The notes beneath the pieces are model-generated. The model was not told where the DNA came from. It worked only from the letters and a program-made list of their open reading frames with translations, and did no database searches. A stretch of 40,449 nt of DNA from an uncultured Prevotellaceae bacterium (GTDB lineage: Bacteria > Bacteroidota > Bacteroidia > Bacteroidales > Bacteroidaceae): NCBI GenBank assembly GCA_946187025.1, contig CAMHPM010000001.1:1-40449 (forward strand), given 5' to 3'. Shown piece by piece: positions 1 through 40,449 of this stretch. How positions within the stretch are numbered: the first letter of the stretch is position 1; each line of letters starts with the position of its first letter. The translations under genes and the position numbers were made by a program.

Positions 1-52
1 CCCCTCCGCTTCGCTCGTCCCCCTTTCAGGCGGGACAATCCATCCGGAAGGA
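1..52. repeat. Partial copy of the G/C-rich dispersed element, truncated by the window edge
   Basis: gtccccctttcaggcgggacaatccatccggaagg resembles the reverse complement of 28926-28962 (atctcccccctttatgtgaggagaatcatttggatgg), which flanks the 28.9-kb copy. Confidence 0.35.
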
Positions 53-66
53 TATTCATTAGTTAA

Positions 67-98
67 ATTGAAGATTGAAAAATGAAGATTGAAGATTA
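67..98. repeat. Short tandem word repeat (attgaagattgaaaaatgaagattgaagatta)
   Basis: Direct reading shows GAAGATT/TGAAGAT units repeated four times. Confidence 0.6.
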
Positions 99-99
99 A

Positions 100-253
100 C
101 CATCCGGATGGACTCTCCCACCAAAGCTACCCTCGCCTTCGGAGAGGGGCTGGGGGTGAGGTCTGGGGGAGTACCCCTCTCCCCTGGGGGAGCGCGAGGG
201 GGAAAGAATAATGAAACAACCCACGTAGTGGGAGGGGGTCTCCAAGCCGGAGG
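100..253. repeat. G/C-rich MITE-like dispersed element, full copy
   Basis: Imperfect terminal inverted repeats ccatccggatggactctccca (100-120) and tgggagggggtctccaagccggagg (229-253). Internal stem GGAGAGGGG (141-149) pairs with CCCCTCTCC (174-182). The core cccctctcccctgggggagcgcgaggggg (174-202) recurs at 13788-13816 and, reversed, at 28887-28918. Confidence 0.6.
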
Positions 254-258
254 CAAAA

Positions 259-290
259 GTGAACGGACGTTTTGCCGTTCACATCTTTTG
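259..290. terminator. Candidate bidirectional intrinsic terminator
   Basis: Perfect 8-bp stem GTGAACGG (259-266) / CCGTTCAC (275-282) with an 8-nt loop. It is followed by atcttttg on the plus strand and by ttttgcc on the minus strand, and lies downstream of the minus-strand protease gene. Confidence 0.4.
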
Positions 291-356
291 TCGTATCTTT
301 GCAGCCATGAAACAGAGTCAGTGTATTAGACAGCTGCATTGTCTTTCTAATGTAAG

Positions 357-423
357 TGTATCTTTGTATCTTTGTATCTTGTATCTTGTATCTTTGGTAT
401 CTTTCTTGCTTTCTTGCTTTGCT
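357..423 (+). repeat. Tandem TATCTT(T)G / TTCTTGCT microsatellite-like repeat
   Basis: gtaTCTTTGTATCTTTGTATCTTGTATCTTGTATCTTTGgtatctttcttgctttcttgctttgc. Three of the units (359-366, 367-374, 389-396) are exact TAnnTTTG strings. Confidence 0.8.
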
Positions 424-458
424 ATCCCTTTCGCCCTATCCCCATTCTCTTTTCTGTG

Positions 459-534
459 CAGTCACAGGGGCGAGAGTGCGCAGTCACAGAGCCGGGAGTG
501 TGCAGTCGCAGGGTCGCGAGTGCGCACTCCCGTG
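459..534. repeat. 22-bp-period tandem array (3.5 units), CGAGTGCG-core family
   Basis: Units are cagtcacaggggcgagagtgcg (459-480), cagtcacagagccgggagtgtg (481-502), cagtcgcagggtcgcgagtgcg (503-524) and a partial cactcccgtg. The array ends 3 nt from the protease stop codon (538-540). Confidence 0.85.
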
Positions 535-537
535 AAT

Positions 538-3027
538 TCAGTTGTCGCGCATGACAGCATAAATGCAGAGCACATCCTGTGCATCGACCTGTCCGTCGGC
601 GTTGACGTCCTCGGCTGCAGTGGCTTCTCCGCTGCCGTGCTGCTGTATGTATTCATATACCAGCAATACGTCGTGCGAATCTACATGGCCGTCGCGGTTT
701 ACGTCGGCTGGGTTTACAGGGTCGCCGGCGAGTGTCACCGGTGTCCAGGCGGTCCACTGGCTTGATGCCGTGCCGGACGTTGCGTTCACCCGGTAGGAGT
801 AAGGCAATGTTGCGTCGAGGCCGGTGAATGTGTAGTGTGTGTCGGTGGTGGTAAATGTCTGGATATCGACGCCTTCTGCTTCGCCGCTTTCAATCTGCTC
901 CATGGTGTATGCGCCGTCGTATATTGCGACTGCTGTGAGGTATATGCGTTTCACGGCTGTGATGCGCAGGTAGAACGGTGCTGCTGCCGACTCGAACGCC
1001 ACGACATGTGACGTGCTGCCCGATGTGACGGTAAACGTCTGCAGCGCGGTCTTACTGCTGCCATCGAGCAGTTCAACCACGATGTTACCACCCACGGTAT
1101 TGTTGTATTCCACCTCACTGAATGCAATGGTGACGGAGCCGCTCCCGGTGTTTTCGATAAGTGGCGATGTGAGCACTCCGCTGACCGATGCCGAGCCCAT
1201 CTTGAGCCTCGATGTCGATGCAAAGCATTTCGTTCCGGTCCATCCCGGCCAATGCATATAGGTGTCGAGCCGTGTGCCTATGTCGTTGGTGCCATCGCGA
1301 GTGACGGTAGCGAACTCGCTGAAATCCTCGCTCAGAATCAGCATTTCGGATATATCCTTGCCTTCGTGGACTGTCCGCAGTTGCAGGGTGTATTCCCCGG
1401 CATCGCTTACGGCTTTCCAGTTGGCAGTGAACGACGTTGCAGTTATATCCGACTCGGCCTCAAGTTCCGGGGTATCGATTTTGATGCCGCCCATGCAGAC
1501 GAACGAGATGACGCCGTTCTTCTCCTGAATGTCGGTGAGGGGACATCCCATGAGCTTGGTGCCCGACAGGTTGCGGTTGTAGAGCGTGGCAGCCGGTTTC
1601 GACGTGTCGGTCAGTTCATGGTTGCCCGACGTGCCGGGATAGGGGTCGCCGGCGAGGTCGGTGGCGGTGGCGTATGTCTGTCCGCCATAGTAGCCGGTCA
1701 TAAACTGGTTGTCGGCTGGTATGATGGTGCAACGCTGGTGGTTGGCATCGTTGTTTACAGTATTTTCATACCATGCGTCTTCATCGTAATCGACATGCAG
1801 CACGAGCATTCCGTGGCCATAGAGGTAGGAGTCGAACTTCTCGTTCTGGCGGTTTTCGAGCAGATAGTATTCGTTTTTGCGGGCATCGTTGTAGATGATG
1901 TATGCCTCGGGTGTGGAACTGAGCGGCTGCATCTCGCTCACGATGCGTGGTGCATCGAGCTCGACGGGTGTGAGCCATCCTGCAAACATACGCTCGTAGC
2001 TGGTGTAGGCAGCCGGCACCTCGCCCCAGTCTTCAGGACCATTGTACGAACCGGCACACATCACACTCCAGCAGTCGAGGCCGAAGTTGACGGCTGCCTC
2101 TGTTGTGTCATACATATCTGGAAGACCGAGACAATGAGAGAACTCGTGTACAGCCGTACCGATGGTATTGAGCGTGGTACCACTCGCACCCCGCAACTCG
2201 CTTCCGCAGGCATAGGTGCTGAGTTTCATGTCGTCGAGATAAATCGGACCGTTACCATCAGAATAATCTGTCGCACTTTCCAAGTCCCATTCGTGTGGCC
2301 AGATAGTGTTGGAAGCACCACCCATAGCCTCGCCATATCCGGCATAGATTACATACACCTGATCCACCTCTCCGTCGGAGTCCCAGTCGTAGTTGCGATA
2401 GTCAACATCGGCATCTGCCAGGCGCAGCGCCTCAATCACCATCTCGGCCGGATGGACATCGTTGCCTTCGCTGTCGTTTTCGCCATAGTAAGCCATTTTT
2501 TTACTCACAGTGTATGGACCGACCACATCGAAGTCGATGGTAAGCTGTCCGTAGCTCTGCTCATAGAAGTAGTCGCGAACACTGCCTATATGGTCGTTCT
2601 GGTTATATCCCTTCTGGTTGAACATGTCGTTGAACGCCGATCGTGTGCCACTCGTACTCAACGACTTGTCGGCGAAATTGACAAGAACCACAAGTCCGCG
2701 TTTCTCGCCTGTATAGTCGCCCTTCGCCCTACGCTTGGCAGCACGACGCAAGCGGCGGTTGTTGGCTTCACGTTTCTTGGCTTCCCATCCTGCACGCATG
2801 TTCTTCACTTCAAACATGGTTGCCTCACGATACATGCCGTCGGCCCTCTTCACAAGTGGCTGGCCTGCCATGTTGACATAATAGTGGAAATGTTCGTCGC
2901 CACGCAGCATCACGGTGAGCGTGGTGCCGTCGGCCTGAGTTATCGTGAATGGTTTGCGAATAGCAGGAATGGCAAACAACATGGTTGCTGCCATCATGAA
3001 TGCATAGGTTGTTAATGTTCGTTTCAT
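538..3027 (-). CDS. Secreted M6-family (immune inhibitor A-like) zinc metalloprotease with Fn3-like modules and a C-terminal dockerin-type repeat pair
   Basis: 829-aa ORF with an N-terminal signal peptide (MKRTLTTYAFMMAATMLFAIPA). HExxH zinc motif AVHEFSHCLGLPDMYD (HEFSH at nt 2134-2148). Fn3-like strings are TATSFTANWKAVSDAGEYTLQL and TFTGLDATLPYSYRVNA. The tail has DVNRDGHVDSHDVLLVYEYI and DVNADGQVDAQDVLCIYAVM, two EF-hand-like dockerin repeats. Confidence 0.85.
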   Translation of the reverse strand: MKRTLTTYAFMMAATMLFAIPAIRKPFTITQADGTTLTVMLRGDEHFHYYVNMAGQPLVKRADGMYREATMFEVKNMRAGWEAKKREANNRRLRRAAKRRAKGDYTGEKRGLVVLVNFADKSLSTSGTRSAFNDMFNQKGYNQNDHIGSVRDYFYEQSYGQLTIDFDVVGPYTVSKKMAYYGENDSEGNDVHPAEMVIEALRLADADVDYRNYDWDSDGEVDQVYVIYAGYGEAMGGASNTIWPHEWDLESATDYSDGNGPIYLDDMKLSTYACGSELRGASGTTLNTIGTAVHEFSHCLGLPDMYDTTEAAVNFGLDCWSVMCAGSYNGPEDWGEVPAAYTSYERMFAGWLTPVELDAPRIVSEMQPLSSTPEAYIIYNDARKNEYYLLENRQNEKFDSYLYGHGMLVLHVDYDEDAWYENTVNNDANHQRCTIIPADNQFMTGYYGGQTYATATDLAGDPYPGTSGNHELTDTSKPAATLYNRNLSGTKLMGCPLTDIQEKNGVISFVCMGGIKIDTPELEAESDITATSFTANWKAVSDAGEYTLQLRTVHEGKDISEMLILSEDFSEFATVTRDGTNDIGTRLDTYMHWPGWTGTKCFASTSRLKMGSASVSGVLTSPLIENTGSGSVTIAFSEVEYNNTVGGNIVVELLDGSSKTALQTFTVTSGSTSHVVAFESAAAPFYLRITAVKRIYLTAVAIYDGAYTMEQIESGEAEGVDIQTFTTTDTHYTFTGLDATLPYSYRVNATSGTASSQWTAWTPVTLAGDPVNPADVNRDGHVDSHDVLLVYEYIQQHGSGEATAAEDVNADGQVDAQDVLCIYAVMRDN

Positions 3028-3102
3028 CTTAAGCTTCTTAATCTATGATTGATTTGATTGTTGATTTATCGGTGTTGTATCCGTCCCCGTATTTCCGTTT
3101 GT

Positions 3103-3876
3103 TTATTGGTGCAATCTGACATGGAATGTCATTGCAGAGCGGTCGAACTCAATGTTTTCGTTCACCACATGCTGGTCGATTTCACCTGCTTCCGACAGCT
3201 GGCGCGGCGTGCCGCTGATGAGCCGGCCGTCGTGGTCGAGCAGCCAAATATTGTCGGCAATCTGCAGAGCGAGGTCTATGTCGTGTATCGACATAAGTAT
3301 GGTCTTGCCCATGTCGTGTGCCAGCTGGCGCAGCATCAGCATCACCGCCACCTTGTTGGGATAGTAGAGGAAGGCGGTAGGCTCGTCGAGCAGGATGACG
3401 GGTGTCTCCTGTGCCATGGCCTTTGCTATCATGGTCTTCTGCCGTTCACCGTCGCTCAGGGTTTGTATCTGCTGTCGGGCTACATTCTCCACCCCTACAC
3501 GCCGTATGCAGCGTTCTACCACCTCACGGTCGTGGGCAGTGAGGCGCCCCCAAAATCCGGTGTAAGGACTCCGGCCCATTCCCACCACTTCGTAGGCTGT
3601 CAGACCCTTTATGTGAGTGTTGTCGGTAAGCACTATGCTTATGAGCTTCGACAGGGCCTCGCTGTCATAGCTGGTCATGTTCCTGCCATCAATCAGCACT
3701 TCGCCCGCGAGGGCATCCTGGAAGTTGGCTATTGTGCGCAGAAGGGTTGACTTACCTGTCCCGTTAGGTCCGATAAGGCATGTGAGCTGTCCCGGGTGCA
3801 GTTCGGCATTGAGATTGCGGCTCACCGTTTTGTCTTTATATCCGGTAGTGAGGTTTCTGAGTGTAATCATAGTCAT
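3103..3876 (-). CDS. ABC transporter ATP-binding protein (FecE/FepC/BtuD-like), with no cognate permease in the window
   Basis: 257-aa ORF. Walker A GPNGTGKST, signature LSDGERQ, Walker B VILLDEPT, H-loop SIHD. Its ATG (3874-3876) overlaps the activase TGA (3873-3875) as ATGA. Confidence 0.85.
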   Translation of the reverse strand: MTMITLRNLTTGYKDKTVSRNLNAELHPGQLTCLIGPNGTGKSTLLRTIANFQDALAGEVLIDGRNMTSYDSEALSKLISIVLTDNTHIKGLTAYEVVGMGRSPYTGFWGRLTAHDREVVERCIRRVGVENVARQQIQTLSDGERQKTMIAKAMAQETPVILLDEPTAFLYYPNKVAVMLMLRQLAHDMGKTILMSIHDIDLALQIADNIWLLDHDGRLISGTPRQLSEAGEIDQHVVNENIEFDRSAMTFHVRLHQ

Positions 3877-4790
3877 CCTCCTATAATCGCGGTTATACCA
3901 TGAGCGGCAAACTGACTGATGCAGCGCTGTTGCACCTCGTCGGTGGGTGTGCTCATATCGAGGTGGTCGGGATTGTAGGTGGTGCCCAGTTTCTCGTGTT
4001 TACCACGGCCTATGTCGTGATATGGCAGCAGGTTGACTGTCTTGCGCTCCCACGGCAGGGTGGCGAGGAATCGTGCTGTGGCCTCGATGTTGCCCTCGTC
4101 GGCATTCACGCCCTCGATGAGTGGTATGCGGATGAAGAAGTCGCACCCCATCTGGGCTATCATCCTGAGGTTTTCGAGTATGGGTTCGTTTGGCACTCCT
4201 GTATATCTCTGGTGTGTGGCCGAATCCATGTGCTTTATGTCAACGAGGAACAGCTCACACTGTTGTGCCACTTCCTTCACCACTTCCTTGCCGGCATATA
4301 GCGTGGTGTCAACACATCGGTGGAATCGTCGCTGCCCCAGTTCGGTGAGCAGCTCGGTGAGGTAGGCATGGTGCATGAGGGGTTCGCCGCCGCAGAGGGT
4401 CACTCCTCCGCCGCTGTCTTCCATCACCTTGCGTTCCTTTTCTATCACCTCCATCAGTTCGTCCATAGCCCACTGCCTGCCGCCGAACTTCATGGCCAGT
4501 GTGGGACACACCTCTTCGCAGTGACGGCACTGTCGGCACAGGTTTTCGTCGGCACGAATGCCGTCGGGGGTGAGGCTGAGTGCATGTACTGGACATTCAT
4601 CGACGCAGGTCTTGCAGCCTATACACTTTTTCTTTGTGTACATGCGCTGGGGCCTTGGGTCGATGCCCTCGGGGTTGTGACACCACACACAGTGTAGCGG
4701 ACAACCTTTCAGAAAAATGGTGGTCCTGATGCCAGGACCATCATTTATCGAGAAGCGCTTTATGTCGAATATCAGGTTTTGATTCGTCAT
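3873..4790 (-). CDS. Glycyl-radical enzyme activating protein (radical SAM)
   Basis: 305-aa ORF. N-terminal FSINDGPGIRTTIFLKGCPLHCVWCHNPE contains the CxxxCxxC radical-SAM cluster. Two ferredoxin-like Cys clusters follow (CIGCKTCVDECP, CRQCRHCEEVCP). It lies 9 nt downstream of the glycyl-radical enzyme. Confidence 0.9.
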   Translation of the reverse strand: MTNQNLIFDIKRFSINDGPGIRTTIFLKGCPLHCVWCHNPEGIDPRPQRMYTKKKCIGCKTCVDECPVHALSLTPDGIRADENLCRQCRHCEEVCPTLAMKFGGRQWAMDELMEVIEKERKVMEDSGGGVTLCGGEPLMHHAYLTELLTELGQRRFHRCVDTTLYAGKEVVKEVAQQCELFLVDIKHMDSATHQRYTGVPNEPILENLRMIAQMGCDFFIRIPLIEGVNADEGNIEATARFLATLPWERKTVNLLPYHDIGRGKHEKLGTTYNPDHLDMSTPTDEVQQRCISQFAAHGITAIIGG

Positions 4791-4799
4791 GTCGGTCGC

Positions 4800-5069
4800 T
4801 TAGAATTCTTCGTTGGCTGTGCGAGCGATGATTTCGTTCTGCAGCTGCGATGTCATGTCGTTAAAGTAGTCGCTGTATCCGGCCACACGCACGAGCAGGT
4901 CCTTATACTGGTCGGGGTGCTTCTGTGCATCGAGCAGGGTGTCGGTATCCACAACGTTGAACTGAATGTGGTGTCCTCCCAGCGAGAAGTAAGTGCGGAT
5001 GAGGCTTGCCAGCTTCTTGAGGTCTTCCTCGCGTTTCATGAGGCTCGGCACGAATCGCACGTTGAGCAA
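4800..5069 (-). CDS. Glycine-radical domain fragment, the C-terminal ~90 aa of the adjacent glycyl-radical enzyme in a different frame
   Basis: Contains the glycyl radical fingerprint LLVRVAGYSDYF (RVAGYS at nt 4872-4889). The track's first residue is a TTG codon and there is no ATG. This reading frame stays open upstream through the end of the 716-aa ORF. Confidence 0.7.
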   Translation of the reverse strand: MLNVRFVPSLMKREEDLKKLASLIRTYFSLGGHHIQFNVVDTDTLLDAQKHPDQYKDLLVRVAGYSDYFNDMTSQLQNEIIARTANEEF

Positions 5070-7186
5070 TGTGTCTGGTCGAGTTTGCCGAGCGACTTGA
5101 TGACCGAGGTCGGCCCTTGCGAGTCGGCTCCGTGTGAAGGACTTGTGCCGTCGCTGATTGCAAACTTGGCGAACCGTCCGTTAGGTGTAGCCTGGCACAC
5201 ACTGCCGAAGTAGTTGTGGCAGGTGGTCGAGAGCATGTTGAGCTGGGTCTTGCCGCCGCGGGTGTTTGGCCTTCCTTCGATGGCATCCACCAGGTCGTCG
5301 TATATGCGTACGGCGATTGAGTCGGCATATTCGTCGTCGTTTCCGAAGAACGGAGTGTGGTTGACGATGTATTGGCGGAACTTCTCTTCGCCCACGAAGT
5401 TGCCCTCGATGGCTCGCAGCAGCTCGTCCATCGTGAACCGGTGGTCTTCGAAGATGTGTTTCTTCATTGTGGTGAAGCAGTCGGTCAGGGTGCCGAGGCC
5501 GGTACACTGTATGTATGTGGTGTTGTAGCGTGCACCGCCGCTGTAGTAGTCTTTACCCTTCACGATACAGTCGTCGATGAACAGGCTGAGGAATGTGGCC
5601 GGAGCGTAGAGCGAGAACATGCGCTCGATGTAGTTGTTGACGGCCAGCTTCATGTTGACGAAGTACACCATCTGCTTGTGCCATGCGTCGTACATCTGTT
5701 CGAATGTAGTGAATGTGCGCGGGTCGCCTGTCTCGAGTCCGAGTCGCTTGCCGGTCACGGGGTCGATGCCGTTGTGCAGTGTTATCTCGAGTATCTTCGG
5801 TGTGTTGAGGTATCCGGTGAGCAGGTATGCTTCCTTTCCGAATGCACCCACCTCGATACATCCCGAGCATCCGCCCTCGTTGGCATCTTCGCGGCTCTTG
5901 CCCTGGCGCATGAGTTCCTTGGTGTAGGTGTCGGGGTTGAACACCGACGGGTATCCGTGGCCCTGACGTATGACGCGGCATCCGGCCAGCAGGAACTCGT
6001 CGGGAGTCACCTTGCTGATGTGGATGGAGAGGCCCGGCTGCAGTTCATGCAGTTCTTCCTGAATCTCGAGAATCATGTACGACAGTTCGTTGCTACCGTC
6101 CTTACCGTCGCGTGTGATACCACCTATGTTTATGTTGGTGAAGTCGTTGTATGTGCCCGACTCCAGTGCCGTGATTCCCACCTTTGGAGGTGCCGGCTGG
6201 TTGTTGAATTTTATCCAGAGGCAGCTGATGAGTTCCTTGGCGCGGTCGCGGGTCATGGTGCCCTCTTCCACCTCCTTCTGATAGAACGGATAGAGGTGCT
6301 GGTCGATGTGTCCCGGGTTCATAGAGTCCCATCCGTTGAGTTCGGTCACTGTTCCGAGGTGTACGAACCAGTACATCTGGATGGCTTCCCACATGTCGCG
6401 AGGTGCATGGGCCGGAACCCAGCGGCACACGTCGGCAATCTTCTCCAGTTCTGCCTTGCGCTGAGGGTCGGCCGTCTTGGCTGCCATCTGCTCTGCCAGC
6501 TCGGCATGGCGCTCGGCAAACAGTATTGCAGCATCGCACGAGATGTCCATTGCCTCCAGCTCCTGCTGCTTGTCGGTGGCCTCAGGGTCATTTATATAAT
6601 CGAGTTTCTCGATCTGCTCCTTTATCATCTGCTTGCAGTCGAGCAGTCCGCGGTGATACATCTTGCCGTCCATGGCCGTGTGTCCGGCGGCACGCTGCTC
6701 CATGAATTCGGTGAACACACCTGCATGGTAGGCCTCTTCCCACTCCTTCGACACATGGTTGAAGATGCGCTCGCGCTGGGTCTTGCCCTTCCAGTAGGGT
6801 ATCACCTCGCGCTCGTAGGTGTCGATATCGGCCTGGCTGATGTGGTATGGCTGCAACTCGCGTGTGTCGAGCACATGCAGGTCTTCCACCGAGTGGCACG
6901 TCAGTTCGGGGAATGTAGGCACAGCCTTCGGCACCGGGCCGCGTTCGCCCACGATGAGCTCGTCGTCGCCTATATAGATGGTTTTCTTCTTGCAGATTTC
7001 GTAGAAGTTCTTGGCACGCAGCACAGCAATAGGCCACTTGCCCTCGTTCTCCTTGTAGAATGCGGTTTCAATCAGAGCACGTTCGATGGTCAGTGTAGTA
7101 GGGGTTTCAAGGCTCTGCTTGTGCAGGCGCTTGATGCGGTCGTTCATTCCGCCGTCGTTGGCGGGATACTTTAGAGGAAAATTCAT
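5036..7186 (-). CDS. Glycyl radical enzyme of the PFL2 / dehydratase-type family (HypD / glycerol-dehydratase-like), interrupted by a frameshift before the radical domain
   Basis: 716-aa ORF. The catalytic Cys loop GGCSGCIEVG has Cys-x-Glu, as in 1,2-eliminating glycyl radical enzymes. Conserved blocks include FTEFMEQRAAGHT, IQMYWFVHLG and WIKFNNQPAPPKVGIT. The ORF ends in out-of-frame junk (HCSTCDSCRAS) just where the glycine-radical domain should start. Confidence 0.85.
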   Translation of the reverse strand: MNFPLKYPANDGGMNDRIKRLHKQSLETPTTLTIERALIETAFYKENEGKWPIAVLRAKNFYEICKKKTIYIGDDELIVGERGPVPKAVPTFPELTCHSVEDLHVLDTRELQPYHISQADIDTYEREVIPYWKGKTQRERIFNHVSKEWEEAYHAGVFTEFMEQRAAGHTAMDGKMYHRGLLDCKQMIKEQIEKLDYINDPEATDKQQELEAMDISCDAAILFAERHAELAEQMAAKTADPQRKAELEKIADVCRWVPAHAPRDMWEAIQMYWFVHLGTVTELNGWDSMNPGHIDQHLYPFYQKEVEEGTMTRDRAKELISCLWIKFNNQPAPPKVGITALESGTYNDFTNINIGGITRDGKDGSNELSYMILEIQEELHELQPGLSIHISKVTPDEFLLAGCRVIRQGHGYPSVFNPDTYTKELMRQGKSREDANEGGCSGCIEVGAFGKEAYLLTGYLNTPKILEITLHNGIDPVTGKRLGLETGDPRTFTTFEQMYDAWHKQMVYFVNMKLAVNNYIERMFSLYAPATFLSLFIDDCIVKGKDYYSGGARYNTTYIQCTGLGTLTDCFTTMKKHIFEDHRFTMDELLRAIEGNFVGEEKFRQYIVNHTPFFGNDDEYADSIAVRIYDDLVDAIEGRPNTRGGKTQLNMLSTTCHNYFGSVCQATPNGRFAKFAISDGTSPSHGADSQGPTSVIKSLGKLDQTHCSTCDSCRAS

Positions 7187-7227
7187 ATTGTCTTTGTTTT
7201 TATGTCCGTATTATGCATTATACGCTG

Positions 7228-7235
7228 CAAAGTTA
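7228..7235 (-). promoter_or_regulatory. Bacteroidetes-type -7 promoter box (TAACTTTG) for the glycyl-radical enzyme cluster
   Basis: The minus strand reads cgTAACTTTGcagc, matching the TAnnTTTG consensus, 42 nt upstream of the ATG at 7186. Confidence 0.4.
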
Positions 7236-7324
7236 CGTCAAAGAAACGGGACAGCAAAATAAATTAACATTTATTTCATCATTTCCACGCTGTTTAGCCT
7301 CATAATTATGAACGAATTAAGAAA

Positions 7325-7347
7325 CTGGGGGCAGGCATGCAGCCCAG
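7325..7347 (-). terminator. Weak candidate terminator downstream of lpdA
   Basis: The minus strand reads CTGGGctgcatgcctgccCCCAG followed by tttcttaatt. The closing stem is only 5 bp. Confidence 0.2.
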
Positions 7348-7416
7348 CGCAGATACAGTCTGTTTTCACGACATGCCCTCTCTTCATTCGTCAGGGTAAT
7401 GGTTGCAATGTAAAAT

Positions 7417-7543
7417 GAGTGCGCACTCGCAGGCCTGTGAGTGCGGAGTCGCGAGGCCGAGAGTGCGCACTCGCGGGGCCGAAAGTGCGGAGTCGCAGAA
7501 CTGAGTGTGCGGAGTCGCAGAACTGAGTGTGCGGAGTCGAATG
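7417..7543. repeat. 22-bp-period tandem array (about 6 units), CGAGTGCG-core family
   Basis: Units are gagtgcgcactcgcaggcctgt (7417-7438), gagtgcggagtcgcgaggccga (7439-7460), gagtgcgcactcgcggggccgaa, agtgcggagtcgcagaactg, agtgtgcggagtcgcagaactg and a partial agtgtgcggagtcgaatg. GAGTGCGCACTC is a perfect 12-bp palindrome. Confidence 0.85.
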
Positions 7544-7664
7544 AAACGGCAGGCTGTCAAGTATCAGTTTTTGCTGCCTTGGTGATTTCTTCTTTGCTGA
7601 CAGACATGGCCAGATTGTCGCTGACCATCATCTGCAGGTTTACGTTTTACTGTTTGCCACCGAC

Positions 7665-9002
7665 TTATACTTCTTGCAGTATCTCGCCCAATGTGGGGTG
7701 TATATGTATGATGCGATGTAGGTCGTCGATGGTGGCGCGGCTGGCGATGAGGGCTGTCACCTCCTGAACGATGTCGGCTGCATGTGGGCCGCATACGTGG
7801 CAGGCAAGGATGCGGCGGTCGTCGGTGCTGACTATCAGCTTCAGGAGTCCGTCGGTCTCGCCCATGGCTGCCGCCATCCCGTTGGCGCGGAAGCCGGCTT
7901 TGCGACATTCGACGTCGATGCCTGCGGCCGTGCATTGCTGCTGTGTGGGTCCCACGGCAGCGGCTTGCGGATGGGTGAAGACGGCTGCGGGAACGGGTGG
8001 ATGTGGTGCGTCGGTGGTGCGTCCGAGCAGGGTATCAACAGCGTGCAGGCCTTGATATGTGGCTGCATGTGCCAGCATCTGAAGGCCGTTGACATCGCCT
8101 ATGGCAAAGATGTGTGGCTGGGTGGTGCGGTAGTGATGATCAACGGTGATGCCATGACTGTTGTATTCCACACCTGCCATTTCGAGTTGCAGGCCCTCGG
8201 TGCGAGGCTTGCGCCCCGTGGCTATGAGCACGGTGTCGGCCTCGATGGTCTGTGTCTTGCCTTTGCGCTCGAAGGTGACTGTGTCGGCACCGATCGATGT
8301 GACTGCCGACTGCATGTAGAAGTTGACTCCACGGCGGCTGATGGTCTGCCGCACACGTCGGGCCACGTCGGTATCGATGGCTGGCAGACATTCGTCTTGA
8401 AACTCGACGACACTGACGTTGCAGCCGAAACTGCTGAATGCCGACGCAAACTCCATGCCTATCACTCCTGCACCGATGATGCAGAGGTTGCGGGGCAGCT
8501 GCCCGAGGCTGAGCATCTGTGTGCTGTCAAGTACATGCGGCTGATTGATTTCCTCGATGGGTGGCACCGCCGACTCTGAGCCGGTGGCGATGATGATGTG
8601 TGGGGCACTGTAGCTGTCGTCGCCTACGACGATGGTGTGGGGGTCGGCAAACTGTGCATGTCCGCTGACAAGTGTGATGCCTGGTGCCTGCATCAGCATC
8701 TCGACATTATGGCGCAATGACTCGACAATGGTCTGCTTGCGTGCCATGACTTGCTGGAAATCGATGGTGAACGAGTCGCCGCCCACGATTCCGAACTGTG
8801 ACGAACGGCGCATGGTGTCGGCCACTTCGGCCGAGTGACACAGGGTCTTGGTGGGAATACACCCGCAGTTGAGGCATGTGCCCCCTGCATGTTCCTGCTC
8901 GATGATTACCACCCCGAGACCTTGCTCAGCTGCATATTGTGCGGCCCGGTATCCGCCAGGACCCGAGCCGATGATGATGAGGTCGGTCGTTTGATTGGTC
9001 AT
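7665..9002 (-). CDS. lpdA: Dihydrolipoyl dehydrogenase (glycine cleavage L protein)
   Basis: FAD motif IIIGSGPGGY and redox disulfide GGTCLNCGCIPTK. The ATG at 9000-9002 overlaps the gcvPB TGA (8999-9001) as ATGA. An alternative upstream ATG at 9020 lies inside gcvPB. Confidence 0.9.
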   Translation of the reverse strand: MTNQTTDLIIIGSGPGGYRAAQYAAEQGLGVVIIEQEHAGGTCLNCGCIPTKTLCHSAEVADTMRRSSQFGIVGGDSFTIDFQQVMARKQTIVESLRHNVEMLMQAPGITLVSGHAQFADPHTIVVGDDSYSAPHIIIATGSESAVPPIEEINQPHVLDSTQMLSLGQLPRNLCIIGAGVIGMEFASAFSSFGCNVSVVEFQDECLPAIDTDVARRVRQTISRRGVNFYMQSAVTSIGADTVTFERKGKTQTIEADTVLIATGRKPRTEGLQLEMAGVEYNSHGITVDHHYRTTQPHIFAIGDVNGLQMLAHAATYQGLHAVDTLLGRTTDAPHPPVPAAVFTHPQAAAVGPTQQQCTAAGIDVECRKAGFRANGMAAAMGETDGLLKLIVSTDDRRILACHVCGPHAADIVQEVTALIASRATIDDLHRIIHIHPTLGEILQEV

Positions 9003-10471
9003 GCTTGTGTATGTTTCCAAGTGAGAACAGGATTCTTTGCTGCCAACACATCGTCAACACGTCCTATCGGGGTGCTATGCGGCGCGCCCTTCACCTCGTC
9101 GGGGTTGGTTTGAGCCTCGCGGGCAATGCTGTGCATCACCTCGATAAAGCCGTCGATGGTCTCTTTCGACTCGTTCTCGGTCGGTTCAATCATGAGCGAC
9201 TCGTGGAACAGCAACGGGAAATAGATGGTTGGAGCGTGGTAGCCATAATCGAGCAGACGCTTGGCCACATCCATCGTGGTCACGCCCTGCGACTTGTCGC
9301 GAAGGCCGTCGAACACGAATTCGTGCATACAAGGGCTGTCGATAGGCAGGAGGTAGTCGTCGCGCAGTTGCTCCTTGATGTAGTTGGCGTTGAGCGTGGC
9401 GAGCGGTCCCACAAGGCCGAGGTTTTCGCGTCCCATGGTGAGTATGTATGCGTATGCACGGAGCACCACGGCATAGTTGCCGAAGAACTGACCGATGCTG
9501 CCCAGCGACTGCTCATACCGTCCGGTCTTCACACTGAATGTGCCATCGGCGTCTTTTACGACACGCGGTGTAGGCAGGAACGGCTCGAGGCCGGCACGCA
9601 CTCCTACGGGGCCGCTGCCAGGGCCTCCACCTCCGTGTGGTGTGGAGAATGTCTTGTGAAGGTTGATGTGCATCACGTCGAATCCCATATCGCCCGGGCG
9701 GCATACGCCGAGCATGGGGTTGAGGTTGGCACCGTCGTAGTACATAAGTCCGCCACACTGGTGGACGAGTGTCTGTATCTCAGGTATGTTGTGTTCGAAG
9801 AGTCCTAAGGTGTTGGGGTTGGTCATCATCATACATGCCACTCCTTCGTCGAGCTTCGACTTCAGGTCATCGACATCGACGGTTCCGTCGGCCTGCGACT
9901 TCACTTCCACCACCTCGAGGCCGCACACCGCAGCCGAAGCGGGGTTGGTGCCGTGAGCCGAATCGGGGATGAGCACCTTGGTACGACGGTCGTCGCCACG
10001 GCTCTGGTGGTAAGCACGTATCACCATCAATCCGGTGAGTTCGCCATGAGCACCGGCGCAGGGGTTGAGGGTGAACTGGCTGAGGCCGGTGATGGCCGCC
10101 AGCATCGATTGCAACTCATGATAAATGCGCAGGGCACCCTGGCACGTCTCGGCTGGTTGCAGCGGATGCAAGCCGGCAAACTGCTGCATGGCGGCTACCT
10201 CTTCGTTGATTACTGGGTTGTATTTCATGGTGCAACTGCCCAGCGGATAAAATCCGTTGTTCACACCGAAGTTGTTGGCGCTGTGGTTGGTGTAGTGGCG
10301 CACCACGGTCGGTTCGTCACACTCTGGCAGCTCGGGTGCTTTTCCTCTCAGCAGGTTGGCAGGCAGGTCGGCCGGTGTATAGCCTTCGTATTCGCTATGT
10401 GGCAGTGAATAGCCCTTGCGGCCCGGGTGCGACAGCTCGATTATGAGCTTTCCATATAGTTTGTTGTTCAT
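8999..10471 (-). CDS. gcvPB: Glycine dehydrogenase (decarboxylating) subunit 2
   Basis: 490-aa ORF. It has the PLP-lysine region NLHKTFSTPHGGGGPG typical of the P-protein beta subunit and follows gcvPA. Confidence 0.9.
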   Translation of the reverse strand: MNNKLYGKLIIELSHPGRKGYSLPHSEYEGYTPADLPANLLRGKAPELPECDEPTVVRHYTNHSANNFGVNNGFYPLGSCTMKYNPVINEEVAAMQQFAGLHPLQPAETCQGALRIYHELQSMLAAITGLSQFTLNPCAGAHGELTGLMVIRAYHQSRGDDRRTKVLIPDSAHGTNPASAAVCGLEVVEVKSQADGTVDVDDLKSKLDEGVACMMMTNPNTLGLFEHNIPEIQTLVHQCGGLMYYDGANLNPMLGVCRPGDMGFDVMHINLHKTFSTPHGGGGPGSGPVGVRAGLEPFLPTPRVVKDADGTFSVKTGRYEQSLGSIGQFFGNYAVVLRAYAYILTMGRENLGLVGPLATLNANYIKEQLRDDYLLPIDSPCMHEFVFDGLRDKSQGVTTMDVAKRLLDYGYHAPTIYFPLLFHESLMIEPTENESKETIDGFIEVMHSIAREAQTNPDEVKGAPHSTPIGRVDDVLAAKNPVLTWKHTQA

Positions 10472-10688
10472 CGTCTCATTTACTATTTACGATTTACCAT
10501 TTAATTATTTGGAATGGAAAGGAATGGAAAAAAAGTTATCGCTTCGCTATGAAGTTAAAAGGACGGATGTTGCCTCGGAGTAGGTATCGTCCCTTTAACT
10601 TCCCTTTAACTTCCCTTTTTACTCCCTTTTAACTTCTTTTTAACTTCTGTTTTATTTACTATTTACGATTTATGTACTATTTAACTAT
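10472..10688. repeat. Composite repeat-filled spacer between gcvPA and gcvPB
   Basis: Contains catttactatttacgatttaccatttaattattt (10477-10510), ggaatggaaa x2 (10511-10530), a 15-bp hairpin GAAGTTAAAAGGACG (10551-10565) / CGTCCCTTTAACTTC (10588-10602) with a 22-nt loop, CTTTAACTTCC word repeats (10588-10649) and tttatttactatttacgatttatgtactatttaactattt (10651-10690). Confidence 0.8.
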
Positions 10689-12032
10689 TTAGTTATTTTC
10701 ATCCGGATAAAGGTTATGTTCTATGACTTCCACCAGTCGGTCGATTTCTTCCTTCGTGCGTTTCTCTGTTACGGCAAACATGATGGTGTGTTCGCCGGTC
10801 TTGATGCCGGCCATGAATCCTTGTTCGAGGCATCTTGCCTGCAAGGCATCGATGTCGCCATCGTAGCGGAGGCAGAACTCATTGAAGAATGGCTGGTCGA
10901 ATTCCAGTGTGAAGTGTCCTGTCGCAATCAACTTCTGACACATATAGTGCGCTCCGGCATACGACATGTTGGCTGCCTCTACCAGTCCTTGCTTGCCCAT
11001 GAGCGACATATAGACGGTTGCGAACAGTGCCATGAGGCTCTGGTTGGAGCAGATGTTTGATGTTGCCTTCTGCCGGCGTATGTGTTGTTCGCGTGCTTGC
11101 AGGGTGAGTACGAAAGCGCGGTTGCCACGATTGTCGCGTGTCATACCCACGATTCGTCCCGGCATCTTGCGCACGAGGCGCTCGGTGCAGCACATATATC
11201 CCACCGACGGGCCTCCGTAGCTCATCGGTATGCCGAGGCTCTGACCGTCGCCCACAGCCACGTCGGCACCCCACTGGCCCGGTGTCTTGAGCACTGCCAG
11301 GTCGGCTGCCACGCTGTTGATGATGAAGAGTGCCTTGCTTTCGTGGATGAGGTCGGCAAATCCTGTGTAGTCTTCAACGATGCCATAGTAGTTGGGCATC
11401 TGCACCACCACTCCGGCCACTCCGCCTGCTGCCAGCTTGCGCTCCAGGTCGAGGCGGTCGGTCGTTCCGTCGTGGGCTTCGATGGTCTCAGTCTTTATAC
11501 CGTGATAGTGGGCATAGGTGTCAACCACGCGACGAATCTTGGGGTCGATGGTGGCTGATATGAGCACGGTGTCGGCCTTCTTGGCTACTGCCACTGCCAT
11601 GATTGCAGCCTCGGCCGTGGCTGTTGCACCGTCGTACATCGAAGCGTTGGATATGTCCATGCCGGTGAGTTCGGCCATCATCGATTGGAATTCGAAGATG
11701 TAGTGTAGTGTTCCCTGTGCTATCTCTGCCTGGTATGGTGTATAGCTGGTAAGATATTCGGAACGTGCGATGATGTTTGGCACCACCGACGGTGTGTAGT
11801 GGTCGTAGATGCCAGCACCGGCAAATATGGTGAGCAGTGTGTTTTGCTGTCCCAACTGCTCCAGATGTCGGCGCAACTCCAGTTCGCTCATGCCTGCCGG
11901 CAGGTCGTAGTCGCCCTTGAAGCGTATGCTGTCGGGGATGACGTCGAACAACTGGTCGAGACTTTTGTGGCCGACAGCCTCCAGCATGTCGTGGATGTCG
12001 GCTTCGGTGTGAGGAAAATATTTGTGACTCAT
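10689..12032 (-). CDS. gcvPA: Glycine dehydrogenase (decarboxylating) subunit 1
   Basis: 447-aa ORF. It starts MSHKYFPHTEADIHDMLEAVG and has SYTPYQAEIAQGTL, typical of the P-protein alpha subunit. Operon context supports the call. Confidence 0.9.
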   Translation of the reverse strand: MSHKYFPHTEADIHDMLEAVGHKSLDQLFDVIPDSIRFKGDYDLPAGMSELELRRHLEQLGQQNTLLTIFAGAGIYDHYTPSVVPNIIARSEYLTSYTPYQAEIAQGTLHYIFEFQSMMAELTGMDISNASMYDGATATAEAAIMAVAVAKKADTVLISATIDPKIRRVVDTYAHYHGIKTETIEAHDGTTDRLDLERKLAAGGVAGVVVQMPNYYGIVEDYTGFADLIHESKALFIINSVAADLAVLKTPGQWGADVAVGDGQSLGIPMSYGGPSVGYMCCTERLVRKMPGRIVGMTRDNRGNRAFVLTLQAREQHIRRQKATSNICSNQSLMALFATVYMSLMGKQGLVEAANMSYAGAHYMCQKLIATGHFTLEFDQPFFNEFCLRYDGDIDALQARCLEQGFMAGIKTGEHTIMFAVTEKRTKEEIDRLVEVIEHNLYPDENN

Positions 12033-12070
12033 GCCTTTGTGTGTAGGAGTGAGAGAATGTGTATGTGTGT

Positions 12071-12454
12071 TTAATGGTTGGCGCAGAATGCCTCGTAGGC
12101 AGCTGCATCCATCAGGTCGTTGAGTTCGTCGGGATTGCTCATCTCCACCTTGATAATCCAGTTGGCGTATGCGTCGGCATTGAGCAGTTCGGGTTGGTCG
12201 GCCAGTGCCTCATTCACTTCGACCACGGTTCCGCTCACGGGCGAGTTGAGGTCGCTGGCGGCCTTCACGCTCTCCACGGCTCCGAATTCTGCACCTGCCT
12301 CAACATCGTCGTCAACATCGGGCATATCTACATAAACCACGTTGCCCAGTGCGTTCTGAGCATAATCGGTGATTCCTACATAGCCATATTGGCCGTCTAT
12401 TCTCACATACTCATGACTCTCGCTGTAGTAGAGTCCTTCTAATACTTTTGACAT
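12071..12454 (-). CDS. gcvH: Glycine cleavage system H protein
   Basis: 127-aa ORF with the lipoyl-lysine motif VESVKAASD and YSESHEYV near the N-terminus. Confidence 0.92.
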   Translation of the reverse strand: MSKVLEGLYYSESHEYVRIDGQYGYVGITDYAQNALGNVVYVDMPDVDDDVEAGAEFGAVESVKAASDLNSPVSGTVVEVNEALADQPELLNADAYANWIIKVEMSNPDELNDLMDAAAYEAFCANH

Positions 12455-12462
12455 AATCTTAT

Positions 12463-12503
12463 TTAATGAATAATGAATAATGAATAATTAATAATGAATA
12501 GCT
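12463..12503 (-). repeat. AT-rich leader cassette (CTATTCATTATTAATTATTCATTATTCATT family) just 5' of gcvH
   Basis: The minus strand reads gCTATTCATTATTAATTATTCATTATTCATTATTCATTaaataagattATG. Near-identical cassettes sit 5' of argH, apt and deoC. Confidence 0.8.
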
Positions 12504-12562
12504 GGTGCTTGAAGTAGATTGCCAATAGTTCCAATCTCACCTGCACGTACCTGGTCTAGCCT

Positions 12563-13654
12563 TTACTTCTTATAATGTTTCTCGTAGAAGCGTTTCTTCA
12601 CCACCACTCCCTTGAAGGTCTTTTTGCGGATTTGTATCTCGAGTTGGGTGTCCAGTTTGGCATATTCGGTATCGACGAGGGCCATACATACGCTCTTGCC
12701 CGTGGATATCGAGTTGTAGCCGGTGGTCACTTCGCCTACCTTCTTTCCGTCGGCCAGCACATCGTAGCCGTGGCGTGGTATGGCCCGGTCGGCCAGTTCG
12801 ATGCCTACGATGCGGCGTGCCACTCCCTCCTCTTTCTGTTTCACAAGTGCTTCCTTGCCTATGAATTCAGGTTTGTCGAGTTTGCAGAACATGCTGAGTC
12901 CTGCCATCACAGGCGATATGTCGGCACTGAGTTCGTCGCCGTAGAGTGGCAGGCCTACTTCAAAGCGCAGTGTGTCGCGGCATCCGAGTCCGCATGGCTT
13001 GCAGCGGCCAGAGTCGATGAGGCGGTCCCACTGGCGGCGTATGAAGTCGTGTGATGCATATATCTCGAATCCGTCTTCGCCTGTATATCCGGTGCGGCTC
13101 ACGATGATGTTCTCGCCTTCGTGCTCGATGGTTTTGGCGTGATAGAAGGTGAGGTCGCTGCCGTCGATGCCCAGCACTTCGGCCATCACGCTTTCCGACT
13201 CGGGTCCCTGTATGGCCAGCTGTCCGTAGTGGTCGGACAGGTTGCGCAGGTCGATGTCGAATCCTTCGGCATGGCTTTGCATCCACTCCCAGTCTTTGTC
13301 GATGTTGGCTGCATTGATTACGAGGAAGAAGTCGTCTTGCCCCATCTTATACACCAGCAGGTCATCGACCGTTCCGCCGTCGGGGTAGCACATCATGCCG
13401 TAGTAGATTTGTCCCGTGGGTGCATCGGTGATGTCGTTGGTGAAGATATGGTTCACATATCGTTCGGCATCGCGCCCCTTGACGCTCACTTCGCCCATGT
13501 GCGACACGTCGAACACTCCACAATGCTGCCTGACTGCATTATGTTCGTCGATGATGCCAGAATACTGGATTGGCATGTCGAATCCGCCGAAGGGCGAAAT
13601 CAGTGCACCCAGTGCCACATGTTTGTCGTATAGACACGTACGTTTGTTTTCCAT
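12563..13654 (-). CDS. gcvT: Aminomethyltransferase (glycine cleavage T protein)
   Basis: 363-aa ORF with LYDKHVALGALISPFGGFDMPIQY and VFDVSHMGE blocks characteristic of GcvT. Confidence 0.92.
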   Translation of the reverse strand: MENKRTCLYDKHVALGALISPFGGFDMPIQYSGIIDEHNAVRQHCGVFDVSHMGEVSVKGRDAERYVNHIFTNDITDAPTGQIYYGMMCYPDGGTVDDLLVYKMGQDDFFLVINAANIDKDWEWMQSHAEGFDIDLRNLSDHYGQLAIQGPESESVMAEVLGIDGSDLTFYHAKTIEHEGENIIVSRTGYTGEDGFEIYASHDFIRRQWDRLIDSGRCKPCGLGCRDTLRFEVGLPLYGDELSADISPVMAGLSMFCKLDKPEFIGKEALVKQKEEGVARRIVGIELADRAIPRHGYDVLADGKKVGEVTTGYNSISTGKSVCMALVDTEYAKLDTQLEIQIRKKTFKGVVVKKRFYEKHYKK

Positions 13655-13660
13655 AATCTT

Positions 13661-13718
13661 ATTTACTATTTACAGATTGACCATTTACTATTTGTATTTA
13701 TTGTTCATTTACGATTTA
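13661..13718 (-). repeat. GTAAATAGTAAAT-type AT-rich word repeat 5' of gcvT
   Basis: The minus strand reads gttaaatcgtaaatgaacaataaatacaaatagtaaatggtcaatctgtaaatagtaaat. The same words flank gcvPB and gcvPA. Confidence 0.75.
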
Positions 13719-13719
13719 A

Positions 13720-14787
13720 CTATCTAGCTATTTTTTCCGGATGGCACTCCCTCCCCATAAAGGGGGAGGGCTGGGGAGAGGGTCTGTCTCTCCCCCCTGG
13801 GGGAGCAGGGAGGGGGCCCATTATCAGTTCCACAAAGTCCAGCTTGCTGAGGTTACGCACAACTTGCGGCAGCGTGTCGGGCACAACCTTCAGCAGGGCT
13901 TCATGGTTGAATGGTGTGCCTTTCATGCGGTGCAGTATGCTGTCGAGGTCGCCCATGATGAAGTAGTCGCCAAACATGTCGATGTCTTTCAGCACTCCGC
14001 GGCTCACTTCCATGTGTGCTTCGATGGTGCCCACGCCTTCAATCCTGCGACGGCGCACCACCGTGTAGCGTGGGTTGCGCCCGTAGATGAAGGCAGGGTC
14101 GAGGTATTCGCGTTCTATCTCGCGTATGCGACGGAGGTCGTCGGCTGTGAGACAGAGCTCGTCGTGGCACAACGTGGTGCGTACGTGTTGCTTGAAATCG
14201 TCGATGCTTAGGTCGAGATGGTCTTTGAGTAGGGTGATGCGTCCTCTCACGCTCTTCACGCCTTTGCTCTCGAGTTTCTGTGTGTCGGGGGTGATGCTGC
14301 CCAGCATGTGCTCCATGTTGGTGTCGTAGAGCATGGTGCCATGCACCACGCTATATCCTGGCAGGTGGTAGAATGCGTTGCCGCTCACTTTGCGCTGGCC
14401 GACCAGGATGTCGTTGCGCGGAGTGCCGTGGGCGTCGAGTCCCAACTGCCTGAGCATGGTCACCACCATGGTGATGTATCGGTTGTAGGTAAGTGCCACA
14501 CTATCCTGTGGCGTGATGTAAGAGAACATGATATTGCCACGGTCGGCATACACGCATCCGCCGCCGCTCTTGCGACGATACATCCGTATGCCGTGAGTGC
14601 GACAATAAGCGGTGTTCACTTCGGTGTCAATCAGTTGGTTACGACCAAAGATGACACTCGGCTCCACCTGCCACATGAAGAAGGCCTCATGCGGCAAACG
14701 TTTCTCTCGTGCCAGGTATTCCTCGGTGGCGAGATAGAAACTCAGGGGCAAGCGGTCGCACCCCTCGGGTAAGGATATATAAACCAT
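13720..14787 (-). CDS. lplA: Lipoate-protein ligase A, whose last ~32 codons are read out of a G/C-rich repeat copy
   Basis: 355-aa ORF with blocks typical of LplA/BPL_LplA_LipB (RRKSGGGCVYADRGNIMFSY, KVSGNAFY). The C-terminus GPLPAPPGGRDRPSPQPSPFMGRECHPEKIAR coincides with repeat 13736-13818. Confidence 0.85.
   Translation of the reverse strand: MVYISLPEGCDRLPLSFYLATEEYLAREKRLPHEAFFMWQVEPSVIFGRNQLIDTEVNTAYCRTHGIRMYRRKSGGGCVYADRGNIMFSYITPQDSVALTYNRYITMVVTMLRQLGLDAHGTPRNDILVGQRKVSGNAFYHLPGYSVVHGTMLYDTNMEHMLGSITPDTQKLESKGVKSVRGRITLLKDHLDLSIDDFKQHVRTTLCHDELCLTADDLRRIREIEREYLDPAFIYGRNPRYTVVRRRRIEGVGTIEAHMEVSRGVLKDIDMFGDYFIMGDLDSILHRMKGTPFNHEALLKVVPDTLPQVVRNLSKLDFVELIMGPLPAPPGGRDRPSPQPSPFMGRECHPEKIAR
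13736..13818. repeat. G/C-rich dispersed element, a partial copy overlapping the 3' end of lplA
   Basis: tccggatggcactccctcccc matches the element terminus. Hairpins are CCCTCCCC/GGGGAGGG and GGGAGAG/CTCTCCC. The core ctctcccccctgggggagcagggaggggg lies at 13788-13816. Confidence 0.6.
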
Positions 14788-14803
14788 AGTAAGGATATCG
14801 ATG

Positions 14804-14811
14804 CAAATATA
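14804..14811 (-). promoter_or_regulatory. Bacteroidetes-type -7 box (TATATTTG) for the lplA-gcv operon
   Basis: The minus strand reads cTATATTTGcatcgatatccttactATG, matching TAnnTTTG with 16 nt between the box and the lplA ATG. Confidence 0.35.
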
Positions 14812-15213
14812 GGTAGTTTTTATTTATCACGCAAATAAAAACCTGTTTTTTTTCGTGCCCGGGTTCGAAACATCTCTTTCATATTGTATCTGATACACCC
14901 CTTTTTGCTTTCATTCTGAAAGCGTAGTGCAAGTCAATAGCGGTATATACATATCGCATGTGATGTCAGAAAGTAACCAAAAGTAAAATAGAAGAATAAA
15001 TCTTGCACCCCCTCGTTTTGCATTCGCGGACATACTTCATGATGCTCCTCCATCCTGCGTCGGAGTCAATATGACAACAGTGGGAGGTTCTGCAATATAG
15101 GGAAGGGTAAGGAACACTTGTGGGGTGCTACAATCTCCCCCCGATTATTAGCCTTCACACTCCACTCATTATCTGTCTCCAAAAGCGGACTTTGATAATC
15201 AAACACTTGCATT

Positions 15214-15310
15214 CTCAAGCCGTCCCTTGTGCTTGAGAGAGTCGTCCCCCGTGCAGGGGACGACCGTACTTTGCGTAAAGTACGACCGTACTCTGTACGG
15301 GGGACGACTC
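15214..15310 (-). other. Multi-hairpin structured element in the 3' region of the giant gene, a candidate terminator, insulator or structured RNA
   Basis: Stems are CTCAAGC (15214-20) / GCTTGAG (15231-37), GTCGTCCCC (15241-49) / GGGGACGAC (15256-64), CGTACTTT (15265-72) / AAAGTACG (15277-84) and CCGTAC (15286-91) / GTACGG (15295-300). A competing 12-bp pairing joins GAGTCGTCCCCC (15239-50) to GGGGGACGACTC (15299-310). Confidence 0.45.
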
Positions 15311-15314
15311 GAAA

Positions 15315-15388
15315 CTGCGTGCTCGTAGCATCAATTCTGCGTGCTCGTAGCATCACTTCTGTGTGCTCGTAGCATCACTTCTGCAATC
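15315..15388. repeat. 22-bp-period tandem array (3.4 units) abutting the giant-gene stop codon
   Basis: Units are ctgcgtgctcgtagcatcaatt (15315-36), ctgcgtgctcgtagcatcactt (15337-58), ctgtgtgctcgtagcatcactt (15359-80) and a partial ctgcaatc. The stop codon is at 15389-15391. Confidence 0.85.
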
Positions 15389-18300
15389 TTACTTAATCAA
15401 GACTTTATTTCCATTAAAGATATATACACCTGGAACGGTAGGCCTGTCGGTGCCGTAGCGGATGCCCTGCAGGGTGTACCACACACCGTAGGCCATAGTA
15501 TCACCGACACCGTCGATGCCCGAGGCCATGTTGATGTCGATGACAAATGGCTCCCATGGTGTGCCTATGCTGCCATCGCTGGCATAGGTCAACGTGGTGC
15601 ATACAGTCCTGACTGTGCCATTGATGCTGGCTTTTATCTCGATAGGCTGTCCGCTGCCCTCGCCGGCCACGAGCAAGTAGTAAAGTCCGTCGTCGGCAAA
15701 AGCAGTACCACGGCACTCACCGTCGATGAATGCAGCAACCTCAGCATCGGTGACAGGCTGGTCGCCATCAGTGAGCATGATGACGAGGGCCATATTGTCA
15801 GGATAGTCGGTTGGTGCAACAGGCGAGAATGCAGAAGCAGGAGCTGGATGACGTGCAGCAAGCATTCGACGTGAAGGAGCCGATACAGAGACTGCTGGAT
15901 AGACAAAATGTTTCTCCGTAGTGTCTGTACTGAAATAGAGGTATCCTCTGCCGGCCTCTAACGCATCGAGGTTACCCTCCCATCCGTATGGGCCGTAGTA
16001 TGCAAAGGCTGTCTGCGACTTCACCTGGTCGCCCACCTGCGGATTGGCACCAGCCAATGCCTGGCCGATAGGCATGGTGGTCATAGGTGTGTAGGCAATC
16101 CAGTTCCAGTTCTTGCCGATAGTGACAGGAGTCTCTTCTCGTTTCACTTGCTCGCCGTTGACGATAAGCGGCTGTGGCAACTCGCTGTTGCCATCAATGC
16201 GTGTGAGCTGAAGCTTGTACATCGTGTTGGCATGTACCTCCTTCAGGTTTCCTGCCCAGTAGTTGCCACGACTGTAAGCCACGCCAGAAGTCTTGTCCTT
16301 CAGCTGTGCGTTCCAAGACACCAGGTCTTTCAGCACGACAGATGTCTTGGCTTGCACTGGCTCCACGCCCAGTGATATCCAGTTCCACCCGACGCGTATG
16401 TCGAGCGGCTGCTCTACGAGATTGCTCTTCTTGAATATCACAGGATGGTCGAAGGTACCATAGCTCTTGGTCGGGTCGAAGGCCAGAGATATCAAAGCGG
16501 AGTCAGGTGTCGCAGAGAATGACGCAGGCTGATTGATGATGACGTTTGTGTAGGTCATGCCTGTCGCAGCATCCCATATACGGAAGGTGACTGGCTGCTG
16601 CTTGTCGAGATTTGTCAGCACGCCGTTCACCATCTGTTGGGCATTGCCATAGACACTCATGGCCACATAGGCCGCACCACGCATCTGGCTAGGTGAGGCG
16701 ATGCCACGGCACTCGTCGCCTATGAAGGCAGCCAGGATGCTCTCGCTGTTGCTCATGAGAATACCGTTGACGTAAATCTGTCCGACAATACTCATGTTGT
16801 TCTCATAGTCATTCGGGTTGACACTCCATGATGGCTTATCGCCCTTCACATTCATCACGATGCGCAGAGGTTCCAGAATCTCGTTGTTACCCTGCAGGCC
16901 GATGGTCACATCATAATTGCCCACTGCAACTAATGGATTGACCTTGAAGCGCAGCGTCTTTGTCTTCAACGGGTCGATATCATCGGTATAGTTGCTTCCG
17001 ACGAGAGTGAGCCACTGCGGCAGGTTATACAAGAAATAGTATTCAGTGTTGCCGCCACGGTTCTCGATGTTCACGTCGAAGGTGTAGTCGTCGCCGTATT
17101 TCTTGATGATGTTCACTGAGTCTTTCATCCACTTCAGAGTGTTCAGCTGCACGTAGGTAGTCCATCTGATTGGTGCCGACTCGTTACCGTGCATGTCGTG
17201 AATCTTGTCAACTGTGACATTGAGTGTGCATCCTTCTACATCGCGTGCCTTGATGTCGGCACCCTCCTCCAGACGTATGACGATTTTACGCTCCGAGGCT
17301 ACAGGCTTGGCAATGATGCGGCTCTCGACCGGGGCGTTCTTCAACGGCGGTGTCGAAGCAACAAGCATCGTCTGTCCCGACGGAGTAATCGTCAGAGACT
17401 TTCCGTTAACCTTCGAATTAGGAGCCATGTTCTCAAGCGTTTCGACCATGGTGCTGACACCATTTTCCTTGCCTGCCTTCTCAAAAGGATAATAAGCCAC
17501 CAGTCCACGTGAAAATACATCTGCGGTATCGATGCAGTTGTATTGGTTGGCCAACAGGCGGCTCTCGGAGAGTGATGCATGCCAGATGCGCACCTCGTCG
17601 ATATTCGAGAAGTCTAACATGCCCTTACCTAAAACAAGCCTTGAGCCCACCAACGGCGGCACGTCGCGCTCAGCGATGACTGCTGTGCGCTGTCCTTTGA
17701 AATAGAAGCTGGCAGCCTGTCCGCGCACCACGTTCAGAGCCACATGGCTCCATCCATATACGTCGGGGAACTCACTCTTGCTTACCACCACCTGCTCCTT
17801 GTCTCCGTAGCGCAATATCCAGTCATTCTGTTGGTTGATATAGAGCTGCAGGCGGTTGCTGTCGTTGCTGCCAGTCTCGAAGACGGTACGCTCCTTATTG
17901 GCGTTACCACCTGCCGGTAGTACCCACATCTCAATTGCATAGCTGTCGCCCTGACCGGTGTTGACGCGGCTGATGTCGGCCACCACGCCTTCTTCATCGT
18001 CAAGCCGTAGAGCATAGTTTTTGTTGTCCAACAGCCACGAGTTGTTGACCATGAAGTCGTGGGTATGACGCGTGTCAGCAGCCACATAGCCATGACCTTC
18101 CTTCATTGGCCAGTAGTTGACGAGGCCATAGTCGTAGTTGTCTTTCGCCTGGTTCTTAGTGGCGGCAGCCTCAATCACGTCGCGGTAGATGCTGAACAGG
18201 GCAAGGTCGTGCATGGCACCATACATATCGCCGAGGTAGAGGTGGTTGTCGTCGGAATATTGTACCTGCTGAATTGCAGTGTCGGGTACTATCTGGTCGG

Positions 18301-21300
18301 TGAATAAATGTAGTGTGGTATTGCCGTAATTAGCCAGGGCACTGAACTTCCGCCCGGCCGAATTATAACTCAGCACGAAGTATGTCCACTCGTCTTTTGG
18401 CACCACGTCACTGCTGGCTATATCCACATGTCCCATGCTTACCACGATATGTCCTTCTTTATCGACTCTCAGGGCAAACTGCTCTGGTCCAAGTCGCAAG
18501 ATGCTGCCCGCATCATTCCATCTCATCCAGAAATCCACTGAGAAGTCGCCGTTAAGGAAGACAGGGTTCTGCGTCATCTGCTCGTCACCATATGGAGTGA
18601 GCAGTTTTGACACGTCGTGAGCCACAGGCTGGTCGTTGAGTTTGGCGGTGATAATGATGTTATCGTCGCTAATATAACCCGGTACGATGTCCTCGTTGAA
18701 TTCCACCACCAAGTCATCACCATAGCGCAGGATGCCATTGGCCGGCAACGGAGTGGTGAGATTGCGTGGACGCACATTGTCCTTGACCACGGCCACCTCG
18801 CTGCTGTACGTGTTGATATCCTCGGTGCCATACTTAGTAGTTGTATAGGCACGGAAGGTGTAGTTACCCTGTGGATAGAAATTGTCGTCGCTCATGTTGA
18901 AGCGCAGGCGCAGGTCGCCAGTGGCCGGGAGCACATGGTCGTGCAGCTTAGTGGAGTCGGAGCGATTGACGAGGAATGTCAGTGTGTCGGGCCGTGTCCA
19001 GGTTGTAGAACCCTCGTAGCGGTATTCAACACCCACCTTCGTCATGCCCTTGAACTGGCGGTTGAAGTTAGTGACTTTCAGTTCCAGGTCACCCTCGTTG
19101 CGTCCCAGCGTCTCGAGGTTGAGCACCGGCTCGCTGATAGCCAGGTCGACAGGCGATGAAGCGGGTACGAAGTGAGCATTGAGCGTCACCTCGTCGTAGA
19201 TTTTGAGAGGCTGGTACTGCGAGCAGAAGCGTATCTTGATGCCTTCGTAGTGCAGAACACTCTGGTCGGTCTGGCGTATGGTCAGCACCTTCTTCGTTGT
19301 CTCTTTATGATTCAGAAGCACCGAGCGTCCGTTGACAGGCACACCATCCATCAGTATCTCCAATCCCTTATCATTGGTTTGCTCCACGATAATAAGGTTG
19401 TAGCTGAAGTTGACTCCCTGATTCACGTTGGCCATGTTAGTGCAGTAGAGTGTGACATTGGCCTCACCGCCTGCAGGGATGTCGGTCACGGTGACACTCT
19501 TCGACGAATTCTGGTCGCCCACGGCTATACCCAATTGGGGTTGTTCCATCTGTTGTGTGGAATTGCCGAGAGGTGTCCCTGGATTATAATACTGAGTGAC
19601 CTCTTGTGGCTGGTAGGGATTGTAGGTCTGTCCGCCGAAGACACTGAAGAAGTCACTGTACTTCGGGTTGTCCGACTTGTAGATATTGATTGAGAGGTCG
19701 GTGTCGCGGTTGCCGTCGTTGATAGAGTATTCCCACTCGGTGTAGTTCTCCGACTTGGTGCCGTTACCCTTGGTGAATCCGCCTCCGTCTTCAGTGCTGA
19801 TGTTGACAATATCTCCTACCGTGGCCAAGGCTCTGGAGCGAAATCCGAACTTATCACCGAGCACGAATCCCATCTTCCAGGTACGCGTCACCTGGTCGTT
19901 TTTCGAGTGGCTGGTCCTCTTCGAGTAGCTATAGCTTGTGCCGCCGTCGATGGAAATGTTCTCAGGCAAGGATGTGTTCATCAGCTCCAGCTTGTTCTTC
20001 TCGTTCTCCTCGATGGCTTTCTCCCATGCCACAATCTGATTGTTGCACCATGCCACACTGTCTATAGCGGCTCCTGCAGGCGGTGCTGTCGTTTCCCAAC
20101 TCTTAGGTTTCGCCCATAGGTAGTCAGTTCCCTCGGTATAGTCGTCGAGGTTGAGTCCTTTCCACGTCAGGTAAACAGATTCCTCACCGTTGTTGACGTA
20201 TGACTTTGCCGCTTCTTGGGAGGCCACTTCGGTGAGGAAATTGCGACGCATGTCCTTCCACTTTGGTATCATGACCGTCTGCAACTCATACTGGGTATAT
20301 TTGAAAGCGGTGGCGATGGAGTCGCCGACAGCGATGGCATCTTCCAGTTTCAGCTCATAATTGCCAGTCTGCAGGTTCTTGCTGATGAAAAGGTGACGGC
20401 AGCCGCCGATGAGGAAGTTGGTGGAGGTGCCAACATAGACGTCGCCATCGGCACCCACGTATGGATAGGTGCCACTGGTGGAGACATTCTCTGTGGTGGT
20501 CTCTACATCTATTTTGTCGTAGTTCCATACCTTCTCCCACGAGGTGTTGACACCGATGTCCAATTCGTTCTTTATTGCATGTCCCGTTATGACCATAAAG
20601 CCCAAGCCAGTACCTTGCACTACGTCCAAGCCCCAGACTACATTGTGGATTAAGCTGTAGTTGCCGTAGGCGCGTCGGGTGTCGTAAGTGGTGGTGGTAG
20701 TGATCTTGCCGGTCTTCAGCTTGGTGGTTGACTTGGCTCCATGCGGGTCGCGCAACACGAAGTTCACATGGTCCGGTCCTTTGGTGACGAAGTTGCTGCC
20801 ATAGCTCAGCTGGCCGAGTACCACTGCGTCCATGTTGACAGGAACGTATGTGCGGTCCTTGCGGTTCATGTTGATAGAGAAGTGTCGGGTGTATGGTTCT
20901 ACGATGTTAGGCAGTCCCACTCCCCATCGGTAGATGAGGTGGCCATCGGCACCGAGCTGCGTGTTGTTGGTCTTCAGCTCGTAAATCTCGCCGGCCTTGT
21001 AGGGCGATGACGGGTCGTCAACCTGGTAGATGACTGCCTGCTCGTCGCTCATCTCGTTGACGAGCGTTATCTCCTGTCCTGTCAGTGGCACGATGTCGGT
21101 CACGTCTTCCTCGCCGTCGTGGTTCACGTAGCGCTCGAACCCGAAGATGTCGTATTCCACTTTATTGCCCATGTCGTAGATAGGATAGCCCACCAGGTAT
21201 TTCACCGAGTCGTTGTTCTGAGTCCACAGGTCGCCAATGGTATATTCTGCTCCCTGCTCGTCGGTATAGACTATTTCCTGCAAACCGAAGATACCAGGGT

Positions 21301-24300
21301 CGTGACCTTTCTCCGTAATTGAGATTTCAGGCGGTGCATAGTATGTGAACACTTTCTTGGTGTTGTACTTGTAGGCAGCAGTCACGCTGTCGCCTTTGGT
21401 GTCGTCCCAGTGGGTCAGCGAGTCGGTGCGTGACATGCCCGGGCTGGTGAGGTCAATCTCTGGCTGTGCCCCGAAGTCGATGTCGGGATTGTTGTCCACA
21501 CCAACGCTCTTCACCATATATTTCAGCGGCGGCAGCAGTGCAGAGAACTCTCCCGAGAGCGAGTCGGTGCGTATGTAGATGTACTTCGCATCGTAGTCGA
21601 TGCCCGTCCATGCCGTGCTTTGTATGGTGGTGGTGTCGCTCTGCCAGGTGCGCCGGGTTGTGGCAGTGGTGATGTGGTCGTCGTCGCGGCAGTTGAGCGA
21701 GAACGACTCGTTGAGCAGCCCCAGGCGTATGGTGGCTATGCCTATGTTGTTTTTCGACTCGGCAAAGCCCACAGCCAGTGTGTCGTTGCGCTCGCCACCG
21801 CCCACCCGACCGACGAAGTTGACGAGTGTGGAGTCGGTGAAATCGTGTGTCATGGCGCGGTCGAAGTAGAACGTACCCTCGGCAGGGAAGCGTCCGCCAT
21901 CCACCATTTTGTGGCTCTCCAGTTTTGCTTCGACATAGTGCCGGCCTATAGGCACTGAGATGTTGTAGTAGCCATTGCTTGATGTCATTACCGACTTGCC
22001 GTCTTTTGATACCGGCATACCGTCAACATAGAGCATGATACCCTCTGCCGGTACGTTCGTTCCGGCATAATAGACATAGCCGCTCATGGGGAATGACGAC
22101 ACATCTTCGAAGTCGGCAGTGTGTACGAGTGAGTTCTTGCCCACGAAGACCAATGTCTTGGTTGAGTTGAACTCGTGAACGCCATAGAGGGGAACTACGC
22201 AGTAGGTTGTACCCTCGCCGGTGAACGGTATGCCCTGGATGATGTAGTTGCCGTCGGCATCGGTTTTGGCTTTCATCTTCAGCGCATCGGGCGTGAGGGT
22301 TGACGATTGTGCATTGCTTCCTATCAGTCCGTGGTGCTTGCGATAGCTGCTACCGTCGCGTGAGTAGTCGAAGAACTGTGTGCGCAGACCCTCGTCGAAG
22401 GTCCAGTAGGTCTCCAGTTGCTTCTCGTCGCCTACGAGCAGGTGGTCGTAGTTCTCGATGATGTCGGCCTCGGTGAGGCATTTCGTCCACAGGCGGAACT
22501 CATCGACAGAGCCTTTGAAGTGACCCAGTTTGAACTGTGACACATTGGCCTGCGGCCAGGTGCTGCCGGCCGCCCACGTCTGTGTAGAGACCTGTACGGT
22601 CGGAGAGCCATTGTCGCTGCCGGGGGTCAGCACATAGCAGGTCAGCGTCGTGCCCTTGCGGGTCAGTGCCACATGGTTGTAGGTCTCTTTACGAAGTGAG
22701 ATGCTGTCGAATGCATCAGTGCTTGTCCCGTTGCAGAAGGCCAGCTGGCCGCTGGATGTCATGCCGAGACCGATGCCGCCTCCGAAGTCGGCTATCAGCC
22801 TGTCGCTGAATGTCTCGGGATAGAGCCACATCTGAATGGAGAAGTCGCCACTCTTGAAGAGGTTGGCAGCATAGTCCTCTGAAGGATACTGCCATGTCAC
22901 GGCTCCGTTCATGTCGGAGAAGTAGATGGAGTGGAACTGCTCTGTCTTGCCCGTATCATTGCCAGTGATTGTCATCACTACATCGACACCCTGAACGGCC
23001 GTACCGGTGGAGCCATAGGCAATGCGGCCAGTCACGGTGCCGGTGCTCTTGGCGAATCCGATGTCGGTCACCTCGCCAGTGATGATGGTTCCGTCAGAGC
23101 ATTTGTCTTCGACGGTGATACGGTAGTCGTAGTAAACTCCTGGCAGAGCCGTCTCGTCGGTGTAGAACATATAGTCCTCGTTGCTCGACAGGCGTGTGAG
23201 TACTTCCCACGCTTCGTTCTCCTGCTCGGCACGGCGCCGCTCCACGATGTATGTCTTGGTGTATTGCGAGCCCTGCTGGTCAACATGCCACGACAGTTTC
23301 ACCGAACCCTCATAGATGCCCTTTGACGCATCAAGTCCGTAGAACTTGGTTGCCTCGCCGATGGCCTTCGGATTAACGGTGTATGTGTTGAGCACCGAGT
23401 TGCCGATAACACCTTCTATGCGGTATGTATGTGGGGTACATGCATTGAGTGGCTCCTCGGTGTAGGGCACTCCCGTCTCTGAGTCTACCTTATTCTGCCG
23501 GTTGATGTGCTGGTCGGTGGTGCGGTGTTCCCATCGCATGGTGTTCTGCATGTTGCCTGGTGTCAGCGTGTAGATTGGCGAGTCTTCATCATCGACATAG
23601 ATGCGGAACTTGTGGCCGAAGCCCTCGGGATAGGCATCGGAAGTCCAGGTGAAGACGATGCGGTCGTCAAGCTGCTCTGCCTTGAAGTCCCTTACAGGTA
23701 CTGAACGTGTTGTGTTTATTGTCACCGTGGCCTGCGTGTCGTCGCGCCGTGTTGTCATGTCCCAGAAGTTCGAGACATAGTACACGTCGTAAACCGTGTT
23801 TGACTCGTTGGTGAATCCGCTGTCGGAATAGGCATTGACCTTTGATGTCAGTTCGGCAATCTTTGTGCCATCGCGGTAGACCACCCATTTGAAATCAGAA
23901 TAGTTGCCTGGGATTGAAGGGGTGTTCCATGCCAGGTTCACTTTCTTGTCGCCTTGGTTGAACACGCCTTTCAGGTTATTGGCCTTGATAATAGGTGGGT
24001 TGATGGTCACGGTTTTGCTGATGACCTGACTGTTGTTGGCAAAGTCGATATCGTTGGCAGAGACACCTACAAGATACGCCTCCACGGTGTAGTTGCCCAC
24101 ATTTATGCCTACAGGTGTGGAGGCAGACCATGGCCCGCCGTTCACCCTGTATTTCAGTTTGCCGTAGTTGCTGTTCCACGGATTCTTGGTTATCAGGTCT
24201 TGCTTCTTGCCATTGAATGTGAGGTCATTGGCGAAGGTGGGTTCCTCCTTCCACTTCAGTGTCTGTGTGGTGAAGTGTTGTTGTATATAGATAAAGTCGC

Positions 24301-24862
24301 CGCCGGCTTCTTTGTTCACGTCGCAGATGCCGGTGTATTTGGAGTTGCGCCACGATACGGCAGCCGTATTCGGATCATTGTCTTCGGCTGCGTTGGTCAC
24401 CGACATGGCGGTCAGCACACGCTCGTCGGCACCGTATGAGGCAAGTTGGCCACGGTCGCGGGTGTAATATACAAAGATGTCGGCACCACCGGCACCACGG
24501 TTGAGGTCGCCGTTGAACCCATTATTACTTGATACCCTGTAGTAGGTGCGACCCTCGAAGGTGAAGGAGTTCACCGCCTTGTCCGATGTGCAGATGTCGG
24601 TGATGTAGCCTGTCTCGGGATTGGCAGTGCTGCTGGTCTTATAAATGATATAGATGTCCCAGCCGCCGGCACCCTTGTTAAGGTCGTTACCCAGTACTGT
24701 CCAACCCTTGTTGATATACTCGGTTCGCACAGTGCCTCCCTTGCCTTTTTCTGCACCGATAGTCATCACCTCGGTGATGTACTCCTGGGCATGCATGTTC
24801 GTCAATGCACCTACCAACATGAGCGCTGTGGCCATTATGCGGGTCATTAGCTTTGTTTTCAT
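15389..24862 (-). CDS. Giant (3157 aa) T9SS-secreted multidomain surface protein, a putative lectin or adhesin
   Basis: Uninterrupted 9474-nt ORF. Domain map by residue: signal peptide 1-25 (..TNMHA|QE); three-fold repeat 27-198 (DLNKGAGGWDIYIIY / DLNRGAGGADIFVYY / DVNKEAGGDFIYIQQ); Fn3-like modules about 291-600; LamG-type modules about 641-825 (VDEFRLWTKCLTEADI), 2095-2255 and 2285-2462 (IDEVRIWHASLSESRL); CarboxypepD_reg-like about 860-985 (DADGNYIIQGIP, SSNGYYNISVPIGRHYVEA). The C-terminal YGVWYTLQGIRYGTDRPTVPGVYIFNGNKVLIK fits a type-A T9SS sorting domain. Confidence 0.9.
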   Translation of the reverse strand: MKTKLMTRIMATALMLVGALTNMHAQEYITEVMTIGAEKGKGGTVRTEYINKGWTVLGNDLNKGAGGWDIYIIYKTSSTANPETGYITDICTSDKAVNSFTFEGRTYYRVSSNNGFNGDLNRGAGGADIFVYYTRDRGQLASYGADERVLTAMSVTNAAEDNDPNTAAVSWRNSKYTGICDVNKEAGGDFIYIQQHFTTQTLKWKEEPTFANDLTFNGKKQDLITKNPWNSNYGKLKYRVNGGPWSASTPVGINVGNYTVEAYLVGVSANDIDFANNSQVISKTVTINPPIIKANNLKGVFNQGDKKVNLAWNTPSIPGNYSDFKWVVYRDGTKIAELTSKVNAYSDSGFTNESNTVYDVYYVSNFWDMTTRRDDTQATVTINTTRSVPVRDFKAEQLDDRIVFTWTSDAYPEGFGHKFRIYVDDEDSPIYTLTPGNMQNTMRWEHRTTDQHINRQNKVDSETGVPYTEEPLNACTPHTYRIEGVIGNSVLNTYTVNPKAIGEATKFYGLDASKGIYEGSVKLSWHVDQQGSQYTKTYIVERRRAEQENEAWEVLTRLSSNEDYMFYTDETALPGVYYDYRITVEDKCSDGTIITGEVTDIGFAKSTGTVTGRIAYGSTGTAVQGVDVVMTITGNDTGKTEQFHSIYFSDMNGAVTWQYPSEDYAANLFKSGDFSIQMWLYPETFSDRLIADFGGGIGLGMTSSGQLAFCNGTSTDAFDSISLRKETYNHVALTRKGTTLTCYVLTPGSDNGSPTVQVSTQTWAAGSTWPQANVSQFKLGHFKGSVDEFRLWTKCLTEADIIENYDHLLVGDEKQLETYWTFDEGLRTQFFDYSRDGSSYRKHHGLIGSNAQSSTLTPDALKMKAKTDADGNYIIQGIPFTGEGTTYCVVPLYGVHEFNSTKTLVFVGKNSLVHTADFEDVSSFPMSGYVYYAGTNVPAEGIMLYVDGMPVSKDGKSVMTSSNGYYNISVPIGRHYVEAKLESHKMVDGGRFPAEGTFYFDRAMTHDFTDSTLVNFVGRVGGGERNDTLAVGFAESKNNIGIATIRLGLLNESFSLNCRDDDHITTATTRRTWQSDTTTIQSTAWTGIDYDAKYIYIRTDSLSGEFSALLPPLKYMVKSVGVDNNPDIDFGAQPEIDLTSPGMSRTDSLTHWDDTKGDSVTAAYKYNTKKVFTYYAPPEISITEKGHDPGIFGLQEIVYTDEQGAEYTIGDLWTQNNDSVKYLVGYPIYDMGNKVEYDIFGFERYVNHDGEEDVTDIVPLTGQEITLVNEMSDEQAVIYQVDDPSSPYKAGEIYELKTNNTQLGADGHLIYRWGVGLPNIVEPYTRHFSINMNRKDRTYVPVNMDAVVLGQLSYGSNFVTKGPDHVNFVLRDPHGAKSTTKLKTGKITTTTTYDTRRAYGNYSLIHNVVWGLDVVQGTGLGFMVITGHAIKNELDIGVNTSWEKVWNYDKIDVETTTENVSTSGTYPYVGADGDVYVGTSTNFLIGGCRHLFISKNLQTGNYELKLEDAIAVGDSIATAFKYTQYELQTVMIPKWKDMRRNFLTEVASQEAAKSYVNNGEESVYLTWKGLNLDDYTEGTDYLWAKPKSWETTAPPAGAAIDSVAWCNNQIVAWEKAIEENEKNKLELMNTSLPENISIDGGTSYSYSKRTSHSKNDQVTRTWKMGFVLGDKFGFRSRALATVGDIVNISTEDGGGFTKGNGTKSENYTEWEYSINDGNRDTDLSINIYKSDNPKYSDFFSVFGGQTYNPYQPQEVTQYYNPGTPLGNSTQQMEQPQLGIAVGDQNSSKSVTVTDIPAGGEANVTLYCTNMANVNQGVNFSYNLIIVEQTNDKGLEILMDGVPVNGRSVLLNHKETTKKVLTIRQTDQSVLHYEGIKIRFCSQYQPLKIYDEVTLNAHFVPASSPVDLAISEPVLNLETLGRNEGDLELKVTNFNRQFKGMTKVGVEYRYEGSTTWTRPDTLTFLVNRSDSTKLHDHVLPATGDLRLRFNMSDDNFYPQGNYTFRAYTTTKYGTEDINTYSSEVAVVKDNVRPRNLTTPLPANGILRYGDDLVVEFNEDIVPGYISDDNIIITAKLNDQPVAHDVSKLLTPYGDEQMTQNPVFLNGDFSVDFWMRWNDAGSILRLGPEQFALRVDKEGHIVVSMGHVDIASSDVVPKDEWTYFVLSYNSAGRKFSALANYGNTTLHLFTDQIVPDTAIQQVQYSDDNHLYLGDMYGAMHDLALFSIYRDVIEAAATKNQAKDNYDYGLVNYWPMKEGHGYVAADTRHTHDFMVNNSWLLDNKNYALRLDDEEGVVADISRVNTGQGDSYAIEMWVLPAGGNANKERTVFETGSNDSNRLQLYINQQNDWILRYGDKEQVVVSKSEFPDVYGWSHVALNVVRGQAASFYFKGQRTAVIAERDVPPLVGSRLVLGKGMLDFSNIDEVRIWHASLSESRLLANQYNCIDTADVFSRGLVAYYPFEKAGKENGVSTMVETLENMAPNSKVNGKSLTITPSGQTMLVASTPPLKNAPVESRIIAKPVASERKIVIRLEEGADIKARDVEGCTLNVTVDKIHDMHGNESAPIRWTTYVQLNTLKWMKDSVNIIKKYGDDYTFDVNIENRGGNTEYYFLYNLPQWLTLVGSNYTDDIDPLKTKTLRFKVNPLVAVGNYDVTIGLQGNNEILEPLRIVMNVKGDKPSWSVNPNDYENNMSIVGQIYVNGILMSNSESILAAFIGDECRGIASPSQMRGAAYVAMSVYGNAQQMVNGVLTNLDKQQPVTFRIWDAATGMTYTNVIINQPASFSATPDSALISLAFDPTKSYGTFDHPVIFKKSNLVEQPLDIRVGWNWISLGVEPVQAKTSVVLKDLVSWNAQLKDKTSGVAYSRGNYWAGNLKEVHANTMYKLQLTRIDGNSELPQPLIVNGEQVKREETPVTIGKNWNWIAYTPMTTMPIGQALAGANPQVGDQVKSQTAFAYYGPYGWEGNLDALEAGRGYLYFSTDTTEKHFVYPAVSVSAPSRRMLAARHPAPASAFSPVAPTDYPDNMALVIMLTDGDQPVTDAEVAAFIDGECRGTAFADDGLYYLLVAGEGSGQPIEIKASINGTVRTVCTTLTYASDGSIGTPWEPFVIDINMASGIDGVGDTMAYGVWYTLQGIRYGTDRPTVPGVYIFNGNKVLIK

Positions 24863-24881
24863 GATGTTTTGATTTTTTCGT

Positions 24882-25802
24882 TTATTCTTGCTTTGTCAGT
24901 TTAAGGTTGGCAGGGTAGAACTTGCCAGCCTTCAGAGTGGCAGAGGCAGTGCCGGTGTAGGTGCCTTCGCTGTTTTCCACGGAGAAAAAGATGTTATATC
25001 CTGAAACAGGGAAAAGCGCCACATACACACCGTCGGTGGTTTCAGCGTCGAGGGTGATGACAAGTGGCCCGTCCCAGTCTTTTTGGGCTGCGGGCACCAC
25101 TGCAACATCGCCGACAGATGGGGTCAGTGTGCCTGTTAGCGGATAATCAAGTAGTGATGGGCCATAGATTGCATCATCTTCATAATACCGAATGCTGAGC
25201 GACTTCACAGCAATGGGGTTGGTGCCATCGTTGAACTCAAACTTGGCTAACGCCAAAAGCGACTGCATCGACGATATGGAGGCATTGGCCGTAGTCTCTG
25301 TCACCGATGTCACCTTTCCCACGCCATATACATAGTGATAGCGTTGGGCCACATCGCCCAGTGTGCCTTTCTGCCCGCTCAGGCTGATGGTGAATTTCCC
25401 CCTGTTCTCGCCCGACATGATGGGGGCAGTAGCAGGGTAGAGCAGCGCTATGTTGTCGTTCACCGAGCATCTCACCGTGCCGGTAAATGCCGACGTGGCG
25501 GCCGACGAAGAGGCATATAGAGTGCCGTAGTCCATCACACCAGAGCCGAACGAACTCACGTTGAAGTATGTTGCCGCATCGCCTGCGTTCCAGCTGGCTC
25601 CCAGTGTACTTATGTTGTCCGTAAGCGTTGCCCTGGTGAGGGGCACGTCGGACACTGTCATCTGCAACAGCTTTCTACCGTCGCCCTGTTGTTCCACCCC
25701 CTCCGGTTCGTCATCGTCAGCCGAACAAGAAGTCTGTATACAGCCCAATGGCAAAAGGCAAAACACTATCATGATGCCTATCTGTAAATTTAGTTTTTTC
25801 AT
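24882..25802 (-). CDS. Surface-exposed lipoprotein, fimbrillin (FimA/Mfa)-like, co-transcribed with the giant gene
   Basis: 306-aa ORF. The signal peptide MKKLNLQIGIMIVFCLLPLGCIQTSC is followed by the acidic stretch SADDDEPEG, which resembles a Bacteroidetes lipoprotein surface-export signal. Strings such as DVPLTRATLTDN and SLLALAKFEF resemble fimbrillin-family proteins. It lies 19 nt upstream of the giant ORF. Confidence 0.6.
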   Translation of the reverse strand: MKKLNLQIGIMIVFCLLPLGCIQTSCSADDDEPEGVEQQGDGRKLLQMTVSDVPLTRATLTDNISTLGASWNAGDAATYFNVSSFGSGVMDYGTLYASSSAATSAFTGTVRCSVNDNIALLYPATAPIMSGENRGKFTISLSGQKGTLGDVAQRYHYVYGVGKVTSVTETTANASISSMQSLLALAKFEFNDGTNPIAVKSLSIRYYEDDAIYGPSLLDYPLTGTLTPSVGDVAVVPAAQKDWDGPLVITLDAETTDGVYVALFPVSGYNIFFSVENSEGTYTGTASATLKAGKFYPANLKLTKQE

Positions 25803-25816
25803 GGTTTCCTCCTTTT

Positions 25817-25981
25817 TTATCTACGTGAAAAGCCCCCTTCCTCGTCCTTGTCATATCCCGACATCGAGGAACGGACGCCGCGTGTCGGTTCTTCGCTCGT
25901 CATGAGCACACTCTGGTGGACAATCATGGTTGCCATCACCGATGGCTTGGCATACTGTTGTTTCTTGATGTTCTGTTTCAT
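25817..25981 (-). CDS. Candidate 54-aa small ORF heading the lipoprotein / giant-protein unit
   Basis: Hand translation gives MKQNIKKQQYAKPSVMATMIVHQSVLMTSEEPTRGVRSSMSGYDKDEEGGFSRR*. It falls below the 60-aa cutoff of the ORF track. It has an A-rich leader (aaaataatcacacaaaaaaaatagcaacattATG) and stops 14 nt before the lipoprotein ATG. Confidence 0.3.
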   Translation of the reverse strand: MKQNIKKQQYAKPSVMATMIVHQSVLMTSEEPTRGVRSSMSGYDKDEEGGFSRR

Positions 25982-26137
25982 AATGTTGCTATTTTTTTTG
26001 TGTGATTATTTTATAATGAGCACATGGCGCCGGCCTCACCTCCACCGTCACACCCCACCGGGGGATGCGCGCCGAGCATACACCGACACATGCAGCAATC
26101 ATCGCCATTGCTGCCATAAACGTCACATTCTGTGACG

Positions 26138-26173
26138 CAAAGGTAACTATTTATAACGAAAAACATGTTTTTC
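26138..26173 (-). promoter_or_regulatory. Candidate promoter (-7 box TACCTTTG) with an overlapping perfect 16-bp palindrome for the sORF-lipoprotein-giant unit
   Basis: The minus strand reads GAAAAACATGTTTTTCgttataaatagtTACCTTTGcgtcacagaatgtgac. The palindrome is at 26158-26173, the -7 box at 26138-26145 and a GTCACA/TGTGAC hairpin at 26122-26136. Confidence 0.35.
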
Positions 26174-26380
26174 AAAACAGAAAAAACGCACTTCCCCTTC
26201 GTTTTTTACTGACTTACACCCCTCCTTTTGCAGAATAACGCCGAAAACTTGTATGCCGACCACCGGGCACGCAGCGCAAGACTTCCCGTCGGCATCATGC
26301 TCCGTCCCCATCAGCTTCTTGCCAAAGCTTCCCCCCCCTCGTGCCCCTGTACGGTGGCATCGCATTGGCATTTTCTTGAT

Positions 26381-26424
26381 GACTGCGCACTCTCGGCTCT
26401 GCGACCGCGCACTCGCAGAACGCC
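26381..26424. repeat. 22-bp-period repeat (2 units), CGAGTGCG-core family
   Basis: gactgcgcactctcggctctgc (26381-26402) and gaccgcgcactcgcagaacgcc (26403-26424). Confidence 0.7.
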
Positions 26425-26581
26425 ACGAAAACACATGTTGACAAATCAGCTATAATATACATTATATAATGTGTATCGCAATGTTAGTTTCATCGGCCGG
26501 TTTTGCATGGATGTGGGCTTTATTTAACGGCCTTTACTCAAAAAAGTATATAAAATGTGGCCGTAATACAATAAAAATCTG

Positions 26582-26589
26582 TAACTTTG
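26582..26589 (+). promoter_or_regulatory. Bacteroidetes-type -7 box (TAACTTTG) upstream of pyrE
   Basis: ctgTAACTTTGccac matches TAnnTTTG, 64 nt upstream of the pyrE ATG (26653). Confidence 0.4.
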
Positions 26590-26652
26590 CCACATGGTTC
26601 AGGCATAAGAGCCTTTACCTGCAATTCAAGAACAAAAACAAAAGAAATACGT

Positions 26653-27288
26653 ATGTCAACTCTTCAGACTCTTTTTGCAGCTAAGCTGCTCGAGGTTAAA
26701 GCCATCAAGCTTCAACCCGCTAACCCCTTCACATGGGCATCGGGATGGAAATCTCCGTTTTACTGCGACAACCGCAAGACTCTGTCCTACCCCGCCCTGC
26801 GCAGTTTCGTCAAGACAGAACTCACTCGCCTCGTCATGGAAGAATTTCCCGAGGCAACAGCAGTGGCAGGCGTGGCAACCGGAGCCATAGCACAAGGAGC
26901 ACTGGTGGCCGACCAGCTGGGTATGCCCTTCGCCTATGTGCGCTCCAAACCCAAGGACCACGGAATGGGCAACCTCATCGAAGGCACCCTGCCCGAAGGC
27001 TCGAAAGTAGTGGTCGTAGAAGACCTCATATCCACTGGCGGCAGCAGCCTGAAAGCCGTAGAGGCACTGCGACAGGCAGGACTTGAGGTGGTGGGCATGG
27101 TGGCCAGCTACACCTACGGATTCCCGGTGGCAGAACAGGCATTCAAGGATGCAGGAGTGAGACTCGTCACCCTGACCAACTACGAAGCTGTGCTACAGGT
27201 GGCATTGCAGACTGGCTATATCTCGGCCGACCAGATACCGACTCTCAACGAGTGGCGCAGCAATCCGGCTGAGTGGAAGGGAAATTAA
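26653..27288 (+). CDS. pyrE: Orotate phosphoribosyltransferase
   Basis: 211 aa from the internal ATG of ORF 26587..27288. It starts MSTLQTLFAAKLLEVKAIKLQPANPFTWASGWKSPFYCDNRK and has the PRPP-binding loop VVVVEDLISTGGSS. Confidence 0.9.
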   Translation: MSTLQTLFAAKLLEVKAIKLQPANPFTWASGWKSPFYCDNRKTLSYPALRSFVKTELTRLVMEEFPEATAVAGVATGAIAQGALVADQLGMPFAYVRSKPKDHGMGNLIEGTLPEGSKVVVVEDLISTGGSSLKAVEALRQAGLEVVGMVASYTYGFPVAEQAFKDAGVRLVTLTNYEAVLQVALQTGYISADQIPTLNEWRSNPAEWKGN

Positions 27289-27348
27289 AAGGGAGTAGAA
27301 GGGAAGTTAAAGGGAAGTTAAAGGGAAGTTAAAAGGAAGTTAAAGGGG
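27277..27348 (+). repeat. GGGAAGTTAAAG 12-bp tandem word repeat at the 3' end of pyrE
   Basis: ggaagggaaattaaaagggagtagaagggaagttaaagggaagttaaagggaagttaaaaggaagttaaagggg. The same words occur in the same transcriptional orientation downstream of gcvPA (10588-10649). Confidence 0.8.
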
Positions 27349-27525
27349 CGTTTCGGCGAGACATACTATCTGGGTCATGATTGCAAGACCCTGCGAGAGG
27401 TGACACCCGAAGCAAGCGGCACGACGGTGATATATCAGAACCTCATTTTGAGGCTCCTTTCGACAGAAGGCGATATGAACGTGACTAGCCTCAAGATATA
27501 CGACGAAATAGAAAACCCGATAACC

Positions 27526-28314
27526 ATGACAGCCATTAAGAGTTTGAATAAGACAGCATCTATTGCACTTGCCATTATTTGTGTATCGGCATCGATGATA
27601 GCATGCAATGGCACGGGTAGCGGAGAAAATGGGAATATAAGTCAGTTGGTAATCATCGACACACTGCCCGGGGTGCGTATCTACACACCGCAGTTCAGCA
27701 GTATCGACTTGCGGTGCGGCACCATGCCCGACACGTCGGAACGGAACGTGGTGTTCTGTGCCGAAGCAGCTTTCACTCATGCCCTGCTCGACACATTCAG
27801 CCACTCAAACATCGACGGCAACCACGTGAGCGGCGGACAATGGTATGAAGGCGCCACATGCATTGAGACCCCCGAGCGAGTGGGCAACACGGGCGGATTC
27901 GTGTGGTACGACGGACAGTATGAGTTTCTGCCCGACACAGCGTCGGCCGAGGCAGCACTACGCCGTGCAGCCGAGGCGGGTGGTATGGGGTTCTGCCAGG
28001 AATACATCATTCACGAAGGACGCTACCAATCCAACACACGCACCGAAAACCAGAAGTTCAACCGCGTGGAGATGTATCGTGTGCTGGCTCTCATAGACGA
28101 CACACTGCGCATCGTTGAAAACACAGAGCCCATGCACTTCTCCGACTTCGTGCCCCTGCTGCTGAAAGCCCGGGTGATGGAAGCACTGTATATGGACATG
28201 GGTGCCGGATGGAACCACTCGTGGTATCGCACCGCTGACGGCACCGTACACGAGATTCACCCCACCGACTTCAAGTCGCAGTATTGCACCAACTGGATAA
28301 CATTCTACGAATAA
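27526..28314 (+). CDS. Lipoprotein of unknown function, possibly phosphodiester glycosidase / DUF2233-like
   Basis: 262 aa from the internal ATG of ORF 27400..28314. Signal peptide plus lipobox MTAIKSLNKTASIALAIICVSASMIAC|NG. The family call is tentative and rests on the strings GGFVWYDGQYEF and ALYMDMGAGWNHSWY. Confidence 0.6.
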   Translation: MTAIKSLNKTASIALAIICVSASMIACNGTGSGENGNISQLVIIDTLPGVRIYTPQFSSIDLRCGTMPDTSERNVVFCAEAAFTHALLDTFSHSNIDGNHVSGGQWYEGATCIETPERVGNTGGFVWYDGQYEFLPDTASAEAALRRAAEAGGMGFCQEYIIHEGRYQSNTRTENQKFNRVEMYRVLALIDDTLRIVENTEPMHFSDFVPLLLKARVMEALYMDMGAGWNHSWYRTADGTVHEIHPTDFKSQYCTNWITFYE

Positions 28315-28341
28315 TCAAAAGATAAGATAAGACAAGAAACA

Positions 28342-28812
28342 ATGAAGACTGAAAGCAACGTAAAGACAGTGATGGCACCGCAAGATGTGGTGTATGCACG
28401 GCTGTCGGACCTCACGAACGTGAGCAAAGTGCGCGAACGACTCGACGACCCTGACTTCCAGCAGCAGCTTAGCCAGCAGATGCCCGACGGACACAAGATT
28501 GACGAGATACGCGAGCGGCTCGACTCGATGCAGTTTGATGCCGACTCGGTGAGTATGAATGTGCCGCCGATTGGCAACGTAGCAATACGCATCATTGAGC
28601 GTGAACCCGAAAAGTGCATCAAGTTCGAATCGGTCAACTCGCCAATACACTTCTACCTGTGGATTCAACTACTGCCGCTCACCGACACATCGAGCAAGAT
28701 GCGACTCACGGTGGATGCCGACGTAAACCCATTCATGCGTATGATGGTAGAGAAACCGCTGAAAGACGGAGTGGAGAAACTGGCCGACATGCTGGCAAGC
28801 CTGCCATATTAA
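28342..28812 (+). CDS. Small cytoplasmic protein, SRPBCC-like (tentative)
   Basis: 156-aa ORF. The N-terminus MKTESNVKTVMAPQDVVYARLSDLTNV and its overall length fit the SRPBCC/CoxG-like pattern. It has no signal peptide. Confidence 0.5.
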   Translation: MKTESNVKTVMAPQDVVYARLSDLTNVSKVRERLDDPDFQQQLSQQMPDGHKIDEIRERLDSMQFDADSVSMNVPPIGNVAIRIIEREPEKCIKFESVNSPIHFYLWIQLLPLTDTSSKMRLTVDADVNPFMRMMVEKPLKDGVEKLADMLASLPY

Positions 28813-28817
28813 GAAAA

Positions 28818-28978
28818 GGAGACCCTCTCTCCAGCCCTCACCCGTCATCCCCCTGCGGGGGATTGATGGGGGACAAATCGGTTCTTCTCCCCCTCGCACT
28901 CCCCCAGGGGAGAGGGGGAGGGAGACCATCCAAATGATTCTCCTCACATAAAGGGGGGAGATGTCCGAAGGACAGAGA
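28818..28978. repeat. G/C-rich dispersed element, a copy in reverse orientation relative to 100-253
   Basis: ctccccctcgcactcccccaggggagaggggg (28887-28918) is the reverse complement of the core at 174-202. There is a hairpin ATCCCCCtgcGGGGGAT (28847-28863). The terminus gggagaccatccaaatg resembles the ccggatgg ends. Confidence 0.6.
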
Positions 28979-28980
28979 GG

Positions 28981-29002
28981 ATTCATTATTAATTATTCAT
29001 TA
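28981..29002 (+). repeat. AT-rich leader cassette 5' of argH
   Basis: ATTCATTATTAATTATTCATTA lies 8 nt upstream of the argH ATG and belongs to the same family as 12463-12503, 35991-36026 and 39018-39054. Confidence 0.8.
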
Positions 29003-29010
29003 GACCAAGA

Positions 29011-30345
29011 ATGAACAAGCTTTGGACAAAAAACGTAGAAATGACCGATGAAATCGAGCGTTTCACCGTAGGACACGACCGCGAAATGGACCTCTATCTC
29101 GCCCCTTACGACGTGCTTGGCTCGATGGCTCACATCACGATGTTGCAGAGCATCGGACTTCTTACCAAAGACGAACTCGACATCCTGCTCGCCGAACTGA
29201 AGCAGATATATGCCACAGCGGTGAGTGGAGAGTTTAAGATAGAAGACGGAGTTGAGGACGTGCACTCGCAAGTGGAGCTGATGCTCACACGGCGTCTGGG
29301 CGATGTAGGCAAGAAAATCCACTCAGGACGTTCACGGAACGACCAGGTATTGGTTGACCTGAAGCTCTACACACGCGACCAGTTGCACCAGATAGTACAA
29401 CTTACCGACGTGCTTTTCAGGCATCTCATTGCCAAGAGCGACGAGTGTAAAGACATCCTCATGCCGGGATATACCCACCTGCAGGTTGCCATGCCGTCAT
29501 CGTTTGGATTGTGGTTTGGGGCGTATGCTGAAAGCCTGGCCGATGACATGCAATACCTGCTGGCTGCATGGCGCATCACCAACCGCAACCCGCTGGGCTC
29601 GGCCGCAGGATATGGCAGTTCGTTCCCGCTCAACCGGCAGATGACTACTGACCTGTTGGGATTCGACTCGATGGACTACAACGTGGTTTATGCCCAGATG
29701 GGGCGTGGCAAGGTGGAGCGCAACGTGGCTTTTGCCATGGCTACCGTGGCCGGTACACTGGCCAAGCTGGCGTTCGATGCATGTATGTTCAACAGCCAGA
29801 ACTTTGCATTCGTGCGACTTCCCGACAACTGTACGACCGGTTCGAGCATCATGCCACACAAGAAAAATCCCGATGTATTTGAACTCACACGTGCAAAGTG
29901 CAACAAAATCCAGGCACTCCCACAGACGGTCATGATGATAATGAACAATCTGCCGTCGGGCTATTTCCGCGACTTGCAAATCATTAAGGAAGTGTTCCTG
30001 CCTGCATTCGACGAGCTGAAAGACTGTCTGCGCATGGCGGCATATATCATCGAGAAGATGAAAGTGAACGAGCATATACTCGACAACCACATATATGATA
30101 ACATGTTCAGTGTTGAGGAAGTAAACCGCCTTGCCGCTTCGGGTATGCCGTTCCGCGATGCTTACAAGAAGGTAGGGCTCGACATCGAAGCCGGCCGTTT
30201 CACCCCCGACCGCAACATACATCACACCCACGAAGGCAGCATAGGCAACCTGTGCAACGACCGCATAGTGGAACTGATGGAAAAGACCCTCAGTGAGTTT
30301 AACTTCAGCCGTGTTGACAATGCAATACAGACGCTCAGGCAATAG
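29011..30345 (+). CDS. argH: Argininosuccinate lyase
   Basis: 444-aa ORF with the fumarate-lyase signature GSSIMPHKKNPD and the typical ArgH N-terminus LWTKNVEMTDEIERFTVG. Confidence 0.92.
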   Translation: MNKLWTKNVEMTDEIERFTVGHDREMDLYLAPYDVLGSMAHITMLQSIGLLTKDELDILLAELKQIYATAVSGEFKIEDGVEDVHSQVELMLTRRLGDVGKKIHSGRSRNDQVLVDLKLYTRDQLHQIVQLTDVLFRHLIAKSDECKDILMPGYTHLQVAMPSSFGLWFGAYAESLADDMQYLLAAWRITNRNPLGSAAGYGSSFPLNRQMTTDLLGFDSMDYNVVYAQMGRGKVERNVAFAMATVAGTLAKLAFDACMFNSQNFAFVRLPDNCTTGSSIMPHKKNPDVFELTRAKCNKIQALPQTVMMIMNNLPSGYFRDLQIIKEVFLPAFDELKDCLRMAAYIIEKMKVNEHILDNHIYDNMFSVEEVNRLAASGMPFRDAYKKVGLDIEAGRFTPDRNIHHTHEGSIGNLCNDRIVELMEKTLSEFNFSRVDNAIQTLRQ

Positions 30346-31294
30346 CGGAGTGCAGCTGCCGGTGCTGAGTCTCGGCTTGTGGCACAACTTCGGAGGCATC
30401 GACAACTATGATGTCGCCCGCGACATGGTGGTCACCGCCTTCGACAGCGGCATCTGCCATTTCGACCTTGCAAACAACTACGGTCCGCCGCCAGGAAGTG
30501 CCGAGACTAACTTCGGAAGAATCATGCGTGAAGACCTCGGCAGCCATCGCGACGAGATGTTCATAGCATCGAAGGCTGGGCACGACATGTGGCCGGGCGT
30601 ATATGGCACCGGGTCGTCGCGTAAGAATCTCATGGCTTCGTGCGACCAAAGCCTGCGGCGCACTGGTTTGGACTATTTCGATGTGTTTTATTCGCATCGG
30701 TACGACCCCTCAACACCTGTGGAGGAGACCATGCAGGCCCTCATCGACATCGTGCGCCAGGGTAAGGCCCTGTATGCCGGCATATCGAAATATCCAGCCG
30801 ATAAGCAGCAAGAAGCCTATAACATACTGCGCGAAGCACATGTGCCGTGCCTTTTGTCACAGTATCGTTGTTCGATGTTCGACCTCAAGTCACGCCGCGA
30901 AAACTTCGATGTGGCTGCCGACAACGGGTCAGGCATAATATGTTTTTCACCCCTGGCCCAAGGTTTGCTCACCGGAAAATACTCGAACGGCATACCGGCC
31001 GACAGCCGTGCAGCCAAGGAGAGCGGATTCCTAAAGGTGTCGCAAGTGACCGAAGAGCGCATCGAAACAGCGAAAAAGCTCGATGAAATGGCTAAAAACC
31101 GACATCAGACACTCGCACAGATGGCACTTGCATGGGTGCTTGCCGACCGGCGTGTGACGTCGGTCATCATCGGTACGTCGTCGGTGGCTCAGCTCTTGAG
31201 CAACATCAACACACTTCAAAACCTCGATTTCACCGATGAAGAACTTGTTTTGATAGATGATATAATAAAAAGTCCGACGCTTTCGTTTTCATAA
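30320..31294 (+). CDS. Aldo/keto reductase (YghZ/Gpr-like)
   Basis: 324 aa from the internal ATG. It starts MQYRRSGNSGVQLPVLSLGLWHNFG and has FDLANNYG and GISKY blocks typical of this family. It overlaps the argH 3' end by 26 nt. Confidence 0.8.
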   Translation: MQYRRSGNSGVQLPVLSLGLWHNFGGIDNYDVARDMVVTAFDSGICHFDLANNYGPPPGSAETNFGRIMREDLGSHRDEMFIASKAGHDMWPGVYGTGSSRKNLMASCDQSLRRTGLDYFDVFYSHRYDPSTPVEETMQALIDIVRQGKALYAGISKYPADKQQEAYNILREAHVPCLLSQYRCSMFDLKSRRENFDVAADNGSGIICFSPLAQGLLTGKYSNGIPADSRAAKESGFLKVSQVTEERIETAKKLDEMAKNRHQTLAQMALAWVLADRRVTSVIIGTSSVAQLLSNINTLQNLDFTDEELVLIDDIIKSPTLSFS

Positions 31295-31336
31295 AAAAGT
31301 GAGGTATAAATCCAACATTAAACTACTACAATTTTC

Positions 31337-31876
31337 ATGAAAAGACCTGCATTGTTCATCCTACTATCTTTGCTGTTCACCGCTTGTTCCGACGAGGCGA
31401 CCAGCAGTTTCTCGACCAAATACCCCGTGAGGTTCTATTTCGAAGTGGCAAGCAGCACCGAGCTTTACAACGCGATGGGTAATCCCGGACAGTTTGTGAC
31501 GATACGTGGCATCAACGGCAAGATTCATATCGCCAACACCCTTGGCGGTACCGACTACCCGTTGTCGCAGATTGGTGCGCGCGAATTTGAATACGGCCTC
31601 GGAGGTCTCATCGTTGGTACCAGCTCCACACCCAACATACCGGGTGCCTTCGAATATGTGGCCTACGACCTTGCATGTCCGCGATGTGACCAGCAACGCT
31701 ATCGCCTCACCGTGAAAGACAATGGTACGGCCCTGTGTAATCATTGCGGCAACTCATACGATCTCAACAACTATGGGTGGATAATCACTACAAACAACAG
31801 CTCAGAGCAGCAGCGCGGACTCTACAGGTATCGCATCTCGTATAACGGCATGGCAATAAGCGTGAGCAACCGATAG
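31337..31876 (+). CDS. Lipoprotein with a Rieske-like fold signature carrying four Cys
   Basis: 179-aa ORF with lipobox MKRPALFILLSLLFTAC|SDE. In AYDLACPRCDQ..(17)..ALCNHCGNSYDL, the usual CxH...CxxH Rieske ligands are replaced by CxxC...CxxC. Confidence 0.6.
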   Translation: MKRPALFILLSLLFTACSDEATSSFSTKYPVRFYFEVASSTELYNAMGNPGQFVTIRGINGKIHIANTLGGTDYPLSQIGAREFEYGLGGLIVGTSSTPNIPGAFEYVAYDLACPRCDQQRYRLTVKDNGTALCNHCGNSYDLNNYGWIITTNNSSEQQRGLYRYRISYNGMAISVSNR

Positions 31877-31918
31877 CCAGGATTGACTGTAACCGGTGGA
31901 TAACCGTCTGAAAAAGAT

Positions 31919-32006
31919 GTTACAAAGACCTGAGCCCGATGCCGTAAAGGCAACGGACAATGGTTGTAAAGACCTGAACACAATGCCGTAAAGGCAACAA
32001 ACGTAT
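31919..32006 (+). repeat. 44-bp tandem duplication upstream of the flippase gene
   Basis: gttacaaagacctgagcccgatgccgtaaaggcaacggacaatg (31919-31962) and gttgtaaagacctgaacacaatgccgtaaaggcaacaaacgtat (31963-32006). Each unit holds a TGCCgtaaaGGCA mini-hairpin. Confidence 0.8.
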
Positions 32007-32015
32007 AGTTGAAAG

Positions 32016-33506
32016 ATGAAAGGAGATAAGACAGAAGGCGGCACCCAGCCGTCGCTCAAGCAGCGCACCGCCCGTGGTTTGGTGTGGGGCATGATGAACA
32101 GCGCCGTGACACAGGTGCTGAACGTCGTGTTCGGGGTTGTGCTCACATTCTTCCTTCATCCGGCCGATTATGGCATGATAGCCGTGCTGTCAATCTACTC
32201 GGCCATTGCCGCCTCGCTGCAGGACAGCGGTTTTGTGCAGGCACTCACCAACAAGCCCCATGCCACCCACCGCGACTACAACTCCGTCTTCTGGTTCAAT
32301 GTGCTTGTAAGTGCTGCAATATACGTCATTCTGTGGATATGTGCACCACTCATTGCCGCCTACAACCACGACCCGCGCCTTGTGTGGCTGTCGCGTTATG
32401 CATTCCTCGGCTTCTTTTTCGCCAGTTTCTCCATCACCCCACGGGCCATCCTGTTTAAGCAGATGAGGGTGCGCGAGCAGGCTATATGCAGTTTCGTGGC
32501 CATGATTTCGTCGGGATTGACAGGTGTAGCGATGGCCATGAGCGGCATGGCATTCTGGAGCATTGCCACCCAGAGCATCGTGTTTGTGAGCGTGATATCG
32601 GTCATGAGTTGGTATTTTGCCCGATGGCGCCCGTCGTTCCACATCAGTTTCCAACCCATACGTCAGATGTTTGCATTCAGCTGCAAGCTGCTCATCACAA
32701 ACATATTCCTCAATATCAACAAATTTGCATTCGAGAGCATACTCGGACACTTCTATCCGAAGCAGGATATAGGCTATTATTCGCAAGCCAACAAGTGGAA
32801 CCTGATGGGCAGCCAGACCATCAGCGGCATGGTCCAAAGCGTGGCACAACCCATGTTTGTGCAGGTTGGTTCCGACCTCGAACGCCAGCGCAGGGTGCTG
32901 CTCAAGATGTTGCAGTTCACTTCGTTCGTTGCCTTCCCGGCACTGTTCGGCCTCAGCCTCGTGTCGCACCAGGTGATAAGTATACTGCCCGAGCGGTGGA
33001 TGCCGGCCGCTCCGTTCCTGCAGATGCTGTGTATCGGCGGAGCATTCATCCCGCTTGCTACGCTCTATTCCAACTTCGTCATCAGTCGCGGAAAGTCGGC
33101 CACATACATGTGGAACACCATTGCACAGAGCCTGCTCATCCTGCTGAGCATCTATGTCGTACGACACTTCCAGCTGTCGCTCTTCGGCCTCTCTGGCATC
33201 TGGCTCATGATACTCTGCTGCATCGCCATCAACGTGGTATGGATAGCCGTATGGCACACTTTTGTGTGGACCGACATACGCCTCAGCGCACTCAGCGCCA
33301 TGCGTGCCGTCTTGCCGTTTGCAGCAGTGGCAGCAGTGGCGATGCTGATAACACACTATGCCACGGCATGTCTCGACAACCAGATACTGCTTCTTGCTTG
33401 TCGCATTCTGCTGGCGGCTGTCATCTATCTGGGCATCCTGCGCCTGATGCGAGCCGAGATACTCAACGAGTGCATAGGTTACCTGCGGCATCGCAAGACC
33501 GACTGA
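32016..33506 (+). CDS. Polysaccharide / oligosaccharide flippase (Wzx-type, MOP superfamily)
   Basis: 496-aa highly hydrophobic ORF with about 12-14 predicted TM segments, a basic N-terminal tail, and the length and pattern of Polysacc_synt-type exporters. Confidence 0.7.
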   Translation: MKGDKTEGGTQPSLKQRTARGLVWGMMNSAVTQVLNVVFGVVLTFFLHPADYGMIAVLSIYSAIAASLQDSGFVQALTNKPHATHRDYNSVFWFNVLVSAAIYVILWICAPLIAAYNHDPRLVWLSRYAFLGFFFASFSITPRAILFKQMRVREQAICSFVAMISSGLTGVAMAMSGMAFWSIATQSIVFVSVISVMSWYFARWRPSFHISFQPIRQMFAFSCKLLITNIFLNINKFAFESILGHFYPKQDIGYYSQANKWNLMGSQTISGMVQSVAQPMFVQVGSDLERQRRVLLKMLQFTSFVAFPALFGLSLVSHQVISILPERWMPAAPFLQMLCIGGAFIPLATLYSNFVISRGKSATYMWNTIAQSLLILLSIYVVRHFQLSLFGLSGIWLMILCCIAINVVWIAVWHTFVWTDIRLSALSAMRAVLPFAAVAAVAMLITHYATACLDNQILLLACRILLAAVIYLGILRLMRAEILNECIGYLRHRKTD

Positions 33507-33535
33507 CGTCTGCTGCACAGGCTTTACCTTTTCGC

Positions 33536-33807
33536 CACGAGTGCTGAGGAATTTCACCGCGAGTGCTGAGGAATTTCATCGAGGGTGCTGAGTAATTTTA
33601 CCGCGAGTGCTGAAGAATTCTTTAATTTGTGGTGCAAATTATTAAATTTGTGACCAGAAATTATTAAATTTGTCGTTCAAATTATTTATTTTGCACCACA
33701 AATTAAAGAATTCTTCAGTACTCGCACATGTTTTTCCCTACACTCGCACATGTTTTCTTCAGTAGTCGCACATGTTTTCTTCAGTAGTCGCACATGTTTT
33801 TTTCTAT
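33536..33807. repeat. 272-bp dyad-symmetric super-array of about twelve 22-bp units around a perfect 29-bp inverted repeat
   Basis: The left arm has 4 units of cgcgagtgctgaggaatttcac (33536-33623). The inverted repeat is CTGAAGAATTCTTTAATTTGTGGTGCAAA (33610-33638) / TTTGCACCACAAATTAAAGAATTCTTCAG (33690-33718). The AT-rich centre has ttattaaatttgt repeated at 22-bp spacing. The right arm has 4 units of actcgcacatgttttcttcagt (33720-33807). Confidence 0.85.
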
Positions 33808-34015
33808 AAACTCGAATCAAAACAGATGCGTAGCCACACAAGTTTTCCAGCCTTTTCCCAGCATTCACACTGCAACCATCCACATTATTTATTACACATG
33901 CGCACACACGCACGTTGCACATCGGACACGGCTGTCGGCATGTGTCGGACGTCGTTTATAGGCAACTCCCGTCGGATTTTCGGCCATTTATGATGTTTGT
34001 TTAGCAATTATTTAG

Positions 34016-34023
34016 TATCTTTG
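34016..34023 (+). promoter_or_regulatory. Bacteroidetes-type -7 box (TATCTTTG) upstream of mnmG
   Basis: tttagTATCTTTGcacgg matches TAnnTTTG, 51 nt upstream of the mnmG ATG. Confidence 0.4.
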
Positions 34024-34073
34024 CACGGAATAATGCCCTATCAGGACACAGATTCGATACAAAAGGATAAGCG

Positions 34074-35945
34074 ATGACATTCAAATACGACATAGTAGTG
34101 ATTGGCGCGGGTCATGCCGGCTGTGAGGCCGCATCGGCTGCTGCACGCATGGGAGCACGTACATGTCTGGTGACGATGGACATGAACAAGATTGCCCAGA
34201 TGTCGTGCAATCCGGCCGTCGGAGGCATTGCCAAGGGACAGATTGTGCGCGAAGTGGATGCACTGGGCGGCATGATGGGCATCGTGACCGACCGCTGCAG
34301 CCTCCAGTTCCGTATGCTCAACCTGTCGAAAGGACCGGCGGTGTGGAGCCCTCGCGCACAGTGCGACCGCGGAAAATACATCTGGGCATGGCGCGAGATA
34401 CTGGAGAACACGCCCAACCTCAACATCTGGCAGGACCAGGTGTCGGAACTCATGGTCGAAGACGGCGAGGTGAGAGGCGTGCGCACCATCTGGGGCGTTG
34501 AGATTCAGGCACGTTGCGTGGTACTCACTGCAGGCACATTCCTCGGCGGATTGATGCACATAGGGCGCAAGCAGATACCCGGCGGACGCATAAGCGAACC
34601 GGCTGTCGATGGGCTCACCGAGTCGATTACCCGCCACGGAATAAGGGCCGGACGCATGAAAACCGGCACACCGGTGAGGATAGACCGCCGTAGCGTCGAT
34701 TTCAGTCAGGCCGAACGGCAGGACGGCGACGTAGGTTGGCATCACTTCTCGTTCATGGATGTGGAACACACGCTGGAACAACTGCCATGCTGGATGTTCA
34801 AGACCAACAGCGCAGTGCACGACATCCTGCGCTCGGGCCTCAAAGACTCGCCCCTCTACAACGGACAGATACAGAGCATAGGCCCACGATACTGTCCGAG
34901 CATCGAGACAAAACTCCACACATTCCCCGACAAAGACGAGCACCAGCTCTTTCTCGAACCCGAAGGCGAGACGACCAACGAGATGTACCTCAACGGATTC
35001 TCGTCGTCGCTGCCTATCGACATACAAATCAACGCCCTGCGACAGATTCCGGCACTGCGCAACGTGGAGGTCTATCGGCCGGGCTATGCAATCGAATACG
35101 ACTTCTTCGACCCCACACAACTGACTCATACACTGGAGTCGAAAATGGTGAAAAACCTCTTCCTCGCCGGACAGGTGAACGGCACCACCGGCTATGAGGA
35201 AGCAGCGGGACAGGGCATCATTGCCGGCATCAATGCAGCCATCAACTGCAGCGGCGGCCAGCCGTTCACCCTGGGCAGGAACGAGGCATACATCGGTGTG
35301 CTGATCGACGACCTCGTGACCAAAGGAGTTGACGAGCCGTACCGCATGTTCACCTCGCGCGCCGAGTATCGCATCCTGCTCCGACAAGACGATGCCGACA
35401 TGCGCCTCACCGCCCACAGCCACGAACTGGGCCTCGCATCGACCCAACGCTACGAAAAAATGCGGAAAAAGGCCGATGAAATCGAGCATTTCATCACGTT
35501 TGCCCAAAACTTTTCAATCAAGCCGGCACTCATCAACGACGCACTCAGCCAGATAGGAACCACCCCGCTCGAACGCGGATGCCGGCTCGTTGACCTGCTC
35601 GGACGTCCTGGTGTGACCATCGAAAACCTCACCCCACACATCAAGGCACTGGCCGCCGAAGTGGACAAAATCGACGACCGCAGGGATGAAACCCTCGAAG
35701 CCGCCGAGATACGCATAAAATACAAAGGATACATAGAGCGCGAGAACCAAGTGGCCGACAAGATGCTGCGCCTCGAAAACATAAAGATTCAGGGCCGCTT
35801 TGACTACCCCAACATGACGCAGATAAGCATCGAAGCACGCCAGAAACTCGCTGCAATCAACCCCGTCACACTGGCGCAAGCCAGCCGCATACCAGGCGTG
35901 TCGCCCAGCGACGTGAATGTGATGCTCGTGCTGATGGGAAGATGA
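34074..35945 (+). CDS. mnmG: tRNA uridine 5-carboxymethylaminomethyl modification enzyme MnmG (GidA)
   Basis: 623-aa ORF with the FAD motif YDIVVIGAGHAGCEAA and blocks MSCNPAVGGIAKGQIVREVDALGG and GYAIEYDF. Confidence 0.95.
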   Translation: MTFKYDIVVIGAGHAGCEAASAAARMGARTCLVTMDMNKIAQMSCNPAVGGIAKGQIVREVDALGGMMGIVTDRCSLQFRMLNLSKGPAVWSPRAQCDRGKYIWAWREILENTPNLNIWQDQVSELMVEDGEVRGVRTIWGVEIQARCVVLTAGTFLGGLMHIGRKQIPGGRISEPAVDGLTESITRHGIRAGRMKTGTPVRIDRRSVDFSQAERQDGDVGWHHFSFMDVEHTLEQLPCWMFKTNSAVHDILRSGLKDSPLYNGQIQSIGPRYCPSIETKLHTFPDKDEHQLFLEPEGETTNEMYLNGFSSSLPIDIQINALRQIPALRNVEVYRPGYAIEYDFFDPTQLTHTLESKMVKNLFLAGQVNGTTGYEEAAGQGIIAGINAAINCSGGQPFTLGRNEAYIGVLIDDLVTKGVDEPYRMFTSRAEYRILLRQDDADMRLTAHSHELGLASTQRYEKMRKKADEIEHFITFAQNFSIKPALINDALSQIGTTPLERGCRLVDLLGRPGVTIENLTPHIKALAAEVDKIDDRRDETLEAAEIRIKYKGYIERENQVADKMLRLENIKIQGRFDYPNMTQISIEARQKLAAINPVTLAQASRIPGVSPSDVNVMLVLMGR

Positions 35946-35990
35946 GAACCATTTATTATCCCACCCAGAGGGGGAATAATATAAGCATCC

Positions 35991-36026
35991 GCTATTCATT
36001 ATTCATTATTAATTATTCATTATTAA
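35991..36026 (+). repeat. AT-rich leader cassette 5' of apt
   Basis: GCTATTCATTATTCATTATTAATTATTCATTATTAA lies immediately before the apt ATG (36027). Confidence 0.8.
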
Positions 36027-36557
36027 ATGAACAACCCCTATCTCATGGAGCACCTGCGCTCCATACCCGATTTTCCGCAGAAGGGAATACTCTTCCGCGA
36101 CGTGACAACCCTCTTCAAGGACGCCAAATGTCTTGAAATCATGGAAGAGGAGATGTATGAACTCTATAAGGACAAAGGCATCACAAAGGTGGTGGGCATC
36201 GAGAGCCGCGGCTTTGTGATGGGTGCCATCCTTGCCCGCAAGCTCGGAGCAGGCATGGCGCTGTGCCGCAAACCGGGCAAACTGCCTGCAGCCGTGGTGA
36301 GCCAGTCGTATAGCAAAGAATACGGCACCGACACCATCGAGATGCACGAAGACGCCATCAGCCAGGACGATGTGGTGCTCATCCACGACGACCTGCTCGC
36401 AACCGGCGGCACCATCAAGGCCGCATGGGACCTCGTAAGGAAGTTCAACCCAAAGAAGTGCTACATGAACTTCATCATCGAAATACGCGACGAAGGCCTC
36501 AAAGGACGCGAGTTCCTTGGCGACGGAATCGAGGTAACCACATTGATATCAGTATAA
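36027..36557 (+). CDS. apt: Adenine phosphoribosyltransferase
   Basis: 176-aa ORF with IPDFPQKGILFRDVTTL and the PRPP loop VVLIHDDLLATGGT. Confidence 0.92.
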   Translation: MNNPYLMEHLRSIPDFPQKGILFRDVTTLFKDAKCLEIMEEEMYELYKDKGITKVVGIESRGFVMGAILARKLGAGMALCRKPGKLPAAVVSQSYSKEYGTDTIEMHEDAISQDDVVLIHDDLLATGGTIKAAWDLVRKFNPKKCYMNFIIEIRDEGLKGREFLGDGIEVTTLISV

Positions 36558-36608
36558 TCCCAACGTCAGTGCAGGGCAGTTCGGCTGCCCTGAGCTCAAC
36601 AAACAATC

Positions 36609-38441
36609 ATGCCTGCCGACCGCCTCACACACCTCAAGACCATTGTTTCTGCCCTGCCCGAAAGTCCTGGATGCTACCAGTACTTCGACCAGAGCGGCAC
36701 CATAATCTATGTAGGTAAGGCAAAGAACCTGAAACGACGCGTGAGCTCCTACTTCCTCAAGACACAGACATCGAGGAAGACGCAGATACTGGTGAGCAAG
36801 ATATGCGACATAAACTACGTGGTGGTACCCAGCGACGAAGATGCGCTCCTGCTCGAAAACAACCTCATAAAACGCTACAAGCCACGCTACAACATACTGC
36901 TGAAGGACGACAAGACCTACCCGTCGGTGTGTGTCACCAACGAACACTTCCCGCGAGTGTTCAAGACCCGCAAGATAATACCCGGTGCAGGAACATACTA
37001 CGGACCCTTCAGCCACGCCGGCACACTCAACAACATGCTCGAACTCATCAACCGCATCTATCCGCTCAGGCGATGCAGGCAGGCGGTCACGACCGAGGGA
37101 ATCGAGGCAGGTAAATACAAGACGTGCCTGGAATACCACATAAAAAACTGCAAGGCGCCATGCGTAGGCCTGCAAAGCCGCGACGACTACATGGAGAGTG
37201 TGGCCGAAGTGCGCGAGATACTGAAAGGAAACACGCGCGGAGTATGTGCCAAACTCATGCAACAAATGCAGCAACTGGCCGCCGAGATGCGATTTGAGGA
37301 AGCACAGGAACTGAAACGCAAGTACGACCTGGCACTCGAATTCTGCGAAAAGAGCGAGGTGATAGCCGGATACGACCACGACATCGACGTGTTCTCCATA
37401 GCCGACGACGAACATTCGGCATTCATCAACTACCTGCACGTGACCCACGGATGTATCAACCAAGCCTTCACCTTCGAATATGCAAAGCGCATGGACGAAG
37501 AGCCGGCCGACATGCTGGCACTGGGCATCGTGGAGATGAGGGAGAGATACAAGAGCCAATCGCGCGAAATCATCGTGCCCTTCCCAATCGAGGTGGAGCT
37601 GGAAGGCATCACAATCACCGTGCCGCAACGAGGCGACAAACGTCACCTGCTCGACCTCTCGCTGGCCAATGTGCGGCAATATAAGTTCGACAAAGCAAAG
37701 CAAGCCGAGAAGCTGAACCCCGAACAACGCACCACCAACCTGCTGCGCGAGTTGCAGCAAAAGCTGAAACTCCAGCACCTGCCGCTGCATATCGAGTGTT
37801 TCGACAACTCAAACATACAAGGCAGCGACGCCGTGGCCGGCTGTGTGGTCTTCAAGAAAGCCAAGCCATCGAAGGCCGACTACCGCAAATATAACATAAA
37901 GACCGTAGTGGGTCCCGACGACTACGCATCGATGGCCGAAGTGGTTTACCGCCGCTACCGCCGCCTGATGGACGAAGGGGGCGAGATGCCAAGCCTCGTA
38001 ATAGCCGATGGCGGCAAGGGACAGATGGAGGTGATACGCCATGTGGTGCACGACCAACTGGGACTCAGCATCCCCGTTGCAGGACTTGCCAAGGACGGCC
38101 ACCACCGCACATCGGAACTCCTCACCTACGTTGACGGCGAAATCATGACCGTCGGGGTTGACATCAAGAGCGCACTCTTCCAATTCCTCACACGAATACA
38201 GGACGAAGTACACCGATATGCCATACAGTTCCACCGCGACCGCCGCTCCAAGCATCAGGTTGCATCGGAACTCGACAGCATCCGAGGTGTGGGCGATGTA
38301 ACGAAGAAAGCACTGCTGAAACACTTCAAGAGCGTGAAACGCATACGCGAAGCAAGCCTCGAGCAACTGGAGGCCGTGGTGGGAAAAGCCAAAGCAGCAA
38401 CGATACATGCCGCACTAAACCAAGAGAACCAAGAAGCATAG
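36609..38441 (+). CDS. uvrC: Excinuclease ABC subunit C
   Basis: 610-aa ORF with a GIY-YIG start (PGCYQYFDQSGTIIYVGKAKNLKRRVSSY), a UVR domain and a C-terminal HhH region. Confidence 0.93.
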   Translation: MPADRLTHLKTIVSALPESPGCYQYFDQSGTIIYVGKAKNLKRRVSSYFLKTQTSRKTQILVSKICDINYVVVPSDEDALLLENNLIKRYKPRYNILLKDDKTYPSVCVTNEHFPRVFKTRKIIPGAGTYYGPFSHAGTLNNMLELINRIYPLRRCRQAVTTEGIEAGKYKTCLEYHIKNCKAPCVGLQSRDDYMESVAEVREILKGNTRGVCAKLMQQMQQLAAEMRFEEAQELKRKYDLALEFCEKSEVIAGYDHDIDVFSIADDEHSAFINYLHVTHGCINQAFTFEYAKRMDEEPADMLALGIVEMRERYKSQSREIIVPFPIEVELEGITITVPQRGDKRHLLDLSLANVRQYKFDKAKQAEKLNPEQRTTNLLRELQQKLKLQHLPLHIECFDNSNIQGSDAVAGCVVFKKAKPSKADYRKYNIKTVVGPDDYASMAEVVYRRYRRLMDEGGEMPSLVIADGGKGQMEVIRHVVHDQLGLSIPVAGLAKDGHHRTSELLTYVDGEIMTVGVDIKSALFQFLTRIQDEVHRYAIQFHRDRRSKHQVASELDSIRGVGDVTKKALLKHFKSVKRIREASLEQLEAVVGKAKAATIHAALNQENQEA

Positions 38442-38515
38442 GGGAGCAAACGAAAGAAGCATAGAGGCTACCAAAGAAACAAAGGGCAAAGAAATAGTAG
38501 CAAACCAAGAGAGAT

Positions 38516-38968
38516 ATGAGAGCTGTATTACAACGTGTGAGCGAGGCATCGGTCGCTATCGACGGAGCCGTGAAGTCGCAGATAGGAGCAGGACTGCTTG
38601 TGTTGCTCGGCTGTGAGAATGCCGACACAGATGACGACATTGCGTGGCTGAGCAAGAAGATAGTAAACCTGCGCATCTTCGACGACGAGGCAGGTGTGAT
38701 GAACCGCTCCATCCTCGACAGCGGAGGCAACATACTGGTGGTGAGTCAGTTCACCCTGTGGGCTTCCTACAAGAAAGGCAACCGTCCAAGCTACCTGCGT
38801 GCAGGCAGCCACGAAATCACCATACCGCTCTACAACCGTTTCTGCCGCCAGCTCTCGGCCGACCTCGGCCGGACGGTGCAGACAGGAGAATTCGGCGCCG
38901 ACATGAAGGTGAGCCTCGTCAACGACGGACCCGTAACGATATGTATTGATACCAAAAACAAAGAGTAG
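38516..38968 (+). CDS. dtd: D-aminoacyl-tRNA deacylase
   Basis: 150-aa ORF with MRAVLQRVSEASV, SQFTLWA and the NDGPVT motif. Confidence 0.92.
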   Translation: MRAVLQRVSEASVAIDGAVKSQIGAGLLVLLGCENADTDDDIAWLSKKIVNLRIFDDEAGVMNRSILDSGGNILVVSQFTLWASYKKGNRPSYLRAGSHEITIPLYNRFCRQLSADLGRTVQTGEFGADMKVSLVNDGPVTICIDTKNKE

Positions 38969-39017
38969 GAGGCACGCGCCGGAGAGAGTTCCGAGTTCTC
39001 CGAGCACTCAGCCACCC

Positions 39018-39054
39018 GCTATTCATTATTAATTATTCATTATTCATTAATTAT
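39018..39054 (+). repeat. AT-rich leader cassette 5' of deoC
   Basis: GCTATTCATTATTAATTATTCATTATTCATTAATTAT ends 5 nt before the deoC ATG (39060). Confidence 0.8.
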
Positions 39055-39059
39055 ACAAC

Positions 39060-39956
39060 ATGAGCGAGTTTACAGAAAGCAAAGTGCAACAGGCATTCGG
39101 GAAGTACAACCTGGAGCTTGACGACGAACAGGTGAAACGTGAAGTGGCAGCGCTGATAGCCAGTCACCTGGAGGAAAACAACACCGTGGACGTGAAGAAG
39201 TTCCTGCTCAACAGCGTGGAACTCACAACCTTGAAGACCGACGACAGCGAAGACAGCGTGATGCGTTTCGTTGAGAAAGTGAATAAGTTTGACGACGTGT
39301 ATCCCGAACTGGGACACGTGGCAACCGTGTGTGTATATCCTTGCTTCGCACAGATTTGCCACGACACCCTCGAGAACGAAGACGTTGAGATTGCATGTGT
39401 CAGTGCCTGCTTCCCGTCGTCGCAGTCGTTTATCGAAGTAAAGATAGCCGAGACAGCTATGGCCATCCACGACGGAGCAACCGAAATCGACATCGTGCAG
39501 TCGGTGGGTAAGTTCCTTGCAGGTGACTACGAGACCGTGGCCGACGAGATTGCAGAGCTGAAGGCAGTATGTGGCGACCGCAAGCTGAAGGTGATTCTCG
39601 AGACGGGATGCCTGAAGACTGCATCCAACATCAAGAAGGCATCGCTCCTTGCCATGTATGCCGGCGCCGATTACATCAAGACCTCGACCGGCAAACTCGA
39701 ACCGGCAGCAACGCCCGAAGCAGCCTATGTGATGTGTCAGGCCATCAAGGAATACTACGACGAGACAGGCATACAGATTGGTTTCAAGCCTGCAGGAGGT
39801 ATGAAGACCGTGAAGGATGCACTGACCTACTACACCATCGTGAAGGAAGTGCTGGGCGAGAAGTGGCTCAACAACCAGATGCTGCGCCTCGGCACCAGCA
39901 GCCTTGCCAACAAACTGCTGAGTGACATCACTGGCGAGGAAGTGAAGTTCTTCTGA
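39060..39956 (+). CDS. deoC: Deoxyribose-phosphate aldolase (long form)
   Basis: 298-aa ORF with the Schiff-base lysine region GADYIKTSTGK and KPAGGM near the C-terminus. Confidence 0.88.
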   Translation: MSEFTESKVQQAFGKYNLELDDEQVKREVAALIASHLEENNTVDVKKFLLNSVELTTLKTDDSEDSVMRFVEKVNKFDDVYPELGHVATVCVYPCFAQICHDTLENEDVEIACVSACFPSSQSFIEVKIAETAMAIHDGATEIDIVQSVGKFLAGDYETVADEIAELKAVCGDRKLKVILETGCLKTASNIKKASLLAMYAGADYIKTSTGKLEPAATPEAAYVMCQAIKEYYDETGIQIGFKPAGGMKTVKDALTYYTIVKEVLGEKWLNNQMLRLGTSSLANKLLSDITGEEVKFF

Positions 39957-39996
39957 TACGACATTAAACATACATTAATCATCAACCCAATATCCT

Positions 39997-40449
39997 ATGA
40001 ACAAGAAAGTATTCGTCACCATCTTACTTGCCTTGTGCGCATTCACATGTTATGCTCAGGAGGCCGACATCCCGGCACCACGCTTTGGATACCTGAGCTA
40101 CGACGAGGCACTCAAGTCGATGCCGGCATACGCCGAGGCACAAAAGAAACTTGAAGAGCTGAAGGCCTCCTACGACAAAGAGCTGCAATACTCAGAGAGT
40201 GAGTTCAGCAAACAATACGGAGAGTATATCGACGGTATGAAGTCGTTTCCCGAAAACATATTGCTGAAACGTCAGAAAGCCCTGCAGCAACTCATGGAGC
40301 AGAGTATCAGTTTCAAGGATGAGGCCAAGCGCCTGCTGTCGAAAGCCGAGGACGAACTGATGCAACCAGTGCATGAACGACTGAAAGCGGCCATCGCTGC
40401 AGTTGCCAAGCAGCATGGTTATGAGTTTGTACTCAACACCGACAACAAT
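39997..40449 (+). CDS. OmpH/Skp-family periplasmic chaperone, 3'-truncated by the window end
   Basis: Hand translation from the ATG at 39997 gives MNKKVFVTILLALCAFTCYAQE (signal peptide), then coiled-coil-like ..AQKKLEELKASYDKELQYSESEF..ILLKRQKALQQLMEQ.. There is no stop before the window end. Confidence 0.75.
   Translation, partial: MNKKVFVTILLALCAFTCYAQEADIPAPRFGYLSYDEALKSMPAYAEAQKKLEELKASYDKELQYSESEFSKQYGEYIDGMKSFPENILLKRQKALQQLMEQSISFKDEAKRLLSKAEDELMQPVHERLKAAIAAVAKQHGYEFVLNTDNN

Follow-up and report, generated by a model that had tools for sequence, protein, structure and literature searches.

A 3157-aa all-beta protein of a rumen Prevotella-like bacterium belongs to an uncharacterised and very large giant-protein family with exchangeable ends

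Prevotellaceae dominate the rumen, and their attachment to plant fibre, microbes and the host is poorly understood. The window analysed here, a stretch of 40,449 nucleotides from an uncultured Prevotellaceae bacterium (GCA_946187025.1, CAMHPM010000001.1:1-40449), contains one open reading frame that is by far its largest, and the product had been predicted to be a long surface lectin or adhesin stalk exported by T9SS. The locus thus raises the question of what kind of protein this is and how it would reach and hold the cell surface. We consider it probable, at roughly 0.6, that it is a giant non-enzymatic cell-surface fibre, T9SS-exported, anchored at its C-terminus and carrying a distal N-terminal binding head. 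What the analysis shows are the domain calls, a core homologous to that of proteins with canonical T9SS signals, swapping of the head and of the C-terminal module, and conserved partner genes; secretion route, orientation, anchoring and ligand we infer. The gene, the parts of its product (in order from the N-terminus) and the neighbouring partner gene are as follows.

15389..24862, minus strand: whole giant gene; ATG start, 3157 codons plus stop, single uninterrupted ORF
24788..24862, minus strand: predicted Sec signal peptide covering aa 1-25, Gln being the +1 residue, read from the translation
24263..24781, minus strand: head, predicted three-repeat MABP-type beta-prism, aa ~28-200, from the family profile against PDB and DLN motifs
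23048..24262, minus strand: Ig/Fn3-like beta-sandwich region, aa ~201-605; sub-threshold Pfam matches only (RGI_lyase beta-sheet domain, Ig_Rha78A_N, Phage_ABA_S)
22460..22864, minus strand: LamG domain 1, aa 667-801; Laminin_G_3, E 1.8e-16 on a tile
21863..22459, minus strand: most conserved stretch of the family with CarboxypepD_reg-like sandwiches, aa 802 to ~1000, from the conservation profile and Pfam
20888..21862, minus strand: beta-sandwich domains, aa ~1001-1325; AF2 model mca019ae9c7ba, pLDDT mostly ~73-92, one block at 68
19721..20887, minus strand: long-hairpin module predicted by AF2, aa ~1326-1714
18593..19720, minus strand: beta-sandwich domains, aa ~1715-2090, all-beta in AF2, including the string at aa 2031-2059 that the original prediction called SbsA-Ig
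18143..18580, minus strand: LamG domain 2, aa ~2095-2240; second Laminin_G_3 stretch, internal repeat with LamG domains 1 and 3
17543..18127, minus strand: LamG domain 3, aa ~2246-2440; Laminin_G_3 at aa 2301-2434
16826..17542, minus strand: beta-sandwich domains, aa ~2441-2679; AF2 model m9b7e96a07457, weak CARDB match
16493..16825, minus strand: A module copy 1, aa ~2680-2790, AAFIGDECRG motif; profile-detected repeat with aa 3015-3115, E 1.4e-11
16178..16450, minus strand: B module copy 1, aa ~2805-2895, GWNWISL motif; repeat with aa 2905-2980, E 1e-6
15863..16165, minus strand: B module copy 2, aa ~2900-3000, NWNWIAY motif; internal repeat
15527..15820, minus strand: A module copy 2 (A2), aa ~3015-3112; internal repeat
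15392..15526, minus strand: tail of ~45 aa, aa 3113-3157, GI...WYTLQGIRYG...PGVYIFNGNKVLIK; presumed truncated T9SS sorting signal
24882..25802, minus strand: upstream partner gene, 306-aa fimbrillin-like lipoprotein, 19 nt from the giant gene

The giant gene had been described as the window's largest and as one ORF opening with a Sec signal peptide, and this description stands: the predicted signal peptide, MKTKLMTRIMATALMLVGALTNMHA followed by QE, reads as a basic n-region, a hydrophobic core and a candidate cleavage point between MHA and QE. The motif positions given by the original prediction are all correct (VDEFRLW at residues 786-792, MHDLALFSIY at 2217-2226, IDEVRIW at 2421-2427 and the C-terminal string at 3127-3157). 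As had been stated, the protein contains neither HExxH nor a P-loop; HxxEH and GxSxG are likewise absent, and no enzyme family was found in Pfam, NCBIfam or PDB sequence searches. An obvious toxin motif had not been seen either, in agreement with Pfam and PDB searches in which no MACPF, aerolysin/ETX-MTX2 or other toxin family was matched. AF2 models of aa 801-3157 are almost entirely beta. A secreted, all-beta and apparently non-enzymatic protein is the part of the earlier reading that holds.

The gene, genuine and intact, belongs to a giant-protein family that is very large and uncharacterised, and its host is a rumen Prevotella-like bacterium. The original prediction could not name a family, and homologues indeed carry no other titles than 'LamG domain-containing protein' and 'hypothetical protein'. 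More than 120 full-length homologues share 36-96% identity and keep a length of ~3150 aa, the core is common to more than 2000 clusters at 50% identity, and a genome scan with two peptide patterns from the close subfamily revealed up to four paralogues per genome. A rumen-only distribution cannot be claimed, because the scan covered patterns of the close subfamily and distant relatives are recorded only as Bacteroidota, candidate division KSB1 or JGI metagenome. Of each family protein, well over half is left without a match to any described domain when curated thresholds are applied; Pfam and NCBIfam searches of the C-terminus and Pfam searches of the central region gave zero matches, no named adhesin family was matched in Pfam or NCBIfam, and the family profile returned nothing from PDB at E<=1 besides its beta-prism, LamG-like and tail matches. 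No paper describing the family was found in the literature. GhpA grappling hooks were considered and set aside.

Three LamG domains had been proposed from their closing motifs, and profile searches bear them out: Laminin_G_3 (PF13385) exceeds its gathering score, with 107 bits in total (E 1e-30) over the stretches 667-801, ~2100-2230 and 2301-2434. The profile matches of the third domain in PDB are the LamG-like domain of arabinanase 5hon, 4dqa and pentraxin PTX3. The shorter distant relatives, among them at least some partial records, have no LamG2/LamG3 region, and the most conserved parts of the giant protein lie outside the LamG domains. The LamG domains are accessories to a conserved core, for which no database has a description. 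The image of a long surface lectin or adhesin stalk was sound as to secretion, the non-enzymatic character and the three LamG domains, but 'lectin-rich stalk' leaves out what the family conserves, its core and the A and B modules near the C-terminus; the predicted MABP-type head, the swapping of heads and the conserved fimbrillin-like partner gene had also been overlooked.

Among the beta-sandwich regions, the Fn3-like call survives weakly, with sub-threshold matches only over aa 200-640 (RGI_lyase beta-sheet domain in 7/10 members, Ig_Rha78A_N in 4/10, fn3 in 1/10 at E=1). The CarboxypepD_reg call, scored on a tile, stops at 28 bits where the cut-off is 32.3; for many homologues the family is precomputed. 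The SbsA-Ig call is unsupported by profiles, SbsA-Ig/Big_5 giving zero matches on the giant protein at E<=10. The conservation profile peaks at aa 802-950, with up to 81% identity, and AF2 confidence at aa 801-920 is low (pLDDT ~25-38); the region at aa ~1001-1325 is without Pfam match. Foldseek matches of the aa 2001-3157 model, assigned to the model as a whole, include the HYDIN PapD-like structure 2e6j and 2qsv of P. gingivalis. Assignment from whole AF2 models (both against PDB, model 1 against BFVD) was rejected, the search yielding generic beta-sandwich strings only (alpha-2-macroglobulin, complement, HYDIN, contactins and Gram-positive pilins). The hairpin, A and B modules are unassignable from Foldseek because the query-normalised TM-scores are <=0.12 and the matches are such generic strings.

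The head of the protein appears, on sequence grounds, to be an MABP-type beta-prism as in bacterial MACPF toxins, and it is swapped among paralogues. It contains three repeats, each with a DLN-type motif (DLNKGAGG at 60, DLNRGAGG at 119 and DVNKEAGG at 181, i.e. D60-L61-N62, D119-L120-N121 and D181-V182-N183), and the family profile matches the C-terminal beta-prism of Mpf2Ba1 in PDB (residues 407-476, E 7e-8), a single-sequence search of the head against the same prism giving E 7e-4. In Mpf2Ba1, the DLN motifs coordinate Mg2+ on the axis, at a site that its authors label membrane-binding (PMC10344926). The likeness extends to Mpf1Aa1/Plu-MACPF and GNIP1Aa, which, with Mpf2Ba1 (8b6u, 8b6v), have a C-terminal prism of three-fold repeat and one D-L-N per repeat. 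Unlike in these toxins, the prism here is N-terminal on a 3157-aa protein without a MACPF domain, and it is one among several interchangeable heads: in ~17 of 54 related loci it is exchanged for a Listeria-Bacteroides-repeat head or an unannotated head.

Family-wide, the conserved parts comprise an unannotated central region of ~900 aa, including the long-hairpin module, and the duplicated C-terminal A and B modules. Sequence and length conservation is even along the giant protein, a pattern not usual in passive adhesin stalks. Detection of the internal repeats needed profile slices, because BLASTP of the giant protein against itself found none; W2826, N2827 and W2828 of the first B module copy are invariant. 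The hairpin module is kept in distant relatives. AF2 predicts two long hairpins in it (1379-1418/1424-1461 and 1644-1677/1680-1714; strands of 34-40 residues), a third hairpin (1475-1495/1502-1523; strands of 21-22 residues) and helices at 1524-1542 and 1602-1630, with pLDDT of 43-73 for the two long hairpins and of ~60-86 for the module core. Zero matches were obtained with Pfam on the hairpin/central region in 11 family members, or with a PDB sequence profile search of aa 1320-1720 at E<=10. The family's least conserved segments (24% identity) fall at the hairpin tips, where length is kept and Thr, Ser and Gly are frequent; Thr makes up 14-18% of the long hairpins versus 9% overall, and Ser and Gly are also enriched. 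In the low-confidence AF2 model, hydrophobic-polar alternation along the long hairpins is partial or weak, and they are polar overall (mean hydropathy -0.5 to -0.8).

Head and hairpins together could be read as a surface-tethered membrane-attacking or pore-forming protein, in which the prism would bind a membrane and hairpins 1379-1461 and 1644-1714 would oligomerise or insert like those of beta-pore-forming toxins, in contact-dependent killing of competitors or protozoa. The homology of the head to the membrane-binding prism of Mpf2Ba1, with its DLN motifs kept, fits such a role, as do the length of the AF2 strands, the Thr/Ser/Gly enrichment and partial alternation of hairpins that are least conserved yet constant in length, and a core conservation too high for a mere spacer. 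We nevertheless regard it as very unlikely: MACPF, aerolysin and ETX_MTX2 were unmatched in Pfam (whole protein, tiles and 11 members) and in PDB (aa 1320-1720), the long hairpins are polar, weakly alternating and modelled at low pLDDT, and the prism head is dispensable, because paralogues bear other heads; beta-prisms also serve as lectins. We would give slightly less credence still to the broader proposal that the unannotated core (hairpin module, aa ~1326-1714, plus A and B modules) is a new surface-tethered membrane-attack or oligomerising device, the prism docking on the target membrane and the hairpins assembling or inserting; in that case it would be a giant, contact-dependent pore former, delivered by T9SS and with a wide spread in Bacteroidota. 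A surface fibre with a binding head remains the preferred reading.

How such a fibre would leave the cell depends on its C-terminus. A type-A T9SS CTD had been assigned there, and this call did not withstand profile searches: TIGR04183, TIGR04131 and PF18962 were unmatched on the last 120 or 378 aa at E<=10, and the tail is at best a truncated CTD remnant of ~45 aa. It resembles the canonical type-A CTD (TIGR04183/PF18962) in lying at the extreme C-terminus, in its ending ...G(V/I)YI.NG.K..(V/I)K and in a 'YDL.GR' strand, and it fills the place of the full type-A CTD of relatives; it differs in measuring ~45 aa instead of 70-90, in lacking the N-terminal 'VYPNP...' strands and in falling below curated thresholds. 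TIGR04183 matches the tails of five of ten tested relatives sub-threshold (E 0.003-0.05; 13.5-17.6 bits against a cut-off of 23). Hhalign of the tail against the canonical CTDs of relatives aligned only 13 columns (E 0.003, probability 10%), so that the reading as a truncated CTD derives from position and context, not from direct similarity, and the tail could be another kind of signal.

Position and context are best illustrated by P0316, which has 25% identity to the family member used as query of the outward search (P0270) and whose aa 1245-3285 are matched by positions 1095-3099 of the A1 family profile (score 1017). Its Por_Secre_tail occupies residues 3305-3384, scores 40.6 bits where 27 are required, and comes right after the A2 module; the tail here is positionally equivalent, with A2 preceding both. 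A2 precedes a canonical CTD or a dockerin in the distant relatives checked, except P0322. PF18962 is precomputed for P0316-P0325, the name given to P0328 is T9SS type A sorting domain protein, and P0305, P0306 and P0308 bear a type I dockerin (Dockerin_1) in place of the tail. In P0327 the shared core (E 1e-69 and 3e-77) is accompanied by a CHU_C domain of type B, and a downstream PorP_SprF gene overlaps its stop codon; neither of these marks of type-B cargo (CHU_C/TIGR04131 domain, adjacent PorP/SprF gene) was found in the giant protein or the window. The tail is also portable and conserved across clades: GH2, alpha-amylase/CBM26, serpin, DUF4957/DUF5123 and esterase proteins of related loci terminate in it, as do the PDB entries 4kca (rumen arabinanase, E 8.5e-5) and 7jvi. 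Many Prevotella encode T9SS; no T9SS machinery gene (porK/L/M/N, sprA/sov, porV, porU) lies within the 40-kb window. Status as T9SS cargo is supported indirectly, by relatives that share the core and carry, at the place of the tail, a canonical CTD, a type-B CTD with PorP_SprF, or a CTD-bearing small partner gene.

The same evidence bears on whether T9SS exports the protein in this bacterium at all. The tail might be a degenerate remnant or some other retention signal, with the protein periplasmic or surfaced otherwise, for example by the pathway of the fimbrillin-like lipoprotein. The zero T9SS profile match on the giant protein points that way, as do the retention of only about half a CTD, the weak profile-profile similarity and the kind of partner found in this clade, a type V pilin-like lipoprotein and not a CTD protein or PorP. 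This seems distinctly improbable to us, given that the tail is under selection, being conserved across clades and reused on many obviously extracellular enzymes, and that core-sharing relatives carry canonical type-A or type-B signals plus PorP/SprF. Export of the fibre by T9SS is thus preferred. If the 45-aa tail were a working T9SS signal, it would be unusually short and common to many rumen carbohydrate-active enzymes, two of them with PDB structures, and it would be useful for annotation and secretion engineering.

The partner gene lies directly upstream of the giant gene in 20-25 related loci, at 36-96% identity. Its product has a predicted lipoprotein signal, with the Cys followed by an acidic run (CSADDD here; Cys and SSDDD in the homologue alignment), and a predicted maturation site at the Arg of TRATL, which is kept in most aligned homologues. 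The Mfa_like_1 profile aligns from its position 8 to position 233, out of 246, at E 0.0028, reaching 18 bits where 27 are required, and matches 8 of 15 partner orthologues (best E 8e-5), all below the cut-off; a search against PDB sequences gave zero matches. Mfa5 is a T9SS-dependent accessory protein of the Bacteroidales type V pilus with FimA/Mfa1 fimbrillins. The present locus recalls that system in its upstream fimbrillin-like lipoprotein with a mostly kept Arg, and in a large CTD-type neighbour reminiscent of Mfa5. It departs from type V pilus loci in having only one pilin-like gene, below the Pfam cut-off, and no usher-like or anchor genes, and the giant protein, unlike Mfa5, is without a vWA domain.

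In other clades, a different partner is encoded immediately downstream of the giant gene, a small protein with a signal peptide, an A module forming its N-terminus, and a CTD or tail. This A-module partner is absent from the present clade, the fimbrillin-like one is absent from P. communis and distant clades, and the two partner types showed no relationship when compared with hhalign. Partners are not obligatory, because P. communis has a giant gene with neither.

These arrangements could also suit a surface scaffold or organiser, whose A and B modules would bind A-module partners or dockerin- or tail-bearing enzymes in a cellulosome-like display. The fixed length and even conservation across more than 2000 clusters agree with this, as do the A module recurring in the small, secreted and translationally coupled partner of distant clades, the type I dockerin ending some members, the dockerin at the C-terminus of the window's M6 peptidase, and the up to four paralogues per genome. 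Yet no cohesin, dockerin or other known docking module was detected in the giant protein, and a binding role for the A module is conjecture because that module has zero relatives in PDB and Pfam. This clade is moreover without an A-module partner, and swappable distal heads suit target recognition better. We hold the scaffold to be unlikely, and favour the fibre with a distal binding head.

SprB and RemA of Flavobacterium johnsoniae are large T9SS-secreted surface adhesins of Bacteroidota, and the giant protein resembles them in overall design, with its Sec signal peptide, its thousands of beta-sandwich residues and its presumed C-terminal T9SS signal, and RemA also in having a lectin-type domain. 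The dedicated neighbouring gene for an outer-membrane partner recalls the sprB-sprF pair, an arrangement seen alike in the distant member P0327, with its type-B CTD and PorP_SprF. In contrast to SprB and RemA, the protein has a fixed architecture and length that do not come from varying numbers of repeats, its core is built of unannotated hairpin, A and B modules, and only a 45-aa tail and a fimbrillin-like partner are present. Prevotella are not known to glide.

In the fibre that we favour, the protein would cross the inner membrane by Sec and the outer membrane via T9SS, using the tail as a shortened ~45-aa CTD derivative, and its C-terminal end would hold it at the cell surface, where the fimbrillin-like lipoprotein, if co-transcribed and surface-exposed, is a plausible docking partner. 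Some 20-odd beta-sandwich modules would project an exchangeable N-terminal head outward, here an MABP-type beta-prism with a putative DLN metal site. The head and the three LamG lectin-type domains may then bind a glycan or membrane surface, such as plant cell wall, another microbe or host epithelium. Counting against this reading are the zero CTD profile match, the 13-column hhalign result, a 40-kb window free of T9SS machinery genes, the P. communis gene with neither partner, and the even conservation of a protein whose best conserved parts are not its LamG domains. An exchangeable head, a conserved core and an exchangeable C-terminal module (CTD, mini-tail or dockerin) offer a handle on the binding versus the anchoring end.

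Sigma-70 promoter and terminator scans were uninformative, and Bacteroidota promoters depart from that consensus; Rfam and tRNA scans found nothing. Apart from the adjacent partner genes, synteny is not conserved. Housekeeping genes (the glycine cleavage operon, lplA and a PRTase) make up the flanks in this window, which also encodes the M6 peptidase with its C-terminal dockerin.

The product of the giant gene (3157 aa) is best read, at a probability of roughly 60%, as a C-terminally anchored binding fibre exported through the T9SS. Such a fibre would be sorted and anchored at the surface via its C-terminus, and its distal, exchangeable N-terminal head, together with its LamG domains, may bind a glycan or membrane surface. 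Window features discussed here include the following:

15389..24862, minus strand: giant gene, an uninterrupted ORF with an ATG start and 3157 codons
19 nt upstream of the giant gene: fimbrillin-like gene (306 aa) of the window's clade, in the same position in 20-25 loci
3873..14787, minus strand: housekeeping genes, downstream of the giant gene
27400..28314, plus strand: 304-aa ORF without a Pfam family
31337..31876, plus strand: 179-aa ORF without a Pfam family, with only weak zinc-ribbon-like NCBIfam matches

The giant gene was confirmed as a single ORF and the largest in the window, all others being far shorter, and by homology it is clearly real, because the homologue search retrieved more than 120 full-length homologues (36-96% identity) with lengths held at ~3150 aa. 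It belongs to a large family, already in databases and wholly uncharacterised. When 1.84 billion cluster representatives were searched with a profile built on residues 1120-2000, 2025 clusters matched at E<=1e-3, of which 1145 reached E<=1e-30; informative names were lacking for all 15 representative clusters that were checked. Among the 150 matches listed, most run to 3100-3500 aa and carry the region in the same place, and the shorter ones look like fragments. Scanning one genome per species yielded 69 loci, a count that rests on two peptide patterns and sets no bound on family distribution; by record title these belong to MAGs of Prevotellaceae or Bacteroidales, the majority of them stated to come from ruminant samples, and a single genome can contain as many as four paralogues.

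The strings quoted in the original prediction were all located at the residues it had assigned (VDEFRLW, 786-792; RPRNLTT..., 2031-2059; MHDLALFSIY, 2217-2226; IDEVRIW, 2421-2427; a C-terminal string, 3127-3157), and the N-terminus (MKTKLMTRIMATALMLVGALTNMHA|QEY), judged from the translation, fits the Sec signal peptide it had proposed. Its three LamG modules scored well above the Pfam cut-off as Laminin_G_3 (667-801, ~2100-2230 and 2301-2434), and the family profile also matches LamG-like domains in the PDB. CarboxypepD_reg fell below the cut-off in the giant protein (28 vs 32.3 bits) but is precomputed for many homologues; beta-sandwich families match residues 200-640, where Fn3-like modules had been placed at aa ~291-600, but all below threshold, and the SbsA-Ig call found no profile support on the giant protein. 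A CarboxypepD_reg-like sandwich whose first strands lie at aa ~608-632 may be interrupted by an inserted LamG1. The predicted absence of HExxH and P-loop motifs was borne out by a motif scan, which found no HxxEH or GxSxG over the full length either, and no enzymatic family was detected in the protein across all profile libraries searched.

Conservation is even along the entire giant protein, with a peak at residues 801-950. The most conserved family stretch (window 22300..22460, minus strand; aa 802-855, NYDHLLVGDE..LETYWTFDEGLRTQFFDYSRDG..HHG) contains several His, Asp and Glu residues invariant across the family; it resembles the strand with which a LamG domain opens, yet no such domain follows it, and AF2 left residues 801-920 unmodelled (pLDDT ~25-38). 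For residues 801-2000 (mean pLDDT 73.6), AF2 predicted beta-sandwiches until ~1320 and, at ~1326-1714, a module of three hairpins and two long helices, with strands of 34-40 residues in two of the three hairpins. Pfam searches with 11 members left this module unmatched, as did a sequence search of the PDB. Conservation within the family is lowest at the tips of the two long hairpins (24% identity), which nevertheless keep their length and have a high content of Thr, Ser and Gly. Residues 2001-3157 were predicted as all-beta (pLDDT 80.9), and profile slices delineated two duplicated modules, A (2680-2776 and 3015-3115, with AAFIxxECRG) and B (2812-2885 and 2905-2980, with GWNW). The earlier description of a lectin stalk was partly right, the LamG domains being real, but it underrated the conserved core, whose conservation is too strong for a spacer, and it overlooked the hairpin module and the duplicated A and B modules. 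An alternative reading, a surface scaffold or organiser, we consider rather unlikely.

The proposed type-A T9SS C-terminal sorting domain (CTD) was not recovered: TIGR04183, TIGR04131 and PF18962 all failed to match the last 120 or 378 residues, even at E<=10, and the ~45 residues left beyond the second A module are too short for a normal seven-stranded CTD. These results give some room to the view, which we hold improbable, that the giant protein is not T9SS cargo in its source organism, and the C-termini of its relatives have to be weighed against it. An outward search from one divergent member reached proteins of 2900-3390 aa (25% identity) whose alignments cover most of the family profile. 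One of them, P0316 (profile positions 1095-3099, score 1017), bears a canonical Por_Secre_tail (residues 3305-3384, 40.6 bits vs a cut-off of 27) directly after its second A copy, the position of the short tail in the window protein. Several relatives of 2100-2400 aa lack the LamG2/LamG3 region and retain the hairpin module along with the A/B region at the C-terminus; one of them, P0327, has a type-B CHU_C domain as its last module, and its stop codon is overlapped by a PorP_SprF gene, the classical type-B cargo arrangement, and another, from candidate division KSB1, bears the name T9SS type-A sorting domain protein. In the distant relatives P0305, P0306 and P0308, a type I dockerin replaces the tail. 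Since Por_Secre_tail, CHU_C and dockerin domains occupy the tail position in relatives, the C-terminal module is, on sequence grounds, a cassette for sorting or anchoring that can be exchanged. It is from the C-terminal signals of these relatives that we infer the family as a whole to be T9SS cargo.

The tail itself keeps the pattern TGI...(W/V)YDL(Q/S)GRK...KGVYI.NG.K..VK across clades. TIGR04183 gives sub-threshold matches to it in five of ten relatives tested (E 0.003-0.05), and profile-profile comparison with canonical CTDs gave a weak match (13 aligned columns). It also terminates PDB entries 4kca (rumen arabinanase, E 8.5e-5; residues 641-682) and 7jvi (residues 810-841) and, at related loci, a GH2, an alpha-amylase with CBM26, a DUF4957/DUF5123 protein, an esterase and a serpin, the last with a sub-threshold Por_Secre_tail match. 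Position and context suggest a truncated type-A signal. The motif (TGI...YDL.GR...KG.YI.NGKK.V.K) is a portable C-terminal tag of many secreted carbohydrate-active enzymes and a serpin in gut Bacteroidota (loci L004, L030, L040, L048, L061 and L070), mostly missed by standard T9SS CTD profiles.

At the other end, a predicted MABP-type prism head, missing from the original architecture, comprises three repeats within residues ~28-200 (bearing DLNKGAGG, DLNRGAGG and DVNKEAGG), and a search with the family profile hits the beta-prism at the C-terminus of Mpf2Ba1, a MACPF toxin (E 7e-8). That prism, related to the MABP domain of ESCRT-I, has one DLN motif per sheet and coordinates Mg2+ on its three-fold axis, at a site labelled by the authors as membrane-binding (PMC10344926). 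Kinship with a toxin brings to mind a surface-tethered pore former, which we judge very unlikely. In ~17 of 54 full-length loci, another head of ~300 aa stands in place of the prism; one alternative type terminates in a Listeria-Bacteroides repeat (Flg_new, E 1e-10), and another has no Pfam match. The giant protein belongs in kind with giant T9SS surface proteins, from which its family differs in its fixed architecture, undescribed core modules, MABP-prism head, head and tail swapping, and possible mini-CTD.

In the 306-aa lipoprotein encoded by the upstream gene, an acidic run comes after the Cys, similar to the Bacteroidota surface-export signal. The Arg in its TRATL string is kept in most aligned homologues, and 8 of 15 orthologues give sub-threshold matches to Mfa_like_1 (fimbrillin-like) that span almost the full profile. 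Distant rumen clades and non-rumen Bacteroidota have a different partner, a small protein with a signal peptide, an A module and a tail or CTD, encoded directly downstream of the giant gene and often overlapping its stop codon; none occurs in the window, and the giant gene of P. communis has neither partner type. In very distant members, the gene directly downstream always encodes an outer-membrane or surface partner (L073 13912..14895; L074 17251..18441; L072 17979..18608), with type-B CTDs accompanied by PorP_SprF and type-A CTDs by a small A-module protein with Por_Secre_tail.

A 53-aa ORF (25820..25981, minus strand; MKQNIKKQQYAKPSVMATMIVHQ...) lies a short way upstream of the fimbrillin-like gene; present only in the two closest relatives (L003 and L026), it may not be a gene. 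An 829-aa protein (538..3027, minus strand) has an M6 (immune inhibitor A) peptidase domain (E 1e-22) and, at its C-terminus, a type I dockerin (E 5.5e-13), a module that is unusual for Prevotellaceae; no cohesin was identified. The housekeeping genes encode a lipoate-protein ligase, GcvT, GcvH, a split glycine dehydrogenase (two subunits), a dihydrolipoamide-dehydrogenase-like flavoprotein, and a pyruvate formate-lyase-like glycyl radical enzyme with its radical SAM activase; these genes have no relation to the giant gene, nor are they syntenic with it in other genomes.

Follow-up and report, generated by a model that had tools for sequence, protein, structure and literature searches.

[quoted passage not shown] The locus described here lies on the minus strand of an uncultured Prevotellaceae contig, within a window that we define as the whole stretch of 40,449 nucleotides analysed. 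It comprises a small open reading frame (sORF) of 54 amino acids (25817-25981), a lipoprotein gene of 306 amino acids that follows after a 14-nt gap (24882-25802) and, after a further 19 nt, a giant open reading frame of 3157 amino acids (15389-24862). Re-reading the sequence and its translations recovered every feature of the original prediction in the position it had given.

As in the mfa1 operon, a lipoprotein of predicted type V pilin fold is encoded with a large adhesin-like protein bearing Sec and T9SS signals, and as in the mfa1 pilins a conserved arginine follows the first strand of the lipoprotein. The original prediction had called such a pairing undescribed, which is too strong a statement since Mfa5 precedes it. 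There are nevertheless clear differences between the two systems. While Mfa5 is a von Willebrand (vWA) protein, the cargo here is a 3157-aa LamG/beta-prism protein with a short-type C-terminal domain (CTD). Unlike the mfa1 operon, the cassette has a single pilin-like gene, and the neighbouring genes across loci include no stalk, anchor or tip pilin set, which makes a polymerising pilus unlikely. We know of no counterpart in the mfa operon of the additional peptide gene.

The second point of comparison is the short CTD of P. intermedia cargo (Ye et al. 2025, PMC11969387). The tail of the giant protein shares with these domains its length (43 amino acids), an isoleucine after the cleavage site, a motif B of the form Y..G, a motif D of the form GxY-I, a basic motif E at the extreme C-terminus and an occurrence on unrelated secreted proteins. 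It differs in its source, which is rumen Prevotellaceae, and in the spacing between motifs B and D, which at 11 amino acids falls among the values published for long CTDs as opposed to the 1-6 amino acids of short ones (PMC11969387).

The lipoprotein itself is structurally closest to a group of Bacteroides "putative cell adhesion" proteins (3ufi BACOVA_04980, 4eps, 3sy6 BF1861, 4gpv and 3up6), with Foldseek E values of 1e-8 to 8e-5 and a probability of 1.0. We take these proteins to be lipoprotein precursors; they differ from the protein described here in having only 10-15% identity to it, TM-scores of 0.34-0.5 and other partner genes. In Flavobacterium johnsoniae, the sprC-sprD-sprB-sprF genes provide an example of a giant T9SS adhesin that is co-transcribed with small genes needed for its secretion or function. 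The arrangement of a giant cargo gene with small accessory genes is similar to that seen here, but the CTD of SprB is of type B, its partner is of the PorP/SprF type, and there is neither a pilin-fold lipoprotein nor a peptide of 50 amino acids.

What is new in the present locus is a family of peptides whose genes flank those for short-signal T9SS cargo or pilin-like lipoproteins, together with in-frame fusions of the peptide to a lipoprotein signal peptide. On balance we favour the view that the three genes form one operon with which this rumen Prevotellaceae bacterium builds a cell-surface adhesin module, the roles proposed below included.

Gene order and the two surface proteins

A homologue of the giant gene lies directly downstream of the lipoprotein gene in 23 of the 25 GTDB species-level loci, with a spacing of 8-48 nt or a 4-nt overlap and at lipoprotein identities down to 38%. 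The complete order of peptide, lipoprotein and giant holds in 23 of the 25 as well, and in the cultured species Prevotella lacticifex, while further contigs likewise have the giant directly after the lipoprotein; the unit is thus shared among rumen bacteria of the Prevotella type, and the predicted synteny of the three genes beside homologues of the giant is borne out. Around the cassette no further neighbour gene is conserved, except for an AraC-type gene in four loci.

The persistence of this adjacency over such low identity argues against the strongest alternative, in which the lipoprotein and the giant protein are simply co-regulated and have no physical link, the lipoprotein being an independent adhesin or protective surface protein. 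Some loci do point that way, as two of them (L025 and L026) keep peptide and lipoprotein together where the giant is displaced or was not observed, and the giant of Prevotella communis stands alone without an adjoining peptide. So does the divergence between the window and locus L003, where pS is 0.27 for the lipoprotein allele, far above the values for the sORF (0.03) and the giant (0.086). The raised divergence does not stop at the lipoprotein gene, however, but extends into the first 600 codons of the giant. We therefore regard two unlinked surface proteins as a rather unlikely explanation.

The N-terminus of the lipoprotein contains a signal peptide, a lipobox and an export signal (25707-25802), with the lipobox cysteine, Cys26, at 25725-25727 and the acidic signal SADDDE at 25707-25724. 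In an alignment of 24 homologues C26 and S27 are invariant, the lipobox consensus is L-T-S-C and the consensus around the cysteine is CSSDDDE, which matches the C-SDDDD export signal of B. fragilis lipoproteins (PMC5080379). The invariant cysteine and acidic consensus agree with the earlier assignment of Cys26 and the following SADDDEPEG as a Bacteroidetes surface-export signal.

The body of the lipoprotein had been described as fimbrillin-like, and structure prediction by AlphaFold2 followed by Foldseek supports a type V pilin (FimA/Mfa) fold. The model is a two-domain beta-sandwich with a pLDDT of 83.8, and its top matches, the five Bacteroides proteins above together with Mfa3 (5nf4), Mfa4 (5dhm) and FimA (6kmf), are all Bacteroidales type V pilin-fold proteins. 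By sequence the relationship is much fainter. Pfam Mfa_like_1 (PF13149) scores 18.2 bits on the lipoprotein, which is under the 27-bit gathering cut-off. The family has more than 578 homologues; among the 120 listed, PF13149 is present in two, and the NCBI name of one is "fimbrillin family protein". In type V pilins the first strand is removed by a protease (PMC7835359). The corresponding region of the lipoprotein, at 25632-25670, contains the predicted first beta-strand A1 (residues 45-54) and a TR/A site at Arg57, where the slash marks the putative cut. In the model the strand at residues 45-54 is followed by a low-confidence loop, and in the alignment T56 is invariant and R57 and A58 nearly so. 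The lipoprotein may thus be cleaved at Arg57, the position of type V pilin cleavage.

The giant protein has 202 homologues and contains three Pfam Laminin_G_3 domains and a CarboxypepD_reg domain. Inspection of the translation gives a Sec signal peptide, MKTKLMTRIMATALMLVGALTNMHA, with probable cleavage before QE (24788-24862). Residues 51-130 (24473-24712) form repeats that in phmmer weakly match chain residues 377-447 in the C-terminal part of the Mpf2Ba1 toxin (8b6v, E = 7e-4). We assume that this part of the toxin is a beta-prism domain, so the repeats are referred to as beta-prism-like. Pfam places the first LamG domain at residues 667-801 (22460-22864), while two further stretches fall in the region of residues 2301-2434 or thereabouts (17561-17962).

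The last 43 residues (15392-15520) read S/GI..WYTLQG..GVYI..KVLIK and represent a candidate short-type T9SS signal. In our alignment of such tails (A4), columns I59, Y72, G76, G88, Y90 and K96 are invariant or nearly so, and they correspond to the isoleucine at the cleavage site and to motifs B, D and E in the published short CTDs. In P. intermedia such domains, 40-55 amino acids long, undergo cleavage and glycosylation (PMC11969387). With a Sec signal at one end and a tail that fits the published Prevotella short CTD at the other, the giant protein is a plausible T9SS cargo, as originally proposed. The same tail ends a GH13 amylase, a serpin, beta-helix proteins, a GLUG-motif protein and the rumen arabinanase 4kca. 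The standard T9SS models PF18962, TIGR04183 and TIGR04131 gave no match at E <= 1 to 10 to the giant or to 17 single tails, and PF18962 is absent from all 120 listed homologues of the giant. Short CTDs escape these models, and the cargo is therefore annotated only as "LamG domain-containing protein". No T9SS component was identified within the window. The paper on 7JVI does not discuss the tail, and a search of the literature on 3UFI, 4KCA, rumen Prevotella T9SS cargo and small T9SS chaperones found nothing useful. We infer that display of the giant protein depends on the T9SS and that it makes contact with the pilin-fold lipoprotein.

A family of small peptides beside secreted cargo

The 54-aa sORF had been predicted to be conserved and translated, and the comparison of loci shows that it is a real, conserved coding gene. 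Searching with the family HMM, we found a homologue directly upstream of the lipoprotein gene in every locus that has upstream sequence, with a gap of 2-21 nt to the lipoprotein start or an overlap with it. The pN/pS of 0.1-0.75 corresponds to purifying selection. The sORF had also been called unannotated, which needs correcting: gene callers do call it, and its homologues are deposited as hypothetical proteins.

Profile searches with the sORF returned 120 and 553 small proteins. The resulting family of 553 clusters, nearly all of 36-130 amino acids, has no match in scans of Pfam and NCBIfam and thus appears to be a large, undescribed family with no model in either database. The sORF has the motif MKxxYxKPxxxxVxh..LLxxS..G.xxTISGY, followed by an acidic linker and GFSQ, and amino-acid motifs are kept at 20-40% identity. 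Over the 553 clusters it is the N-terminal 25 or so residues (YxKPxhxVV..LLAGS) that are conserved, while the acidic C-terminal half is more variable and often has aromatic residues. Inspection of the sequences revealed no signal peptide, and a Sec signal or lipobox at the N-terminal LLAGS was rejected because there is no hydrophobic core and no cysteine. AlphaFold2 predicts no secondary structure for the peptide alone (pLDDT 66). A resemblance between TIEAVPL of the peptide and TIAEVP of pilin strand A1 was dropped as coincidence, since the two do not covary across loci.

In every context examined, the peptide genes flank genes for short-signal T9SS cargo or pilin-like lipoproteins. Variant peptides are encoded 0-132 nt from genes with the same short CTD at L031-34, L024, L035, L043, L045/46 and L047, and L043 carries two tandem peptide-cargo units. 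At L042 a variant adjoins another pilin-like lipoprotein. The peptide gene is not always the first of the pair, as the paralogues at L031-34, L024, L035, L045/46 and L047 lie downstream of the partner gene. The association is also not reciprocal. Many short-CTD proteins, including the amylase, the serpin, an LRR protein and the P. communis giant, have no adjoining peptide, so the peptide is not a general requirement for proteins of this type.

Natural fusions provide a further link between the peptide and its neighbours. No peptide-lipoprotein fusions were found among the long lipoprotein homologues, but a later exhaustive search of the family revealed three (P0446, P0428 and P0458), all from one lineage, in which the peptide is fused in frame to the signal peptide of a lipoprotein. 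For P0446 (L041), the one case where the DNA was inspected, there is no stop and no new start between the two parts.

A conserved N-terminal part and a variable C-terminal part would also be expected of a leader-plus-core precursor, either of an exported signal or of a RiPP, from which the N-terminal 25 residues are cut off and the acidic half is released. The YxxPxh motif presumably resembles the leaders that are bound by RiPP recognition elements, and a gene for a radical SAM/SPASM protein adjoins the variant peptide at L031 and lies about 6 kb away at L033. This gene is missing from the sister loci L032 and L034, however, and in more than 30 loci there is no maturase, protease or transporter conserved beside the peptide. 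The NCBIfam models for RiPP leaders give no match, the core subfamily keeps the C-terminal motifs ISGY and GFSQ nearly invariant as well, and the fusions place the peptide ahead of a Sec signal peptide. Taken together these observations make a precursor peptide unlikely. The more specific possibility of a lasso peptide was rejected, as there is no Asp or Glu at core position 7-9 and no maturase.

The region upstream of the unit

The predicted promoter contains a Bacteroidetes-type -7 box, TACCTTTG (TAnnTTTG), which was read directly at 26138-26145 on the minus strand. The window holds 25 copies of TAnnTTTG against 11 expected, but this copy is the sole one on the minus strand between the giant stop codon and the intergenic region. 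The box and the ATAAATAGT that precedes it are kept in L002 and L003, even though the rest of the upstream region of L002 has diverged, and in 19 of 26 loci a copy of TAnnTTTG is found no more than 230 nt upstream of the sORF, compared with about 5% expected. The proposed -7 box is thus well supported by its conservation and enrichment. The -33 element is less clear. In the window a distance of 27 nt separates the -7 box from the nearest TTTG, as opposed to around 19-21 nt, while L002, whose lipoprotein is 96% identical, has a canonical TTTG 20 nt upstream of the box.

In the window the -33 position is occupied by a perfect 16-bp palindrome, GAAAAACATGTTTTTC (26158-26173), and the predicted 5' end of the transcript carries an inverted repeat or hairpin, CGTCACAgaaTGTGACG (26121-26137, minus strand). 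Both had been listed in the original prediction, but the comparison of loci does not support them, as both are absent from L002 and no comparable palindrome is found in the other, more distant loci. The palindrome is the only perfect one of 16 bp in the window, but first-order Markov simulations of the window give an expectation of 0.61, which by itself makes it statistically unremarkable. L001 and L003 both carry it, but its retention there is uninformative because these two loci are near-identical throughout this region. The palindrome and hairpin are lineage- or strain-level features for which there is no evidence of function. That a perfect dyad lies exactly where the -33 element is missing could suggest a lineage-specific operator through which a dimeric regulator acts on the operon, but with chance-level frequency, absence from L002 and beyond, and no regulator gene adjacent within the window, we consider this quite improbable.

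The predicted 5' UTR folds no better than shuffled sequences (z = -0.89) and there is no Rfam match in 24500-27000, so a structured leader RNA was rejected. A scan for sigma-70 promoters and terminators gave weak consensus matches only, of a consensus that is not relevant for Bacteroidetes. Contigs from rumen RNA-seq runs, shallow and possibly DNA-containing, span the sORF, its junction with the lipoprotein gene and the 5' end of the giant gene; one of them covers 25772-25977. Two low-depth contigs, X1 (25963-26153) and X3 (26053-26304), extend through the predicted promoter, and the runs they come from are only presumed to be RNA. These metatranscriptome contigs show only the presence of the genes in RNA libraries.

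The position of the sORF as the first gene of the unit, so close to the lipoprotein start, would also suit a cis-acting upstream ORF whose translation, rather than its product, sets expression of the lipoprotein and giant through coupling or arrest, but this is very improbable given that amino-acid motifs are under purifying selection at 20-40% identity, that paralogues lie downstream of their partner genes and that in-frame fusions exist.

Proposed mechanism and significance

In the operon model that we favour, transcription would start from a Bacteroidetes sigma-A-type promoter with its -7 box at 26138-26145. The giant protein would be exported by the Sec pathway and then cross the outer membrane through the T9SS by means of its 43-aa short C-terminal signal, which is expected to be cut near S/GI, with the protein becoming attached to the cell surface. 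For the pilin-fold lipoprotein, the acidic export signal would bring about flipping to the outside; there it is probably the partner of the giant, as an adaptor or anchor, in analogy to the Mfa3/Mfa4-Mfa5 tip complex in P. gingivalis.

The peptide is acidic and, in this model, unexported and intrinsically extended, with a site of action that would be either cytoplasmic or at the inner membrane. Any contact of the peptide with its partners must precede export, because the peptide has no signal peptide while the partners act outside the cytoplasm. We tentatively suggest that it is a factor devoted to escorting or assembling the precursors of the neighbouring proteins, which it would bind by strand addition, or else a secretion-coupled regulator of them; this is possible but short of probable. 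The class I chaperones of type III secretion are likewise small, acidic, unexported and encoded beside the cognate secreted protein. The parallel is one of analogy only, as there is no relationship in sequence or fold, the peptides are of 45-65 amino acids and predicted to be unstructured, and they are at most a putative requirement of a secretion system. Again by analogy only, the fused form of the peptide can be compared, as an N-terminal extension of a signal peptide, to the extended signal-peptide regions of giant autotransporters.

In Prevotellaceae more broadly, the peptides could form a widespread and hitherto unnoticed accessory of type IX secretion or of surface display, although we hold this to be doubtful. 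Each copy would then serve only the short-CTD cargo or pilin-like lipoprotein encoded beside it. Its conserved N-terminal strand would bind to something that the precursors have in common, be it the signal peptide or the short CTD, and specificity, or a coupling of secretion with regulation, would come from the variable acidic tail. More speculatively still, strands that short CTDs are missing could be provided in trans by the peptide.

Rumen Prevotellaceae are dominant fibre degraders, and the way in which they display giant surface proteins is little understood. The cassette offers a compact, conserved unit, present in at least one cultured species (P. lacticifex), for testing a pilin-fold lipoprotein as the partner of a giant T9SS protein. 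The occurrence of the peptide family beside genes for short-CTD cargo or pilin-like proteins points to an overlooked accessory step, either in secretion or in assembly at the surface.

Gene order and divergence of the cassette

All the elements of the original prediction were found in the window sequence and its translations at the positions proposed for them. On the minus strand, a 54-aa sORF (25817-25981) lies 14 nt upstream of a gene for a 306-aa lipoprotein (24882-25802), which lies 19 nt upstream of a giant ORF of 3157 aa (15389-24862). The cassette is flanked by housekeeping genes, with lipoate ligase, glycine cleavage and pyruvate formate-lyase genes downstream and a divergent phosphoribosyltransferase gene upstream.

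The three genes form a single conserved unit, as had been proposed. Of 25 species-representative loci, 23 have a homologue of the giant as the next gene after the lipoprotein gene. Identity in its best aligned segment is 45-97%, and where neither gene is truncated the two are 8-48 nt apart or overlap by 4 nt. The cassette order recurs in Prevotella lacticifex and in further contigs reached through divergent peptides. An ORF of 45-69 aa occurs immediately upstream of the lipoprotein gene in all loci with enough sequence, spaced by 2-21 nt or overlapping in most and by up to 88 nt in a few. Pairwise pN/pS values of 0.1-0.75 for this ORF, together with the 553 homologous clusters described below, confirm that it is a gene.

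Two species loci depart from this order. L025 has the giant upstream of the peptide-lipoprotein pair with a 396-aa ORF between them; L026 has a related 419-aa ORF after the pair, shortly before the end of the contig. This ORF of about 400 aa (MP..GQWQWQE..GIYH..; L025 8631-9821, L026 10985-12244) adjoins the pair in exactly these two loci, in which the giant is displaced or not seen, and may be a mobile-element gene. The Prevotella communis giant is adjoined by neither partner: in CP091790 (L036, 5652-6001) a solitary homologue, 54% identical, follows a GH36 gene, with neither a peptide nor a pilin-like gene detectable near it.

When flanking ORFs were compared all against all, no other neighbour proved to be conserved, save for an AraC-type regulator that lies upstream of the unit in four loci. 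In P. lacticifex and related contigs (L027-L030, 7100-10000) the cassette comes after an Abi_2 gene, a regulator of the AraC type and a 67-aa ORF that has a single hydrophobic segment, and in some of them it adjoins CTnDOT-like tra genes and IS elements; an AraC gene also lies upstream in L012 and L014. Divergence between the window and L003 is mosaic, which suggests allele exchange of surface-exposed parts: the lipoprotein gene has a pS of 0.27 and the giant one of 0.11-0.20 over its first 600 codons (23063-24862), against 0.03 in the sORF and about 0.05 over the rest of the giant.

The upstream region and transcription

The original prediction placed three elements upstream of the sORF, which are the -7 box TACCTTTG (26138-26145, minus strand), the perfect palindrome GAAAAACATGTTTTTC (26158-26173) and a 5' hairpin formed by the inverted repeat CGTCACAgaaTGTGACG (26121-26137). 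Only the first was upheld. TACCTTTG is the sole minus-strand TAnnTTTG from the stop codon of the giant to the intergenic region. In locus L002 the upstream region has almost wholly diverged despite a lipoprotein 96% identical to that of the window, with a short island containing ATAAATAGTTACCTTTGC retained and a canonical TTTG 20 nt upstream of the -7 box. In 19 of 26 related loci a TAnnTTTG is found no more than 230 nt upstream of the peptide gene, against about 5% expected, an enrichment that the formal P value overstates because the loci are related. The putative promoter is therefore supported by conservation. The palindrome and hairpin are both absent from L002. GAAAAACATGTTTTTC is the one perfect 16-bp palindrome of the window, where 0.61 would be expected by chance, and is confined to L001 and L003, which are near-identical. 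The predicted 5' UTR does not fold unusually (z = -0.89) and matched no Rfam family.

Rumen metatranscriptome contigs of very low depth span the peptide gene, the lipoprotein gene and the 5' part of the giant. The peptide-lipoprotein junction (25772-25977) is covered by a contig from an RNA-seq run, also at very low depth, and the promoter is crossed by two low-depth contigs whose runs are only guessed to be RNA. The long intergenic stretch between the phosphoribosyltransferase gene and the cassette contains GAGTGCGCAGTCGCAGGCCCGA, a 22-bp tandem repeat with 4.5 copies in L003 (9320-9419) and about 1.5 in the window (about 26385-26425); it is also where metatranscriptome contigs break off with loose ends. 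Upstream of the phosphoribosyltransferase gene, TAACTTTG (26582-26589, plus strand) is likely to be its -7 box, in which case the intergenic region of about 600 nt would hold two divergent promoters.

The lipoprotein and the giant

The lipoprotein carries both the surface-export signal and the pilin fold proposed for it. More than 578 homologues were found, all in Prevotellaceae-type genomes or metagenomes, mostly from ruminants. Cys26 and Ser27 are invariant and the consensus SSDDDE after the cysteine matches the C-SDDDD export signal defined in Bacteroides fragilis (PMC5080379). Pfam Mfa_like_1 scored below its cut-off, and the best PDB matches of an AlphaFold2 model (pLDDT 83.8) are Bacteroidales type V pilin-fold proteins (3ufi, 4eps, 3sy6, 4gpv, 3up6), followed by Mfa3, Mfa4 and the FimA pilus. 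A conserved T-R-A comes after the first strand of the model (residues 45-54), at the position of the type V pilin cleavage that opens the strand-exchange groove, so the lipoprotein may be cleaved at Arg57. As there is a single pilin-like gene, we describe a pilin-fold protein rather than a demonstrable pilus.

The giant has a Sec signal peptide, three LamG domains, one CarboxypepD_reg domain and long stretches without an assigned domain. Its N-terminus is weakly similar to the C-terminal part of the toxin Mpf2Ba1 (8b6v, E = 7e-4), with three D-L-N-x-G-A-G-G-x-D-I-Y repeats at residues 51-130 (24473-24712); some homologues have a different N-terminus (AYNSNWKY...). NCBI names the homologues "LamG domain-containing protein", and among the 120 listed none has the Pfam T9SS tail. 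The last 43 residues, S|GIDGVGDTMAYGVWYTLQGIRYGTDRPTVPGVYIFNGNKVLIK, are missed by PF18962 and by the NCBIfam T9SS models, which remained silent also when 17 such short tails were scanned singly at E <= 10. Conserved in the tail alignment are the Ile that follows the cut site, Y..G, GxY-I and, close to the end, a basic residue, and the same tail type terminates a GH13 amylase, a serpin, beta-helix proteins and the rumen-metagenome arabinanase 4kca. The giant as putative T9SS cargo is thus supported at the level of this short-CTD motif set. In P. intermedia, short CTDs have been shown to undergo cleavage and glycosylation and are modelled as binding PorV (PMC11969387). Since the models miss these short signals in rumen Prevotellaceae (window 15392-15520; tails in L015, L018, L031, L043 and L047), such cargo is named solely by its other domains. 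The giant homologues P0343 and P0359 have another tail, ..GKIYxAxGAxVR.

The pairing of a pilin-fold lipoprotein with T9SS cargo had been thought undescribed, but the mfa1 operon already pairs pilin-fold lipoproteins with a T9SS adhesin as the cassette would, and the tail type was already known in P. intermedia. We found no description of the three-gene cassette itself, or of a giant LamG protein as cargo that has only one pilin-like partner. The giant would cross the outer membrane through the T9SS and become surface-attached, with the lipoprotein as its possible adaptor or anchor, by analogy with Mfa3 and Mfa4 and their T9SS cargo Mfa5. That the two are merely co-regulated is a less probable reading, though one to be taken seriously.

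The peptide superfamily

The peptide is unexported, acidic and predicted to be unstructured, and is genetically tied to short-CTD cargo and lipoprotein genes. It lacks a signal peptide, and AlphaFold2 with 101 sequences gave no secondary structure (pLDDT 66, pTM 0.19), with pLDDT near 80 only across the first 20 residues. The translations share the motif MKxxYxKPxxxxVxh..LLxxS..G.xxTISGY, followed by an acidic linker of variable length and GFSQ. No Pfam or NCBIfam model matched. A profile search of 90% clusters returned 120 small proteins, every one unnamed or "hypothetical" and one from cultured P. lacticifex, and when 1.84 billion representatives were searched exhaustively with HMMER, 553 clusters were found at E <= 0.001, nearly all of 36-130 aa.

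Members with other C-terminal halves adjoin, in all those looked up, a short-CTD gene or another pilin-like lipoprotein gene. Such variants follow a 572-aa GLUG-motif protein after 14 nt (L031-34), a 1397-aa protein (L024) and two further short-CTD proteins (L045/46 and L047). In L035 a variant has a 4-nt overlap with the stop of a 389-aa protein located after a distant giant. Others precede each of two tandem 1100-aa beta-helix proteins (L043), or a lipoprotein that has pilin-like motifs and the signal CSSEDN (L042). The converse does not hold, as several short-CTD genes have no peptide nearby. The paralogues that lie downstream of their partner genes, and the constraint on the sequence, contradict a cis-acting upstream ORF, which we consider very improbable.

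In the representative clusters P0446, P0428 and P0458 the peptide is fused in frame to the lipoprotein signal peptide, with neither a stop nor a new start in the DNA of P0446 (L041). In P0376 and P0381, probably deletion forms, it is joined to the C-terminal strands of the lipoprotein. The fusions place the peptide on the cytoplasmic side of the signal peptide and, with the absence of a signal peptide of its own, suggest that it would act before export. A leader-plus-core precursor that is exported or modified seems unlikely, because the peptide has no conserved maturase or transporter gene beside it. Of the four sister loci of the variant peptide P0234, two have a radical SAM/SPASM gene near it (L031 10688-11737, L033 3661-4611) and two have none.

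We tentatively favour a pre-export escort or assembly factor, or a secretion-coupled regulator. The conserved half could recognise the sole features common to the diverse partners, and the peptide is small, acidic and encoded beside its partner, as are secretion chaperones elsewhere. The main novelty is the peptide superfamily and its consistent place beside short-CTD cargo genes, of which we found no description; a more novel reading, of fairly low probability, would make the peptide a previously unrecognised accessory factor in type IX secretion or surface display.
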